DNA of 64,000 nt. Origin: Chthonomonadales bacterium. Its GTDB lineage: Bacteria > Armatimonadota > Chthonomonadetes > Chthonomonadales > CAJBBX01. The stretch lies in assembly GCA_037443035.1 (NCBI GenBank), contig JBBIPC010000006.1, positions 129,092-193,091 on the forward strand, written 5' to 3'. This document shows positions 1-64,000 of this stretch, piece by piece (within the stretch, counting starts at the first letter, position 1; each line of letters starts with the position of its first letter). The position numbers and the translations under genes were made by a program. The notes under the pieces were generated by a model, which saw only the letters and a list, made by a program, of their open reading frames with translations, searched no databases and was not told where the DNA came from.

Positions 1-1
1 G

Positions 2-406
2 TTGGGAGCTTCCGTCATCGCGGCGTGTCCCGCTGGTTACGAACCCGATCCCAAGATCGTATCCGTCGCGAGGGAACGAGCTCGCGGCGGAGCGACCATC
101 GAGATCGTGAACGATCCAGAGCAAGCCGTGGCGGGCGCCGATGCCGTCTACACAGACGTCTGGGTAAGCATGGGAGCCGAGGCTGAAGCCGAGCAACGCC
201 GCGCTGTCTTTGCGGCGTTCCGGGTGACGCCAGATCTCATGTCTCAGGCAGCGCCGAACGCTGTGTTCATGCACTGTCTGCCTGCCCATCGTGGAGAGGA
301 AGTCACCGACGCCGTGCTGGACGGCCCTGCGTCTATTGTTCTCGATCAAGCGGAGAATCGTCTGCACGCACAGAAGGCGTTGCTTGCGCTGCTGCTAGGC
401 CCGTAG
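2..406 (+). CDS. argF: Ornithine carbamoyltransferase, C-terminal part (gene starts before the window)
   Basis: YTDVWVSMG, FMHCLPAHRGEEV and QAENRLH motifs; directly upstream of argG-argH. Confidence 0.95.
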   Translation: MGASVIAACPAGYEPDPKIVSVARERARGGATIEIVNDPEQAVAGADAVYTDVWVSMGAEAEAEQRRAVFAAFRVTPDLMSQAAPNAVFMHCLPAHRGEEVTDAVLDGPASIVLDQAENRLHAQKALLALLLGP

Positions 407-453
407 CTAGCGAACTCATAGTGCCATCGCAGGAAAGGGAGAAAGAACACGCT

Positions 454-1677
454 ATGCGCACCGTCGTACTTGTATACTCGGGTGGTCTGGACACCTCTGT
501 GTGTATTCCGCTCATGCGCGAGGAATACGGCTTCGATCGTGTGGTCACTGTTACGGTGGATGTAGGCCAGCCGGCCGCCGACATTCGGCAGGCCGAGGAA
601 CGCGCCCGTTCCCTGGGTACCGAGCATCGGACTGTGGACGCCAAGGCTGAGTTCGTGGAACGATACTGCTGGCCCGCAGTCAGGGCCAATGGTGACTACC
701 AGGGCTATCCGATATCCACGTCCATCGCACGGCCGCTCATTGCGCTCAAAGCAGTGGAGACCGCCAGGGAGGTCGGTGCGCAAGCGTATGCCCACGGTTG
801 TACTGGCAAGGGCAATGATCAGTTCCGTATCGAGTACGTCATGCGCACGTTGACGCCAGAGCTGGAGATCATTGCTCCCATGCGAGAAGGTAGGCGGAAG
901 CCTGACGGTAGTCGTGAGCCATGGACGCGGTCGGAAGAGATTGACTTCGCCGCAGCACACGGCCTGAAAGTAGCTCAGACACGGGATCGCATCTGGAGTA
1001 TTGACGAGAACCTCTGGGGCAGAAGTATCGAAGGGGGACGCTTGGAGGAGCCGGACTTCGCTCCGCCAGAGGAGATCTTCCAGTGGACCCGAGGCATTGC
1101 CGATACTCCAGGCATTCCTGCGGTCATCACGATCGGCTTCGACAACGGCGTGCCCGTGTCACTAGACGGTGTACCGATGGACGGTCTCGATCTCGTTCAG
1201 ACGCTCAACAAGCTGGCCGGCGAGCACGGTGTCGGGCGTGTGGATATCATGGAAGACCGCATGCTAGGTCTGAAGGTGCGTGAGAACTACGAGTGCCCTG
1301 CGGCTGTCGTACTTCTGACCGCACACCGCGCTCTCGAAGCTCTCGTCTGCACTCAGTCAGAGCTGAAGTTCAAGGCCATGGTGGACAGGGAATGGGGTGA
1401 ACTGGCCTACCGCGGATTGTGGTTCGATCCATTGAAGGAAGACCTGGAATCGTTCATTGCCAAGATTCAGGAGCGGGTCTGCGGCGAAGTGATCCTCCGT
1501 CTTTCGAAGGGATCCTGTACCGTCGTCGGTCGGCGGAGCCCATGGGCGCTGTATAGCGAAGACCTCGCTTCGTTCGACAGCAAGACGTTCAACCAGGCGG
1601 ACAGCGAAGGCATGGTGAAGCTGCATGGTATGCAAGGGCGCATGTACTGGATGCTCAAGCAGGCAAAGAGTAGTTAG
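454..1677 (+). CDS. argG: Argininosuccinate synthase
   Basis: YSGGLDTS loop, AHGCTGKGNDQ, SIDENLWGRSIEGG; start placed at ATG 454 (ORF track starts at 421). Confidence 0.97.
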   Translation: MRTVVLVYSGGLDTSVCIPLMREEYGFDRVVTVTVDVGQPAADIRQAEERARSLGTEHRTVDAKAEFVERYCWPAVRANGDYQGYPISTSIARPLIALKAVETAREVGAQAYAHGCTGKGNDQFRIEYVMRTLTPELEIIAPMREGRRKPDGSREPWTRSEEIDFAAAHGLKVAQTRDRIWSIDENLWGRSIEGGRLEEPDFAPPEEIFQWTRGIADTPGIPAVITIGFDNGVPVSLDGVPMDGLDLVQTLNKLAGEHGVGRVDIMEDRMLGLKVRENYECPAAVVLLTAHRALEALVCTQSELKFKAMVDREWGELAYRGLWFDPLKEDLESFIAKIQERVCGEVILRLSKGSCTVVGRRSPWALYSEDLASFDSKTFNQADSEGMVKLHGMQGRMYWMLKQAKSS

Positions 1678-1686
1678 GTCCACGGC

Positions 1687-3081
1687 ATGACGTCAGATGG
1701 TTCGCCGCACAGGCTATGGGGTGGGCGCTTCGCGGCTCCCGTAGACGAGATTACCGAGCGACTGAATAACTCGTTTGCTTACGATAGTCGCATGTGGCGG
1801 GAGGACATCCAGGCAAGCATCGCCCACGCCGAGATGCTCGGGGAAACGGGAGTACTGCCGAAGGAAGAGGCCGCAGCCATTGCAGACGGCCTCCGCGAGG
1901 TTGGGGCTGGGCTCGAAGACGGCACTCTGGCGATGGATCCCCGCTCCGAGGACGTCCATACTGCCATCGAGGGGTTGTTGCGGGCGAAGATAGGTCCGCT
2001 CGCGGGAAAGTTGCACACCGCACGCTCGCGCAACGACCAGGTTGCCACCGACTTCCGGCTCTACCTCAAGCATGCAGTGGAGCGGCTCGTCGAGTTGCTG
2101 GCACAAATCCAGCATACGCTGCTAGTTGTCGCTGAGCGGGAGATGGATGCCATCCTGCCTGGCTACACGCACTTACAGCACGCCCAGCCAGTGCGTCTGG
2201 CACACCATCTCCTCGCGTATTTCTGGATGTTCCAGCGGGATCGGGATCGGCTTCGCGACTGGGCGGCGCGTACCGATGAGCTTCCTCTCGGAGCAGGGGC
2301 ACTAGCAGGCACAAGCTTCGGTATCGAACCGGCGATCGTTGCGCGGAAGCTTGGCTTCGCGCGCGTTGCACCCAACAGCATGGATGCCGTTTCGGACCGC
2401 GATTTCGCGCTCGAGTTCCTGAGCGCCGCGGCAATCCTCATGGTACATTGCTCGCGGTTGGGCGAAGAACTCGTCCTATGGAGCTCTCCTGAGTTCGGAT
2501 TCGTGACGCTTGCCGACTGCGTGACGACGGGCAGCAGCATTATGCCTCAGAAGAAGAACCCCGATGTAGCGGAGCTTGCCCGCGGGAAGGCCGGACGGGT
2601 GATCGGCAATCTTATGGGCCTGCTCACGGTCATGAAAGGCCTTCCACTGACCTATAACAAAGATATGCAGGAGGACAAGGAAGCCGTCTTCGATACCCTG
2701 GACACGCTGTACACGGTGCTACCAGCGTTGGAGCTCTCGGTCCGCACTGCGACGTTCGACCGTCTCAGGATGCGGCAGGCCCTTGCAGGCGACTTCTCGA
2801 CCGCCACCGACCTGGCCGACGCGCTGGTGCGCACGGGAATGCCGTTTCGTCAAGCGCACGAACTTGTCGGGCGGCTCGTGCGGCTCTGCGTCGAGCGGGG
2901 GCGCTGTTTGGACGACTTGGGCTCTGCGGACATGGTAGCTCTGGTCCCGGAGCTTATGGCCGTCGAAGGGTTGAGCATGACACCTGAGGCATCCGTTGAA
3001 TCCCGCAGGACCCCTTCCGGTACTGCTCGCTCTTCGGTGGAGCGGCAGTTGCAGCAAGCGAAGGCTCTCTTGGGTCTCTGA
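1687..3081 (+). CDS. argH: Argininosuccinate lyase
   Basis: LWGGRF, HTARSRNDQVATD, GSSIMPQKKNPD signature, YNKDMQEDKE. Confidence 0.97.
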   Translation: MTSDGSPHRLWGGRFAAPVDEITERLNNSFAYDSRMWREDIQASIAHAEMLGETGVLPKEEAAAIADGLREVGAGLEDGTLAMDPRSEDVHTAIEGLLRAKIGPLAGKLHTARSRNDQVATDFRLYLKHAVERLVELLAQIQHTLLVVAEREMDAILPGYTHLQHAQPVRLAHHLLAYFWMFQRDRDRLRDWAARTDELPLGAGALAGTSFGIEPAIVARKLGFARVAPNSMDAVSDRDFALEFLSAAAILMVHCSRLGEELVLWSSPEFGFVTLADCVTTGSSIMPQKKNPDVAELARGKAGRVIGNLMGLLTVMKGLPLTYNKDMQEDKEAVFDTLDTLYTVLPALELSVRTATFDRLRMRQALAGDFSTATDLADALVRTGMPFRQAHELVGRLVRLCVERGRCLDDLGSADMVALVPELMAVEGLSMTPEASVESRRTPSGTARSSVERQLQQAKALLGL

Positions 3082-3083
3082 CC

Positions 3084-4268
3084 ATGCGGCGCCCGTCGGC
3101 CGAAGTATGGGTTCTGATGGGGCTGGTACTCGTTTTCGTGGTCCTGGCGACGGTCCGCGAGCAGGAAGCTCTGCAAGAAGCGCTGCATTCCGGTCCCAGT
3201 GCTTTCAGTGTACGCCCGGATGGAGGCCGTGCGCTGTTCGATCTGTCTCGACGCCGCGGCATGCGGGCGGTTCGCTGGACGGACAGGATCTCGCGGCTCC
3301 CCTCGGACACAGGCGCTATTCTACTCACCGAGCCGCTGCTGCAGCCCCTGAGTAGAGAGGACGAGACGTTCCTTCATGATTGGCTGGCCGATGGAGGCAT
3401 GCTGATTGTCGTCGTAGATCGTCGGTTCGGCAGGGCTGCCTCCGTCGGACTCGGCGATGTAGAGACGGCGGGCTTCGCCGGCGTGCCGAGGACCATACCG
3501 CTGCAGTCACGGTCGCCACTGTTCCACGACGTACGCGCTCTTCATGTGGACCGTGGACCTGTGCTAGTCGCGTCGCGGCCAGACGCAGAGACAGTCATCG
3601 AGGTCCAGCAGGGCGCCCTGGCCCTCTCATGGCGTGAAGGCAAGGGTACAGTAGTGGCCCTCTCCGCAGCCATTGGACCGGTGAACCGGACCATCGGCCT
3701 TGACGACAATGCCGTGCTGTACGTGAACCTGCTGGAGTCTGCTGCGTCGAAAGGCAAGTCGGTCGCGTTCGCAGAGCTGTACCATCGGCCTGCAACCCCA
3801 GTCGGCCGCGGTGGACAGTGGTGGCGGATCCTTCCCGGCAGCGTGCGTGCAGCTGGTTGGCTCCTAGCGTTGGTGCTGTTCGCGGCCGTATGGAATGGGA
3901 ACCACCGGTTCGGCGCGCTGTTGGAGAGGCGCTCCGACGGGGTCGAGACTCCACGCGAGACGGCAGGGTCTCTCTACGTGACGTCCATGGCGTCGTTGCT
4001 CCGCCGGGCTCGCCAGCCGGAGATCGCCATCGAGCATCTGCATGCGTCCTTGTTGCGGGACCTGGCTCAGCACGCCGGTGTGGACATCTCCGCGCCCACG
4101 GCCGAACTGGTAAGAGCGACGAACGCGCCGGCAGACTTGGCGCAGACGATTACCGACGCTGTCGAGTTCGGGGCGTCCATCGCTGCGGGAGGTCGAGCAA
4201 CGGAAGAGAAGCTGGTATCCTACGCGAGAACGGTCCAGACCATCAGAAGGGAGTTGCGGCTTGGCTGA
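3084..4268 (+). CDS. DUF4350-like membrane protein
   Basis: N-terminal TM helix, '[11 protein letters not shown]' and 'N..IGLDDNA' patterns, second TM followed by 'RFG'; typical partner upstream of MoxR. Confidence 0.7.
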
Positions 4269-5259
4269 AGAGGCATTCAACGGACTCGCGCCCGCTATGG
4301 TGCAGGAGTCGCACCCAGTTGCTGATGCGTGCGAGCTCGTGTTCGCGGAGATGCACAAGGCCGTCGTCGGACAGAATGCACTTCTCGAAGCGCTCATGGT
4401 GGCACTGCTCAGCAACGGCCACGTCCTTGTGGAAGGGGTGCCTGGTACGGCCAAGACGCTGGCACTCCGGGCTCTGGCCAGGACGCTAGGCGTGGAGTTT
4501 AGCCGAGTGCAGTTCACGCCTGACCTCATGCCCTCGGACATCATCGGGACGAACGTATTCGACCCGCGAACCGCCGAGTTCCACCTACGCAAGGGTCCGC
4601 TGTTCACGGGCATACTGCTCGCAGACGAAGTCAACCGCACACCACCCAAGACGCAGTCTGCCCTGCTCGAGGCTATGGAGGAACGCGCCGTGACAATTGA
4701 CGGCGTCACGCACGCATTGCCCCAACCCTTCATGGTTTGTGCAACGCAGAACCCGATCGAGTTCGAGGGAACCTATCCTCTACCCGAAGCACAGCTCGAT
4801 CGGTTCATGCTCAAGGTCGTGGTGGACTACCCGACTGAGGATGAGGAGACGGCAATCCTGGACCGCTATCAGGCAGGTTTCCGGTCGAACAACCTCGATG
4901 CGGTGGGAATACGGCAGGTCCTGACTGCGGACAGGCTCGCTGAGCTGAAAAGGCACGTAGATGCCGTCACTGTGACCCCCGGAGTCCGCCGGTACATCAC
5001 CCAGCTCTGTCGTGCAGGACGGAGCAACCGCAACGCTCTGCTCGGACCATCGCCGCGCGGCACGATCTATCTGATGCTCGCCACCAAGGCGCTCGCTGCT
5101 ATGAACGGCCGCGACTACGCCACACCAGACGATGTCAAAGCGATCGCGCATCCGGTGCTCGATCACAGAGTCCTTGTTCGGCCAGAAAGCGAAATGGACG
5201 GCATCACCGCGGATCAAGTCGTCGCCGGTATGCTCAGCACGGTAGAGGTGCCACGGTAG
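4261..5259 (+). CDS. moxR: MoxR-family AAA+ ATPase
   Basis: [66 protein letters not shown]. Confidence 0.95.
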
Positions 5260-5512
5260 GCGTGGGGTAAACTGTGGGCAGAGAAAGCCCGGAGGAGCGC
5301 AGAGGACCCGTCGTGCGAAAGCACGGAGCATCATGCCATGGCGTTTGAGCTGACGTCACGACGTCCGAGGCAACGCGCGGCTATGCACGTGCCCAGGGTG
5401 GAGAGGAGGGCAGGAGCGGCTCGCGACTATTGCGCAGCAGCGGAGCACCTCCTTCAGTGGCTAGTACTGGCTGGTCAGGGTCTCGAACGTGGCGCTCCTG
5501 GCGGAGGACACC

Positions 5513-7270
5513 ATGCGTAACCTCCTCCGCCTTTTCCACGAGGTCAAGCGCTATTGGCGCGTCCTCATGCTCATCGTCTTCCTCACCGCATGCACCGCGG
5601 GTCTGGGCCTTCCGGGACCTCTCATCATCCGGTATCTTGTAGACCACCTCGTCGCCCGTAAGCCCTTCAACATCGCCCTGTTCTTCGCAGCGTACGTCGG
5701 CGTGTCCGTGGCTAGCTCTCTGGTCGGCGCCGCTCTGTCCCTTACCGTGACGTACCTCGGACAGCGCTTCAAGTACGACATGCGGCGGAAGTTGTACGGC
5801 CACATGCAGACACTGTCGTTAGGGTTCTTCGAGAAGAACCAGACCGGCAAGCTGATGTCCAATATCACCAACGACGTGGCGACTCTCGACCAGCTCATCA
5901 GCGGTGGTTTCGTGACGCTAGTGTCCGACCTGGTGACCCTCTGCGCCGTACTGATCATCGTCTTCCGAATGAACTGGTATCTCGCGCTGTGGTCCCTATC
6001 GGTCTTCCCGCTGTACATTGTCAACTATCTCCTCCATATTGGGAAGATCAAGCAGCGCGCTGACGAGATCCGGGAAGAACGGGACATCATGCTGGGCGAC
6101 TTGCAGGAGAAGCTGGCGGGGGCGCTGGTGGTGAAGTCCTATGCGAAAGAGCGTTACGAGGTCCGCCAGTTCGTGGGGCAGAACCGCAACCTGCTCGAGC
6201 TGAACGTCAACCAGGGCATGCTGGGCACGCGGTTGTGGACGTTAGCGGAGTTCATCGGCAGTGGCCTCGGCGTGGCGATCATCATGCTGATCGGTGGGCG
6301 CCAGGTCATGGCCGGTCACCTTACGCCCGGATCGCTCATCGCTTTCGTCTCGTTCATCACCGGCTACCTGTATGGACCGATACTGCGACTTATTCAGCTC
6401 AACGATCAGATCGCGCGAACGAACGCTGCATTGACGCGCATCTTTGGCACCTTGGACACGGAGCCGAATATCAAGGATCGTCCTGATGCCATCGAGCTGC
6501 CGACGATCCAGGGCGCCGTGCGTTTCAACCGCGTGTGGTTCGAGTACGAGCCTGGGCAGCCGGTTATCAAGGGCGTATCTCTAGACGTGAAACCTGGACA
6601 GATGGTGGCTCTCGTTGGCCAATCCGGTTCTGGTAAGACGACGATGATCAACCTGCTGTCTCGGCACTACGATGTCACGGATGGAGCGATCACGATTGAC
6701 GGTTACGATATCCGGAGCGTGCAACTGGCGTCTCTCCGGCGGCAGGTCGGGGTTGTCATACAGGAGACAGTGCTCTTCAACACCACCATTCGTGAGAACA
6801 TACGCTACGGGCGCTTGGAGGCGACCGACGAGGAAGTAGAAGAGGCCGCACGCGCAGCCAACGTCGCCCATGTTATCGAAGCACTGCCGAAGGGCTACGA
6901 CACGCGCATAGGGGAGGAGGGCATCAAGCTCTCTGGAGGCGAGAAGCAGCGAATCGCCATTGCCAGGGCGATACTTTCCGATCCCCGCATCCTTGTGCTG
7001 GATGAGGCGACGTCGGCACTGGATTCCGAAACGGAGACACTCATCCAGGAGGCCCTAGACAGGCTCATGAAAGGCCGGACTTCCTTCGTCATAGCTCATC
7101 GCCTGTCCACCATCGTGAAGGCCGACATTATCGTAGTCATGGAGAAGGGCGAGATCAAAGAATCCGGCAGTCATACGGAGCTGTTGGCAAGAGGTGGCAT
7201 CTACGCTGCTCTCTATACCCAACAGTTCAAAGTCGCGCTGGAAGAGCAGCAGGCGGCAGTGGCACCATGA
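5513..7270 (+). CDS. ABC exporter half-transporter (TMD+NBD), subunit 1
   Basis: Multi-TM N-terminus; GQSGSGKT, LSGGEKQR, LVLDEATSALD, AHRLST; GGAGG RBS before ATG 5513. Confidence 0.93.
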   Translation: MRNLLRLFHEVKRYWRVLMLIVFLTACTAGLGLPGPLIIRYLVDHLVARKPFNIALFFAAYVGVSVASSLVGAALSLTVTYLGQRFKYDMRRKLYGHMQTLSLGFFEKNQTGKLMSNITNDVATLDQLISGGFVTLVSDLVTLCAVLIIVFRMNWYLALWSLSVFPLYIVNYLLHIGKIKQRADEIREERDIMLGDLQEKLAGALVVKSYAKERYEVRQFVGQNRNLLELNVNQGMLGTRLWTLAEFIGSGLGVAIIMLIGGRQVMAGHLTPGSLIAFVSFITGYLYGPILRLIQLNDQIARTNAALTRIFGTLDTEPNIKDRPDAIELPTIQGAVRFNRVWFEYEPGQPVIKGVSLDVKPGQMVALVGQSGSGKTTMINLLSRHYDVTDGAITIDGYDIRSVQLASLRRQVGVVIQETVLFNTTIRENIRYGRLEATDEEVEEAARAANVAHVIEALPKGYDTRIGEEGIKLSGGEKQRIAIARAILSDPRILVLDEATSALDSETETLIQEALDRLMKGRTSFVIAHRLSTIVKADIIVVMEKGEIKESGSHTELLARGGIYAALYTQQFKVALEEQQAAVAP

Positions 7271-9021
7271 GCAACCTAGGACGACTGCTCGGCTACCTGA
7301 GGCCCTATCGAGGTAGGGTTGCCCTGGCTGTCCTTCTGATGCTACTGGTAACAGCCTCGGCACTCCCCATGCCGCGAATCACGCAGTACACGCTGGATGT
7401 TGTGCTGCCCGGCAAGTCCCAGCGTCTTCTCGTGCTCGTTTTTTGGCTCATCGTCGGGCTGTACGCCTTCCGTGGCTTGGCGAGCTTCGCGCTGAACTAT
7501 CTGCTGGGATGGCTCGGACAGCGCGTCGTCTTCGACCTGCGGTTCCAGTCCTACCGTCACCTGAATCGGCTGTCGCTCAGCTACTACGACAAACGCCAGA
7601 CCGGCAAGATCATGGCACGTGTCATCGATGACATCAATGTCATCCAGTACATGATCACCGGAGGCTTCGTGACGCTCATCACGGACATACTGACCCTGGT
7701 GGTTGTCCTTCCCGTAGTCTTCCATATGCAGTGGCGACTGGCATGGATCGCCGTCGTCATCGTGCCGACGTACGTTGTGATCTATAAGCTATTCCTCAGG
7801 CGCATCCGTGCCCTTAGCGTCGAGCTCCGGGAAAAGTGGGACGCTCTTATCGGCGCTTTGCAAGAAAAGATATCAGGTATCGCCGTTGTCAAAGCGTTTC
7901 ACCGCGAGGAGTACGAGGTCGAGCGTTTCATGACGACGGTTCAGGACAACTTCCGTCTTGGCATGACGCAGGCGAAGCTCAATAGGCTGCTCGGTCTGAT
8001 CGTGACAGTAATCAGCGCAGGGGGTACAGGCATCATCTACTGGTACGGCGCCATCCTCGTACTGCACCGTCACCTCCAGCCTGGAGAACTTATCGCGTTT
8101 GTCGGTTACATCGGGTACCTGTACGGGCCAGCTCTGCGCCTGGTGGACTTCAACATCCAGGCCCAATGGGCTGGAGCGGCGATTGACCGTGTGTTCGAGA
8201 CGCTGGACACCCGCCCCGAGATCATGGATGCCCCTGACGCAATCGCCATGCCGAACATGCGTGGGGCGGTGGAGTTCCAGTCGGTGACGTTCGGCTACGA
8301 CCCGGACAAGCCGGTCCTTCACGACATCGACTTGAAGGTCGAGCCGGGTGAGATGATTGCCATTGTCGGTCCCTCGGGCGCCGGCAAGACGACGCTGGTC
8401 AATCTCATTGCGCGTTTCTACGATGTAACCGATGGTGCCGTGCTCATTGACGGAGTGGACGTCCGCCGCATCAAGCTAGAATCCATCCGGCGGCACATAG
8501 GCTACGTTTCACAGGAGTCGCTTCTTTTCTCGGTCACACTCCGCGAGAACATCGCGTACGGCTTCCACGATGCGACTCAGGAGCAGATCGAGGAGGCGGC
8601 CAGAAACGCTGACCTGCACAGCTTTGTTGTCAGCCTGCCCGACGGGTACGAGACCAAGATCGGCGAGGACGGCGTGAAGCTTTCGGTGGGTCAGAAACAA
8701 CGTCTAGCCATAGCCAGGGCCATCCTCACGAACCCGCGCATCCTCATACTCGACGATGCCACGTCGGCCTTGGACTCCGAGACGGAAGCCAATGTGCAGG
8801 CGGCATTGGAGCGCGTGATGCAAGGCCGAACGAGCTTTGTCATCGCGCATCGTCTCTCGACCATCATGAACGCTGACCGGATTGTCGTCGTGGACGGTGG
8901 ACGCATCGTTGACATCGGCCGACATGAGGATCTCGTCCACCGCGAGGGTGTCTACAAGAACCTCTACGACGAGCAGTTCCGTAGCGCACGGGAAGGTGCT
9001 CTAGCAGCCCTTCTCGGTTAG
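7267..9021 (+). CDS. ABC exporter half-transporter (TMD+NBD), subunit 2, with degenerate motifs
   Basis: ATGA overlap with subunit 1; GPSGAGKT, LSVGQKQR, LILDDATSALD, AHRLST. Confidence 0.93.
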   Translation: MSNLGRLLGYLRPYRGRVALAVLLMLLVTASALPMPRITQYTLDVVLPGKSQRLLVLVFWLIVGLYAFRGLASFALNYLLGWLGQRVVFDLRFQSYRHLNRLSLSYYDKRQTGKIMARVIDDINVIQYMITGGFVTLITDILTLVVVLPVVFHMQWRLAWIAVVIVPTYVVIYKLFLRRIRALSVELREKWDALIGALQEKISGIAVVKAFHREEYEVERFMTTVQDNFRLGMTQAKLNRLLGLIVTVISAGGTGIIYWYGAILVLHRHLQPGELIAFVGYIGYLYGPALRLVDFNIQAQWAGAAIDRVFETLDTRPEIMDAPDAIAMPNMRGAVEFQSVTFGYDPDKPVLHDIDLKVEPGEMIAIVGPSGAGKTTLVNLIARFYDVTDGAVLIDGVDVRRIKLESIRRHIGYVSQESLLFSVTLRENIAYGFHDATQEQIEEAARNADLHSFVVSLPDGYETKIGEDGVKLSVGQKQRLAIARAILTNPRILILDDATSALDSETEANVQAALERVMQGRTSFVIAHRLSTIMNADRIVVVDGGRIVDIGRHEDLVHREGVYKNLYDEQFRSAREGALAALLG

Positions 9022-9116
9022 AAGAGCGTCACCTGGCGCGTGCCGGTTCGGCCGGTCCGCCTAATGGCCTTGCAGCCCAGACGGGGTAGAATAGGCGTCG
9101 GTAGTTTCCCCGCGCG

Positions 9117-11144
9117 TCAGTAGATCGTCAGTGTGCTTTCTCCGTACCCAGCGTCTACCCATGCGTCGCCGGCGAACTCACAGCGAATGGTATGGGTGCC
9201 GACCCCCAGTCCTGTGGTGTGGAGGACATGCCGCGCCACGCCAGGTTCCGTAGTACCGCTGCCTGTAGTGACGTCGGCAATCCAAGTGCCGTCCACTCTG
9301 AAAGTGACTTGTTTCCCTTCCTGCTTCGCGTAATCGTACAGGCGACGGAAGTAGGCATAGAGGCCCACCATTCCGCCAGCCGGGCAGGACTTCGGACAGA
9401 CCCAAATGTACGGCATTGCCTTCAGTACCGTGAGCTTCGCGGTCTTGCTGACTGCGGCGTATCCACCATTGCCCGGCCATACGCAGAGTATCGTTCGCTC
9501 GCCTGCACCAGCACCGTCTGGGACGTCGTAGAAGGGGTAGCTGGCATAGCCCTGCGTGGTGGTGGGACGAACGATCACCAGCGTACCATCCACGTAGAAG
9601 CCGATGCGCTTGTCGGAGAGAGGCACATTATCGCTTCGCAGCAGGCGGCACTTCAGTTCCGTGCGCCCCGTGATCCGTTGCGTACGGTCGAAGGTAGCCA
9701 TCTTCGTGGCCCATGACTGGCACGTGAGAGTGCCCGTGTCGGAGGAACCTTCGTACTGCGAATCGCCTGCGAATGTGCCGAGGATGGTTCTTGTTCCGGG
9801 GCCTTCCTCGATGAGCCAAGTGAAATCCGCGCGGCCGGGCGATCCCGAGGCACCCGTGACTCCCGACCCGACGACAGTCCCGTCAACACTGAATGTCACG
9901 GTCTTCCCGTCGAGCCACGCGTTATCACTGAGCCGCGAGAGATAGGCCCGGAGTGTAACGGGTTCCGTGATGGTGCCGGTGCGATCCGGTACCGTGAGTG
10001 CCGTGGCCTCAGACTGCAGCGCCATGGAATGGTAGCCGCCGCCAGCGATTGCGGTGGCTCTGTCCAGTACGTCCACCTGCCTGGGTTCCCACTGGGAGGC
10101 GTTGCCGCCGCAGCCCAACTGGCCATTGGAGTTGTTCCCCCATCCCCAAGCCGTTCCGTCTGATTTCACCGCGAGAGAATGGTAGTAGCCGGCCGCAATG
10201 ACGACAACATCGCTGATTTCGACTGTCTGCACTGGTGCGGTTCGCTGCGTAAGAGTACGGTCGCCCAGTTGGCCGTAGACGTTGTCACCCCATGCCCGTA
10301 CTGTTCCATCCGCCATCAGCGCCAGGCTATGCCGGTAGCCGGCAGATACGGCGACGGCACCTGTCAGCACCTGCACAGGGAGATTGCTCGCTGATGTCGT
10401 ACCGTTCCCAAGCTGTCCGAAGGAGTTATCGCCCCACGCCCAGACAGTTCCGTCGTTCTGCACTGCCAGGCTGTGGTAACCGCCGCAGGCAATGGAGACG
10501 ACCTGGGACACGACCAGCACGGAACCAGGCACGTCCGACGGATCGTTCGTTCCGTTGCCGAGCTGGCCAGAGCCGTTGTTTCCCCAGGCATAGACGGTGC
10601 CAACGGATGTCAGTGCCATGCTGTGGCTAAAGCCTCCCGCAACGGCGATCACTCCTGTCAGGCCGACGACCTGCACGGGGCTCTTGCAGTCTATGGTCGT
10701 CCCGTTCCCAAGCTGGCCGTACTCGTTGTAACCCCATGCCCAGACGGTGCCGTCGGCGCGGACGGCAAGGCTATGATAGTAGCCGCACGCGATCGCGATG
10801 ACGTCCGTCAGACCGTAGACTTGTACAGGCGTCGAGCGGTCTTCGATGGTTCCATCGCCGAGTTGGCCGTGCGAGTTGTCACCCCATGCCCACACTGTTC
10901 CGTCAGAGCGCAGCGCCAGACTGTGCCACTCGCCTGCGGCGATTGCGACGATACCTCCAAGATTAGGTGACTGGCCTGGCGTCCATCGCTCGTTGCTCGT
11001 TCCGTCACCCAATTGGCCCTGATTGTTGGCACCCCATGACCACGGCAGAGAAGCAAAGCCTGCTAGCGGTAATGAGAGAAGCACGACCGCCAGCGCAGGG
11101 ACTCGCCACGATGCACCTTGCATAGCGCAGACCTCCTCGAGCAC
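9117..11144 (-). CDS. Secreted RCC1-repeat beta-propeller protein with three C-terminal Ig-like repeats
   Basis: Signal-peptide-like N-terminus; seven 'WG.N..GQLG' repeats with HSLA/HSMA motifs; three 'K...F.VDGT' repeats at the C-terminus. Confidence 0.88.
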   Translation of the reverse strand: MLEEVCAMQGASWRVPALAVVLLSLPLAGFASLPWSWGANNQGQLGDGTSNERWTPGQSPNLGGIVAIAAGEWHSLALRSDGTVWAWGDNSHGQLGDGTIEDRSTPVQVYGLTDVIAIACGYYHSLAVRADGTVWAWGYNEYGQLGNGTTIDCKSPVQVVGLTGVIAVAGGFSHSMALTSVGTVYAWGNNGSGQLGNGTNDPSDVPGSVLVVSQVVSIACGGYHSLAVQNDGTVWAWGDNSFGQLGNGTTSASNLPVQVLTGAVAVSAGYRHSLALMADGTVRAWGDNVYGQLGDRTLTQRTAPVQTVEISDVVVIAAGYYHSLAVKSDGTAWGWGNNSNGQLGCGGNASQWEPRQVDVLDRATAIAGGGYHSMALQSEATALTVPDRTGTITEPVTLRAYLSRLSDNAWLDGKTVTFSVDGTVVGSGVTGASGSPGRADFTWLIEEGPGTRTILGTFAGDSQYEGSSDTGTLTCQSWATKMATFDRTQRITGRTELKCRLLRSDNVPLSDKRIGFYVDGTLVIVRPTTTQGYASYPFYDVPDGAGAGERTILCVWPGNGGYAAVSKTAKLTVLKAMPYIWVCPKSCPAGGMVGLYAYFRRLYDYAKQEGKQVTFRVDGTWIADVTTGSGTTEPGVARHVLHTTGLGVGTHTIRCEFAGDAWVDAGYGESTLTIY

Positions 11145-11231
11145 AGAGACTGTTGCACACGTACTCGCCCGCTATCCGGTTCTCACAACGGCTCACCTGT
11201 ACGCGCGGAGAGCCATCATGTAGCCAATAAC

Positions 11232-11260
11232 AATATATTGTCAGGGATTGCCCGTGTCAA
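11232..11260 (-). promoter_or_regulatory. Sigma70-type promoter of the RCC1 gene, with a palindrome over the -10 element
   Basis: Minus strand reads TTGACA-17 nt-TATATT; perfect palindrome ACAATATATTGT at 11230-11241. Confidence 0.7.
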
Positions 11261-11363
11261 GAGGTAGACGCGCTCGGACGAAGAGAGAAGAGCTTACATA
11301 GAGGCCGCTGCCGCAGCCGTACGTGCACCAGCGTGCTGGTTGGCGGCTATTGCACGATCTCGA

Positions 11364-12947
11364 CTACGTGTCTGTGTTCCACCAGCGCCGGCCATCCGCG
11401 CTGAGGAGCAGGTCAGCCTCGACGGGACCCCAGCTTCCCGGCATATAGGTGGCCGGAGGCTGTGTAGATCGCTCCCACGCTGCCAGGACAGGCGTCAGTA
11501 TCTCCCACGCTGTGCCCACTTCGTCGTCCCGAGCGAACAGCGACGCATCGCCCAGGAGGGCGTTCAGAATGAGACGCTCATAGGCGTCGGGTATGGCTCG
11601 CCCGAACTCCTCCGCGTAGGAGAATCGCATGCGCACAGGCTGGACGCACATGCCTACTCCAGGTTCCTTGGCACCCATGAGTATGTCCACGCCCTCGTCG
11701 GGCTGAATGCGGATGGAAATGCGGTTGGGAGGCATGACGGCGCATGTCAGGCGTGAGTAGAGCACATCTGGAACGGGCCGGAGCTCGAGGCTGACCTCCG
11801 TCAACCTCCGTGCGAGGCGCTTTCCGGCGCGGACATAGAACGGAACGCCGGCCCATCGCCAGTTGTCCACGAAGAACCGGATAGCGCAGTAGGTCTCGGT
11901 ACGAGAGGTCGAGGCGACGCCCGGCTCCTCCTTATAGGCCGGGACCTGAGCTCCGTTCATTACGCCGGCACCATATTGCGCCCAGACGATGTCTTGTTCC
12001 CGAGGGGTGCGAATCGCACGGAGGACCTTCACCTTCTCGTCGCGAACGGCATCGGCGCTCAGAGTTACCGGTGGCTCCATGGCCACGAGTGAGAGAACCT
12101 GCAACGCGTGGTTCTGGATGATGTCGCGAACGATCCCGGACGCGTCGAAGTAGCCACCACGGCCCTCCATCCCGAGCGTCTCAGCGACTGTGATCTGGAC
12201 GTTATCCACGTACAAGTGATTCCACAGCAGCTCGAACAGGCGGTTCGCGAAGCGCATGACCATAATGTTCTGGACCGTTTCCTTGCCCAGGTAATGGTCA
12301 ATGCGGTAGATCTGTTCCTCGGTAAGTGTCGCGCGTAGCCGCCGGTTCAGCTCACGAGCCGATGCGAGGTCCCGGCCGAAAGGCTTCTCGATGACGACAC
12401 GCCGCCAGGGAATGCCGTCTGACGCCTGCGTGGACAACCCTGTAGCTCCCAGGATTTCCACGACGCGCGCAAACGCATCGGGTGGTGTCGCCAGGTAGAA
12501 GAGCCGATTCCCCTGAGTCCCTTTACTCCGTTCAACTTGCTCGAGCGTCGCCTTCAAGCCGTCCAGGTCTGACGGACTTTCCAGCGAGGAACAGACATAG
12601 TGGATGTGTTCGGCAAACCGCTGCCATGCTGCCGTGCTAGCGGGTACAGCCGGTGCATACGCCTGTACCGACTCGAACGCCTCCGAGCGGTACTCCCCGA
12701 CAGTACGCTTTCGCCGGGCCACCGCGACGATCTCGAAGTCTCGCGGCAGCAGACCCTGCGTATAGAGGGAGTAGATAGCTGGGATGAGCTTGCGCCGAGT
12801 TAGATCCCCCGTCGCGCCGAAGAGCACCATGGCGCAGGGTGATGGCAGTGTAGGTGAAGTAGGCTCACGAGGATCCAGACCGCTCGCGTCCTGGCCGAAA
12901 CCCCAGCCTCCGATTCGGCGGGAATCCTGACCTCCAGTAGGCGTCAC
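11364..12947 (-). CDS. zwf: Glucose-6-phosphate 1-dehydrogenase
   Basis: [39 protein letters not shown] at 12947 overlaps the sigma-factor stop (start uncertain). Confidence 0.95.
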
Positions 12948-13864
12948 AAAGTGCATCCTCCAGACATGCACGCAAGGCTCATCTTTCGCAACTTGGCCAG
13001 AGCCTGTGCCTCGATCTGACGCGCTCGTTCGCGGGTCATACGAAGGGCCCGGCCAGTTTCCTGCAGTGTCCGCGGCACGTTATCGAGGATGCCATAGCGA
13101 AGGACCAGGACCTGCCGTTCCCGTGGAAGTAGAGAGTCCAGGGCGGCGAAAAGCTCGTCACGGGCGATGGAAAGCATGGCAGAATCCAGCAAGTGACAGT
13201 CACTATCGCCCGCCACAAAATCGCCGATGAGATCCTGACCATCCGCGCGAACGGGTGCGTCCAGCGACAGTGGTGCCGGTGCGCAGTCCATGAGCTTCTC
13301 CACGACTCGTTCGGGAATGGCCGTCTCTGCGGCAAGTTCGCAACATGTGGGGCTGCGGCCAAGCTGACGGCTCAGCGTCGCCTGTGCCTTGCGTAAGCGC
13401 CCAATGGCATCCACTGCGTGCGACGGTAGGCGGATGGTCCTCGCTTGGTTGGCGATGGCGCGGCGGATGGCCTGGCGGATCCAGTGCGTGGCGTAGGTGC
13501 TGAAGCGATAGCCTCGTGAGTAGTCGAACTTGTCAATGGCACGCAAGAGACCGATGATGCCTTCTTGCATCATGTCCTCCAGCGAGAGACCGCGGCCCAT
13601 GTAGCGTCTGGCCACGGCTGCCACGAGGCGTACGTTGGAGTTCACCAGGATCTCGCGTGCCGTGGGGTCACCCTGTTCGACACGTCGAGCAAGGCTGACC
13701 TCCTGCGCGGCCGTCAACAGCGGCGCATTGCCACCGCGAGCTATCCAGCGCTCGAGTACATCCCCGGTCATTGGCGTGCCATACACCGGGCTATGCTTCG
13801 ACGCGTCCCGGCGCTCGTCTGGTGGGCCAGCTCCGCCATGCTCGAACATGGGACGGCCGCGCAT
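12944..13864 (-). CDS. Sigma-70 family alternative sigma factor (RpoD/RpoS-like, no region 1.1)
   Basis: [52 protein letters not shown], region 4 [17 protein letters not shown]. Confidence 0.92.
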
Positions 13865-13907
13865 GCGCCAGACCTAGCTTGTACGACGCTTTTCCGAATG
13901 AGAGGGG

Positions 13908-14180
13908 TCAGGATTCGGCCTCGACGGCAGTCGTGGCCTCGGTAGGCTCCGCCGTCTCCTCCGGCGCCGTACGGCGTCGCAACTCCTTGGTCTTCTCGGC
14001 TAGCTCGTGGGTGAGCTCTGCAATGCGTTCTTTGAGCTTGGCAGTCGAGTCGAGGACTTTCGCGCGTGTTTCGGAGCCGGACGCGGGTGCGTAGAGGATG
14101 GCGACGGTGGCACCCACAGCCACGCCAAGGAGGAAGACCACAAGGGAAGTCCCGATGCTGCTGTTGTCGTCTTGTGACAT
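13908..14180 (-). CDS. YtxH-domain small protein
   Basis: FLLGVAVGATVAILYAPASGSETR motif followed by a coiled coil. Confidence 0.85.
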   Translation of the reverse strand: MSQDDNSSIGTSLVVFLLGVAVGATVAILYAPASGSETRAKVLDSTAKLKERIAELTHELAEKTKELRRRTAPEETAEPTEATTAVEAES

Positions 14181-14398
14181 GGCGCACACTCCCTTTGCCT
14201 GGGCTGCACTCGGATCGCGTGCAACCGGTTTGTGTTACATACGTAAGTATTCGACGGAAGTGTGACAGATCCCGTTTCGGTAGCCGTGGTATCGCGTCGA
14301 CAGGTCTGCAGTCGTTGTTACAGGTAAGGGCGAAAGGCGTCTATAGTAACGGCGTATTAGCATGAGGACCCTAGGACCCAGGTCTCTGGAGGCAAACG

Positions 14399-16102
14399 GT
14401 GCTGAAACTCAAGCGTGTACCGCTCGGTGTGATGTTGGTGGAGAGGAAGCTGGCCACCCAGGAACAGGTGGACCAGGCGCTCGCTGAGCAGCGCCGCCAT
14501 GACAACGCGCGGCGTCTCGGAGAGATTCTCATCGAGAACCGCGTTATCTCGGAAGCGGCGCTCTTGGAGGTTCTATCGGACCAACTTGGTTGTCCGGTCA
14601 TAGACCTGAACACGACACCTCCCGATCCAGGCGCCATCCACATTGTCCCGAGCGAGTTCGCGTTGCGCCATCACCTGCTACCCATTCGCCAAGAGGACCA
14701 CACTCTCACCGTGGCCATGGCTGATCCTCTCGATATCCAGTCCATTGACGACCTGCGCCTGCTAACAGGCTTCAGCGTTATCCCCATGTTGGCCAGTCCA
14801 ACGGAGATACGCCGTGCGGCTGAACAGATCTACATGCAACAGATGCTGGAAGGTGTCCAGGCGGTCGAACAGGTGGCGTCCGAAGAGGAGAGCATAGATG
14901 TCGCCGACCTCCAGAAGATGGCCCGCGAAGAGTTGGTCATCCAGATGGTCAACCTGATCATCAACCAGGCGATTCAGGACCGTGCGTCGGATATTCATAT
15001 CGAACCGTTCGAGAAGGAGCTGCGCGTCCGATACCGTGTCGATGGCGTCCTTCACGAGGTCAATGCGCCCCCCAAGCGCCTCCACCCGGCCATCATCTCC
15101 CGTATCAAGATCCTGTCGGACATGGACATAGCCGAGCGCCGACTGCCCCAGGACGGACGGATGCGTATCCGGTCCGGGGGGCGACAGATTGACCTACGCG
15201 TCTCCACGGTGCCGACCCTGTACGGGGAGTCGGCGGTGCTCCGCATTCTCGACAAGCAGACCGCCATGTTGGGGCTTCAGGAGCTGGGCATGTTCAGCGA
15301 TACGTTCAGCCGGTTCCGAAACCTCATTAGCGAGCCGCATGGCATTATCTTGGTGACGGGTCCCACCGGTTCTGGCAAGACGACAACGCTCTATGCGGCT
15401 CTGAACGAGATCTACTCGCCGGAGAAGAAGATCATTACCATCGAGGACCCGGTGGAGTATCAGCTCGCAGGCATCAACCAGATCCAGGTGCACCCTCAGA
15501 TCAACTTGACCTTTGCCAATGGACTCCGGCACATCGTGCGCCAGGACCCCGATATCATCATGGTCGGTGAGATCCGCGACACCGAAACAGTGGAGATTGC
15601 CATCCATGCGGCCCTGACCGGCCACCTCGTGTTCAGCACCCTACACACAAACGACGCCGCTGGCGCGATATCCCGGCTACTGGACATGGGAGCCGAGCCC
15701 TATCTTGTGGCGTCATCCTTGATAGGCAGCATCGCGCAGAGGCTGGTTCGCATCATCTGTCCAAGGTGCAAGACGCCTGTCACCGAGTCGCCGGTGGAAC
15801 TTCAGCAGGTGGGTATCACCCCAGAGATGCTGAATGGCGGTCATGTGTATGCTGGCGCCGGTTGTCCGGAATGCCGGGGGGTGGGGTTCCGGGGGAGAAG
15901 TGGTCTCTTCGAAATGCTGACCGTGGACGATACGGTGCGACAGATGATTGTCAGCCGAGCGCCGTCCACAGAGATACGCCAGTACGCACAGCGGAGTCAG
16001 GGAATGCGTACGCTGCTCCAGGATGGTCGTCGGCGAGTCCTGGCGGGTGAAACAACGGTGAAGGAAGTTCTCCGGGTCTGCCAGCGGGAAGACTTCGAGT
16101 AG
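14399..16102 (+). CDS. gspE: T2SS/T4P assembly ATPase (GspE/PilB) with an MshEN-like N-terminus
   Basis: RASDIHIEP, GPTGSGKTTTLY, TIEDPVEY, RQDPDIIMVGEIRD, STLHTNDA, two CxxC zinc-binding pairs. Confidence 0.93.
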   Translation: MLKLKRVPLGVMLVERKLATQEQVDQALAEQRRHDNARRLGEILIENRVISEAALLEVLSDQLGCPVIDLNTTPPDPGAIHIVPSEFALRHHLLPIRQEDHTLTVAMADPLDIQSIDDLRLLTGFSVIPMLASPTEIRRAAEQIYMQQMLEGVQAVEQVASEEESIDVADLQKMAREELVIQMVNLIINQAIQDRASDIHIEPFEKELRVRYRVDGVLHEVNAPPKRLHPAIISRIKILSDMDIAERRLPQDGRMRIRSGGRQIDLRVSTVPTLYGESAVLRILDKQTAMLGLQELGMFSDTFSRFRNLISEPHGIILVTGPTGSGKTTTLYAALNEIYSPEKKIITIEDPVEYQLAGINQIQVHPQINLTFANGLRHIVRQDPDIIMVGEIRDTETVEIAIHAALTGHLVFSTLHTNDAAGAISRLLDMGAEPYLVASSLIGSIAQRLVRIICPRCKTPVTESPVELQQVGITPEMLNGGHVYAGAGCPECRGVGFRGRSGLFEMLTVDDTVRQMIVSRAPSTEIRQYAQRSQGMRTLLQDGRRRVLAGETTVKEVLRVCQREDFE

Positions 16103-16114
16103 GCGGTGTGACGC

Positions 16115-17389
16115 GTGCCTGAGTATCAATACATAGCCTTGGATCGGTCCGGCAAGCAGGTAACGGGTGTGGTCACATGCCGTGACCAGAGCGACGCCGC
16201 GGCACGGGTGCGCGGTCTCGGCTACTTTCCGGTGGAGCTCTCGCCGGTGAGTGCAGGCGTCAGGCGTACTGCTGCGCCGGCGACTGCTGATAGGCCGACC
16301 AGGCGGGAAGCGCGTGCTGCGCAGGCCAAAGAAGGCGAAGCTCGCGGCGTCAAGAAACCCACGCGCCTTCAGATACTCCTTTTCACGCGCGAACTAGCGG
16401 ACCTTATCGACGCAGGTCTGCCTATTGACCGTGCACTGTCGGTGCTCATCGAACAGACGGACAGCCCGGCCATGGAAGTCATGCTTCGCGGTATCCAGAA
16501 TGACGTTCGTGCGGGCCAGGCTCTGTCCGACGCTCTGCGCAAGTTCCCGCGCGAGTTTCCTCCGCTCTACGCGAATATGATCCACGCGGGCGAAGTAGCG
16601 GGCCAGCTTCCCGAGGTCATGAGCCGTCTGGCGGATTTCCTGGAGAAGGAGCAGGTGCGTCGCAGTCAGATAGTAGCTGCACTGACCTATCCCGCTGTCC
16701 TCATCACGGTGGCCATTTTCGCCGTCACGTTCCTTCTGACGTTCGTCATACCTCGTCTCGAGGCTGTGTTCAAGGACCTGGGGGCTGCGTTGCCAGCGCC
16801 CACGCAGGCGCTCCTCGCGATTTCCGGTTTCGTCGTACATAGGTGGTGGGTCATCGCTCTCATCATTGTTGGTGTGGTCGTGGCATTTCGATCCTGGGTC
16901 AGCACCATTCCGGGACGTCGGACCTTCGATGCGCTGCGGCTCAATCTTCCTCTCGCCGGGATGCTGACAAGGAAGATGGTCATGGCGCGCTTCGCCAGAA
17001 CGCTTGGCACACTTCTGGCAGGAGGCGTGCCGATCCTCGACTCTCTAGATATTTCTGCCACCGCGGTCGGCAACACCGCCGCAGCCGCCGCAGTAGCGGA
17101 CATCCGCGATCGGGTACGGCAAGGAGAAACGTTGTCGTCCGGCATGCGGGAAGACCCAACATTCGTGCCATTGGTGGTCCATATGGCGGCAGTTGGTGAA
17201 GAGACAGGGCGCCTGGCGCCCATGCTCATCCGCACAGCGGAGACGCTGGACTTCGAGGTGGACAATACCATGCGTCGGCTCACGAGTCTCGTGGAGCCCC
17301 TCGTTGTGCTTCTCATGGGCGGGTTCGTGGGTTTCGTGGTTCTATCCATCCTCCTGCCCATCTTCCAGGCCAACACGATCGTGAAATAG
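16115..17389 (+). CDS. gspF: T2SS inner-membrane platform protein (GspF/PilC)
   Basis: FTRELADLIDAGLP, AGEVAGQL, ALTYP, VGEETGRL, SLVEP, ILLPIF. Confidence 0.93.
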   Translation: MPEYQYIALDRSGKQVTGVVTCRDQSDAAARVRGLGYFPVELSPVSAGVRRTAAPATADRPTRREARAAQAKEGEARGVKKPTRLQILLFTRELADLIDAGLPIDRALSVLIEQTDSPAMEVMLRGIQNDVRAGQALSDALRKFPREFPPLYANMIHAGEVAGQLPEVMSRLADFLEKEQVRRSQIVAALTYPAVLITVAIFAVTFLLTFVIPRLEAVFKDLGAALPAPTQALLAISGFVVHRWWVIALIIVGVVVAFRSWVSTIPGRRTFDALRLNLPLAGMLTRKMVMARFARTLGTLLAGGVPILDSLDISATAVGNTAAAAAVADIRDRVRQGETLSSGMREDPTFVPLVVHMAAVGEETGRLAPMLIRTAETLDFEVDNTMRRLTSLVEPLVVLLMGGFVGFVVLSILLPIFQANTIVK

Positions 17390-17429
17390 GCGAGCAGGCT
17401 CTGCTCACAGTACGAAGGAGAATGTTCGA

Positions 17430-17867
17430 ATGCGAGGCACACAGCATTGCAGGACCGGCGGACGAGGCGGCTTCACCCTTATCGAGCTGCTGGTCGTGAT
17501 CATCATTCTGGCAATCTTGGCCGCGGTCGTCATCCCTCGGGTCATTGGCCGGACCGAAGATGCCCGCATCGCCAAGGCTGTTGCCGATATCAGCACCATC
17601 GATGGAGTGCTGGATCAGTACAAGTTGGACGTCGGCAACTATCCATCCAGCGACGAGGGCCTCCAGGCTCTCGTGACCAACGTGGGCAACAACGAGAGAT
17701 GGAACGGGCCCTACCTGAAAAACGGCTTGCCGAACGACCCATGGGGTAACCCGTATATCTACCAGTACCCTGGCGAGCATGGCCTCGAGTACGACGTCTA
17801 CTCGGCCGGTCCGGACAAACAACCTGGCAGCCAGGATGACATTGGTAACTGGAACCTGCAGCAGTGA
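17430..17867 (+). CDS. gspG: T2SS major pseudopilin
   Basis: G|FTLIELLVVIIILAILAAVVIP; YKLDVGNYPSSDEGLQALV; WNGPYL; DPWGNPY; YSAGPD. Confidence 0.95.
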   Translation: MRGTQHCRTGGRGGFTLIELLVVIIILAILAAVVIPRVIGRTEDARIAKAVADISTIDGVLDQYKLDVGNYPSSDEGLQALVTNVGNNERWNGPYLKNGLPNDPWGNPYIYQYPGEHGLEYDVYSAGPDKQPGSQDDIGNWNLQQ

Positions 17868-17901
17868 CGGAACGTAGCTTGTTGACTCCACAACGGAGCG
17901 G

Positions 17902-18489
17902 TTGAGCGTTCGCATGGGAACTGCAAAGCCATTTGCTGCTGGTGCGCTCCGCCGGCGGAGGCTCGCGGCGGTGACGCTTATCGAGATGATCGTCCTGATC
18001 ATCGTGATGGCGCTACTGTCCAGCGTGGCCGTACCGGCCTTCTCCCGGCTACGCGACCGTGCAGCCTTCGAGGCGAAAGTCGCTCAGGTGATGAGCTTCT
18101 TCACTCAGACTCGAGCCCAAGCCATCGAGCTCGGGATGCAGGTGGAAGTGCGTTTCGATCCGCAGTCCGAGAGCTTCACCGCGCGGGGCGATACTACGAT
18201 GACGGGGCAGGACCTACCGACCGACATAGCCGCCACCTCCGAGACGGCAACGGTACTCTATGAGCGCTCGCTGGCGCTTCCATCCGACTACCGAATTGAG
18301 GACCTGCAGGTCTTCGGCCCAGAAGCGGTTGCGGGAACCATGGCATCCCGGACGGAGACCGTTCTGTACTTCCATGAAGATGGCACGTGCGACGGACTCC
18401 GTTTCACCCTCGTGCGGGACACGGGCCACGCTGCGGTGATCACGTTGTGGCCCACAACTGGCGCCGTGGACGTAGAGCCTCCAAGCTAA
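17902..18489 (+). CDS. Minor pseudopilin, GspH/FimT-like
   Basis: Basic leader then A|VTLIEMIVLIIVMALLSSVAVP; C-terminal 'LYFHEDGT' motif; follows gspG. Confidence 0.8.
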   Translation: MSVRMGTAKPFAAGALRRRRLAAVTLIEMIVLIIVMALLSSVAVPAFSRLRDRAAFEAKVAQVMSFFTQTRAQAIELGMQVEVRFDPQSESFTARGDTTMTGQDLPTDIAATSETATVLYERSLALPSDYRIEDLQVFGPEAVAGTMASRTETVLYFHEDGTCDGLRFTLVRDTGHAAVITLWPTTGAVDVEPPS

Positions 18490-18502
18490 GGCCAGAGCTG
18501 GT

Positions 18503-18880
18503 ATGCATCGAAGCGCTCGGGGTTTCACCCTTGTGGAGATGGTGGTAGCCGCCATTGTACTGGTTATCGGCGGAGTCGCGGCCATGCTAGCCATTGGCAC
18601 GTGCACCCGAGCCATCGGAGATTCAGAGTCTTACTCACGGGCAGCCATGCTCGCCGAGATGCGCCTTGCTGACATAGAGGCGGACCCGAGCACTCTCACA
18701 ACGGGTGAGCAGCAAGGCGACTTCGGAGCAGACTATCCTGGCTACGCTTGGGTACAGACGGTGGACCGGACGGATCTTTCCGATGTCGTCCAGGTCACGA
18801 TCACAGTGAGCTGGCCCATGGGAATACGCCAGGGCAAGGCGACCTTCGTCACTCTGCTGCGGGTCACGAGCGGCACATGA
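18503..18880 (+). CDS. Minor pseudopilin, GspI-like
   Basis: RG|FTLVEMVVA; 'A.MLAEMRLA', 'YPGYAW', 'VTITVSW'. Confidence 0.85.
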   Translation: MHRSARGFTLVEMVVAAIVLVIGGVAAMLAIGTCTRAIGDSESYSRAAMLAEMRLADIEADPSTLTTGEQQGDFGADYPGYAWVQTVDRTDLSDVVQVTITVSWPMGIRQGKATFVTLLRVTSGT

Positions 18881-19722
18881 ATCCCCAAAGCAGTCAGGCT
18901 GAACGCGTCCGGAGATCCTTGCCGACTCGGGCAGGCGGCTACACGCTGCTGGAAATGATGATCGCCGTGATTATGTTCGCTCTGATAACGGTGGCAACGA
19001 CGTTCATGCTCACAGCAGGTCTGCGTGGGCAGCAGCAGATCGGGGCCAAGGCAACTGAGGCTCAGGAGGCACGGGCCCTTCTGGGGGTGATCACGCGCGA
19101 TCTACGCAGCATGCTCGTGGTCTCTGGCAGCCCATCTACCTACTTTGTGGCAAGCGGCGCGGACACCGGGCCCGTACTCCAGTTCACGACACTGGCGTCG
19201 CGGCTCATGCCGGATCTTCTTGTCGAGGGCAGTTCGACGGATGCTAGCTCGGAGAATCTCGCGCCGCAGTCGGACCTCCTTCAGGTGACTTACGATTATG
19301 ACCCCAGCACTCATGTTCTGAGCCGTCTCGTTTCGCGTCTGCCGGGAGTCGAAACGTTACCTGCAGCTGGTGGGCCTGAGTGGATCATCTCACGTCGCGT
19401 CGCCTACATCGCTTTCACGTTCTACGATGCCTCCGGCAATACGCGCACGGAGTGGAACTACCAAACGCCGCAGACAGACACGACCGGAACGCAAGTAGAT
19501 GCATCCTCCTATGACACGACGCTGCCTGTACGCATAGATGTGGAGCTCGAGATGGATCGCCCGAGCGGAGATACCGTGGTGCTGCAGGCATCCGTGGTGC
19601 CGGCGAACAGCGCACCGCAACCTGCCGGCCAGAAGCCGGCTGCGGCGACGCAGCCCGCGGGCCCAGGTACGGGCGGTGCAGGAGGAGGCACCGTTGGTGG
19701 GGGAGGTGGGGCCGTTCCATGA
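18877..19722 (+). CDS. Minor pseudopilin, GspJ-like
   Basis: G|YTLLEMMIAV; ITRDLRS; C-terminal 'LP.RI.VEL'; ATGA overlaps on both sides. Confidence 0.83.
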   Translation: MNPQSSQAERVRRSLPTRAGGYTLLEMMIAVIMFALITVATTFMLTAGLRGQQQIGAKATEAQEARALLGVITRDLRSMLVVSGSPSTYFVASGADTGPVLQFTTLASRLMPDLLVEGSSTDASSENLAPQSDLLQVTYDYDPSTHVLSRLVSRLPGVETLPAAGGPEWIISRRVAYIAFTFYDASGNTRTEWNYQTPQTDTTGTQVDASSYDTTLPVRIDVELEMDRPSGDTVVLQASVVPANSAPQPAGQKPAAATQPAGPGTGGAGGGTVGGGGGAVP

Positions 19723-21104
19723 GCGGTCGAGCGCCTCTGGGCCCTTGCAGAGCCTGCCATGGACCCGCGAGCGGTCAGGCCCTGGTGCCTGTGCTGTTCG
19801 TGATAACGATCCTGACTGCCTTCGCTGTCACGCTCGCCGTACTCGCGAAGCGGGAGATACGCGCGGGAGCAGCGGACGTCCGACAGGCGCAGATGTACTA
19901 CATCGCACGCGGCGCAATCCAATACGCAGCGTCCCAGCTCCAGACAGCTACGAACGGCGGCGCAGTCTATGCCCAACTCGCCTTGCCGCCAGATACCGAC
20001 TCCAATGGCTGGACACGCCTAGGTGACGGGTGGTACAAGATCGACCTCATCGACACGGCCTCCCGTGCCAATATCAATCTTGCGAAGGGACCTGATCTGG
20101 CGCGCTTGCCGGGGATCTCAGGAGACCCTTCTATTGCCGCCGCGATCATGGACTGGCGTGATGCCGACGACGTCCCCACGGACATCAACGGAGCCGTTGG
20201 AGCTGAGAGCGAGTACTACGCCGCGCTGCCTCAGCCATACATGCCGAAGAACGCGCCGTTCGACACGGTGGATGAGCTCCTTCTCGTGCGCGGCATTACG
20301 CCGACCCTCCTCTACGGGGCCCGCGATGCGACAGGGGCTCTGCTTTCCCTGCAAAGCGCCTCGACCTCCTCTACGAGGCAGGATACGGGTGGGGTAACAG
20401 CCACCGACAGTGGCATTCCGCTCTGCGAGCTCGTGACGACGTATTCCCGCGAGCTGAATGTTGACAGCGATGGCAACAAGCGTATCAACCTCAAGACTGC
20501 AGGGCCGGATGTGCTTGTGAGCACTCTCGGTCTGCCGCCGAATCTCGTGCAGCGACTGATCCAGGCTCGCGGCAATAACGGGGAGAACCTCACGTCGGTC
20601 GCGGGTCTGCTAGACATCCCAGGTTTCAACCGCACCATCATGCAGCAGATCGGGGACAAAGTTACGGTAACGGACGATCAGTATCGCACTGGCGTGATCA
20701 ACATCAACACAGCACCTGCGGAGGTCCTCGCCACAATACCGAACGTGGACGAGACGATCTACAACGCCATAATCGAGGCAAGGCAGGGTGGAACAGTCTT
20801 CAATGGGCTTAACGACCTGTTTCAGTTGACCGCCCTCAACCGTCAACAGTTGCAGGCTCTGGTGGACAACGTGTGCACGAAGTCATCGGTGTATCTAGTG
20901 CGGGTCAAGGTAAGGGTGCTGGGGTCCAACGAGATCCGGGCGTATCAGGCGCTGGTGGAGGTAACCCCGCCATCCGTCGCCGAGGATGGCACTACGACCG
21001 CCACGCAGGCAAGCATCTATCAGTTCAAAGAGGTCGGACGCAACCCCGGCTGGTCATCCTGGTCCACCGGGGCGTTCTCCTCGGGAGGCAGCATTGGTAT
21101 CTAA
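19719..21104 (+). CDS. gspK: Minor pseudopilin, GspK-like, with helix-hairpin-helix motifs
   Basis: G|QALVPVLF (no Glu+5); IDTASRANIN; IMDWRDADD; GAESEYY; KNAPFDTVDELLLVRGI; ININTAPAEVL. Confidence 0.88.
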   Translation: MSGRAPLGPCRACHGPASGQALVPVLFVITILTAFAVTLAVLAKREIRAGAADVRQAQMYYIARGAIQYAASQLQTATNGGAVYAQLALPPDTDSNGWTRLGDGWYKIDLIDTASRANINLAKGPDLARLPGISGDPSIAAAIMDWRDADDVPTDINGAVGAESEYYAALPQPYMPKNAPFDTVDELLLVRGITPTLLYGARDATGALLSLQSASTSSTRQDTGGVTATDSGIPLCELVTTYSRELNVDSDGNKRINLKTAGPDVLVSTLGLPPNLVQRLIQARGNNGENLTSVAGLLDIPGFNRTIMQQIGDKVTVTDDQYRTGVININTAPAEVLATIPNVDETIYNAIIEARQGGTVFNGLNDLFQLTALNRQQLQALVDNVCTKSSVYLVRVKVRVLGSNEIRAYQALVEVTPPSVAEDGTTTATQASIYQFKEVGRNPGWSSWSTGAFSSGGSIGI

Positions 21105-22665
21105 CAGGAGCGGTTCGCACGATGCGCGAACCCGCCGCGTGGTGGCGATAGAGATAGGCGCTGGGGTGGTTCGTGCGGCGGAGGTCGAAGTTCGCGGACA
21201 GATCGCCAGAATCGTCCGAGGCGGGACTGCTGCGGTCGCCGATACGGTTTGGGAGGATCTGGCAGGCCATCGCGAGGATCTGGCGCATGCCATTCGAGCT
21301 GCCGTGAACTCCGCTGGAATCCGTGCGCGATCCGTTGTCACTGCGCTTCCCCGCCGCTTCGTGACCATCAAGTACGCGCGGCTACCGCAAGGAACGCCGG
21401 AGCAGGTTGCGGGAATGGTGCGCTACGAGGCCCAGCAGTACGTTCCGTTCCCTGTCGACGAAGTGGTCCTCGACCATCAGGTTGTCTTCGAAGGCTCGGA
21501 CGATATGGCCACCGTCATGATCGCGGCAGCGCGCAAGTCGCTCGTGAACGATCTGCTGGCAGCGTTCGACCGAGCGGGGCTGGACGTGACGCGTATCTCT
21601 GTTACCTCGCTTGCCCTGGCCGAGCATGTGCGCGATCTGGCCATGCCGACAGCGATCTGCCGGATCGATGGCAGTCAGGTGGACATCGCCGTGGCGAGCG
21701 CAGGTAGGGTGCTGTTCAGCAGGTCGGCGGATCTTGTTGCGGCAGGTTCGGACGCAGCGCTGGGAGACACACTGGCGGCCGAAGTTGCGAGATCTCTGGC
21801 AGCGTATCAGACGGAGTACCGAGCACATGCCATCGAGCATCTTGTGCTTGTCAACGATGGAAGCGCGGACGGACTTTCCGAAGCGCTGGCGACGTCGCTG
21901 CAGGTCGAGGTCACCGTCCTGAACCAAGACGCGGCGCCTGCGGTGATGGGTAACGGGGCAGGCGCACTCGCGTCTGGCCTCGCGCTGCACGAGTCTCAGA
22001 CAGCGCTCAGCCGTCTGAACTTGCTTCCGGCTGAACGCGTCCAACGCAAAGCTGAAATGCGCCGCAAGGCAGTGCTGCATGGCGCGCTGATTGCGGCGGC
22101 TTGCGTCATAGCGCTTGGCATTTGGATGGGTAGTCAGGCCCTGCAGGCTAAGAGCATGGAACGACGGAAGGCCCTTTACGAGAACGCGCGACTCAAGCGA
22201 ATACAGCCGCTTGCCAAACAAGCGCAGGATGAGCTGAACCGTGTCCGGCGCACCTATCTGACGATCAACTACGCACTCGGACGCGACAAGCCGGTCGTGG
22301 ATGTCATCAAAGCCATCAGCGATGCTCTGCCGCGCCAGAAGGGACTGCACCTGACCCAGCTCACGTTCGATCGAAACGGCCCAGTGGTTCTCCACGGTAA
22401 CGCGGAGACACAAGAATCCGTAACCGATTTTCTCCTCGGCCTCCAGACATGCGGGGTCTTCTCAGAGGCCAGGCTGGGATACCTAGGAGACGCAGGCACT
22501 GGCACCGCCATTCGTGCTGCATCGACAGGCGGAACCGAGAAGGCGACGGGCCTGAGCTTCATGCTGTACTGCAAGCTTCCACCGCCGCCTGTTCTGGAAG
22601 ATACGAAGCGAACGGGCGTCGTGCGGAAAACGGCTCGAACGAGCCAGGAGGAACTGGGACAATGA
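21094..22665 (+). CDS. PilM-PilN fusion (GspL-like) alignment protein
   Basis: Actin-like PilM N-terminus (VAIEIG, YEAQQYVPFP, AAARK), then 'LNLLP' PilN motif, TM helix and periplasmic domain; start approximate. Confidence 0.8.
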   Translation: MVSNRSGSHDARTRRVVAIEIGAGVVRAAEVEVRGQIARIVRGGTAAVADTVWEDLAGHREDLAHAIRAAVNSAGIRARSVVTALPRRFVTIKYARLPQGTPEQVAGMVRYEAQQYVPFPVDEVVLDHQVVFEGSDDMATVMIAAARKSLVNDLLAAFDRAGLDVTRISVTSLALAEHVRDLAMPTAICRIDGSQVDIAVASAGRVLFSRSADLVAAGSDAALGDTLAAEVARSLAAYQTEYRAHAIEHLVLVNDGSADGLSEALATSLQVEVTVLNQDAAPAVMGNGAGALASGLALHESQTALSRLNLLPAERVQRKAEMRRKAVLHGALIAAACVIALGIWMGSQALQAKSMERRKALYENARLKRIQPLAKQAQDELNRVRRTYLTINYALGRDKPVVDVIKAISDALPRQKGLHLTQLTFDRNGPVVLHGNAETQESVTDFLLGLQTCGVFSEARLGYLGDAGTGTAIRAASTGGTEKATGLSFMLYCKLPPPPVLEDTKRTGVVRKTARTSQEELGQ

Positions 22666-23228
22666 GCGTGGGCGGCCTCTGGAACGCGCGAACCCCACGG
22701 GAACGGGTCCTGATCATTCTCGGCGTCGTAGTCCTCTTCGTGGCGGGTTACCTAGTAGTGGTGCCGCAGGAAGCCAATAAGGCCGGCATGCTGGCTTCGT
22801 CGGTTGCTCGCAAGCGTTACATGGAAGAGCTCCAGCGCAAGCGGGATGCGGACGACAAGTTGGCCGAACTGAAGCCGAAACTTGATACCATTGCGTACAA
22901 AGAGACGTCTGAGAAAGTGATACCGTTGGTGCTGAAGACCCTGCACGAGCACGCGGCGAAGGCTGGTGTGCACCTGCGGGAGCTGAAGCCGCTGCGGCCA
23001 AGACAGATGGGCGACGCGACGAAAGTCAGCCTGACGGTGAGGTTCACTGGTGTATTCAGCCAGGTGATCCCATTCGTATATTACTTGGAGGATCCGCAGG
23101 GCAAGTTGGTCGTGGAGAAGCTGAACGTCTCGTCCCCGGATCCGAAGAGCCGACAGGTAGACGTAGAGGTGCAGGTGGCCCTGTTCACTGTCGAGGAGGC
23201 GGGCGCACCGGGAGGCAAGAAGTCATGA
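22662..23228 (+). CDS. PilO/GspM-like protein
   Basis: 'TPRERVLI' plus TM helix, coiled coil, 'A.KAGV.L', 'G.FSQVIPFVYYLE'. Confidence 0.78.
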   Translation: MSVGGLWNARTPRERVLIILGVVVLFVAGYLVVVPQEANKAGMLASSVARKRYMEELQRKRDADDKLAELKPKLDTIAYKETSEKVIPLVLKTLHEHAAKAGVHLRELKPLRPRQMGDATKVSLTVRFTGVFSQVIPFVYYLEDPQGKLVVEKLNVSSPDPKSRQVDVEVQVALFTVEEAGAPGGKKS

Positions 23229-24043
23229 GAACGACAGCAATAGCACGCAGCAGCGGAGTATCTGGACGGGGACGGTGGGCACTGCTGGCTGGCATTGGGG
23301 CGACGGCTCTCCTTGCCGCAGCCATCCTCGCTCAGACGAAGCCCCGTTCAAGTCAGCCGACACGTGGTACCGTCCAGCGCAGCGAGGCGAAAAACGCGCC
23401 GGTGGAACTTAGGCCCGCTGAACGCAGACCGCTCAGTTATTACACGACAGGTGTCCGTGCGGACATCTTCGGCGCCGCGTCCGTTCCCGAACCGGTGGTG
23501 AAAGTGGAGCAGCCCAAACCGACACTGCCGGCTCCAGCGCCGGAAGTCATCGATCCATTCGCGGACTATGCCTATACCGGCACCATCATGATGGGTGAGC
23601 AGGCTTTGGCACTCATCGAGAACTCCAAGACCAAAGAAGGTACGTACGTCAAGGTTGGCGATCAGCTCATCGGCGGTGTGGTGACAGAGGTCACGGACCG
23701 GGGCGTGACGATCAACGTGGCGGGCAAACCTCGCACTCTCTACAAGACGGAAGACTTCAAGCTGACGCCTCTGGACAAGGACGCAGCGTTCCTCACGCCT
23801 CAGCAACCGGGGATGGGTGGGCAGCGCGGGATGATGCCCGGGATGAGGCCGGGTGGCATGATGATGCCTGGTATGGGGCCCGGCGGTATGCCAGGGGGTG
23901 CGCCTGGCATGATGCCTGGCTTCGGTGGTGGAGGCTTCATGCAGCGCTTCCAGGGTCTCACTCCCGAGCAGCTTCAGGAGATGCGTAATCGTTTCATGAA
24001 CCGATCATTCGAGGGCGGCAACCGCCGCCGTAGGTTCTTCTGA
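23225..24043 (+). CDS. GspC/PilP-like protein with a Met/Gly-rich tail
   Basis: N-terminal TM; 'YTGTIMMGEQALALIE...YVKVGDQL.G.VVTEV' HR-like domain; lies just before the secretin. Confidence 0.65.
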   Translation: MRTTAIARSSGVSGRGRWALLAGIGATALLAAAILAQTKPRSSQPTRGTVQRSEAKNAPVELRPAERRPLSYYTTGVRADIFGAASVPEPVVKVEQPKPTLPAPAPEVIDPFADYAYTGTIMMGEQALALIENSKTKEGTYVKVGDQLIGGVVTEVTDRGVTINVAGKPRTLYKTEDFKLTPLDKDAAFLTPQQPGMGGQRGMMPGMRPGGMMMPGMGPGGMPGGAPGMMPGFGGGGFMQRFQGLTPEQLQEMRNRFMNRSFEGGNRRRRFF

Positions 24044-24071
24044 CATGAGGCTTCTACAGGAGGCCCGGACA

Positions 24072-27000
24072 ATGAGACAGACGACCCGATTTGCCGTCGT
24101 GCCGGCGGTGCTCGTGCTGACGTTAGCGACGGTAGGACCACCGAGTCTGGCACAGAGCGGCTCAAAGGCAGGCAAGTCCGGCAGCGGCAAGACCACGACG
24201 AGCCGGGGGAAAAGCGCCGGTGGTTCGAAAGTGAATACGTTGCCGGGTCTGCCATCGAGTAGCACCCGAACGGGTCTGCAGGTGGTTCGCTTGCAGGCTC
24301 CTCCGCCTCCACAGGAGAAGAAAGACGCGCCCCCCACGCAAAACGGCCAAGGTACTCCGCCACCGTCGCAGGGTGGGCAGGGCGCACCACCATCCCAGGG
24401 AGGGCCAACGCCACCGCCCGGTCAGGGGGATCAGGCGGCTCCGCCGCCCACGCAGACAGGCCAGGGGAACACACCCGTGCAGGGCGGTGAGAATGCTCCT
24501 GCCGCAGGCGGGGAAGGCCGATCCAGTCGTAGGAGCCGCCAGTCGGGCGGGTTTGGCGGCGGCTTCGGTGGCTTCGGTGGCTTCGGTGGTGGTGCGACGA
24601 TCACGATGGACTTCCGTGGAGCCGACATTGGCAACGTCTTGAAGTTCTTTTCCATGGCCACAGGTTGGCAGATAGTCCCCGATGCTAACCTGACGGGTCC
24701 TGTCACCATTATCAGCCCCAAGCCGTTGACGCTCGATCAGGCTTTCCAGGTACTCCAATCTACGCTGGAAGTGCGTGGCTACAGCGGTCAGATCGAGAAG
24801 CGCGGGGATACGACGATACTGAAGATCGTGCCGTTGGACCGCGCAGTGCAAAGCACCCCATTACTGAGCAGCCCCGAGGGGGGTGTTGTGCCGGATCAGG
24901 CGCAGGGGCAGGTGATCACGCAGGTCATTCCCATCGAGAATGTGGATGCGGCCTCACTGGCTCGCGAGCTCCAACCGCTCATCAATAAGGGAGCCAGCAT
25001 GGTGGGTAGCGCTGGAACGAACGCGCTCGTTGTCACCGACACGGCAACCAACGTGAAGAGGATCTCGGAACTGGTCAAGCTCCTCGACCGTGCAGCGAGT
25101 AATAACGAGCTTCGTATGTTCCGCCTCAAGCGAGCCGACGCGACCGACGTTGCCAGCGCAGTGAACTCACTATTCCGGCAGATCTACACGCGAGGGACGA
25201 ACCGTGGCATGCAGATGATGCCCGGCCAGCCCGGCATGCCACCAGGGATGCCGGGTATGCCGGGACAGCCACAGCCCAACATGCCCACGGGGCAGGAGCG
25301 AGGTGCCGTGGTCGCTGTTGCCGACACACGCACGAACTCGGTGCTCGTGGTAGCGTCGAAGGAAAACATGCAGCGGGTGGAGGACCTCATCAACAACCTC
25401 GATGACGAGAGCGCCGGGGCCCTAGAAACGAAGATCGTGAAGATGAAATACGCCAACGCCGTGGATGTGGCGAACACGATCAGCCAGGTCCTCACGGAGG
25501 CGGCGACAGCGCGGAGTACGTCAGGCAGAACTGGCGGCGCGAGCTTCTTCCAGCGGGTGTTCGGTATGGGCGGTGGCCAACAGCAGCAGACGCAGAGCAG
25601 CGGCGACCCCTTCGCCAAGGTCGTGGCTGACGCTCGGACGAACTCGCTCATTATCACTGCTACGGCTGAGAGGATGGCCCGCATTGACGAGATGATCGCC
25701 GCGCTGGATGTGGATGTGCCGGTCGAGACAACGACCTTTGTCATCCCGCTGAAGAATGCCCAAGCATCGGACCTGGCAGTCATCTTGGGTGACGCGTTCG
25801 GAACGGGTACCGGTTCCAGAAGCTCGGGCACCTCCTATGGAGTCATGTTCAACCCGTTCGGCACGACGCAACGCTCGAATCAGCGTCAGAACATCCAGCG
25901 ACGCCAGAGCACAACGGGGCGAACGACTGGGCGCGCCGCTCCCATCAATGCCCCAGGAACATCGCGTGCCTATCCCGACGAGGTGCACGGCACGCTGACG
26001 CCTGAAGGCTTCGTACCGGATGCAGAGCAGGATGATGATCTATCCGGACAGACACGGCAGTTCGTCTTCGGACAAGGCGGTCAGATGGGGTTCGGAGGGG
26101 GGAGGCAGGGCACGGCGACTCAGCCGCTCTACGGTCGCGGGCAGCAGGGGAACTTCGTCAACCTTCTCCAGTTCCGCAACAACGTCAACGTCGCCGCCGA
26201 TCCGTCCAGCAACAGCCTCATCGTGACGACGACGCCAGACACCATCGAGGAGCTGCGCCGCATCATCGCCCAGTTGGACACCGTCCCCAACCAGGTGATG
26301 ATCGAAGTTATCATTGCCGAGGCCAGCGTCAACGCATCGCAGAAGCTGGGCTTCCAGTTCGATGCTTCCGGTATAGGCAAGCTCTTCGGTTCACCCATCA
26401 CGCAGCAGGGCAACTCGAACTTCCCGCTGGGGTCCGCGGGTTCAACGTCCGCAAACATCACTTCACCGATATCGCCTGGTGTCCAGTACGGGGTACAGAG
26501 CGAGAAGTTCAACGCACTGGTTCAAGCGCTGAACAGCGACAACCGGGTGCACATCTTGTCCACACCTCGCGTCTTCACGTCCAACAACCAGCAGGCGCAG
26601 GTCTCGGTGACTACGCGAGTTCCCTATGCCACGAGCTCGTTCACAGGTGGGCTTAATATCGGCTCCAGTGTGACGTATGACTGGCTGGATGTCGGCATTA
26701 CCCTCGACGTGACGCCGAGGATAACGGCCGATGGTCTGGTGACAATAGATGTCGTCGCGACGGCCAGTGAGCTTCTCGGTTTCGACACACTGCAGAGCAG
26801 CGTTGACACCAACGGCCGCTCCACGAGCATCCTGGCACCTCGCACCTCGGACCGAACGACTGATACGTCCGTCACTGTGCGGGATGGCGAAATCGTCGCT
26901 CTGGCAGGGCTGATGCGGGATAGCAAGAACACGCGCATCGACAAGGTCCCCCTGCTGGGCGACATCCCGATCATAGGCAGCCTCTTCCGGACTAGTACGA

Positions 27001-27284
27001 CCAGCACAGAGAAGACGGAACTCATGATCTTCCTCGTGCCGCACGTCATCTCCGGCGACGCGTCGGCGAGGGCTATGACGGAAGATGTATCGAAGAACGT
27101 CCGGCGGTTGGTCCCCGAGCTGGAGAGAGAGCGTCCGGAGCTGAAGCCGCGACAGCAGACACCTCCGCAACACGGCCAGCAGACACCGCCGGAAGGCGGA
27201 CAACAGACACCCCCTGGGCAAGGTGGTCAGCAGACGCCACCACCCGGCAACACGGGCCAGCAGACTCCGCCGGCGAAGCCCTGA
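24072..27284 (+). CDS. gspD: Outer-membrane secretin (GspD)
   Basis: MDFRGADI N0 domain; repeated 'AD.RTNS.V/LI' N-domains; QVMIEVIIAE; DVGITLDVTPRI; VPLLGDIPIIGSLFR; TELMIFLVPHVI; RBS before ATG 24072. Confidence 0.93.
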   Translation: MRQTTRFAVVPAVLVLTLATVGPPSLAQSGSKAGKSGSGKTTTSRGKSAGGSKVNTLPGLPSSSTRTGLQVVRLQAPPPPQEKKDAPPTQNGQGTPPPSQGGQGAPPSQGGPTPPPGQGDQAAPPPTQTGQGNTPVQGGENAPAAGGEGRSSRRSRQSGGFGGGFGGFGGFGGGATITMDFRGADIGNVLKFFSMATGWQIVPDANLTGPVTIISPKPLTLDQAFQVLQSTLEVRGYSGQIEKRGDTTILKIVPLDRAVQSTPLLSSPEGGVVPDQAQGQVITQVIPIENVDAASLARELQPLINKGASMVGSAGTNALVVTDTATNVKRISELVKLLDRAASNNELRMFRLKRADATDVASAVNSLFRQIYTRGTNRGMQMMPGQPGMPPGMPGMPGQPQPNMPTGQERGAVVAVADTRTNSVLVVASKENMQRVEDLINNLDDESAGALETKIVKMKYANAVDVANTISQVLTEAATARSTSGRTGGASFFQRVFGMGGGQQQQTQSSGDPFAKVVADARTNSLIITATAERMARIDEMIAALDVDVPVETTTFVIPLKNAQASDLAVILGDAFGTGTGSRSSGTSYGVMFNPFGTTQRSNQRQNIQRRQSTTGRTTGRAAPINAPGTSRAYPDEVHGTLTPEGFVPDAEQDDDLSGQTRQFVFGQGGQMGFGGGRQGTATQPLYGRGQQGNFVNLLQFRNNVNVAADPSSNSLIVTTTPDTIEELRRIIAQLDTVPNQVMIEVIIAEASVNASQKLGFQFDASGIGKLFGSPITQQGNSNFPLGSAGSTSANITSPISPGVQYGVQSEKFNALVQALNSDNRVHILSTPRVFTSNNQQAQVSVTTRVPYATSSFTGGLNIGSSVTYDWLDVGITLDVTPRITADGLVTIDVVATASELLGFDTLQSSVDTNGRSTSILAPRTSDRTTDTSVTVRDGEIVALAGLMRDSKNTRIDKVPLLGDIPIIGSLFRTSTTSTEKTELMIFLVPHVISGDASARAMTEDVSKNVRRLVPELERERPELKPRQQTPPQHGQQTPPEGGQQTPPGQGGQQTPPPGNTGQQTPPAKP
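24561..24587 (+). repeat. 9-bp tandem repeat (GGCTTCGGT)x3 encoding GFG repeats in the secretin
   Basis: Directly visible in the sequence. Confidence 0.85.
27153..27281 (+). repeat. Five QQTPP peptide repeats at the secretin C-terminus
   Basis: QQTPPQHGQQTPPEGGQQTPPGQGGQQTPPPGNTGQQTPP. Confidence 0.9.
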
Positions 27285-27307
27285 ACCCCGTGCAACGTTG
27301 CGAACGA

Positions 27308-27337
27308 CGCGGGGCAGGCCACGCGACCTGCCCCGCG
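27308..27337. terminator. GC-rich hairpin between convergent gspD and Gfo/Idh/MocA genes
   Basis: CGCGGGGCAGG...CCTGCCCCGCG, 11-bp stem; only a weak T tract follows. Confidence 0.6.
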
Positions 27338-27360
27338 CGTCGCTTCTGTTCGGAAATCCG

Positions 27361-28461
27361 CTACAGCTTCAACGCCGTGGAGACCGAAGCTTCCCGGACC
27401 TCGTCGGCGGTCACTTCCCTACCCAGCCTATCGGATAGGTAGATCCCCTCGCTGATGAGCATGGTCGCCAGGGCGGCTTCGGCGGTGGGCAGGAGCTCCA
27501 CCCGACCCTGCAGGGCGGCGATCCAATGATGCTGCGGCGAGTCGTAGGCGGACGTCTCTTCGTAGAGCTGGTGCCATCGCCAGTCCGCGCTGTCCAAGAG
27601 AAACGTCGCGTCCATCTCCATGTCGCAGACGGTGGTGTGGAACGAGAAGGGCTCCAGGCGCACGCCACCTTTGGACCCGAGAACGCAACTCCCCTCCAGG
27701 CCGCTTAGGTGCAGGGCCCAGGACTCGATGATGTCCAGGGTGATGTCGTCAGCCAACTTCACGAATCCCAGCCCCAGCTCCTCGACGTTGTACCCGCTGG
27801 ATTGGCGGCGGCCAGCGTCCATGTCGGTCTCTTGATAGACCTTGCCACTGATGCGGAGCACTTGGGGCAGGCCGAGCAGGTAGAGGATCCGGGCGATGTG
27901 ATAGACCCCCATGTCGTAGAGGGCGCCTCCCGCGGCAACCTCCTTCTTGACGAAGGACGCGGTGCCATAGCCATCCACGAAGGGCCTGCCTCGCCGCCGA
28001 AAACCTGAGGAGCGGGCATGGTAGAGGTGCCCGAGGTAGCCCCCGTCTATCAGGCGCTTGGCGGCTTTGGTTTCCTTGGAAAAAAGAGTCGAGAGCTGGA
28101 TGCTCAGCTTGCGCCCGCACTTCCGGGCTGTCTCGTACATCCGCAGGGCGTCTACGTACGAGCCGGCCATGGGCTTCTCGCAGTAGACATGCTTGCCGGC
28201 CTCCAACGCGGCGATGGTGACCGGCGCGTGCAGGTTGTTGTGCAGGCAGATGTCCACGGCCACCACTTCCGGATCGGCAAGAAGATCCCGGAAGTTGGTG
28301 TAGGTCCGCGGGATGGAGAAACGCTCGGCGACGCGGTGCAGCTCGTCTTGGGCGATGTCGGCGGCCGCGACGGCCTTGGCCCCCTCGATGCGGGCATAGT
28401 TCTCCAGATGGTGCTTGCCGATCTGGCCCACACCGATGATCCCGATTGGCAAAGGTTCCAT
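27361..28461 (-). CDS. Gfo/Idh/MocA family NAD(P)-dependent oxidoreductase
   Basis: [11 protein letters not shown]ossmann motif, [22 protein letters not shown]. Confidence 0.92.
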
Positions 28462-28504
28462 GTGTCGCTACTCCTCGAGTTGGGAATGCAGTCTGGCACG
28501 ACGG

Positions 28505-29566
28505 CTACGCGAAGCTGCCCAGCTGCCGTGCCAGGTTGACGATATGCTGAAAGCTCTCCAGACTGACGCTGGACGGGACGGAGTGATCCGAGCTGAAGAT
28601 GTAGCCGCCGTCCTCCTTGAGGACCGGTACGACCCGGCGCATTTCGGCCTCGATGGCATCCAGGTCGTCCCAGAGCACCGCGTTGACGCCGCCGTGTAGG
28701 ACAAGACGGTCGCCGTAGCGCTGCTTGATGGCCACGGGGTCCATGCCGGCCTTGACCTCCAATGGGTTGAGGGCGTCGATGCCAGCGTCGAGGAACTCCG
28801 GGATGAAGGGGTTCACGTCACCACAGGAATGGAGGTGGACCCAGACGCCCCGGGCGTGGGCCCAGTCGGCGACGCGCTTGTGCAGGGGTTTGAGAAGCTG
28901 CCGGTAGGTCCGAACCGAGAAGAACTGGCTGTGCTTGTAACCCATGTCGTCGGGCCAAGTCACCACGTCGAAATGGTAACCGGCGTCCCAGACCCGTTCG
29001 AGGAGCGCCAGGTTGACATCCAGGAAGTGCCCGAAGATGTCCGCGAGCCATTCGGGGTCTTCGGCCAGGGCCAGCAAGACGCGCTCGGTACCCACGGTCC
29101 ACGAGTGGGTGACGTCGAAACCGAACCACAGGTGCCCCTCGATCCAGTAGCCCTCTTCGCGCCAGCGGCGGTAGTTTTGTCGGAGGTGATCCCAGGGGAT
29201 GCGGTCGTCGGAAGGGGTCATGCGGGCCTTGGCCTCCCGCCACGTGTCCCAATCCACGATGGTGAAGTCCAGGAACTCCGGCACGCCACCGGCATGTTTC
29301 CAGTTCTTCATGGTGACGCCGTAGCTGGACGTGCTGATGACGTAGTCCTCGGTCTCGTCCAGAACGCGGACCGGATATCGCGGGCTGATATCTACCGAGA
29401 TACCTGCCACGCGGTCGAGGTCGAAATACTCCACGAAGCTGAGATCTTCCGGCATGCCCTCGCGCCGCCACCGCTCGATGGTGGCCCCCCACGGGATGTC
29501 AATGATGGGCACGCGGTCGGCTTCGCGGTGTTGGTACATGCGGGCGAAGCGCTCGCGGCTGGTCAC
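28505..29566 (-). CDS. Uroporphyrinogen decarboxylase/MtaA-fold family protein (copy 3)
   Basis: TSRER...ADRVP N-terminus, DDMG, HSCG, LNPLE, GGYIFSSDHS; GTG 29566 overlaps the upstream stop. Confidence 0.88.
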   Translation of the reverse strand: MTSRERFARMYQHREADRVPIIDIPWGATIERWRREGMPEDLSFVEYFDLDRVAGISVDISPRYPVRVLDETEDYVISTSSYGVTMKNWKHAGGVPEFLDFTIVDWDTWREAKARMTPSDDRIPWDHLRQNYRRWREEGYWIEGHLWFGFDVTHSWTVGTERVLLALAEDPEWLADIFGHFLDVNLALLERVWDAGYHFDVVTWPDDMGYKHSQFFSVRTYRQLLKPLHKRVADWAHARGVWVHLHSCGDVNPFIPEFLDAGIDALNPLEVKAGMDPVAIKQRYGDRLVLHGGVNAVLWDDLDAIEAEMRRVVPVLKEDGGYIFSSDHSVPSSVSLESFQHIVNLARQLGSFA

Positions 29567-30306
29567 TTCGCAGATACCTCCAATCCCTCGCCGTCCAGGA
29601 TCACGTTGACACTGCAGCGCATGTTGTCGGGATCGCGAACCCAGTCGAGATATGGAGCGAGCCGAGCAGCGCAGTTGACGCTGTTGTGGGCCAGCACCAG
29701 ACCGCCTGGGACGAGGCGATCGTAGCATCCCTGCAGGATGTCCAGGTAGATGGCCTTTCCGCGGACCGCATCGCCGTCGGCGTCGAGGTAGAGCAGGTGC
29801 AGGTCCTCGGGGAAGTCGCGGGCCACGTCCACGGCGTCGGCGGCGATCACTCGGGCCACACCCGTGAGATCGAGCCGGCGGACGTTGCGCTCGGCGCGCT
29901 CGGCTTCGTGTGGCACGATCTCCACGCCGATGAGGTTCTTGGCCGTGTAACAAGCGCCCGGACCCACGGCTGCGCCGGCGTTGGAGATGAACGTGTTGCC
30001 ACAGAACACGCCGGCGGCCAGCATGTTTGCGGGTTGCGCGATGGCGTTGATGGCGTAGATCAGGCGCTGCTGGCGGGGCGTGATGGCGGTCCAGGGTATC
30101 TCGAACTTCTCGGCGACGGCAGCACGATGGCCGAGGAATCGCTCGTGGTCGTAGCGGGTATGGGGCAGGATGCCCAAGTCGCACAAGTACTCGAGAGCGC
30201 CCTGAACGACGGCGATCTCGGCCTCGAGGGGTTCCAGCTGCAGATGCGGCTGCCGCATGTCCATGCGGTATTCCGCCCAATCCGGCGCGCGATACTCATA
30301 GCTCAA
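29563..30306 (-). CDS. Class I SAM-dependent methyltransferase (O-methyltransferase-like)
   Basis: Motif I-like 'MLAAGVFCG', 'IGVEI', 'LLYLDAD', 'LVPGGLVLAHN'. Confidence 0.78.
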   Translation of the reverse strand: MSYEYRAPDWAEYRMDMRQPHLQLEPLEAEIAVVQGALEYLCDLGILPHTRYDHERFLGHRAAVAEKFEIPWTAITPRQQRLIYAINAIAQPANMLAAGVFCGNTFISNAGAAVGPGACYTAKNLIGVEIVPHEAERAERNVRRLDLTGVARVIAADAVDVARDFPEDLHLLYLDADGDAVRGKAIYLDILQGCYDRLVPGGLVLAHNSVNCAARLAPYLDWVRDPDNMRCSVNVILDGEGLEVSAK

Positions 30307-31075
30307 CGCACTTCTCCGAAGCGATGATGTGGGAGTCCAGTGGTGCCGTGATGCGATGGCCCGGGGGAACGGTCAGGAACTCCTCGGGGTCCCATTCCCC
30401 GTTCACCAGCTTGCGAAGGAGACGCAGGTCGCCCTGAACCTTCTCGAACTTCCAGCCGCGCTCCTGGGCTTCCCGGCCCGTCTGCTGCTCGAAGCGGTCG
30501 TCCGGCTCCACACCCATCTCGATGAATGTGAACTGGGAGTAGTTGCGGGTGGTGTCGCAGAGCATCTCGTAGAGGTACTCGGCGTTGTCCTCGCCGTACT
30601 TCTCCACCAGCTCCGTGTAGGTGCGGTCCATGCCCACGCGGTGCTGGACCGTCTGCGGCATGAGATCCTCGGCGATGCCGCCCCGCTCGATCCAGCCGGA
30701 AGTCTTGAAATAGACCCCGGGGTGCGTGTGAAAGTACTCTTCGTAGCGTTGGCGGCTTCCCAGGAAGAGGGTCATACAGTCGTGGGCGCGGGGCACCACG
30801 AGAGGCGCGGTGGTGGCCACGAGGCCTGCGATGCCGTTGTTGCATAGACCGTATCCGAGGAGCACGGCGTCGTAGACACCCTCGGGGATACAGTCCAAGA
30901 CGGCTTGGAGGCGGCTCCGCATGGGTTCCGCGCCCAAGTCATGGAGGCCCTTGGCCACGAACTCGATGTCCACTGTGTGAGGGGAACTGGCGACGACGTG
31001 GCAGAACTCCCGGTAGAGAACTTCGCACGCTACAAGTCGGAGGCGCATGCTCGCCGGCTCCTGGCTATGCGCCAT
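30296..31075 (-). CDS. DUF1638-family protein
   Basis: VAC.VL.RE, GLHD, LGYGLCNNG, PRAHDCMTLFLGS, TSGWIE; usually found in corrinoid loci. Confidence 0.85.
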   Translation of the reverse strand: MAHSQEPASMRLRLVACEVLYREFCHVVASSPHTVDIEFVAKGLHDLGAEPMRSRLQAVLDCIPEGVYDAVLLGYGLCNNGIAGLVATTAPLVVPRAHDCMTLFLGSRQRYEEYFHTHPGVYFKTSGWIERGGIAEDLMPQTVQHRVGMDRTYTELVEKYGEDNAEYLYEMLCDTTRNYSQFTFIEMGVEPDDRFEQQTGREAQERGWKFEKVQGDLRLLRKLVNGEWDPEEFLTVPPGHRITAPLDSHIIASEKCVEL

Positions 31076-31943
31076 GTTGCACCCTCCGCGCGAGCTCCCG
31101 GATGAACTCGGGCCCGGTGCCGCAGCATCCACCCACGAACGCCGCGCCCGCTTGGATCAGCTCTACGGCCTCTTCGACGAACTCTGTGGGCGTTTGGGCA
31201 TAGACGGCTCGACCGTCCACAATGGTGGGCAGTCCGGCGTTGGGCTTGGCCCAGACCGGCTGACCGGAGGCCTGACGGAGTCGCTCCACGATGGGGCGCA
31301 TGGCAGCCGGACCGTGGCCGCAGTTGGTCCCGACGATGTGGGCGCCTGCGGCCAGGAGGGCTTCCGCGGCCTGCTCGGGGGTGGTGCCCATGATGGTCCG
31401 ATCCCCCGACTTGCCCGCACCGTAGGTCATACAGGCGACGACGGGCAGGCCGGTGGCGGCGGCGCAGCGAACGGCGATGGCTGCTTCGTCGAGGTCGCTC
31501 ATCGTCTCGATGACGAAACCGTCCACTCCTCCCTCGGCCAACCCCGCTACCTGCTCCTCGAAGGCCGCGTTGGCCTCTTCCGCGGTGATCTCTCCCATCG
31601 CAACGAGCTTGCCGGTGGGGCCGATGGATCCGAACACGAGGGCACGGTCGGCGGCGGCCTGGCGCGAGATTGCAGCACCGGCGCGATTGATCTGGCGGGC
31701 TTCGTTTGCGAGCCCATGGCGGTCGAGGGTTATGCGAGAGGCCCCGAAGGTGTTGGTCAGAATGATGCGGCTGCCAGCCTCGACATAGGCGCGGGCGACA
31801 GCCTGGACACGGTCGGGGTGGGCCAGGTTCCAGGGGTCCGGCGGGCTACCCACGGGCAGTCCCCGCTGTTGCATTTGGGTACCCCAGGCGCCGTCGGTGA
31901 GGATGGGCGCTTCATCGAGGAGGCGCATCAGGACGGGATGCAT
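31065..31943 (-). CDS. Stand-alone homocysteine S-methyltransferase (MetH Hcy-binding domain)
   Basis: DGAWGT, TNTFG, GSIGPTG, IETMSD, Zn ligands GTNC and GGCCGT, KPNAGLP; no pterin, B12 or activation domains fused. Confidence 0.93.
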   Translation of the reverse strand: MHPVLMRLLDEAPILTDGAWGTQMQQRGLPVGSPPDPWNLAHPDRVQAVARAYVEAGSRIILTNTFGASRITLDRHGLANEARQINRAGAAISRQAAADRALVFGSIGPTGKLVAMGEITAEEANAAFEEQVAGLAEGGVDGFVIETMSDLDEAAIAVRCAAATGLPVVACMTYGAGKSGDRTIMGTTPEQAAEALLAAGAHIVGTNCGHGPAAMRPIVERLRQASGQPVWAKPNAGLPTIVDGRAVYAQTPTEFVEEAVELIQAGAAFVGGCCGTGPEFIRELARRVQHGA

Positions 31944-33118
31944 GGCTGACCCTCGGCGTCGTACCGGCCGTACTGCCGGACGGTTTCGTACATGGCTGCG
32001 ATGTTCTCGACCGGCGTCCCGGGCGATAGGTTGTTGCCTTCGCGCAGGATGAAGCGCCCCCCCTGCATGATCCCGCTGCGGAGGATGCGCAACGTCTCTT
32101 GGCGGACTTCGTCGGGAGTGGCCGTGACCAGGAAAGGCGCTTCCGGACCGCCCAGGATCTGCACGTCTGGCCCCAGGGCCTGGCGCATCCACGTGAAGTC
32201 CACCGGGTACCCGGTGTCGAACGAGACAACGCCGAGCTCCTCATGGATGATCGGAAAGTGGCGGGAGGCGTCTCCGCAGAGGTGGATCGTCCGGTGCACC
32301 ATGGTGCCGAAGGTGTCGAACAACCGTCGGTGGTACGGCAGGACGTGTTCGCGGTAGGCTCGGACCGAGATGAGGGCGATGCTGTCGTCGGCGATGGAGT
32401 AGTGGTCGTGGGGATATGTGACGCCGAAGCGCTCCTTCCACGCTCGGACGCGTTCGATGGTGGCCGTGGTGATGAAGTCCAGCAGGCGGTGGAGGCGCTC
32501 CGGCTCGGCGGCCATCATTTCGCACACGGTTCGCGCGCTGAAGAGGTTGCACGCTACGGTCATGGGGCCGTCCGTACCCATGCCCGTGTACGGGGTGCCT
32601 ACGGTGATGGGCCGGTCCAGGAACGTCTCGTTCTCGGCCAGGGCTTTCATCCGCTCGTAGTACTCGAGGGCGCGGGCCATGATGCCCCCGAAGGGGTCCG
32701 GGACGCCGCGGTCCATGACCCGCTCGGGACACTCGGCGTAGACAGGGGCCGAATCGGGGACCTGCTCGTCGCGATACTCGATCGGGCAACCGAACCACGC
32801 AGCTTCGTAGTAGTTCTGGAAGTCCACCCAGACGAGCCATTCCTTGGGCATGCCCATCTCCAGATCCTGGAGTAGGTAGTGCCGGATCCAGTAGGAGAAG
32901 CGGAGCTGGGCATGGAACATGGTGTCGGGATCTTCCGAGTAGGTCCGGAAGTCTACGTTCAGCGAGTTGGCGCCCTTCTCGCAGATCAGGTAGCGCGGGT
33001 TGATGCCCAGCAACATGGGCACGCGCACGGGCCGGCGAGCGTGATAGGCATCCCACACCGCGCGGACTTCTTCGTTGTGCGTATCGTAATCGATGGGCGG
33101 ATTGGCGATTTCGCTCAT
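31928..33118 (-). CDS. Uroporphyrinogen decarboxylase/MtaA-fold family protein (copy 2)
   Basis: 'GP.TVAC', IADD, IHLCGD, GRFILREGNNL.PGTP.ENI.AM C-terminus. Confidence 0.85.
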   Translation of the reverse strand: MSEIANPPIDYDTHNEEVRAVWDAYHARRPVRVPMLLGINPRYLICEKGANSLNVDFRTYSEDPDTMFHAQLRFSYWIRHYLLQDLEMGMPKEWLVWVDFQNYYEAAWFGCPIEYRDEQVPDSAPVYAECPERVMDRGVPDPFGGIMARALEYYERMKALAENETFLDRPITVGTPYTGMGTDGPMTVACNLFSARTVCEMMAAEPERLHRLLDFITTATIERVRAWKERFGVTYPHDHYSIADDSIALISVRAYREHVLPYHRRLFDTFGTMVHRTIHLCGDASRHFPIIHEELGVVSFDTGYPVDFTWMRQALGPDVQILGGPEAPFLVTATPDEVRQETLRILRSGIMQGGRFILREGNNLSPGTPVENIAAMYETVRQYGRYDAEGQPCIPS

Positions 33119-34203
33119 GTTTCTTTCCATCCCATGCGGTCCAGCAGTTTCCGGGCCGCCTCTTCCGTGGGAGCGTGGACCATGAGCAGCATACCCTCGG
33201 CGCCCACGGCCTCAATGAGGGGCTCGACTTCCTCGGGGGCCACGCCGATGGCCTGGACCGACTTGCCTGCGGCTCGGATGCGCCGGTAAAGGTCGTACCA
33301 TTCGGGCGAACCGCCGCCCGGCCGAGGGTACTGTGGCGTCCACTCGATGGCTTGCAGGGTCTCCATGGCCAGGAGGTTATCCAGCTGGGGCATGGCCTGG
33401 GTGCCGTCCAGGTGGAACATGGAGTGATCGAGCCATCGGCATTGGCGGGTCATGGCGGGCATGACGAAGCGCCGGAAGGCGGCTGGGCTGATGGCGCAGC
33501 AGATGTCGCACTGGATTTTGGCCACTCGCCCGTGCCCCCAGATGCGAAACGCCGAGAAGCAGCTACCGCCCCAGGGGTCGCGCGCCATCTCGTAAAGGAG
33601 GTCGTAGGCCTGGAAGAAGGCCTCGTTGATCTCCTCGATTTTCTCGAGTACCCATTCGGGGCGCTCGACCAGGTCAACGAGCACGGTCTGCGGGTCGCGG
33701 AGTTGGGCCAGCGTGTCCAGGTTCTCGATGAGATCCGGCAGCGACACGAGGTAGCGGCCGCGGGCTCGTTCCACTGCCGCGTGGACAAGCCGCATGTGCG
33801 CCTCCCACCAATAGCCCTGGGGTGCGAACTGAAGAGGCGGATGGTTGTCGGGGTCCGGGATGATGGGGTCGTACCAGACCGTGGTCTCAGCCAGCCGCCC
33901 ACCGCAACCCAGGAAGAGGCCGAGGCTGCCCGGGCCGATCTGGGAATCGAACATGGGAAAGGCCACGCCACCGAAGTAGGTGTTGGCGATGGCGTGTTCT
34001 TGTTGCTGTAGGCGGTACTCGGCGTTCAGCCACTGGGTCTCGAGGTCGGGTGGCGGAGGCGGAGCGGGCGCATCCCACAAGGGCTTCTCGCGTGGTGCTG
34101 TCACGTGCAGCGCCAAGCCTTCGCCCCGCCACCACGACTCCCACGCGTCCCGGGCGGCGGCCCAGTCCGGCTTACCGAGGAGCTCCATGGCCTGATCGGT
34201 CAC
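33115..34203 (-). CDS. UROD/MtaA-like TIM-barrel protein (copy 1, HLDG type)
   Basis: 'GPG.LG.FLG', 'TVWY', 'D.L.QLR', QCD...ISP..F, FHLDG, GKSVQ. Confidence 0.72.
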   Translation of the reverse strand: MTDQAMELLGKPDWAAARDAWESWWRGEGLALHVTAPREKPLWDAPAPPPPPDLETQWLNAEYRLQQQEHAIANTYFGGVAFPMFDSQIGPGSLGLFLGCGGRLAETTVWYDPIIPDPDNHPPLQFAPQGYWWEAHMRLVHAAVERARGRYLVSLPDLIENLDTLAQLRDPQTVLVDLVERPEWVLEKIEEINEAFFQAYDLLYEMARDPWGGSCFSAFRIWGHGRVAKIQCDICCAISPAAFRRFVMPAMTRQCRWLDHSMFHLDGTQAMPQLDNLLAMETLQAIEWTPQYPRPGGGSPEWYDLYRRIRAAGKSVQAIGVAPEEVEPLIEAVGAEGMLLMVHAPTEEAARKLLDRMGWKET

Positions 34204-35609
34204 GAGTTCAGGCCGTACTCCTGGGGCAAATACGGCGCGTCGGCGTGTTGCTTCAACATGGCCGCGATGAACGCGTCTTCATCTTCTGGGAGCTCGTCGG
34301 CAGCGCGGCGGAAGCGGTCCAGCCAGCGCCGTTCGTTGGGCAGGATGCGCAACGTGCCCTGATGGTCAGCGCGGACGAGTTCCTCCAAGGTCGCGAGGAC
34401 AGCTCGGCGGGTTCGCAGGTACGGCGAAGGTTCGGCCGCGATCTGCTCCGACAGTCGCAGCACGACGTCGGGGCGCAGCACGTAGGCCTGGGGGTCCAGG
34501 GCTGCGTCCGATTCGACAAGCCAGTCGCGCATGGTGCGCGCCCCCTCTGGGGTGCGAGCCGCCGTGTTGAGAAGGCGGCAGTCGTAGGCGAGTTGCTCCA
34601 GGCTGACCACCGGCGCGTTGGCGCTGAGCAGGCGGACGTTCTGGACGGATTCGTTGGACCAGCAGTCGCAGACGGCCTGGGCGATGTTGCCCACGGTGCT
34701 GAGGTGGGCGCAGGCCGCGGACCGGCCTTCCATGGAGATGGGCACGCCGGCGATGGCCTTCATGTACGGTCCTTCGTAGGCACAGTCCTTGCTCGGGCCC
34801 ACCGCACCAACCTCGTAGGCGACCAGTCCACGCGGCACCGAGGCGACGCGGTCCACGGCGGCCAGGACGCGGGGTATCATGCGCTGTTCGGCCAACACCA
34901 TGGCCGTGTTGGCGAAGCCGCAGGCCGTGTCCCCGGCCGGGACGATCTTGGCCTCGCGGCAGGCTGCGACGATCTCGGTCCAGAGGAAGCGCATGTCCCG
35001 CGGCGCGAGCACGCCCAGCGCGTAGACGATGCCGGTCAGGTCGGCATCCATAAGCGCCTGGTCGTGGATCTCCTTGCCGCCGGTGGACTCGATGGCAATC
35101 ATGTCGGCACCCGCTTCCCCTGCCATGCGGAAGAACCGCACCATGCCCTCCCAATACGAGCCGCTTCGCATGACCGGCGGCCGGACATGGTCGCGGGTGT
35201 CGTTGGGGGTGAGCCGAAGCGCCGAGCGGAGGCCGTGCTGTTCGTGGAAGCGGTTCAGCGTGTCGGCCAGCAGGCTGGTGATCTCGGCGCCCCATTCGGG
35301 GTTCACGGTCATGGGCGGCAGGGTCTCGAACTCGACCAGCAAGGCAGGCACTTCGAGGGCCACGGTCCGTCCGCAGACGCCTTCGATGATCTCAGAGTAC
35401 TGAGCGCGCACGTCCTTCCATGTCGATGGATTGATGTCTATGGGGGGCAGCGTGAAGTTGATCTCCGGCACCACGGTTCCCTCGCCCAGGACGAGCCCCC
35501 TCCCGCATGCGAGCGGACGTGGGGCATGGCCGTAAACGAAATCGTCGAGGGAACGAATGGCGGGCGCCGTGATTCCCGCTCCCCCACCTGTGTTCGAGGT
35601 TGGGTGCAT
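34200..35609 (-). CDS. mtaB: Methanol:corrinoid methyltransferase, MtaB family
   Basis: G.VVPEINFTLP, IESTGGKE, GDTACGFANTAM, GPSKDCAYEG, PISMEGRSAACAH, WSNESV, YDCRLLN; putative Zn ligands Glu/Cys/Cys present. Confidence 0.9.
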   Translation of the reverse strand: MHPTSNTGGGAGITAPAIRSLDDFVYGHAPRPLACGRGLVLGEGTVVPEINFTLPPIDINPSTWKDVRAQYSEIIEGVCGRTVALEVPALLVEFETLPPMTVNPEWGAEITSLLADTLNRFHEQHGLRSALRLTPNDTRDHVRPPVMRSGSYWEGMVRFFRMAGEAGADMIAIESTGGKEIHDQALMDADLTGIVYALGVLAPRDMRFLWTEIVAACREAKIVPAGDTACGFANTAMVLAEQRMIPRVLAAVDRVASVPRGLVAYEVGAVGPSKDCAYEGPYMKAIAGVPISMEGRSAACAHLSTVGNIAQAVCDCWSNESVQNVRLLSANAPVVSLEQLAYDCRLLNTAARTPEGARTMRDWLVESDAALDPQAYVLRPDVVLRLSEQIAAEPSPYLRTRRAVLATLEELVRADHQGTLRILPNERRWLDRFRRAADELPEDEDAFIAAMLKQHADAPYLPQEYGLNS

Positions 35610-35645
35610 GGAAGCGCTCCTACTCTATTGTGTTGTCTTGCGAGA

Positions 35646-35683
35646 GTGCGTCGGGCGCGCTACCGAGGACGCGCCCTACGCAC
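35646..35683. repeat. Intergenic GC-rich hairpin (REP-like, GTAG foot on the minus strand)
   Basis: Minus strand: GTGCGTAGGGCGCG-10 nt loop-CGCGCCCGACGCAC. Confidence 0.5.
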
Positions 35684-35714
35684 GGGAAAGCCGAAAGGTG
35701 GATGACCGACTGAG

Positions 35715-36353
35715 CTACGCTGCGCCGACGAGCTGCCGGGCCACCCGGACGGCACCGCTGGCATTGTCGCTGAAACCGTCGGCACCGATATCGTCAGCGT
35801 ACCGCTGGGTCACGGGTGCGCCGCCGATCATGGTCTTGATCGTGCCCTTGAGACCAGCCTTCTCCAGCGCCTCGACGGTTGTCTTCATGCCAGGCATTGT
35901 GGTGGTCAGGAGGGCTGACATGGCGATGATCTGGGCGCCCCGCTCCTTCGCTGTCTCGATGAACTTCTCAGGAGCCACATCCACTCCGAGATCAATGACC
36001 TCGAAGCCACCGCCCTCAAGCATGGCCGCCACGAGGTTCTTGCCGATGTCGTGCAGGTCGCCGCGCACGGTGCCGATAACCACCTTCCCGACGGGCTTCG
36101 CCCCCGTCTCTACTAGCTTGGGGCGGATCAGCTCCAAGGCCGCCTTCATGGCGCGTGCCGAGATGAGGAGTTCCGGCACGAAGTACTCGTTCGCTTCGAA
36201 CAAGCGGCCAACTTCATCCATGGCGGGGATCATGTACTTCTGAAGGAGCTCTTCGGGGTTGGCGCCCTCTTCCAGAGCTTGCTTGACCGTAGACTCGGCA
36301 AGATTCTTGTTGCCTTCGAGTACGGCGGTGTAGAGGGCCTGCAAGTCAGTCAT
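35715..36353 (-). CDS. Corrinoid (cobalamin-binding) protein, MtaC-like
   Basis: Cap domain 'M.EVG.LFE..EYFVPELL'; DLHDIGKNLV (DxHxxG); SALLTTTM; IGGAP; GAGG RBS before ATG 36353. Confidence 0.95.
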   Translation of the reverse strand: MTDLQALYTAVLEGNKNLAESTVKQALEEGANPEELLQKYMIPAMDEVGRLFEANEYFVPELLISARAMKAALELIRPKLVETGAKPVGKVVIGTVRGDLHDIGKNLVAAMLEGGGFEVIDLGVDVAPEKFIETAKERGAQIIAMSALLTTTMPGMKTTVEALEKAGLKGTIKTMIGGAPVTQRYADDIGADGFSDNASGAVRVARQLVGAA

Positions 36354-36397
36354 GTTAGGTTCCTCTTCGTTGTGGAGAGTGATGAGCCGGCTGCTCC

Positions 36398-36664
36398 TTA
36401 GCTTCGTGGAAAGCGTTCGGGATGCAGCTCGGCTGAGCGGCCTACGAGAACGTCCTCTTCGACTTCGTGCTCGACATCTGACTCGATGGCCTCGACGGGG
36501 CATACCTCGGCACAGTGAGGCGACTTGTAGAAGCCGAAGCACTCCGTGCAAAGACCCGAATCAATTGTGTATTCACCGTCAACCTCAGAAATGCCATCGT
36601 TCGGGCATTCCTCCAGGCACACACCACACTGTATGCACCGTTCCTGATTGATGCGTCGTGCCAT
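36398..36664 (-). CDS. 2[4Fe-4S] ferredoxin, YfhL/Allochromatium-like
   Basis: CIQCGVCLEECP and CTEC-x8-CAEVCP, plus a C-terminal extension. Confidence 0.9.
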   Translation of the reverse strand: MARRINQERCIQCGVCLEECPNDGISEVDGEYTIDSGLCTECFGFYKSPHCAEVCPVEAIESDVEHEVEEDVLVGRSAELHPERFPRS

Positions 36665-36796
36665 GTCTGCTTTGTCCTCCACGGCGAGCGGAACGGTCCC
36701 CGCCGTTACTGATTGGTTGTCTTATTACTTCATGCAGCTCCAGACACCGTATTCCACGCAGCGCCACCCGACTCCTTCCGGCTGTGGCAAGGCGCT

Positions 36797-39328
36797 TCAA
36801 CGAGATCCTTGCCGCAGCCGCACGAGTGCGTGACTGCCAACCCAACGCACGCTTGGTTCGCCGGCCTTCCGGGACCACGGCAGAGTATACCTGACAGAAG
36901 GGAACAGGTCGAAGCAATTGTCGCGAGTATCCCAGAGTCCGTGAAGATCCACGCAGACTCCCCATGCGAACGCTGTACAGTCCAGCACGATGCCGTCGGC
37001 AGTTCGCTGAAGCGTGACTGGTTCTATCGCCATCTCCAGATCGTGAAATCGCTCCACAAACAGCCGATGCTGGGCCACAATTCGGTCTCCGTCGACGAGC
37101 ATGCCAAATGCTGCAGAGTGACGGGTACCGACAGCCGTCCATGTGGAACGCGGTATCTTGGCGAGTTGGACGGAGCCGTTCGGAGGTAGCTCCACAGCGA
37201 TGTCGTTCGACAGCGGATAACCGCCGGCGAGAAGGAAGATCCCGTAACGCAACGTGCCCGTAAACGGACTAGGACTGTCGTTGACGCCGTACCACGCGAT
37301 TTCGTCCCCTTCTTCCACAACGACCACGACAACCGGCTGGAATGCCCGCCGAACAGGATGATACGCTAGACGCCTTCGCAGGTAGTAGTCCACAATCGTC
37401 CAAGAGTGCGTCGCTGGCCACGAGTCGTTGTACATCCAGAAGATAGCCGACGAGCTGCTGAACATGCGACGGCGGTAGTTCGAGATGTACTCGACAAGTC
37501 CTTCAGCTTGCAACAAACCGCTGAGAAGAGCGTAGTCATCCATAGACTGCTGAAGCGGATCCAGGCCGGTCCAAAATCGGAACGTTTCGTAGGCGCGTCC
37601 TATCTCGCCCGGCCGCGATGCCCGGTAACCGATCGGATTGTCATGATGGACCCAGCTCGGGCTGAGCAGATGCTGTTCGTGTTCGGGCAGAAAGGCTCGC
37701 AGCGTGACTGGCAGACCTGCGCCGAGCACGCCTCCCTCATTGGCAAACCGGTCCACATAGTTGCGGTACCTGTGGAAATCCGCTGGTCCAGGATCCAGTA
37801 TCGAGACACCCCAGGGATGCTGATCACCCGTTGTCGGGTCGTTGGGCGGTGCGTAATCAGCGGACCACGGAGAGCTAGGCCAGTATGGACGTGTGCCGTC
37901 TTCCGCAGCCAGGATGGCAGGAATGTGATGGTGGAACAGCGCATGGTGCGGGGCGACGGGACGGTGCTGGCGATAGCCCCAAGCGTAGTCACCCCAGTCC
38001 ACCTCATTGTTGCCACACCAGACGATGAGGGACGGATGGTGCGCCATGCGGCGAACCGCCTCGGTTACCTCAGCTTCCACCTCGCTGACGAAGGCCGGGT
38101 CATCGCCCGGGTATTTCGCGCATGCAAAGAGGAAGTCGTGCCATAGCATGATCCCGGCTTGGTCGCATGCTTCCAGCAAAGCCTCTGGGGCGAACACTGC
38201 CCCTCCCCAGACGCGCAGTGTGTTGAAGTTCGCGTCGCGAGCGTTCTGAACGAGCTTCTCGTACGTCTCCCGCGATACTTGAGAAGGGAATACACTGGGC
38301 GGAACCCAGTTCGCTCCTTTGCAGAAGACCGGACGCCCGTTGATGTGGATAACGAAGTAGCGTCCGCCTTCTGGATGTGGGGATTGCTCGATGTGCACGC
38401 GACGAAAGGCCGTCTTCCGTCGCACGACTTGTTCGTCGTCGCCGCACCTCAAGACAACTCGAACCTCGTAGAGCCTCTGACTACCTTGACCGGAAGGCCA
38501 CCAGAGTTCTGCGTTGTCAAACGGGAGAGTTACCTCGTGACTTGTCATTGTGGACTCGACTGCGGACTTCACCTCGACCTCATCCGAGACACCTCGCTCC
38601 GGCAGTGAGGCGATCATCCTGGCGCGCAAGTCGTCCGAATGACGCGGCCAGCGCACGAACAAGCGGCAGCGCAGGGAGCCCTGCATGAGGGAGTCATCCA
38701 ACCTGGCGATGACGGAGGCGGAATCGACAAGTGGGATGGTGGAGTGTTCGAGGCGGACGTTGCCCAAGATCCCAACACTCATGAGCCGCGGATTCCAGTC
38801 CCATCCGCACTGGTACTGAGCCTTCCGCAGGAGAGGTCGGCGCGTCATGCGAGCGTAATGATCGAAGCCGTAGGGCGCCACTGGGGTGTCATTGACAGCA
38901 TGTAACCCACTCTCGACCATGACCGCGATGGTGTTCGTGCCGCTTCGGAGCCGGTCGGTGACGTCGAAGACGGCCTTCCGATGCGAGTTAGCATGGCGAC
39001 CGATGACCTGGCCATTGATCCACACCGATGCATCATGCTCCAGCCAGTCGAAGACGAGCCATTGGGACCCCTCTAGAGCATCGTCCGTCAGAACGAATTC
39101 CCTATGGTAGACCCAGAACTGCTCTTCTACCCATCGAGCGCCGAGACTGTTCAGCCCCACGTCTGGGTCGTCGAGGATCCCCGCTTCCATGAGCGCAATA
39201 TGAACCGGTCCGGGAACCCGTGCAGGCAACCACACGTGTCCTCGGGGATTGTCGTGAAGCAGCGCCTCAGGGCCATCCTCCGACCACGATAGCTGCCATA
39301 CGCCGCTCAGATCCAACGTGCCGCGCAT
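36797..39328 (-). CDS. Glycoside hydrolase family 2, beta-mannosidase-like
   Basis: RKAQYQCGWDW, FCKGANWVP, LRVWGG, WHDFLFAC, WCGNNE, FANEG, FWMYNDSWP. Confidence 0.9.
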   Translation of the reverse strand: MRGTLDLSGVWQLSWSEDGPEALLHDNPRGHVWLPARVPGPVHIALMEAGILDDPDVGLNSLGARWVEEQFWVYHREFVLTDDALEGSQWLVFDWLEHDASVWINGQVIGRHANSHRKAVFDVTDRLRSGTNTIAVMVESGLHAVNDTPVAPYGFDHYARMTRRPLLRKAQYQCGWDWNPRLMSVGILGNVRLEHSTIPLVDSASVIARLDDSLMQGSLRCRLFVRWPRHSDDLRARMIASLPERGVSDEVEVKSAVESTMTSHEVTLPFDNAELWWPSGQGSQRLYEVRVVLRCGDDEQVVRRKTAFRRVHIEQSPHPEGGRYFVIHINGRPVFCKGANWVPPSVFPSQVSRETYEKLVQNARDANFNTLRVWGGAVFAPEALLEACDQAGIMLWHDFLFACAKYPGDDPAFVSEVEAEVTEAVRRMAHHPSLIVWCGNNEVDWGDYAWGYRQHRPVAPHHALFHHHIPAILAAEDGTRPYWPSSPWSADYAPPNDPTTGDQHPWGVSILDPGPADFHRYRNYVDRFANEGGVLGAGLPVTLRAFLPEHEQHLLSPSWVHHDNPIGYRASRPGEIGRAYETFRFWTGLDPLQQSMDDYALLSGLLQAEGLVEYISNYRRRMFSSSSAIFWMYNDSWPATHSWTIVDYYLRRRLAYHPVRRAFQPVVVVVVEEGDEIAWYGVNDSPSPFTGTLRYGIFLLAGGYPLSNDIAVELPPNGSVQLAKIPRSTWTAVGTRHSAAFGMLVDGDRIVAQHRLFVERFHDLEMAIEPVTLQRTADGIVLDCTAFAWGVCVDLHGLWDTRDNCFDLFPSVRYTLPWSRKAGEPSVRWVGSHALVRLRQGSR

Positions 39329-39660
39329 GTTGATCCCTCTCCATTCATGTCCGGCGCGCATTCACCAGTGCCATCACGGCATGGCAGCGGTGCCCGGCAC
39401 GCGTATAGTACACTATGGGCTGACGAGCTACGCTGGACGGGAGGATGGTCGCACGGTGGGCATCCCTGCTCAGGATGTCGTCGAAGATTCAGAAGGCCAC
39501 GGGGACAGGGGTTCTGCCCAGGAACCTACATCGCAGTATGCTAAGGGACGAAGTCGGGGTTCTCGCTAGAGGGAGCGACCGGTTGTGGAGCCCTCGAGGA
39601 ATGAGCAGCCCAGCGCTCTTCCTCAAACAGGAGCGTGATCGGGGAGTATGGCTCCGCCAC

Positions 39661-41418
39661 ATGCGGTGGATCGCCCTTCTCACAATGCTTCTGGTGTCCT
39701 CGTTCGGTGGTTACGCGAAGAGAGGACCGACACCGCGTCCGCTCGTCTACCTCGAGGGATCCGACTTCACGGGTGGCGCGGCACAGGTTTTCGGGGGTTT
39801 CTTCTACGGCGCTGGGCCGGTGAACTACGTCTACGCGGTACCCACGGGAACTCGGGCCGTGATGGAGGCAAGCTTCGATCTCGTCGGCGTTCCGTCGGAT
39901 GACCTGTACTTGTATCTCAGGGCCAGAGAAGACGACGCCACGGCCGCATGCCACATCGCCATCGAACTCAACGATGTGCGTATCTACGACGGCCCCAGCG
40001 GTTTCCCTTCTGACGCATGGACCATACATACCTTCCCCGTTCCTGCATCCGCATTTCGAACAGGCACCAACACGCTCAGGATCCGGAATAGGGAAACGGC
40101 GGGAAACCTGGGCATGCCGCCGTGGTTCATGGTCTCCCGCGCGGCCATCGCGCGTGCAGGCTACGTACTTCGGCGCGATATCCAGCGCGACTTCCGGTTC
40201 GAACTACCTAAGACGAAGCGAGCCTTCCCAGAGCCCCTCCCAGCAGGGGCGATGCCCGGGTTCGCCGTTCGGGGCATCAAGGGATGGCTGTGGAGACCGG
40301 AGCAGTATCTTCAGGAGATACCCTGGCTTGCCCGCTGTCGCATGAACTTCCTGATGAACTGCTATGGCAGCATGTGCGACATCGAGCACTACGCTTGGGG
40401 CGATCCGAGAGTGAACCGGTGGTGGGAGCCGCTGCCGGAGCCAAAGAAGCGCGCATTCGAGCGTGTCGTGGCAGCCTGTCACAAGGCAGGCATTGCATAC
40501 TGCTTCAGCATGAACCCGAATTTCTGCACCAACCGCCCAGTGCGGTATGACGCACCAGACGACGTAGCGCTCCTCTGGCAGCACTTTGACTGGATGCAGA
40601 GGCTCGGGGTGCGTTGGTTCAACATCTCGCTGGACGATATCAGTGAGGGAATAGATGCGGCAGGGCAAGCACGTTTGGTGAACACCATCCTCAATCGCCT
40701 GCGGCAGCGCGACCCAGACGTGAAGTTCGTTTTCTGCCCGACCTACTACTGGGGCGATGGTCAGGACCCGGCGGCTCGTGCCTATCTGGAGCGGCTGGCA
40801 CGCGACCTCGATCCTCAGGTGTACCTGTTCTGGACGGGAGATGCCGTCGTCGGTCCCATCACGCGGAAGGCGGCCGAGTCATTCCGTAGGATAGCGAAGC
40901 ACCGCCTCTTTCTGTGGGACAACTACCCTGTCAACGATGCGAACCCTACCATGCACTTGGGGCCAGTTCTGGAACGGGATGCGGACCTGTGTGAAGTCGT
41001 GGATGGATACATGAGCAACTCCATGCACAGTCAGAACGAGATGAACCGCATTCCCATGTTCACCTGCGCAGACTTCGCGTACAACCCGCGTGCGTACGAC
41101 CCAGAGCGGTCTATCGGGCAGGCCATACTGCAGCAGACGGACAAGCAGAAGGGACGGGAACTGCTCCGCGATCTTGTCATAGAGTATCCAGGCTTCCTTG
41201 TGTGGGGCCGGGCAAGCACCGCACTGAACCCTGTTAGGGAGCGCTTCTTGCGTCTCATAGCGATGCCTCATGGCCGTCCAGTGGCTCTGGCGTACGTGGA
41301 ACGGCTCGAGGTGCTGCTGCAACGGATAGAACGCGCCTTCCCGCGACGTTACAATGCCGAGAAACAGACCCTGCGAGAGGATATCCGCGTACTGAAGAAG
41401 CAGCTCGACGCCGACTGA
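39661..41418 (+). CDS. Secreted GH84-like beta-N-acetylglucosaminidase with an N-terminal beta-sandwich domain
   Basis: Signal peptide MRWIALLTMLLVSSFGG; ISLDDI catalytic Asp pair; FCPTYY; WTG; WDNYPVND. Confidence 0.8.
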   Translation: MRWIALLTMLLVSSFGGYAKRGPTPRPLVYLEGSDFTGGAAQVFGGFFYGAGPVNYVYAVPTGTRAVMEASFDLVGVPSDDLYLYLRAREDDATAACHIAIELNDVRIYDGPSGFPSDAWTIHTFPVPASAFRTGTNTLRIRNRETAGNLGMPPWFMVSRAAIARAGYVLRRDIQRDFRFELPKTKRAFPEPLPAGAMPGFAVRGIKGWLWRPEQYLQEIPWLARCRMNFLMNCYGSMCDIEHYAWGDPRVNRWWEPLPEPKKRAFERVVAACHKAGIAYCFSMNPNFCTNRPVRYDAPDDVALLWQHFDWMQRLGVRWFNISLDDISEGIDAAGQARLVNTILNRLRQRDPDVKFVFCPTYYWGDGQDPAARAYLERLARDLDPQVYLFWTGDAVVGPITRKAAESFRRIAKHRLFLWDNYPVNDANPTMHLGPVLERDADLCEVVDGYMSNSMHSQNEMNRIPMFTCADFAYNPRAYDPERSIGQAILQQTDKQKGRELLRDLVIEYPGFLVWGRASTALNPVRERFLRLIAMPHGRPVALAYVERLEVLLQRIERAFPRRYNAEKQTLREDIRVLKKQLDAD

Positions 41419-41549
41419 TACCATCGCTCTCCCAGGGAGCTCTCTCTCGTTGGCGCAGGAACTCGGAGTGCAGTCTGCTGGGCCAGCAGGACGGCCGCGA
41501 GATGACCTCCTCGGTAGCGGTTGGAGCAGCCGTTTCCTGCTCCCTGATA

Positions 41550-41558
41550 TGATACAAT
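41550..41558 (+). promoter_or_regulatory. Extended -10 element upstream of the esterase gene
   Basis: TGATACAAT about 40 nt before the ATG, followed by AAAGGAG. Confidence 0.45.
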
Positions 41559-41597
41559 CCAGCAACTGTACCGAAAGGAGAGGTCGCGGGCATCACC

Positions 41598-42374
41598 ATG
41601 GCCTTGTGTGAACTGCACTACAGGAGCAGCGCTCTCGAGAAGCACACGGCGGCATGCGTCATCTTGCCTGAGGATCCCGGGCTCTCCCCACCTTTCCCCG
41701 TCATGTACCTACTACATGGCTTGTCCGATGACTATACGATCTGGCAGAGACGGACCAGCATCGAACGGTACGTCGAGGGTCTCCCCCTCATCGTGGTCAT
41801 GCCGGACGGTGGACGTGGCTTCTATACCGACGCCGTGGCAGGTTATCGGTACGAGGCTGCAATCCTGGACGACCTGATTCCGTTCATTGACCGAGTGTTT
41901 CCCACGATCGCGAACCGGTCTGGCCGGTGTATCGGGGGACTCTCCATGGGCGGGTACGGTGCTGTGAGGCTTGCATTGCGGCGTCCTGACATGTTCTGCT
42001 CCGCCGTGAGCCATTCGGGAGCGCTCTCCTTCGGTCACGTGACCATCCCCGCCGAAGACCCCCGAGCCGAGGAGTTTCGTCGCATTCTTGGCGACGACCC
42101 GGCAGGGGGCCCCAACGATCTCTTTGCGCTTGCGGAGAAGGTGGATCGAGCGATGATGCCAGCGCTGCGCCTGGATTGCGGTACGGAGGACTTTCTCCTC
42201 GAGCACAATCGGGCGTTTCATGCTCACCTCACGACTCTCGGCATCCCCCATGAGTACGAGGAGTTTCCGGGTGCACATGAGTGGTCCTACTGGGACCTGC
42301 ACGTGCAGGAAGCGATCGAGTTCCACATGCGTGCGCTCACGGGCGCTGTTCCAACCTCGGCGTCGTCAACGTAG
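41598..42374 (+). CDS. Alpha/beta-hydrolase esterase (tributyrin esterase/S-formylglutathione hydrolase-like)
   Basis: YLLHGLSD, GLSMGG nucleophile elbow, DCG.EDFL, GAHEW.YW. Confidence 0.9.
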   Translation: MALCELHYRSSALEKHTAACVILPEDPGLSPPFPVMYLLHGLSDDYTIWQRRTSIERYVEGLPLIVVMPDGGRGFYTDAVAGYRYEAAILDDLIPFIDRVFPTIANRSGRCIGGLSMGGYGAVRLALRRPDMFCSAVSHSGALSFGHVTIPAEDPRAEEFRRILGDDPAGGPNDLFALAEKVDRAMMPALRLDCGTEDFLLEHNRAFHAHLTTLGIPHEYEEFPGAHEWSYWDLHVQEAIEFHMRALTGAVPTSASST

Positions 42375-42399
42375 CGGCAACAGGACGGTGGTACAGGCC

Positions 42400-42906
42400 A
42401 TGTATTCGATCATTGGAGCCGACGGCAAGGAGTACGGACCAGTGAACCTGGAGACCCTGATCCAGTGGGCACGAGAAGGGCGTGTCATCGCGCGTACGAC
42501 GATCCACGACCATACGACGGGACGACGCTTTCTGGCCTGCGATATGCAGGAACTCGCGGCTGTCTTCAGCAACGCCCCCGGAGCCGCTCCACCTGTCGTG
42601 CAGCGGCCTCAGGGGCCAGCGCCCGTATACCGTTACAGCCCCAGTTACCAGGTACCTGTTCCCTTCGCGGCCATGCGTCCCCGACGCAGTCGCACTGTGG
42701 CGGGTGTGCTGGGCATTCTCTTGGGTCCATTCGGCATCCACCGGTATTATCTGGGCTACTCGGGCGTGGGTACTCTCATGCTATGCATTACCCTCTTCAC
42801 ATGCGGTGTTGGTGCTGTACTGACGGGTGTATGGGGCATCATAGAGGGTATCCTCTGCCTCGTCGGAGCCATGACAGACGCCGACGGTCAACCGTTGGGT
42901 GTCTAG
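42400..42906 (+). CDS. GYF_2-like N-terminal domain plus TM2 (NINE) domain membrane protein
   Basis: 'GADGKEYGPV..L..W..EGR'; 'RSRTVAGVLGILLGPFGIHRYYLG', 'WGIIEGI'. Confidence 0.83.
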   Translation: MYSIIGADGKEYGPVNLETLIQWAREGRVIARTTIHDHTTGRRFLACDMQELAAVFSNAPGAAPPVVQRPQGPAPVYRYSPSYQVPVPFAAMRPRRSRTVAGVLGILLGPFGIHRYYLGYSGVGTLMLCITLFTCGVGAVLTGVWGIIEGILCLVGAMTDADGQPLGV

Positions 42907-42942
42907 CCGCTCCCACAATTCCCCACTGGAAAGGACGTATGC

Positions 42943-43839
42943 ATGACTTCTCACGGGGATCTTCCCGTGCGCCCGCTGGGACGTACCGGGTGGCACGCTA
43001 GCGTCATCACTCTCGGCGGAGTGAAATGGGATACACGCTGCACCGAGGATGAAGCCATTGCCATCATCCGGCGCGCCATCGAGCTGGGCATTAACGTGGT
43101 TGACACAGCCCACGGGTACGGCAACGGACAGAGCGAGACGCGACTCGGCCTTGCGTTGGAGGGTCTGCGGGACAGGGTCTTCCTCAGCACTAAGACGTGG
43201 CAGAGGAGCTACGACGATGCCATGCGGGAGATGGAGGAGTCGCTACGGCGACTACGTGTGGATAGGGTGGATCTCATGGTTGTTCATTCCCTTGACGACG
43301 AAGAGGAGTACCGACAGATCATGGCGCGACCAAGTGTGCTGGACGCCATGGAGAGACTTCGCGACGAGGGACTCGTGCGACACATAGGCGTCTCAGGCCA
43401 TTGGGTCAAGCACGTCCTGCAACGTATTATCACGGAGTATCCGTTCGACGCCGTCATCTGCCCCGCGGGGTTGTTCAACGTCGCCTACGGCTACACGTTC
43501 CACGACACGGTGATCGCCACTGCGCGCAATCGCGGCATGGCGGTGCTGGGCATGAAGGTGTTCGGTGCTGGCCGAGTCCGACACGCGCAGAGCATCGAGC
43601 CTTACCTCCGCTATAGCCTGCACCAACCTGTGGATACGCTGATTATCGGTGCCGACAGCGTGACAGATGTCGAGGAGATCGTGAGGATTGCGAGTAGCAG
43701 TCCGCCGCCTCTAGCGCCGGAGGAGGTCGAGGCTCTGCTGCCCGAAGCCATCGCCATTACGCAGGAGTTCGAGCCGGGGGAGTTTCGATGGATCAGCCAC
43801 TATCTCGAGGCTAGAGGGACAACGCAGGACGCTGGCTAG
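42943..43839 (+). CDS. Aldo/keto reductase
   Basis: LGRTG, DTAHGYGNGQSE, LSTK, SLRRL.VD.VDL..VH, IGVSGH, MKV. Confidence 0.9.
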   Translation: MTSHGDLPVRPLGRTGWHASVITLGGVKWDTRCTEDEAIAIIRRAIELGINVVDTAHGYGNGQSETRLGLALEGLRDRVFLSTKTWQRSYDDAMREMEESLRRLRVDRVDLMVVHSLDDEEEYRQIMARPSVLDAMERLRDEGLVRHIGVSGHWVKHVLQRIITEYPFDAVICPAGLFNVAYGYTFHDTVIATARNRGMAVLGMKVFGAGRVRHAQSIEPYLRYSLHQPVDTLIIGADSVTDVEEIVRIASSSPPPLAPEEVEALLPEAIAITQEFEPGEFRWISHYLEARGTTQDAG

Positions 43840-43873
43840 ACTGCGCATCTCCAGATGCACTCTTGGTCACGCT

Positions 43874-43901
43874 TCGGGGTGCGCTGCGAGACGCACCCCG
43901 A
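43874..43901. terminator. Hairpin between convergent AKR and FmdB-like genes
   Basis: TCGGGGTGCG-8 nt-CGCACCCCGA, perfect 10-bp stem. Confidence 0.6.
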
Positions 43902-43932
43902 TGCATAACCTGCTATCCGCTCGTGGAGACCG

Positions 43933-44226
43933 TCAGTCGCTGCAGCCGCCCGACATGCCGCAAGCCGACTTCGAATCGGAGCTCACGGAGCAAGACGGGC
44001 AGGATTCCGCGGAAGAGCCATTCTTGCTGCTGTCTTTGCCGTTGCGCTTTGGACCGTAGTCGTTGACGTGGAATCCAGGACCCTTGAACATGATCCCCAC
44101 GGGATAGACAAGGCGCTTGAGTGGACCTCCGCAGCCATCGTGAACCGTCAACGGTTCATCCGTAATCCGTTGCTGTACTTCGAACTGGGCACGACATCGC
44201 GTACACTCATACCCGTAGGTTGGCAC
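43933..44226 (-). CDS. FmdB-family zinc-ribbon protein
   Basis: PTYGYECTRC...FEV.Q, HDGCGG, FKGPGFHVNDY; GGAGG RBS. Confidence 0.88.
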   Translation of the reverse strand: MPTYGYECTRCRAQFEVQQRITDEPLTVHDGCGGPLKRLVYPVGIMFKGPGFHVNDYGPKRNGKDSSKNGSSAESCPSCSVSSDSKSACGMSGGCSD

Positions 44227-44263
44227 AGAACCACCTCCCGCTTACGAGGATTCCATGACTATG

Positions 44264-44291
44264 ATTATAGCAGACCGTGTTACGTTAGCAA
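44264..44291 (-). promoter_or_regulatory. Sigma70-type promoter of the FmdB-like gene
   Basis: Minus strand TTGCTA-16 nt-TATAAT, with extended -10 TGCTATAAT. Confidence 0.6.
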
Positions 44292-44312
44292 TCGGGTTTA
44301 GGGAGTGCTAAC

Positions 44313-45536
44313 ATGCTCCTCATCGGCCTGATGTCGGGCACGTCCGCGGACGGTGTGGACGCAGTGCTGGCCGAGATCGCAGGGCACGGCCTCGAGACGT
44401 CCGTCCGGCTCGTCGCTCATCGCGCCGAGCCATTCTCGGCTGCGCTACGCGAGGCAATCCTGAGCTCCTGCGAACCCGGCGTTAGCCGCCTGGAGACACT
44501 ATGCGCCCTCGGAACAGCCCTCGGTGATGCATACGCACGTGCGGCCGCCGGAGTTGCCTCTGACGCCGGGATTTCGCTCGAGCGGGTCGAAGCATTGGCT
44601 TGCCATGGGCAGACGATCTGGCATCAGCCCACACCGGTCGAGATCGGTGGTGAGCGTTGGAAAGGTACGATGCAGATCGGTTCGGCTGCTGTGCTTGCAG
44701 CACGAACGGGTGTTCCGGTCGTATCGGACTTCCGCAGCGCCGACATGGCTGCTGGAGGTCAGGGCGCTCCTCTGGTACCCTATGCCGACATGGTTCTCTT
44801 CGCCAGCCGTTATGAAACACGCGCCGTACAGAACATCGGTGGCATCGCCAACGTGACGCATCTGCCGGTTCGGTGCGGCCCTGAAGACATCCTGGCATTC
44901 GACACCGGCCCCGGAAACATGGTGATAGACGAAGTCGTACGCGTCGTGTCACATGGTAGGATGCAGTACGACCGTGACGGTCACTTGGCAGCCCGCGGCA
45001 AGGCTTGCTCTACGGTCGTGGAGCAGATCCTACGGGATGAGCCGTTCTTCGGTGCCGCACCTCCGAAGAGCACAGGACGAGAGCTCTTTGGACGCAGGTT
45101 CGTCCACGATCGCTTCCTGCCGCTCTGCCACGCTGTGGGTCTTTCGGATGTGGATACCGTCGCTACCGCGACTTTGCTGACGGCGCGAAGCATCGCTCGT
45201 GGGTACGAGCAGTGGCTCGAGCCACGTGGGTGGCCGGACGTCGTGATACTCGGGGGCGGTGGTGTGCACAACCCCACATTGGTGGGCATGCTGCGCAAGC
45301 TCCTCGCACCTGCCCGCATCACTTCCCATGCCGAGTTCGGGATTCCCGACAACGCCAAAGAAGCTCTTGCGTTCGCCATCCTGGCCTACGAGACCATCCA
45401 TGGACGCCCTTCGAACATTCCGGCAGCCACGGGTGCCGGGCGGGCAGTGGTGCTCGGTGCCGTTACGCCGTCACCGGACGGACGCTGGCCGGTTGCCGGA
45501 AGGAACGACGCCAAAGAGGGCGATCGTCGTGGCTGA
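44313..45536 (+). CDS. anmK: Anhydro-N-acetylmuramic acid kinase
   Basis: IGLMSGTSADGVD, HGQTIWH, DFRSADMAAGGQGAPLVP, NIGGIAN, FDTGPGN, PKSTGRE, KEALAFA. Confidence 0.96.
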   Translation: MLLIGLMSGTSADGVDAVLAEIAGHGLETSVRLVAHRAEPFSAALREAILSSCEPGVSRLETLCALGTALGDAYARAAAGVASDAGISLERVEALACHGQTIWHQPTPVEIGGERWKGTMQIGSAAVLAARTGVPVVSDFRSADMAAGGQGAPLVPYADMVLFASRYETRAVQNIGGIANVTHLPVRCGPEDILAFDTGPGNMVIDEVVRVVSHGRMQYDRDGHLAARGKACSTVVEQILRDEPFFGAAPPKSTGRELFGRRFVHDRFLPLCHAVGLSDVDTVATATLLTARSIARGYEQWLEPRGWPDVVILGGGGVHNPTLVGMLRKLLAPARITSHAEFGIPDNAKEALAFAILAYETIHGRPSNIPAATGAGRAVVLGAVTPSPDGRWPVAGRNDAKEGDRRG

Positions 45537-47229
45537 ACAGGACGAGGCTCCCGCCAAGACCGGTGCTGCCATGGCGGCGCCCCATACTAGGCGACTGGCG
45601 GGAGCCGCCGGCATCATGATGGCATCCATCCTGCTCAGCCGGATCCTAGGCTTTGTCCGTGAAGCCATTATCTCTGGCAAACTTGGTCAGGGGGCTGCCT
45701 CCGACGTCTATATGGCGGCGTTCCTTCTGCCGGACACGCTCTTCTTCCTGATCGCTGGCGGCGCGCTCTCATCAGCCTTCATACCAGTTTTCACGGAAAT
45801 GCTGGCGCGAGGGCTCGAAGACAGAGCGTGGAAGCTCTTCAGTACAGTGGCCTCGGTCATGTTCGTGATCGTATCCGCCTTTGTTGTAGGCGGTTTCATC
45901 TTGGCACGACCACTGGTCGGCCTGCTCGCGTACGGACTGAAACCGGAGCTGTTGGACCAGGTCGTACCTCTTACGCGCATCGTCTTACCCGCCCAGCTCT
46001 GCTTCTTCCTTGGGGGCCTCATGATGGGCGCCCAGCAGGCACGGGGCCGTTTCCTGCTGCCGGGACTGGGACCGAACATCTACAACCTCGGCATCATCGC
46101 AGGTGGCATCTTGCTTGTAGACAGGCTGGGGGCGGCTGGGCTATGCTGGGGCGCCCTGATGGGAGCAGTCCTTGGCAACTTTCTTCTGCAGGCGTATGGG
46201 ATGCGGCTGGAAGGTGCCCGATTCAGGATCTGCTTCGATTGGCGCGATGAGGCGGTGCTCCGTGTCGGAAAGCTCATGCTCCCAGTCATCCTCGGTCTGG
46301 CGTTGCCGCAGGTGAGTATCCTCCTGAACCGCATCTTCGCCACCAGCCTTGGCGAAGGTCCCATGTCTGCCCTGACGAGGGCCAACACGCTCATGCAGGC
46401 GCCTCTGGCGATCTTCGGGCAGTCACTGTCCATCGCTGTCTTTCCCACGCTGTCAGCCCAGGCGACGCTGGCCGATTGGCGGCGGTATGGCGATACCATT
46501 GGCCTGGGCATTCGGTTCATCCTCTTCTTGACGGTGCCCGCAACCGCGCTTCTCATCGTGCTGGGGAAGCCCATCATCGCTGTTCTTCTCCAGCACGGCC
46601 GTTTCACGGGAGCTAACACCGCGGAGACCGCAATCGCGCTCTCCAACTACGCGCTGGGTCTGTTCGCGTGGTCGGGTCAAGCCGTGTTGGCCCGCGGCTT
46701 CTACGCCATGCAGGACACGAAAACACCAGTGATCATCGGCACACTCGTTACGATCGTTTTCGTCCCACTGAACTTCCTCTTCATGCACGGTTTCAGGATG
46801 GGTTTCGCCGGCCTTGCGCTGGCTACGAGCGTCGCTGCGTCGATGAACTTCGTAGTCATGCTGGCGGTACTCCATAGCCGCCTCCGGCGGAATGCCGCTG
46901 GGGCGGATCTGGGACCGGTGGGATTGGACCTCGGCCGGCTCGGGATCTCGTCGGCCCGCATCGCCGTCGCATCAGTGTTGGCAGGCGCGGTAGCATGGCT
47001 AGTGCTGCAGGCGTTGACGAAGCTGGGCCACCACGGACCAGCCACGCTCGAGATGAAGCTCGAAAGCCTGCTGGCTCTGGCAGTTGGCGGCGGAGGAGCC
47101 ACAGTCGCGTACCTGGGCGTTGCGCGGCTGCTGCGGATGGAGGAGCTAGCGCAGTTGCGCGGCGTCTTGCGTCGTCGGACGCCCTCAGGAGCTTCCTCCG
47201 ATCCGATCAGCCCGACGCCTGAGGGGTAG
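45529..47229 (+). CDS. murJ: Lipid II flippase MurJ (MviN)
   Basis: SRILGFVRE, AF.LPD, GALSSAFIPVF, RGFYAMQDTKTPV, GLALATS; GTG start overlaps the end of anmK. Confidence 0.93.
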   Translation: MAEQDEAPAKTGAAMAAPHTRRLAGAAGIMMASILLSRILGFVREAIISGKLGQGAASDVYMAAFLLPDTLFFLIAGGALSSAFIPVFTEMLARGLEDRAWKLFSTVASVMFVIVSAFVVGGFILARPLVGLLAYGLKPELLDQVVPLTRIVLPAQLCFFLGGLMMGAQQARGRFLLPGLGPNIYNLGIIAGGILLVDRLGAAGLCWGALMGAVLGNFLLQAYGMRLEGARFRICFDWRDEAVLRVGKLMLPVILGLALPQVSILLNRIFATSLGEGPMSALTRANTLMQAPLAIFGQSLSIAVFPTLSAQATLADWRRYGDTIGLGIRFILFLTVPATALLIVLGKPIIAVLLQHGRFTGANTAETAIALSNYALGLFAWSGQAVLARGFYAMQDTKTPVIIGTLVTIVFVPLNFLFMHGFRMGFAGLALATSVAASMNFVVMLAVLHSRLRRNAAGADLGPVGLDLGRLGISSARIAVASVLAGAVAWLVLQALTKLGHHGPATLEMKLESLLALAVGGGGATVAYLGVARLLRMEELAQLRGVLRRRTPSGASSDPISPTPEG

Positions 47230-47231
47230 AT

Positions 47232-50200
47232 ATGGCTCTCCTCTTTGGAGTGTGGTTCATGAGCAATACCGCCATCCTGAGGGCTCCCGGGGCCCCGGTC
47301 CGTCTCTTGCAGGATGCTTCAGTGCGCTGGACGCATCGCGCCGCCGCGCCGGTGGGTCACATCATGCCATTCCCCACAGCCTCCCGAGCCACGGGCGTTC
47401 TCGTCACCATGGCGGAGGGGAAGGTGCGGCTCGTCGGTCCTAACGGGATTGCCCGAATGGAGGTATCCATGGACCACCGCGCCGATGTTGGCGCCGTGTG
47501 CGGTGTCCTGAGACCTGGTGAGGAAGCGCGCATCGTAGCGATGGACGTGACCGGATCGGTGTATTGCTTCACGTCACGTGGCCGACGAGTTTGGAGGTAT
47601 GCGCGCAGCAGCCGTAGCGGTGGCTTTCGGGCGCCTGTCATTGCCGATGTAGACGGCGACGGTTCGCGAGAGATCCTCGTGAGCGACAGCCGAGGCCATC
47701 TACTCTGCCTGGATGCGGGCGGTAGGCCGCGGTTAGATATCCGGGCGGGCAGCTATCGCGTAAGCATGGCATCTGTCATCACTCGCGGGAAAGATGGACC
47801 GCCGCGGCTGCTGGTGTTCGCGAACGATGCGGGGGATGTCTACTGCATTACCTCCGAAGGTAGTCTCGTGTGGGCCGTGCGCCCGGGTGGAAGATTCGGG
47901 AGGTCGCTTCCGATCGTCGTGCCCGGCGTCAGGTCCGACCCACCACTCGTTCTGCTTGGAACGTCCTTCGTGGATCCTCGACCTGGCCTCGTTGCGCTTG
48001 CGGCTGACACGGGGAAAGTGTGTTGGCGTGCTCCCACAGAAGCCCAGACTTACCAGTCGACAGTGGTGCTGCCTACCGATGATGGGCATACCCACATTGT
48101 GTTCGGCGACAAGAACACGCGTCTGTATTGTGTGGATCTGCGCGGCAAACGGATCTGGCAGACTTCGCTCGAAGGCAGGGGGATCTTCCATGCCCCTGCA
48201 GTGCTGCGGTGCAAGAATGGCGGGACGGTGCTCATCCAGCCCGTTCGTAGTAGCGGCGACGGGCCGGCGCTTTTCGCCGTGGACGCTGAGGGGAGAGTAC
48301 TCGACTGTCTGTCGCTGGCGGGTGGAGCCGCGGCATCGCCCGTGCTGTGCCGATTCGAAGCCGAGACCATTAGCCTCGTCAGTCTGTCCGGCACCGGGGA
48401 AATCCAGCGACGGGACCTGCAAGCACCATGCGCGGGCGGTGATATTCTCGTGCCGGGCCAGCCGATCCCCAGGATACGGCAGTGCAAAGTCGAAGTCCCC
48501 AAGAGACGGGTCGAGTTGGCCATGGAGCTCGGACGCGGGCTTCTTGGCACGAACCTTGTTCCACTAGAGCCACCTCACGCGGCCACTCACGTCGCTGTTA
48601 CGATGCGGGAACCCGGCGGAACCCGGCGGACCGACCTCCATAACCTTTCGTATCTCCGAGCCCAGGCTAGGCAAGCTGGCGGACCGTTGCAGGTGCCAGT
48701 CTGGCTTGGCGGTCCTGGGGTCTACGACGGAGAGGTCCAGTGGACCGGCTCGCATGGTACGAGCATCTCCGGGACCGCTGGTTTCGCTGTCGAGGTGCGT
48801 CGGGCACTAGAAGCGGACTCTCTGGATCAAAGACGTTTCGAGAACGATCTGACGAAAACAGCGACGGGGTACCGTCCTGCGGTGAGGTTGGCGGCAGCAC
48901 TGCGCACTAGTATCGGGTGCCGGTGGCGGCGGGTCAAGGCGACGCTGGATGCCACCGAGGCAGAGGAACTGCGGCGTATGCGGAAGGAGGCCGCGGAGCT
49001 TGTACGCGCACTAGTACAGCTGAGACCGGTCGGAGACATCATGGTGGTGCAGGACCCCAATCCGTGGTCACCGCTAGATCGGGTGCGCGCTCTACGGTTG
49101 GCAGCCGAACCAGACGCGCTATCGGTGGAGATGGTTGGTAACGAGCAAGAGGTCGTCGGGGCGTTACTGGTGAACCTTCAGGAGCATTCGTGCACAGTGC
49201 GCCTAGCAGCCGGAGACTGCCGCTGCAGTGACGGTAGTACCCGACCTGGCCGAGATGTGATCACACTGCGCGAGCCGCTCCTCGTGCGTTCCTCGACCAC
49301 TGGTCGCCTCGTCGAGGACCCATTGCCATTGTTGGGTGAGGCCAGCGCCGTCGTGCTTCAGCCGGGGGAGATACGGAGGCTGTGGCTGACAGTCAACAGT
49401 CGTACCCTGTCAGCAGGGACACATCGGATAACCCTCCTCGTGGGCGACATTGCATCAGAAACGAAGCCTGCGAAGGTAACTCTCACCATCCGCGTGTCGC
49501 GTGTCCGCCTGCCCGACCGTCTTCGGTATCGGCACTGCAACTGGCTCAGTCCAGCGGGCATCCAAGACGAGACAACACGCGAGCTGGTCATTGCAGATGC
49601 TCTGGCCCATGGAACGAGCGTGTTCGTTGTGCCGCCTCCGATAGTACAGGTGGACTCCAACGGGGAGGTCCTAGCCCTGCATGGCGGCGTACACGACACG
49701 CTTGCCACGCGTCTGGCCGGCCGAGCCTTCCTCCTGATCGGAGGACTGCCAGCCATCCGGTGGCCGGAAGGCACTGTGCCGACTGATGACGCAAGCGAGC
49801 ATGCCTTCCGCAATGTGCTGCGAGCATATGCCAAACACATGGAGAGCCTGGGCTTCCCTTCAACGGAGTATGCGCTCTATCTCATGGACGAACCAGGCCT
49901 CACGGGTCCAGATGCCTCGTTCCAGTCGTTCGTCGCGCAAGTCCGGCGGGTCAAGCAAGCCCTCCAGACGATGCCCATCTACGCCAATCCCGCGGGAGGA
50001 GCTCGAGCGGAGATCCTGATGCCACTGGTCGGTCTGGTGGACATCTGGTGTCCGGACATGCATCTCTACAAGACAGATCCGACGCGACTAGAACCCGTCT
50101 TCCGCTCTGGACGCGAGTGGTGGCATTACGAGGCGCCTGCCGATCAGCGCAACTTGGATCCCCTGGGGTTCTATCGCATGCAGCCTTGGATGGCTTTTCG

Positions 50201-50582
50201 TCACGGAATGCAGGGAGCTGGCTACTGGGTGCACAGTTACGATCCCTACTGGTTCGACGAGCCGGGAACGTCCAGCGAGTACGGCGCAGTCTACATGACA
50301 GACGGACGGCCCGTACCGACGAAGCGTTGGGAAGCGACGCGCGAAGGAATCGAGGACTACGAGCTGCTATCCATGGTGAGCGATCGTGCGCGCGCATCGG
50401 ACGCCTCGGCGGCTGCGGAAGCTCGCACGGTTCTCACGGAGGCCGTGGAGTACGTCACGACGGGCCAGTGGGAGACCAGTGACATAGGTCGGCAGACCGA
50501 GCCCGTCTGTCCCGACTACACGCGCTGGATGGGATACCGCCACAGGCTCATCGCGTTGCTCGAACGGCTGTGGGACCACTGA
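47232..50582 (+). CDS. Large protein: PQQ/FG-GAP-like beta-propeller plus a GH123/DUF4091-like C-terminal module
   Basis: ADVDGDGSREILV and repeated 'VYC...G...W' blades; 'LWLTV', 'LMDEP', 'DIWCP', 'KRWEATREGIEDYELL'. Confidence 0.6.
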   Translation: MALLFGVWFMSNTAILRAPGAPVRLLQDASVRWTHRAAAPVGHIMPFPTASRATGVLVTMAEGKVRLVGPNGIARMEVSMDHRADVGAVCGVLRPGEEARIVAMDVTGSVYCFTSRGRRVWRYARSSRSGGFRAPVIADVDGDGSREILVSDSRGHLLCLDAGGRPRLDIRAGSYRVSMASVITRGKDGPPRLLVFANDAGDVYCITSEGSLVWAVRPGGRFGRSLPIVVPGVRSDPPLVLLGTSFVDPRPGLVALAADTGKVCWRAPTEAQTYQSTVVLPTDDGHTHIVFGDKNTRLYCVDLRGKRIWQTSLEGRGIFHAPAVLRCKNGGTVLIQPVRSSGDGPALFAVDAEGRVLDCLSLAGGAAASPVLCRFEAETISLVSLSGTGEIQRRDLQAPCAGGDILVPGQPIPRIRQCKVEVPKRRVELAMELGRGLLGTNLVPLEPPHAATHVAVTMREPGGTRRTDLHNLSYLRAQARQAGGPLQVPVWLGGPGVYDGEVQWTGSHGTSISGTAGFAVEVRRALEADSLDQRRFENDLTKTATGYRPAVRLAAALRTSIGCRWRRVKATLDATEAEELRRMRKEAAELVRALVQLRPVGDIMVVQDPNPWSPLDRVRALRLAAEPDALSVEMVGNEQEVVGALLVNLQEHSCTVRLAAGDCRCSDGSTRPGRDVITLREPLLVRSSTTGRLVEDPLPLLGEASAVVLQPGEIRRLWLTVNSRTLSAGTHRITLLVGDIASETKPAKVTLTIRVSRVRLPDRLRYRHCNWLSPAGIQDETTRELVIADALAHGTSVFVVPPPIVQVDSNGEVLALHGGVHDTLATRLAGRAFLLIGGLPAIRWPEGTVPTDDASEHAFRNVLRAYAKHMESLGFPSTEYALYLMDEPGLTGPDASFQSFVAQVRRVKQALQTMPIYANPAGGARAEILMPLVGLVDIWCPDMHLYKTDPTRLEPVFRSGREWWHYEAPADQRNLDPLGFYRMQPWMAFRHGMQGAGYWVHSYDPYWFDEPGTSSEYGAVYMTDGRPVPTKRWEATREGIEDYELLSMVSDRARASDASAAAEARTVLTEAVEYVTTGQWETSDIGRQTEPVCPDYTRWMGYRHRLIALLERLWDH

Positions 50583-50588
50583 GCCGAT

Positions 50589-51455
50589 TCAGGGCCTCCT
50601 TGGTGCTCTGCGATAGGCGACCAGGGCGCTAAGAAGGAACCATAGGAACGCGACGAGGACGACCGTTGCCCCCGTTGCTGTGTTGATTCTCTCGTCTAGG
50701 GAGATGAGCAAGCCCGCGCAGGCTGAGGTAATGGCGATAGCCTGTGCCCACCAGAACATGCTACCGGCGGTACGGGCCAGGTTTCGAGCAGCGGTGGCAG
50801 GCACAATCAGCATGGCAGTTACCAGGAATACGCCGACAGTCCTCACGGCGAACATCACCACGAGCGCCAGCAGTACGGCGAACAGATACTGTAGGCGGGC
50901 TACGCGGACACCGTGAACCTCCGCAACCACTGGGCTTACACCCATGACCATAGTGTGGTTGTAGGCAATCACCTGGAACGCAGCGACGAGAAGAAAGAGG
51001 GCGAGTAGGAGCCATAGATCGCTCGGTGCGACGGTAAGGACATCACCGTAGACGTACGTCTGCACAGTCCTGGCGACATCGCGCTCACGACTGATGGCTG
51101 CCAATCCTGCGGCGACCACTGCGGCGAAGACGACGCCCGTGATCGTGTCGCTAGGCAACTCGCTTCGCCTCATGTAAGCCACGATGGCCACCGCGACGAG
51201 CACACCGAATGCAGGTGTACTCACGCGAGGATCAATGGAGAGCAGAAGCCCCAACGCCACGCCGGCGAACGCGGAGTGGCTGATAGCATCCGAAAAGAAC
51301 GCCATACGGAAGGTGACAACTTGCACCCCCATGGACGCCGCCGTCGGCGCCATCAGCAGGAGCGCCACGAGTGCATGCTGGATGGTCGGCGACCTGAGGG
51401 ATTCGACCGCACTCCATTGCGTGAGCCTGGCGAGGATGGGCTGCAGCTCAAGCAT
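50589..51455 (-). CDS. Zn/Mn ABC transporter permease (ZnuB family)
   Basis: MAFFSDAISHSAFAG, YGDVLTV, VG..LVTAMLIVP..AAR. Confidence 0.92.
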   Translation of the reverse strand: MLELQPILARLTQWSAVESLRSPTIQHALVALLLMAPTAASMGVQVVTFRMAFFSDAISHSAFAGVALGLLLSIDPRVSTPAFGVLVAVAIVAYMRRSELPSDTITGVVFAAVVAAGLAAISRERDVARTVQTYVYGDVLTVAPSDLWLLLALFLLVAAFQVIAYNHTMVMGVSPVVAEVHGVRVARLQYLFAVLLALVVMFAVRTVGVFLVTAMLIVPATAARNLARTAGSMFWWAQAIAITSACAGLLISLDERINTATGATVVLVAFLWFLLSALVAYRRAPRRP

Positions 51456-52230
51456 CGTTCTTCTTGGCGCTGCACGCGGCTTCTGGCGATTCAGGAGGAA
51501 GCGCTTCCAGCTTGGCGAGGCCAGCGTGGACGCCGAATGCTTTGCGCAGGTTGTCGCGCGTGAGCACCTCTCTGGGCGGTCCTTCCGCGATCAGTTGACG
51601 GTTGAGGCACAGGACATGACTGGCATGGTGGGTGACCGTTGCGATGTCGTGGCTCACCATGATCTGGGTGAAGCCGTGCGTGCGTCGGAGTTCCTCGATC
51701 AGCTCGCAGAAAACCTGCTCACCGTGCACGTCCATGCCGGCCGTAGGCTCGTCGAGAACTAGCAGCTCCGGCTCGTTGAGCAACGCGAAAGCTACCAGGA
51801 CTCTCTGCAGCTCGCCTCCCGAGAGTGCTCCGATACGTCGTCTCGCCAGCCCACTTGCGTGTACGCGCTCCAGTGCCTGCTGCGCTCGTTCGAAGTGCTC
51901 TTGACCTACGCCGAACCACAGAGGCCTCCGTTGCCAGGGCGACGCAAGCAGTTCCAGGACCGTCAGTGGCATGCCACGATCGAAGCTCAACCGCTGTGGC
52001 ACATATCCGATGCGGAGAGTCCTGCCTTCCTCACTACGAGCTATGTGAATATGCCCGCTGTGACGAATCTGGCCTAGCAACGCCTGCAGCAGCGTCGTCT
52101 TGCCAGCACCGTTGGGCCCGACAACCATGGTACAGCTACCCATGGGTACGGAGGCGGACACATCCTCCAGGATCGTTACCCCGTTAGCGACAACGGTTAC
52201 ATGTTCGAAGCGGACCGCATCCTCGTTCAC
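51448..52230 (-). CDS. Zn/Mn ABC transporter ATP-binding protein (ZnuC family)
   Basis: GPNGAGKT, IGYVPQ, LSGGELQR, LDEPTAGMD, SHD. Confidence 0.93.
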   Translation of the reverse strand: MNEDAVRFEHVTVVANGVTILEDVSASVPMGSCTMVVGPNGAGKTTLLQALLGQIRHSGHIHIARSEEGRTLRIGYVPQRLSFDRGMPLTVLELLASPWQRRPLWFGVGQEHFERAQQALERVHASGLARRRIGALSGGELQRVLVAFALLNEPELLVLDEPTAGMDVHGEQVFCELIEELRRTHGFTQIMVSHDIATVTHHASHVLCLNRQLIAEGPPREVLTRDNLRKAFGVHAGLAKLEALPPESPEAACSAKKNDA

Positions 52231-53174
52231 TGCTTCGCTCCGAGTGTAGCGCGGAGGATTCGCATGTTGCGTCGCATGACCTTATCGTAGTAGTCCAGCG
52301 GCGGTTCCTCTGGCCCGGAGGCGATCGGGTCGAGGACTGCCGCAGGTATGGCTAGTTCCCTGGCTATGGTCTCACCGATAGATGGGGGATACTGCGGTTC
52401 CGTGAACACTGCTCCCGCGCCACCGTCCCGTGCACGGCGAACGGTGCCGAGCAGCTCTGCGGCTGATGGATCTTCGCCAGGGTGCGTCCTTATGACGGCA
52501 ACGATGCGAAGTCCCGTATCGCGTGCGAGGTAACCGAACACATCGTGCTGGGTAACAATGGCCTTATTTCTGAGCCGCCGCACTGTCGCGGCAAACTCAT
52601 CTCCTAGCTGCCGTAATCGCGCAGACGTGGCGGAAGCATTTCGCTCGAACACTATCTTGCCTCTGGGGGCGAGTGTGCTCAGTTGTGCAGCAATGCTCTC
52701 GACCATCCGCGCCGCTTGCTTGGGACTCGCGAACAAGTGGGGGTTGTGTGCTCTGCCAGAGTGTTCGTCCTCATGTCGATCGGTTCCCTCTGATGCAAGC
52801 AGATCCTGGATGCCCTTGGTCGCGACAATAACAGGCGCGGCAGGATGGCTCTTGCGAAACGTATCTACAGCGAAATCGTCCAGCCCGAGTCCGTTGGCCA
52901 CCAGGGCGTCTGCCTGCTCGAGCTTGCGCGTGTCAGCGGGCGTAACCACGTACTCATGTGGACATCCGAGTTGTGCAGGCAGTAGCCGGTCTGCTATTAC
53001 CTCGCCATAGCCACGCACTACTTCGCGGGTCAGCAGCCAGACGGGATACGTGGTGCACAGCACGCGTTGACGGCTGGAATGATCGCTCGACGGGCGGTGC
53101 GGGCTGCACCCGGCGCTGCAGACTACGGCTGCCCACAAGACAAGTGATAAGCGTGCCATTCTCACTGGGACCAT
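52227..53174 (-). CDS. Zn/Mn ABC transporter substrate-binding lipoprotein (ZnuA/AdcA family)
   Basis: Lipobox-like 'SAGC'; PHEY, NGLGL, His/acidic loop, NPHLF, HDVFGYL; start uncertain. Confidence 0.9.
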   Translation of the reverse strand: MVPVRMARLSLVLWAAVVCSAGCSPHRPSSDHSSRQRVLCTTYPVWLLTREVVRGYGEVIADRLLPAQLGCPHEYVVTPADTRKLEQADALVANGLGLDDFAVDTFRKSHPAAPVIVATKGIQDLLASEGTDRHEDEHSGRAHNPHLFASPKQAARMVESIAAQLSTLAPRGKIVFERNASATSARLRQLGDEFAATVRRLRNKAIVTQHDVFGYLARDTGLRIVAVIRTHPGEDPSAAELLGTVRRARDGGAGAVFTEPQYPPSIGETIARELAIPAAVLDPIASGPEEPPLDYYDKVMRRNMRILRATLGAKQ

Positions 53175-53347
53175 TTCTCCAATCGTGCCGATTGCATTGT
53201 GCCACAGACGTGCGGTATCTTCGCCACCGTGCATGGACCGGTCATCGCGGCTTGGTGGTGGGTTGCCGGCGATCGATGCGGAGCGCACGTCAGAAAGCCC
53301 GGCAGGCACGGTGGCGGTGATTGGAGGGTCGCGCGAGAGAGGCAGCA

Positions 53348-54682
53348 GTGAAGCGCATCAGCATACTGAACGACGTTCTGGGCCCTATCATGCGTGGCCC
53401 TTCAAGCTCCCACACCGCTGCCTCCTACCACATCGGGCAGTACGCGCGCCAACTCCTCGGGGATACACCACGAGAGGCAGAGATTGCGTTCCAAACTGGT
53501 AGCTCCTACGCCGTGTGCTACAGACGCCAGGGCTCCGATCTCGCCTTCGCTACCGCACTGCTGGGAAGGGACATGACGGATGAGCGTTTCCAGAACGCCC
53601 TTGGAGACACTGCCGCCGAAGGACTGAGCATCCGCTTTGTCGAGGCGCGACTCGACGACGATCACCCCAACGCGGTTCGGCTACGCCTCGTTGATGCTGG
53701 TGGGCGCGAAGTCGAGTTGTGTGCCCGTTCCATTGGCGGAGGCATGTTCGAGGTGCTGAGCGTGAACGGCAACCCGTCCCGAATTCGAGGCCCCGAGACC
53801 CATCCCGTACGTGGTCGGCAGTTGTTCGACTCGGCGGCAGAGATGCTGGCATATGCAACGTCCAGGCAGATATCCGCGGGCGCTGCGGGGATCTCCTACG
53901 AGGCGGAGCTGTTGCAGTGCGAGGAAGAAGAAGTCCGCCGTGAGATACTGCATCGCTTCGACGTGATGCAGCAATCGGTCGCCGATGGTCTGAAGGCGGA
54001 TGGCGAGCCCATGCTCCTTCTGGATCGTACCGCTTCGCGGGTTGCGGAAGCCGAGGCCAGTGGCCGCGTCGCAATCGGTGGTCTCCATACGCGAGCGGCC
54101 TGCCGAGCGCTGGCGGCCATGCATACCAACTGTAGCATGGGTGTCGTCTGCGCTGCGCCCACGGCCGGTTCAGCAGGGGTACTGCCGGGAGTACTGGTGA
54201 CGCTTGCAGAGGAGATGTCCGCGTCGGGAGATACGATCGCGCGTTGCCTCACGGCAGCGGGTCTAGTCGGTGTCTTCGTTGCAGAGCGCGCAACTTTCGC
54301 GGCCGAAGTAGCGGGATGCCAGGTAGAGATCGGTGCAGCCAGCGCCATGGCGGCAGCGGCGGTGGTCGAGTTCGCTGGTGGGTGTCCGACGCAGGTCTGC
54401 GATGCCGCTGCGGTATCTCTGCAGAATACGATGGGCTCGGTGTGCGACCTCGTTCAGGGCGTCGTCGAGATACCCTGTCACACACGCAACGCTGTGGGTG
54501 CCTCTTCGGCGTTCGTGGTGGCTGATCTGATCCTTGGGGGATACCATAACCCTGTGCCACTGGACGAGACGATTGACGCAGTGCTGTCAGTAGGAAAGAT
54601 GCTGCCAGAAGAGCTGCGCGTCACGTCTCGAGGCGGAATCGCAATGACACCCTCGGCACTGGCCATGAGACCGCGGCGGTGA
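53348..54682 (+). CDS. Fe-S L-serine dehydratase, fused beta+alpha subunits
   Basis: Beta part: GPIMRGPSSSHT, HPN, SIGGG. Alpha part: CAAPTAGSAGVLPG, GCQVEIG, CDLVQGVVEIPC. Confidence 0.87.
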   Translation: MKRISILNDVLGPIMRGPSSSHTAASYHIGQYARQLLGDTPREAEIAFQTGSSYAVCYRRQGSDLAFATALLGRDMTDERFQNALGDTAAEGLSIRFVEARLDDDHPNAVRLRLVDAGGREVELCARSIGGGMFEVLSVNGNPSRIRGPETHPVRGRQLFDSAAEMLAYATSRQISAGAAGISYEAELLQCEEEEVRREILHRFDVMQQSVADGLKADGEPMLLLDRTASRVAEAEASGRVAIGGLHTRAACRALAAMHTNCSMGVVCAAPTAGSAGVLPGVLVTLAEEMSASGDTIARCLTAAGLVGVFVAERATFAAEVAGCQVEIGAASAMAAAAVVEFAGGCPTQVCDAAAVSLQNTMGSVCDLVQGVVEIPCHTRNAVGASSAFVVADLILGGYHNPVPLDETIDAVLSVGKMLPEELRVTSRGGIAMTPSALAMRPRR

Positions 54683-54701
54683 TGCAGGCAGATCGAGACC
54701 C

Positions 54702-55697
54702 ATGAGCCAAGCTGCCATGGTGCTTTTCCTGTCTGGCGACGACGTCGCCAAAGCCTTGCCAATGTCCAGAGCCATTGCAGTTCTGCGGAGTGCCATGGCG
54801 GAGCTGTCGGCAGGCGAATGTGCGATCCCGCCGCGCACGCACATGGACATTCCGGATCGTTCCGGTGTGGCCCTGGTCATGTCGGCGTGCTCTCCGTCTC
54901 GAGAACGGATGGCGGTGAAGGTCATAACCCTCTTCGATGGCAACCCGGAGAAACAGCTTCCCAGGATCCAAGCACTGGTGCTATTGCTGGACGCTGGAAC
55001 CGGTACACCGCTGGCGGTGATGGACGGGGCGGTACTCACCGCCATACGCACAGGTGCGGCATCTGGCGTGGCCACTGACGCACTTGCCCGCCGCGAGGCC
55101 GGGTGCGTTGCCATCTTCGGTGCCGGCCGGCAGGCACGGACTCAGCTCGAGGCAGTCTCGTGTGTCCGTCAGCTCGACGCAGCGAGAGTCTACGACCCCG
55201 ACAGGGACGCGGCAGACCGTTTCGCTCGTGAGATGGGCCAGCGCCTCAGCATTGTGGTCGATGTTGCGCCTACAGCAAGCGCCGCGCTTCAGGGCGCGGA
55301 CATTGTGTGTACGGCCACCGTGTCGCAGCATCCCGTTTTCGCAGATAGCGACATCCGGCCGGGCATGCACATCAACGCCATCGGTTCCTACAAGCCTCAT
55401 GTTCAGGAGATTCCATCCTCGACTGTGGCGCGCTCCCTTCTCGTTGTGGACCACCTGCCGAGCGCCCTACAGGAAGCAGGCGATATTCTCGTGCCCTTAC
55501 GACGAGGTCTCATCTCCGCAGAGCACGTCCATGCGGAGATCGGAGAGATTCTGTTGGGGCGGAAACCAGGGCGAACCTTCGAAGAGGAGATTACACTGTA
55601 CAAGTCGGTCGGAGTCGCGGCACAAGATCTGGCAGCGGCTTCAGCGGCTCTAGAAGCTGCTCTGGAACTGGGCTTGGGCACAGAGGTGGTACTCTAG
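54702..55697 (+). CDS. Ornithine cyclodeaminase/mu-crystallin family protein
   Basis: LTAIRTGAASGVAT, FGAGRQA, HINAIGS, YKSVGVAAQD. Confidence 0.92.
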   Translation: MSQAAMVLFLSGDDVAKALPMSRAIAVLRSAMAELSAGECAIPPRTHMDIPDRSGVALVMSACSPSRERMAVKVITLFDGNPEKQLPRIQALVLLLDAGTGTPLAVMDGAVLTAIRTGAASGVATDALARREAGCVAIFGAGRQARTQLEAVSCVRQLDAARVYDPDRDAADRFAREMGQRLSIVVDVAPTASAALQGADIVCTATVSQHPVFADSDIRPGMHINAIGSYKPHVQEIPSSTVARSLLVVDHLPSALQEAGDILVPLRRGLISAEHVHAEIGEILLGRKPGRTFEEEITLYKSVGVAAQDLAAASAALEAALELGLGTEVVL

Positions 55698-55710
55698 CCA
55701 CAGTTACAGG

Positions 55711-55741
55711 TGTGGGCGTCGCAAGGGGAGCGACGCCCACA
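55711..55741. terminator. Hairpin between convergent genes
   Basis: TGTGGGCGTCGC-7 nt-GCGACGCCCACA, perfect 12-bp stem. Confidence 0.65.
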
Positions 55742-55766
55742 GACCCGCTGGTTGGTGTGTTGCTGT

Positions 55767-56945
55767 CTAGCGGGTTGCCGCCTGCCAAGCCTTCTTGTAG
55801 AGGTGGATGGCCTTCGGGTAATCGCCCGCCAGACGAGCGGCGTCAGCAGCATCCATGAGCCGCTGCACAGCCGGCAGCCACCTGGCCGGTGCTTCACCGC
55901 GGGCGGTGTCGGCTAGGATGCGGTCGCAATCTACCAACTCGTTCAGGATTGCGGCGACCTGTTCCCGCACGCCAGCCGGGAGCGCCGGAAGGAGCTGGCT
56001 CGCGCGCCTATCGAAGAAGCCCTCGCGCTCGAAAACCTCCTCGCCTCCTTCGCGGCGTACGTGGTTGTCGTCGCGCCAAAGCCTCGGCTTCAGAGCCTTG
56101 TCGAGGTGCTCCAGAGCTTCGCGGAACTGCTTTGCGACCCGGCGATCCGGTATTGCTGGCACAAGACCCTGCAGATCGCTGTACGCGGTTCGCTTGAGCC
56201 CTCTAGCCGATGTCTTGACGATTCTCAGCAAGACGTGCTCGTGGCCATAGACACTTCCCGGATTAGCGAGGTCGAAAGCGTCCACTTGGAACTCCCGAAC
56301 GGAACCATCAGCCATCCCGCGCAGGTCCATCTCTATGGGTATGATGACGCCTTCACCGGGCTCGAGGTGAACGACCTCCTCGATGCGAGGACAGCCATCT
56401 CCCTGGCCAGGGACGCCACCGGCATCTCTGCAATGGCCGACGACCAGGATGTCTAGGGGCGCATTGCCGTTGTTCACGACAGGTACGCCATAGCTGAAGG
56501 TCTCGCCTGCGTTGATCACCTCCAGGTTGATCTGGCCGCGATCGTCGTTGGGGTCGGAGTTCTCGTCGGCGCCGACGATGAGTGCCTCCAAGCAGGTGTG
56601 CGCGCGGTTCTGGAACGTGTAATTGAAAGTAGCAGTGGCCGTTCCCCCCGCCGGGATTGCGGGGATCGTCGCAGTGCCAATCTCCTGCCAGCCCATGAAC
56701 GTAACGCCCCAGTCGTTGAAGGATGCCTTGACCTGGACGTTGGTGGCAGGCGATGTGCCGGTATTGCTTACCGTGATCGTTATCACGGTGTTCTGGCCCA
56801 CGATCGGGTATGCGGGGTTGGCGACGATGGCCCCGTAGCCGTAGAAGGGAATGGCCGGATTGGCCTGTGCGTGCACCAAGCCGGGGAGCGACGCCAAGGC
56901 TAGTAGGTGAAGACCCGCGAGCAAAACGCGTCGTTGTGACTTCAT
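55767..56945 (-). CDS. Secreted protein with a CARDB-like Ig domain and a helical C-terminus
   Basis: Signal peptide ending VHA; 'ITITVSNTG..PATNVQV', 'DEN...ND'; AGGAG RBS. Confidence 0.7.
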   Translation of the reverse strand: MKSQRRVLLAGLHLLALASLPGLVHAQANPAIPFYGYGAIVANPAYPIVGQNTVITITVSNTGTSPATNVQVKASFNDWGVTFMGWQEIGTATIPAIPAGGTATATFNYTFQNRAHTCLEALIVGADENSDPNDDRGQINLEVINAGETFSYGVPVVNNGNAPLDILVVGHCRDAGGVPGQGDGCPRIEEVVHLEPGEGVIIPIEMDLRGMADGSVREFQVDAFDLANPGSVYGHEHVLLRIVKTSARGLKRTAYSDLQGLVPAIPDRRVAKQFREALEHLDKALKPRLWRDDNHVRREGGEEVFEREGFFDRRASQLLPALPAGVREQVAAILNELVDCDRILADTARGEAPARWLPAVQRLMDAADAARLAGDYPKAIHLYKKAWQAATR

Positions 56946-57165
56946 CGTCTTTGTCTCCTAGTTGTGTGTTGGTCTAGCGGATGGGCAGTTCAGGCGCACG
57001 GCATGCCGCGGTGCGCTTGCGGGTTAGCCTACACGACGAGGCGATGTGATTAGCGAGGCTAACAACTCATAGACGGAATAGCCAGATGCTTAGTTCCACT
57101 AAATGCCTGGTTACTGTCCGCGATGCAGCTGATCGCTGCGGGATGCAGTGGGGGCCTGCTGCACG

Positions 57166-58800
57166 CTACCGGTGCAAGATGGGTTCCTTACGCCAGTCCC
57201 GATCCTTCTCGTGCGCGTACTGCTTCACCCGAGGCCGTCGCTCGCGCAACCTGATGGACTCGATCCCAAGGTAATGACCGCTGGAGGCAGGGTTCTTGCC
57301 GATGCAGACTAGACGCAAGGTATACGAGCCAGGCTCGGGCCAGAAGTCGAGAAGATGATACTCCTGGCTTGTCGTCTCTGCGGCGTAGAGATCCATGGGT
57401 TCGCCAATCCTCACGCCATCGAGATAGGCCTGATAGATGCCGAAATCGTAGGACTTGGTGAGGTTCAGTAACAGACGAAGGGGCTCTTTCTCCTTCACCT
57501 CCAAGGGGAACTCCATCCACGCGTTCTCGGAGGCCTCCGGGCGGTAGAGGACCTGCGGGCCTTCGTAGAAGGGTAACTGCTGCGTACTCGCCGGCCCTTC
57601 TCCCCGGGATTTCGGCTCCAGAAAATCTCTGGCGTAGACCACGACGCGCTCCAGGCTCGGGAGTCGCCGCGCCTTACCTTCGGGAGCACGTGCCTGGAAC
57701 GTAGGAGTACCTGTCTGGTACCAGAAGGCAACGCTGGAGTAATCATCCTCACGCTCGTTCCAGCTCATGCTGCGCCGGTCGGGGTTCTCGTCGGGGGAGA
57801 TCCAGCCCCAGTGTTCGAGAGTCACCTTGATGCTCTTCTCGAACACGATAGGATCGTTGATGTGCCAGCGGTAAGCGCTCGTATGGCCGCCGACAATGCC
57901 CCACTGGTCGAAATAGGGTACGCCGAAGTAGGGAGTGCTGGTCCGTTTGAGTCCCCACGCGGAGAGGAAGTAATCCTCCGTACCCGTGCCCCAGATAGAC
58001 GGTTTCTCCTCGCCGTCTATGTAGATCTTCTCGTCTCCCTCGCCAAACCAGCTTGGGCTACGGGTGCGGACAGCAAGAACAGTGCCCACGTAGTGTCCTT
58101 TGCCTTCGGTCTCCAGAATCACGTAGTCCTTGCCGGCCTGAACGGGGTACTCCTGGCGATACTGCGCGTAGAAGTAGGGAGTGTCTTTGGGGAGGCTCTT
58201 GAGCTTCACCCAGTCGATGTTGTAGTACAGCAGGTTGATGGGCTTGTCCCCCTGATTCACGATCTCGACTCGAGCCGACTTGCGGAAGGGCATGCGCCAG
58301 AAGCAGTTGTAGGAGTCACCGTCTTCGACGATCACCGGCAGACTGATCACCTCGCTCCTCTTACCAAAGCAATTCGCGAAGAAGTCGCCGAGAGGTGCTT
58401 CCACCCCTGGTCGCGGGTTGCCATCCCAGTAGATGCGCAGCAGCATATCCTGGTGACTGGCCGAGCCCTGCGGCGCCCATCCCTGCGGCTCGGGGCCCAG
58501 GAAGGTGAACCACATGTGTGTGATCATCCCGGGACCGCGAACATCCATACAGACGTGCGTCTGTCCAGGTGCCACGCGGAAGTTGTCGTAGTTGCTTCGC
58601 TCGGTCCTATCGCCCAGCGGCTCGGCTGCCGGATCGTACTTGCCGTTGCCGCCGAGGCGGAACGTAGAGGTTGCGCGCATGCTCCGACCGCGGTGGGGCT
58701 TAGCCAAGCCTTCCAGCGGGTCGTCAGCTCGTGCAGCTTGCCAAGCGATCAGTAACCCACCGAGAACCGCGCATGGCAGGAAACGGCAAGATGCTCCCAT
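57166..58800 (-). CDS. DUF2961 (GH172-like) protein with an extra C-terminal beta-sandwich domain
   Basis: GPG.ITHMWFT, LRIYWDG..P.VEAPLGDFF, NCFW.MPF, WFGEGDE, GTGTEDYF, YRWH, SSVAFWYQ; signal peptide. Confidence 0.87.
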   Translation of the reverse strand: MGASCRFLPCAVLGGLLIAWQAARADDPLEGLAKPHRGRSMRATSTFRLGGNGKYDPAAEPLGDRTERSNYDNFRVAPGQTHVCMDVRGPGMITHMWFTFLGPEPQGWAPQGSASHQDMLLRIYWDGNPRPGVEAPLGDFFANCFGKRSEVISLPVIVEDGDSYNCFWRMPFRKSARVEIVNQGDKPINLLYYNIDWVKLKSLPKDTPYFYAQYRQEYPVQAGKDYVILETEGKGHYVGTVLAVRTRSPSWFGEGDEKIYIDGEEKPSIWGTGTEDYFLSAWGLKRTSTPYFGVPYFDQWGIVGGHTSAYRWHINDPIVFEKSIKVTLEHWGWISPDENPDRRSMSWNEREDDYSSVAFWYQTGTPTFQARAPEGKARRLPSLERVVVYARDFLEPKSRGEGPASTQQLPFYEGPQVLYRPEASENAWMEFPLEVKEKEPLRLLLNLTKSYDFGIYQAYLDGVRIGEPMDLYAAETTSQEYHLLDFWPEPGSYTLRLVCIGKNPASSGHYLGIESIRLRERRPRVKQYAHEKDRDWRKEPILHR

Positions 58801-58994
58801 TGGGACCTCCAAGGGGGTGCTGTTGTTCAGGACGTGCCGATGCTCTGGTAGTTCCGCCATGAGGCTGCAGAATCCTGCGGGGGCTGAAGGAACCGACCGT
58901 GCGCACACCGTACACTAGTCTCGAAGAGATGTACTCTATGGACGGTCGTAACGTGGAGTACAGTCGCCGCCCGTACCAGGATGGAGGTGGGAGC

Positions 58995-60041
58995 ATGTCA
59001 TGGCGTGTCCTGCAAGCACTGGTTGTTGTGGCCCTTCTGGCTGTCATGGGTTGTGGCGAGACGATTCTCGACTGGTCGCCCGATGGCTCACGGGTTGTCG
59101 TGCAGTGGCCCAGAGATAGCCAGACCACTGTACTACGCGTAGTCAATGTCACGACCGGCGCGTTTCGCACATTACCTGGAAGCAGCGATGCAGGCGTTCC
59201 CGCGTGGTCACCAGACGGACGCTTCATTGCCTTTGCTCGGCACAGTGCACACTCTCGGCCGACAGTCTGTCTGTACGATGTCGAGGCAGGATCCACGCAA
59301 GAGCTACTGAAGGACGCGCATGGCCCGCTCGTTTGGCGGGAGGATAGCGCCCGTCTGCTGGCATTCCGGTCCGATCCAGACCGTGCGGTCAGCCTGACCG
59401 TTCCCGATGGTTACCTGACATGGGAGGCGCAGCTGCCAGGCTCAGTGCTCGAAGACAATGCTGGATGCGCTTGGGTTCCGAATACGGACAACATCATCGT
59501 AAACGTCGGCAATGATCTGTGGATCATCGAGGGGGCCGAAGCCACTAGGCTCACGACCACGGGCGATGTAATAGGTATGCGCTTGTCAACGGATGGAGCT
59601 CGTCTGACGTGGGCGCGAACCTGCAAGGCTTCCGATCTAGCTCCGTTCACGCTCTATTCCATGTCCCTGAAGGAGCGATCGGGCCAGAGGCTGCCGCTGC
59701 CACTCCCAATGGGTCGGATATGTACTCACCGGAACAAGGAACGGCCGGACACCTTCCCTGTGGTCATCGACCCCAACAGCCGACGATTGGTTGTCGGTCT
59801 CAAGTGGACGGGAAGGCGGACTTTTCATGCGCATCTGGTCGCCATGCGGCTCGATGGCAGCGATCAGAGGGCTGTCGCCACGATCGGTCCTGACGAGTTC
59901 GCGATATCGCCATCTTTCAGTCCTGCCGGTCGGCGCCTTGCATTCATCGTAGGAAGCAAGAATCGCATCAGACTCGTTGTGGCCAATGCAGATGGAACCG
60001 GATGCAGGACCGTGATGAGGGGGATCATCAGTGGCCGCTGA
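58995..60041 (+). CDS. TolB-like (PD40 repeat) beta-propeller lipoprotein
   Basis: Lipobox-like 'VMGC'; WSPDG x2; FSPAG. Confidence 0.72.
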   Translation: MSWRVLQALVVVALLAVMGCGETILDWSPDGSRVVVQWPRDSQTTVLRVVNVTTGAFRTLPGSSDAGVPAWSPDGRFIAFARHSAHSRPTVCLYDVEAGSTQELLKDAHGPLVWREDSARLLAFRSDPDRAVSLTVPDGYLTWEAQLPGSVLEDNAGCAWVPNTDNIIVNVGNDLWIIEGAEATRLTTTGDVIGMRLSTDGARLTWARTCKASDLAPFTLYSMSLKERSGQRLPLPLPMGRICTHRNKERPDTFPVVIDPNSRRLVVGLKWTGRRTFHAHLVAMRLDGSDQRAVATIGPDEFAISPSFSPAGRRLAFIVGSKNRIRLVVANADGTGCRTVMRGIISGR

Positions 60042-61425
60042 GCCGGGCGTACGGAAACCTCCCGTCGTCCCGCGTGACGTTGCGGACAAGCTCCTGACGG
60101 AATGCCTAGGCAGGCCGATGGCCTGGGAATGGCTACGGACGCTCTGCGATACCATCGGCGGTCGGGTCAGCGGCACGGAAAGTGGTCGGCGGGCCGAGGA
60201 GTTGGCAGCTGATACACTCCGCCGCCTAGGTCTGGAGCGCGTCCGCTTCGATTCCTTCGAGGTGCCGGTATGGCAGCGGGGACCACTGGACGCGCACATT
60301 ACAGGTTCGTACGGCTGGCGGCTGACGGCCCTGGCTCACGGGTTCTCACCGGCGGAGTGCAATGTCACGGCGCCGGTCATAGATGGTGGCTATGGCATGC
60401 CGGAAGATTACGATCGCCTGGGGAATCTCGTGCAAGGTGCCGCGGTACTGTGCGACGAAGGCGCGCCCCAAGGAAAGCGCACACCGCATCGCACAGAGAA
60501 ACTAGCCTGGGCTGCGGCCCATGGGGCTGCTGGCTTGCTGTTGGGTGGCTCCGCTCCTGGCTATCTGCCTCGGACGGGTGTCTGCCACCCATCCGGGTCG
60601 CCGATTCCTAGCATCGGTCTGGCTCATGAGGATGTCTCGCGCCTACGGCGTCTGCTGGCGGATGGTCTTCGGCCGATCGTGCACATCGAGATGCACAACT
60701 CCCTGTCGGTGGGTGTGGCGAGGAATGTTCTTGCTGATCTTCCGGGTGCCGAACTGAGGGACGAGTTCGTGCTCGCTGGTGCGCACCTGGACTCGTGGGA
60801 TGTGTCTCAGGGGGCAACGGACAACGGCCTCGGCTGCGCCATACTGGTACAAGCGGCTGCCGCATTGGCAGCTTGCGGGAAAACGCCGCGGCGCACGCTC
60901 CGATTCGTCCTCTGGGCAGCTGAAGAGACAGGCTTGCGCGGCTCGAAGCATTACGTTGCTGAACGGCAGGACGAGCTGGAGCGGATCGTGGCCGTCATGA
61001 ACTTTGACATGACCGGCGATCCGCAAGGATACTGGGTGCCGGGCCGCAATGGCGACCATCCCCTCCTCATGTCGCTGGCAAGGGACTTGGCGCCGCTAGG
61101 CATGCGGTCAGAGATCAGCACGCAGCCGAGCTTACATTCGGACCACCAGCCGTTTCTGCTGGCCGGCGTGCCCATCGTCTGTCTCGCCGGGCGTCTGCCC
61201 GATGGAGGTGGTGGGCAATACTACCATTCGTCCGGGGATACGTTCGAGAAAGTGTCCTTGCCAGGGCTCTGCCGCGCGGCCTGCGTGGCAGCGCACACTC
61301 TCTGGGCGTTGGCGGATGCTCCTGAGGCTCCGTACAAGAGCATGAATCGGTCCGACATCACCGCAATGCTGGAACAGGCTGGACTGGCCGATGCGGTGCG
61401 CGCCGAGGAGGGCACAGAACCGTAG
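60031..61425 (+). CDS. M28 metallopeptidase (carboxypeptidase Q-like) with a PA domain
   Basis: GAHLDSW, GATDNG, AEETGL, NFDM, SDH, YHSSGDT. Confidence 0.9.
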   Translation: MAAEPGVRKPPVVPRDVADKLLTECLGRPMAWEWLRTLCDTIGGRVSGTESGRRAEELAADTLRRLGLERVRFDSFEVPVWQRGPLDAHITGSYGWRLTALAHGFSPAECNVTAPVIDGGYGMPEDYDRLGNLVQGAAVLCDEGAPQGKRTPHRTEKLAWAAAHGAAGLLLGGSAPGYLPRTGVCHPSGSPIPSIGLAHEDVSRLRRLLADGLRPIVHIEMHNSLSVGVARNVLADLPGAELRDEFVLAGAHLDSWDVSQGATDNGLGCAILVQAAAALAACGKTPRRTLRFVLWAAEETGLRGSKHYVAERQDELERIVAVMNFDMTGDPQGYWVPGRNGDHPLLMSLARDLAPLGMRSEISTQPSLHSDHQPFLLAGVPIVCLAGRLPDGGGGQYYHSSGDTFEKVSLPGLCRAACVAAHTLWALADAPEAPYKSMNRSDITAMLEQAGLADAVRAEEGTEP

Positions 61426-61447
61426 ACGCACACCGCACCTGTTGCGG

Positions 61448-61453
61448 TATAAT
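61448..61453 (+). promoter_or_regulatory. -10 element (TATAAT) of a probable rplJL promoter
   Basis: Perfect TATAAT about 30 nt upstream of the L10 leader; -35 not convincing. Confidence 0.55.
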
Positions 61454-61485
61454 CCCGGTCGTCATGCTCCGACATGGAGCGACCT

Positions 61486-61543
61486 GCCGAAGACCGCGGG
61501 TGTCTCTGTGACCTAAGGGCCGTAGATGGCCGCCCGCCGAGGG
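61486..61543 (+). promoter_or_regulatory. Ribosomal protein L10 leader (autoregulatory RNA)
   Basis: CCGAAGACCGCGGG...CTAA...CCCGCCGAGG pattern upstream of rplJ. Confidence 0.8.
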
Positions 61544-61659
61544 AGGAGCGATAGAACGCCCAGTGCTGGGTGCGTCCGCGTCTGCCTTCACACCCCCTCG
61601 AATCTCTGCCGGCTGCGCCCCATGTCGTCAGACCAACTCAGAAGGGGGTGAAACAGGCT

Positions 61660-62205
61660 ATGCCAGTGAAAGGCCCGCGTCCGAAGAAAGTGGCCGTCGT
61701 CGCGGAGCTGCGGGAAGCGCTTGGCCATTCCAAGGGCGTGCTGCTGACCAACTACCGCGGGCTGACGGTGGCTGAGATCACGTCCCTCCGCAGGAAACTG
61801 CGCGAAGTCGGGGCTGAATACCACGTCACCAAGAACACACTGCTCGTTCGAGCGTTCGGCGAAGTGCCACCTGGACTCGAGGCATACCTCCAAGGTCCTA
61901 CGGCCATCGCTGTGTGTCGTAATGATCCGGTTCCGGCGGCGAAGGTACTGCTGGATTCGTTTCGGGACCTGCGCAAGCCGGACGTAACCGTCAAGGCGGG
62001 ATACGTAGATGGTCGTGTCCTGGACGGAGACCAGGTTGTAGCACTATCGAAACTGCCGCCACGGACGGTTATCCTCGGCCAGGCCGTCGGTACGATTCAG
62101 GCTCCGCTCAGCAACTTCGTGGGCACACTGAGCGGTGTCCTCAGTGAGTTTGTGCGCACCCTACAGGCCCAAGTCGACAAGCTTCAGGGCCAACCTGCCG
62201 CTTAG
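61660..62205 (+). CDS. rplJ: 50S ribosomal protein L10
   Basis: [28 protein letters not shown]. Confidence 0.96.
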
Positions 62206-62225
62206 GAGAGAAAGGACACGAGAGA

Positions 62226-62609
62226 ATGGCAGACATCAACGATATCATCGCCAAGCTGGAGGAGCTATCGGTCCTCGAGCTAGTCGAGCTTACCAAGGCT
62301 ATCCAGGAGAAGTGGGGAGTTTCCGCGGCTCCGGTTGCTGTTGCCGCAGCGGCTGGCCCAGCGGCTCCTGCAGAAGCGGCTGCTCCGGTCGAGGAGAAGA
62401 CCACCTTCGACGCCATCCTCACCAACGTTGGTGACAAGAAGATCCAGGTCATCAAGGTGCTCCGCGAGGTCACGTCTCTGGGCCTGAAGGAGGCAAAGGA
62501 ACTGGTCGAGAGCGCTCCCCAGCCCATCAAGCAGGGCATCCCGAAGGAGGAGGCGGAGCAGATCAAGGCGAAGTTCGAGGCCGAAGGCGCTACCGTCGAG
62601 ATCAAGTAG
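62226..62609 (+). CDS. rplL: 50S ribosomal protein L7/L12
   Basis: LELVEL...[36 protein letters not shown]. Confidence 0.98.
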
Positions 62610-62637
62610 GTCAGTCTCTGGACGCTAGGACGAGATC

Positions 62638-62667
62638 CCGGCCTTCCAGATGGAAGGCCGGTTCCTT
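62638..62667 (+). terminator. Probable intrinsic terminator after rplL
   Basis: CCGGCCTTCC-AGAT-GGAAGGCCGG followed by TTCCTT. Confidence 0.65.
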
Positions 62668-62680
62668 CAACGGGAGTGCG

Positions 62681-63891
62681 ATGTACAGGACCCGCCTGAC
62701 TTTCTTCGCGAGACCAATGTTCTTGTGCCTCGTAGCGGCGGGCGCTGGGATAGTGAACGTTTCCTCCAAGCCGCTAGTGCACGCGCCCGCGGCGACGCGG
62801 TACTACGCCCATGATGCTCGACTCGACGCACAGGGCGTCATCGCTCCCTGGTACACGGGACAGAATGGCCAGGTGGACTGGCGCTTGCGCATAGCTGCGG
62901 AGACCCTCAAGCGGTACCCGTGGACGACAACGCCATTGCCAGCCCCTCACTACGTCTTCAACGGCACATGGCGCGTGGATTCGCAGGGCAACATCACCAT
63001 CCCCGCGCTCAGCAACTGGGACAACGGCGATCTCGGCCAGAGGACGGCTTACGTTCTGTCCGGTCTGGTGGACTACTACCGATACACGGGGGACCCCGCC
63101 GCAGTATCGCACATCTGGCTGACTGTAGAGGCCCTACGACGGTATTGCCTGACCGATGATAGACATCCTTGGCCGCGCATCCTCATTAGCGTGCCGACCA
63201 AAGGCAAACCCTACGGCCAGGCGGACCCGCACGGGATGATCCAACTGGACATCGTCGCTGAGGTAGGGATTGGACTTGTGCGAGCCTATCAGCTTGTCGG
63301 CCAGGCAGAGTGGTGGGAATTGGCGAAGCACTGGGCCGATCTCTTTGCCGCGAAGCGACGCACGGACCCCCACCTATCTCCGTGGCCGCGTTACGCCAAC
63401 CCGGAAGACGTGCCGTGGGAGGATCTCCAGACGGGTGGTGTAGTCTTCATCCTCGAGTTCCTCGACGAGGTTATTCGCCTGGGCTATACGGGCCAGAATG
63501 GCGAAGTCCTGCGTGCACGAGATGCAGCCCGCCGGTTTCTGCGCGATGTTCTGCTTCCACGCTGGACGCTGGACGACACCTGGGGGAGGAATTACTGGGA
63601 CTGGAATGACCCCGTCCAAGCAGAGAATGTCACCGAGTTCGTCGCACGGTATCTCATGGCCCATCCAGGGCAGTTTCCCAACTGGCGGACGGATGTACGG
63701 AACATACTCACGCTCTTCCTACATAGGACGTCGGTGGATCCAGGTTCGGGTGGAGGTGTCTTTAGCGGCGCATGGGCATTCCCTGAGTCATCTGGCTGTT
63801 GCGGTCGGTCGCTTTGGTACGGGCCTATGGAGCTCGCTCCTGTCTTCGCGGAACTGGGTCACCGGCTGAAGGATCCGTGGGCATCGGAAGT
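62681..63891 (+). CDS. Secreted hypothetical protein, possibly an (alpha/alpha)-toroid glycosidase-like fold; 3' end unreliable
   Basis: Hydrophobic N-terminus; helical repeats 'YYRYTGDP', 'AYQLVGQAEW..LA'; runs into the poly-G tract. Confidence 0.55.
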
Positions 63892-64000
63892 GGGGGGGGG
63901 GGGGGGGGGGGCGGCCCGGGGCGGGGGCGGGGGCGGCCGGGGGTGGGGTTGTAGAGATGTATAACTGGGGGTGTAGAGCTCGTGAGGGGAGTTGGAGTAT

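What the first reader, a model, noticed from the sequence alone, without database searches (positions are those of the whole stretch)
31065..36353. Possible folate-independent, methanol-driven split methionine synthase
Seen: MtaB with its putative Zn ligands (IESTGGKE, GDTACG, PSKDC), a DxHxxG corrinoid protein, and a stand-alone Hcy-binding domain with intact GTNC/GGCC Zn ligands. Known: MetH consists of Hcy, pterin, cobalamin and activation domains, and split versions exist. Inference: MtaB substitutes for the methyl-THF (pterin) domain, giving methanol -> CH3-Co(III) -> homocysteine -> methionine/SAM. This would be C1 assimilation without folate.
Basis: inference. Interest (0 to 1): 0.7.

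Follow-up and report, generated by a model that had tools for sequence, protein, structure and literature searches.

The report
B12 methyl hub feeding methionine synthesis
This bacterium carries a widely conserved vitamin-B12-protein operon that likely passes methyl groups from methanol, and likely also from methyl ethers such as methylated sugars, onto homocysteine to make methionine with no folate step; it would be an extra route, because the genome also encodes the ordinary folate-dependent enzyme, and it is untested.

Summary
The three genes are real and their motifs intact, but the unit is larger. It is a ten-gene operon: ferredoxin, corrinoid protein, MtaB, two UroD-like barrels, homocysteine methyltransferase (Hcy-MT), DUF1638, a SAM methyltransferase, a third UroD-like barrel and a Gfo oxidoreductase. 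The corrinoid activase lies elsewhere. The genome has one stand-alone corrinoid protein, 40 UroD-like proteins and no stand-alone folate methyltransferase, but it also has full MetH and MetF. All 20 related genomes with this MtaB type have the Hcy-MT. Four near-complete genomes keep Hcy-MT and activase without MtaB, two of them shown in the same operon. Best reading: a corrinoid hub is loaded by several demethylases, with methanol (MtaB) as one optional input, and unloaded onto homocysteine. It is an accessory methyl supply, not C1 growth and not the cell's only methionine synthase. Boldest open reading: MtaB runs backwards and releases methanol, making the system a B12-dependent ether hydrolase for methylated sugars. 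Closest known system: Ruegeria/Phaeobacter MtgBCDE, minus the pterin module. The scan reported the same idea before on other DNA (e1-5149847).

The parts
36398..36664 (-). 2[4Fe-4S] ferredoxin (YfhL-like, 88 aa); likely electron donor for corrinoid reactivation
   Evidence: Fer4 families and NF033683 E 6e-22, below cut-off; upstream of the corrinoid gene in 6 of 80 MtaB loci
35715..36353 (-). Stand-alone corrinoid protein (cap + B12 domain, 212 aa, DxHxxG at D99-H101-G104); lacks the N-terminal extension of archaeal MtaC; the only stand-alone one found in the genome
   Evidence: MtaC models matched only from positions 37-45; the only other hit is fused MetH
34200..35609 (-). MtaB-family methanol:corrinoid methyltransferase (469 aa; E174, C230, K274, C276)
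   Evidence: PF12176 E 1.4e-156; NF040651 387 bits, below cut-off 720; 2I2X alignment; conservation in 80 of 80
33115..34203 (-). UroD-like barrel A (362 aa, His-x-Asp 'HLDG' metal motif); candidate O-demethylating methyltransferase
   Evidence: no Pfam hit; found at E 6e-9 by a profile of the other 38 UroD-like proteins, next non-member 0.04, and 115 of 120 homologues at E<1e-5; ESM Atlas neighbour cluster 54% PF01208
31928..33118 (-). UroD-like barrel B (396 aa; His-x-Cys, Asn in place of the third Cys of MtaA); candidate methyl donor enzyme
   Evidence: PF01208 E 5e-31; MtaA 4AY7 alignment E 3e-7; ligands
31065..31943 (-). Stand-alone MetH-type homocysteine methyltransferase domain (292 aa; E146, C208, N235, C273, C274)
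   Evidence: PF02574; T. maritima MetH best PDB match; invariant columns
30296..31075 (-). DUF1638 protein (259 aa), linked genetically to B12 reactivation in Phaeobacter
   Evidence: PF07796 E 7e-35; Price et al. 10.1101/192971; fused to the Hcy-MT in L040
29563..30306 (-). Class I SAM methyltransferase (Methyltransf_24), accessory
   Evidence: PF13578 E 2e-8; in 5 of 80 MtaB loci and in the MtaB-less operons
28505..29566 (-). UroD-like barrel C (353 aa; His-x-Cys...Asp-His); candidate methyl donor enzyme
   Evidence: PF01208 E 4e-17; ligands; 73% identical in an MtaB-less operon
27361..28461 (-). Gfo/Idh/MocA oxidoreductase (sugar-dehydrogenase family), last gene of the run
   Evidence: PF01408/PF22725; same position in L007, L009, L083 and L134, L136

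Best explanation
The operon encodes one corrinoid protein, a methanol methyltransferase (MtaB), three UroD-like barrels and a stand-alone homocysteine methyltransferase that likely work as a methyl hub: the UroD-like enzymes would strip methyl groups from methyl ethers (probably O-methylated sugars), MtaB would add methanol as one optional donor, and the homocysteine methyltransferase would move the methyl from cobalt to homocysteine to give methionine with no folate step. Shown: the genes, their coupling, the conserved metal and cobalamin ligands, the absence of a stand-alone pterin methyltransferase, the presence of full MetH and MetF, and the co-occurrence pattern. Inferred: Co(II) is reactivated by the RACo ATPase encoded on contig C8 together with DUF1638 and the ferredoxin; the other 37 UroD-like proteins of the genome use the same single corrinoid protein; the route supplements MetH and supplies only the methionine/SAM methyl group; MtaB gives net forward flux only at roughly 0.1-1 mM methanol or more.
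For: Genes from MtaB to UroD-C overlap by 4-16 bases. One stand-alone corrinoid protein, one MtaB and one DUF1638, one RACo and 40 UroD-like proteins in the genome; PF00809 hits are only FolP and fused MetH. In 61 genomes of the order, 20 of 20 with this MtaB type have the Hcy-MT orthologue and RACo, and 24 of 25 RACo genomes have the Hcy-MT. PF01208 matches have median 26 in the 25 RACo genomes and median 0 (maximum 7) in the other 36. Among 80 MtaB loci: corrinoid 46, UroD-like 32, RACo 23, DUF1638 21, Hcy-MT 18, pterin methyltransferase 1. In 50 non-Armatimonadota MtaB genomes: 38 have a stand-alone (or DUF1638-fused) Hcy-MT and 3 more are cut by contig ends; a candidate stand-alone THF methyltransferase was seen in 4. 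G037 has a minimal operon corrinoid-MtaB-UroD-A-HcyMT-DUF1638 and only 2 UroD-like matches. An HcyMT-DUF1638 fusion occurs in L040. 37 of 40 UroD-like proteins lack His-Cys-Cys, which PMC10418091 links to O- rather than S-methyltransfer. Carbohydrate-catabolic neighbours: 17 of 34 UroD loci versus 6 of 34 random loci, Fisher p=0.0096. Precedent for a shared corrinoid hub feeding a split Hcy domain: PMC12478193.
Against: No activity, expression or complex model. The genome does not need this route for methionine (MetH, MetF, glycine cleavage, FolP). No SAM riboswitch at the operon; the one found precedes metK. No pectin methylesterase PF01095 was found as an in-house methanol source. With recalled free energies, MtaB alone would methylate only about 2% of the corrinoid at 1 mM methanol, and methanol was a poor donor in a reconstituted MtaABC (38% conversion at 5% v/v; PMC13618148). 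Homocysteine is a small anabolic sink for 40 putative demethylases. A His-Cys-Cys MtaA-like protein beside RACo offers another outlet. Nine of the 50 non-Armatimonadota genomes showed no stand-alone Hcy-MT (completeness not given). The carbohydrate family list was chosen after seeing the test set, and related genomes are not independent.
Confidence: 0.5

Rival explanations
1. Same hub, but MtaB mainly runs backwards: UroD-like enzymes demethylate O-methylated sugars, MtaB hydrolyses methyl-cobalt to methanol to recycle the corrinoid at catabolic rates, and the Hcy-MT only skims methyls for methionine. The net reaction is B12-dependent hydrolysis of methyl ethers.
For: No catabolic fate for methyl groups was found: no Fhs, no stand-alone THF methyltransferase, no PQQ alcohol dehydrogenase over cut-off. 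40 UroD-like proteins are enriched beside sugar genes. MtaB is reported reversible in vitro (passage of PMC13488299). With the recalled -7 kJ/mol for methylation, hydrolysis is favoured below about 60 mM methanol. The 4 RACo genomes without a high-scoring MtaA-like hit (G031, G037, G038, G057) all have MtaB, and the 4 without MtaB all have one (His-Cys-Cys checked in G015, G022, G034); with these small numbers chance would also give this.
Against: G015, G020 and G022 have 28 or more UroD-like matches and no MtaB, so a large UroD set does not require it. G037 keeps MtaB with only 2 UroD-like proteins. The same sequence family includes an acetogen-type locus with pterin methyltransferase and MTHFR (L057), where the forward direction is expected. 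Substrates are unknown.
Confidence: 0.25
2. The main methyl acceptor is a thiol other than homocysteine (sulfide, giving methanethiol, or a small thiol), via the His-Cys-Cys MtaA-like protein encoded next to RACo; MtaB, the corrinoid protein and that MtaA form an MtaABC-like system and the Hcy-MT is secondary.
For: C8:105536-106519 has His-Cys-Cys and sits beside RACo; orthologues at 56-59% identity sit beside RACo in G015, G022 and G034. PMC10418091 shows such proteins methylate selenide and sulfide.
Against: It is not in the operon here and lies near MtaB in only 5 of 80 loci, against 18 for the Hcy-MT. No high-scoring hit in G031, G037, G038 or G057, which keep MtaB and the Hcy-MT.
Confidence: 0.1
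3. One reading: a dedicated three-part methanol-driven methionine synthase in which MtaB replaces the pterin domain and the other genes are bystanders.
For: 20 of 20 co-occurrence of MtaB with the Hcy-MT; no pterin module; minimal operon in G037.
Against: The operon persists with an intact Hcy-MT and no MtaB. UroD-like genes are translationally coupled between the parts. Seven genomes have the Hcy-MT without MtaB. Full MetH is present.
Confidence: 0.08
4. Folate is involved after all or the Hcy-MT is independent: either the pterin domain of the fused MetH exchanges methyl with the free corrinoid protein in trans, or the Hcy-MT uses betaine or S-methylmethionine directly.
For: MetH with a pterin domain is present here and in most MtaB genomes (39 of 50 have a long-frame PF00809 match). 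NF005718 (betaine-Hcy name) scores 222 bits.
Against: The NF005718 score is below its cut-off of 338, and PMC12478193 reassigns that type of protein to a corrinoid-dependent module. BHMT and MmuM-type structures rank far below MetH. The Hcy-MT is fused to DUF1638 in L040. No Fhs to oxidise the methyl further.
Confidence: 0.07

Closest known systems
Split methionine synthase / glycine-betaine methyltransferase MtgBCDE with RamA-like activase and DUF1638 (Phaeobacter inhibens, Ruegeria pomeroyi, Sinorhizobium meliloti; 10.1101/192971, PMC12478193)
   Same: Stand-alone cap+B12 protein as a shared hub, stand-alone PF02574 domain, RACo and DUF1638, substrate-specific first methyltransferases.
   Different: No pterin module (MtgD); the donors are MtaB and UroD-like barrels, not MttB-family MtgB; full MetH coexists; the host is an Armatimonadota-type carbohydrate degrader.
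Methanol methyltransferase MtaBC(A) of Methanosarcina (PDB 2I2X, 4AY7) and of acetogens
   Same: MtaB family over its full length with conserved E164/C220/K267/C269 equivalents; adjacent corrinoid gene.
   Different: Below the NCBIfam MtaB cut-off; the corrinoid protein lacks MtaC's N-terminal domain; no adjacent CoM- or THF-methyltransferase; no Fhs; D219 of 2I2X is Ala in 80 of 80 homologues.
Type 1 mlp gene clusters (Kountz and Balskus, PMC10418091)
   Same: Several UroD-superfamily proteins with a corrinoid protein and no THF methylase; a link to methionine was proposed for some.
   Different: The operon's UroD-like proteins lack His-Cys-Cys; the activase is on another contig; MtaB, Hcy-MT and DUF1638 are present.
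Folate-independent core methionine synthases MesA/B/C/D (PMC7857596)
   Same: Concept of methylating homocysteine from a corrinoid protein without folate; that paper speculates that some Methanosarcina MesC use other corrinoid proteins.
   Different: Those are MetE-type (PF01717), not found here; this one uses the MetH-type PF02574 barrel.

Membership tests
Split MetH (Phaeobacter/Ruegeria type) | Stand-alone Hcy-binding domain PF02574 with three Cys | tested here: met
Split MetH (Phaeobacter/Ruegeria type) | Stand-alone cap + B12-binding protein | tested here: met
Split MetH (Phaeobacter/Ruegeria type) | Stand-alone pterin-binding methyltransferase PF00809 | tested here: not met
   only FolP and fused MetH in the genome
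Split MetH (Phaeobacter/Ruegeria type) | RamA-like activase and DUF1638 | tested here: met
   RACo on C8; DUF1638 in the operon
Split MetH (Phaeobacter/Ruegeria type) | Required for methionine prototrophy | not testable with these tools
   unlikely, since a 1228-aa MetH with intact motifs is present
MtaABC methanol methyltransferase system | Full-length MtaB with conserved Zn-site residues | tested here: met
   ligand roles recalled
MtaABC methanol methyltransferase system | Score above the curated MtaB equivalog cut-off | tested here: not met
   387 versus 720 bits, NF040651
MtaABC methanol methyltransferase system | MtaC-type corrinoid protein with N-terminal docking domain | tested here: not met
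   212 aa; MtaC models match from positions 37-45; domain described in PMC9842639
MtaABC methanol methyltransferase system | Second methyltransferase to CoM or THF | tested here: inconclusive
   no pterin type; a His-Cys-Cys MtaA-like protein lies elsewhere, acceptor unknown
MtaABC methanol methyltransferase system | Methanol-dependent corrinoid methylation | not testable with these tools
   needs an assay
Type 1 mlp gene cluster | At least two MtaA-like proteins with His-Cys-Cys | tested here: not met
   operon proteins are H-D, H-C-N and H-C-H
Type 1 mlp gene cluster | Ram/RACE gene within 2 kb | tested here: not met
   RACo is on contig C8
Type 1 mlp gene cluster | No THF methylase within 20 kb | tested here: met
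Core methionine synthases Mes A-D | MetE catalytic domain PF01717 | tested here: not met
   no match in the genome
BHMT / S-methylmethionine Hcy-MT | Closer to BHMT or MmuM than to MetH, with donor-binding residues | tested here: inconclusive
   similarity ranks MetH far higher; donor-binding residues were not aligned one by one

The most novel reading that the evidence does not exclude
A previously undescribed oxygen-independent way to demethylate O-methylated sugars: dozens of UroD-like demethylases load one corrinoid protein, MtaB works as a methylcobamide hydrolase that releases methanol, and the homocysteine methyltransferase salvages a share of the methyls as methionine. Polysaccharide-degrading Armatimonadota, Verrucomicrobiota, Acidobacteriota, Planctomycetota, Sumerlaeota and others would then be methanol producers, and their mtaB genes would mark methanol release rather than methylotrophy.
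Probability: 0.25. Interest if true: 0.8.

Novelty: new variant of a known kind. Interest (0 to 1): 0.52.

Why it matters
mtaB in metagenomes is read as a marker of anaerobic methylotrophy, yet this widespread MtaB group sits in carbohydrate degraders that mostly show no THF or CoM methyltransferase and instead keep a homocysteine methyltransferase. If the hub model holds, it gives a folate-free shortcut from environmental methyl groups to methionine. It would also give a testable function to a large unannotated family (40 UroD-like paralogues in one 3.8 Mb genome). If MtaB runs backwards, it answers how anaerobes could remove ether methyls from sugars without an oxygenase, and it changes the sign of these organisms in methanol budgets. 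All parts are small, separately encoded proteins, so the question is directly testable in vitro.

Tried and rejected
A profile of UroD-like A found nothing meaningful in the PDB (best E 0.13). The profile comparison is circular (the second alignment contains the query), so one search was used instead. No RNA holder was listed for the operon. No Rfam match in the window; promoter and terminator scans were at chance level. The 375-aa frame from GTG 32192 was rejected as the Hcy-MT start: homologues align from the ATG at 31943. No CobS and no MetE-type domain were found. Considered and rejected: sole methionine synthase; type 1 mlp cluster; growth on methanol. Nine paper searches listed no description of an MtaB-to-homocysteine system or of corrinoid-dependent sugar O-demethylation; the library lacks most subscription papers. 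The paper I recall for MtaB thermodynamics is not held.
Full report
Observation. MtaB aligns end to end with M. barkeri MtaB (2I2X, E 2e-87); E174, C230, K274 and C276 correspond to E164, C220, K267 and C269 (their role as the Zn site is recalled) and are invariant in 80 of 80 homologues. The Hcy-MT is closest to the Hcy domain of T. maritima MetH (E 4e-49), well ahead of BHMT (7.5e-24) and the MmuM type (2.4e-8); its three Cys are invariant in 18 of 18 homologues. The corrinoid protein is short and lacks the N-terminal domain that helps MtaC dock on MtaB (PMC9842639, passages).

What was missed. Two UroD-superfamily barrels lie between MtaB and the Hcy-MT. The run is ferredoxin, corrinoid protein, MtaB, UroD-A, UroD-B, Hcy-MT, DUF1638, class I methyltransferase, UroD-C and Gfo oxidoreductase (36664 to 27361), with overlaps of 4-16 bases from MtaB to UroD-C. 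UroD-A has no Pfam hit, but a profile built from the other 38 UroD-like proteins finds it at E 6e-9, next non-member 0.04. The closest MtaB loci (77%) are titled Chthonomonadales, Armatimonadota.

Genome context (3.76 Mb, 100% complete). There is a full MetH (1228 aa, motifs intact) and a YitJ-like Hcy-MT/MTHFR fusion, with FolP and glycine cleavage, so the ordinary folate route is there. PF00809 matches only FolP and MetH: no stand-alone THF methyltransferase. Not found: Fhs, MetE-type domain, CobS, pectin methylesterase PF01095, PQQ alcohol dehydrogenase over cut-off. Found: one RACo activase on C8, one stand-alone corrinoid protein, one MtaB, one DUF1638, a heme-copper oxidase subunit, pyruvate formate lyase and 40 UroD-like proteins by my own gene calls and profile. 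Only 3 of the 40 have His-Cys-Cys, one of them beside RACo; the operon's three have H-D, H-C-N and H-C-H. PMC10418091 (parts 1-3 of 6 and passages read) states that His-Cys-Cys marks S-methyltransferases and that O-methyltransferases replace one or both Cys. Neighbours within two genes (125 of 135 scanned) include a carbohydrate-catabolic family at 17 of 34 UroD loci, against 6 of 34 random loci (124 genes scanned), Fisher p=0.0096. I chose the family list after seeing the test set, one control hit is the same GH38 gene that flanks a UroD locus, and accessory genes cluster anyway, so this is a modest signal. No riboswitch lies at the operon; the SAM-I riboswitch found precedes a metK-like gene, named from a recalled motif.

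Distribution within the order (61 genomes with the own one). MtaB is in 22; I set aside G024 and G026, a higher-scoring other type, which leaves 20. The Hcy-MT orthologue (54% identity or more, 276 bits or more; weaker stand-alone hits such as G003 and G004 not counted) is in 27, and RACo in 25. All 20 have both the Hcy-MT and RACo; 24 of 25 RACo genomes have the Hcy-MT. PF01208 matches (capped at 28, true HemE included) have median 26 in RACo genomes, with 19 of 25 at 13 or more, and median 0, maximum 7, in the other 36. G015, G020, G022 and G034 (98-100% complete) have RACo and Hcy-MT but no MtaB. In G015 and G022 the operon is the same gene for gene from the corrinoid protein to the Gfo gene, with MtaB missing between the corrinoid gene and UroD-A; in G015 the proteins are 53-80% identical and the Hcy-MT motifs intact. 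Conversely, G037 has corrinoid-MtaB-UroD-A-HcyMT-DUF1638 and only 2 UroD-like matches. Related genomes are not independent.

Distribution beyond the order. Of 106 MtaB relatives the best 80 loci were kept; the titles span Armatimonadota, Verrucomicrobiota, Acidobacteriota, Planctomycetota, Sumerlaeota, Kiritimatiellales, Bacteroidetes, Bacillota and others. Within up to 10 kb (many loci cut by contig ends): corrinoid 46, UroD-like 32, RACo 23, DUF1638 21, Hcy-MT 18, His-Cys-Cys-type MtaA-like 5, pterin methyltransferase 1; that one is a Bacillota locus with MTHFR (L057). L040 has an HcyMT-DUF1638 fusion. I searched the genomes of 50 of the 61 non-Armatimonadota loci (11 on short contigs left out). 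A close Hcy-MT orthologue (51% or more) was in 23, a more distant stand-alone one in 15, 3 were cut by contig ends, and 9 had none or only fused forms. A long-frame, MetH-like pterin match was in 39; a candidate stand-alone THF methyltransferase in 4 (G080, G089, G106, G110); five partial second FolP-like matches were not classified. Completeness of these genomes is not given.

Mechanism. The constant core is corrinoid protein, RACo, DUF1638, UroD-like barrels and Hcy-MT; MtaB is frequent but dispensable. I therefore read the system as a hub. First methyltransferases (the UroD-like proteins, probably acting on methyl ethers, and MtaB acting on methanol) methylate Co(I), and the Hcy-MT transfers the methyl to homocysteine (inferred; confidence 0.5). 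This mirrors MtgBCDE of Ruegeria (PMC12478193, parts 1-2 of 6 and passages) and the split synthase with RamA-like and DUF1638 proteins of Phaeobacter (10.1101/192971, passages), but without the pterin module. Without Fhs or a THF methyltransferase the methyl carbon has no evident route beyond methionine and SAM, so this is methyl supply, not methylotrophic growth. The direction of MtaB is open. It is reported reversible in vitro (PMC13488299, passage). With recalled values (-7 kJ/mol for corrinoid methylation, -27.5 kJ/mol for thiol methylation as a proxy), MtaB alone gives about 2% methylated corrinoid at 1 mM methanol, and methanol to methionine is favourable only from about 0.1-1 mM upward, depending on the Met/Hcy ratio. 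Methanol was also a weak donor in reconstituted MtaABC (PMC13618148, passages). Hence the rival (0.25) that MtaB discharges surplus methyls as methanol, which would make the system an ether hydrolase. Against it, genomes with 28 or more UroD-like matches do without MtaB, and G037 keeps MtaB with only two. The other rivals are a thiol outlet through the MtaA-like protein (0.10), the literal three-gene model (0.08) and folate involvement or a corrinoid-independent Hcy-MT (0.07).

Comparison and novelty. The system works like a split MetH fed by substrate-specific methyltransferases, but it fails membership of the Phaeobacter type (no pterin subunit), of type 1 mlp clusters (no His-Cys-Cys, activase remote) and of the Mes families (PMC7857596, abstract and passages; PF01717 absent). 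Folate-independent methionine synthesis from corrinoid proteins is known as a concept. Bacterial mtaB in metagenomes is reported (PMC11264602, 10.64898/2026.08.27.747368, PMC8048578; passages). The one carbohydrate-demethylation paper listed concerns P450 monooxygenases (PMC6292453, search listing only). PMC12450230 (passages) added nothing. Nine searches listed no paper on MtaB coupled to a homocysteine methyltransferase; the library lacks most subscription papers, and no supplements were read. Earlier notes of this scan describe the same layout in a soil Verrucomicrobium (e1-5149847) and related ones; they are unchecked and are not counted as support. New here: the MtaB-less version of the same operon, the genome-wide link between RACo and the UroD expansion, and the methanol-release reading. 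Verdict: new variant of a known kind, interest 0.52.

Noticed in passing
window 30296-31075: DUF1638 has invariant C17, H45, C78, D99 and C100 across 23 homologues, a possible metal or Fe-S site that would fit a redox role in corrinoid reactivation.
   Followed up: no
L040:3763-5433: Natural fusion of the Hcy-MT and DUF1638 in an Acidobacteria record.
   Followed up: partly
G000:C8:104022-106519 (L112): RACo activase preceded by a His-Cys-Cys MtaA-like gene, among Gfo, FGGY kinase and 3-keto-disaccharide hydrolase genes; the same pair occurs in G015, G022 and G034.
   Followed up: partly
L113, L122, L124, L126, L129: DUF6785/DUF6784 membrane proteins (weakly OPT-like) lie next to or within two genes of UroD-like genes in 5 of 34 loci, versus 1 of 34 control loci; candidate transporters for the substrates.
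   Followed up: no
G000:C19:72254-74086: YitJ-like Hcy-MT/MTHFR fusion with intact Cys motifs, so the genome holds three PF02574 domains.
   Followed up: partly
L138:10512-12254 (G024:C17): UroD-like domain fused to a B12-binding domain (CmuA-like layout) next to a different MtaB type, a second corrinoid gene and RACo.
   Followed up: no
L063-L085 (Kiritimatiellales/Verrucomicrobiota loci): A subgroup of MtaB loci carries a CobW-type GTPase (11 of 80 loci) and an AraC regulator (13 of 80), and L075 has an AdoCbl riboswitch.
   Followed up: no
window 20986-27284: Type II secretion / type IV pilus-like operon ending in a GspD secretin (TIGR02517 over cut-off), convergent with the methyl operon.
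   Followed up: no
window 36797-39361 and 39445-41418: GH2 beta-mannosidase-like gene directly upstream of the operon on the same strand (a GH2 gene is also upstream in L134) and a GH84-like NAGidase gene beside it.
   Followed up: no
G000:C4:78317-78424: The one SAM-I riboswitch found precedes a metK-like gene, not metH.
   Followed up: partly
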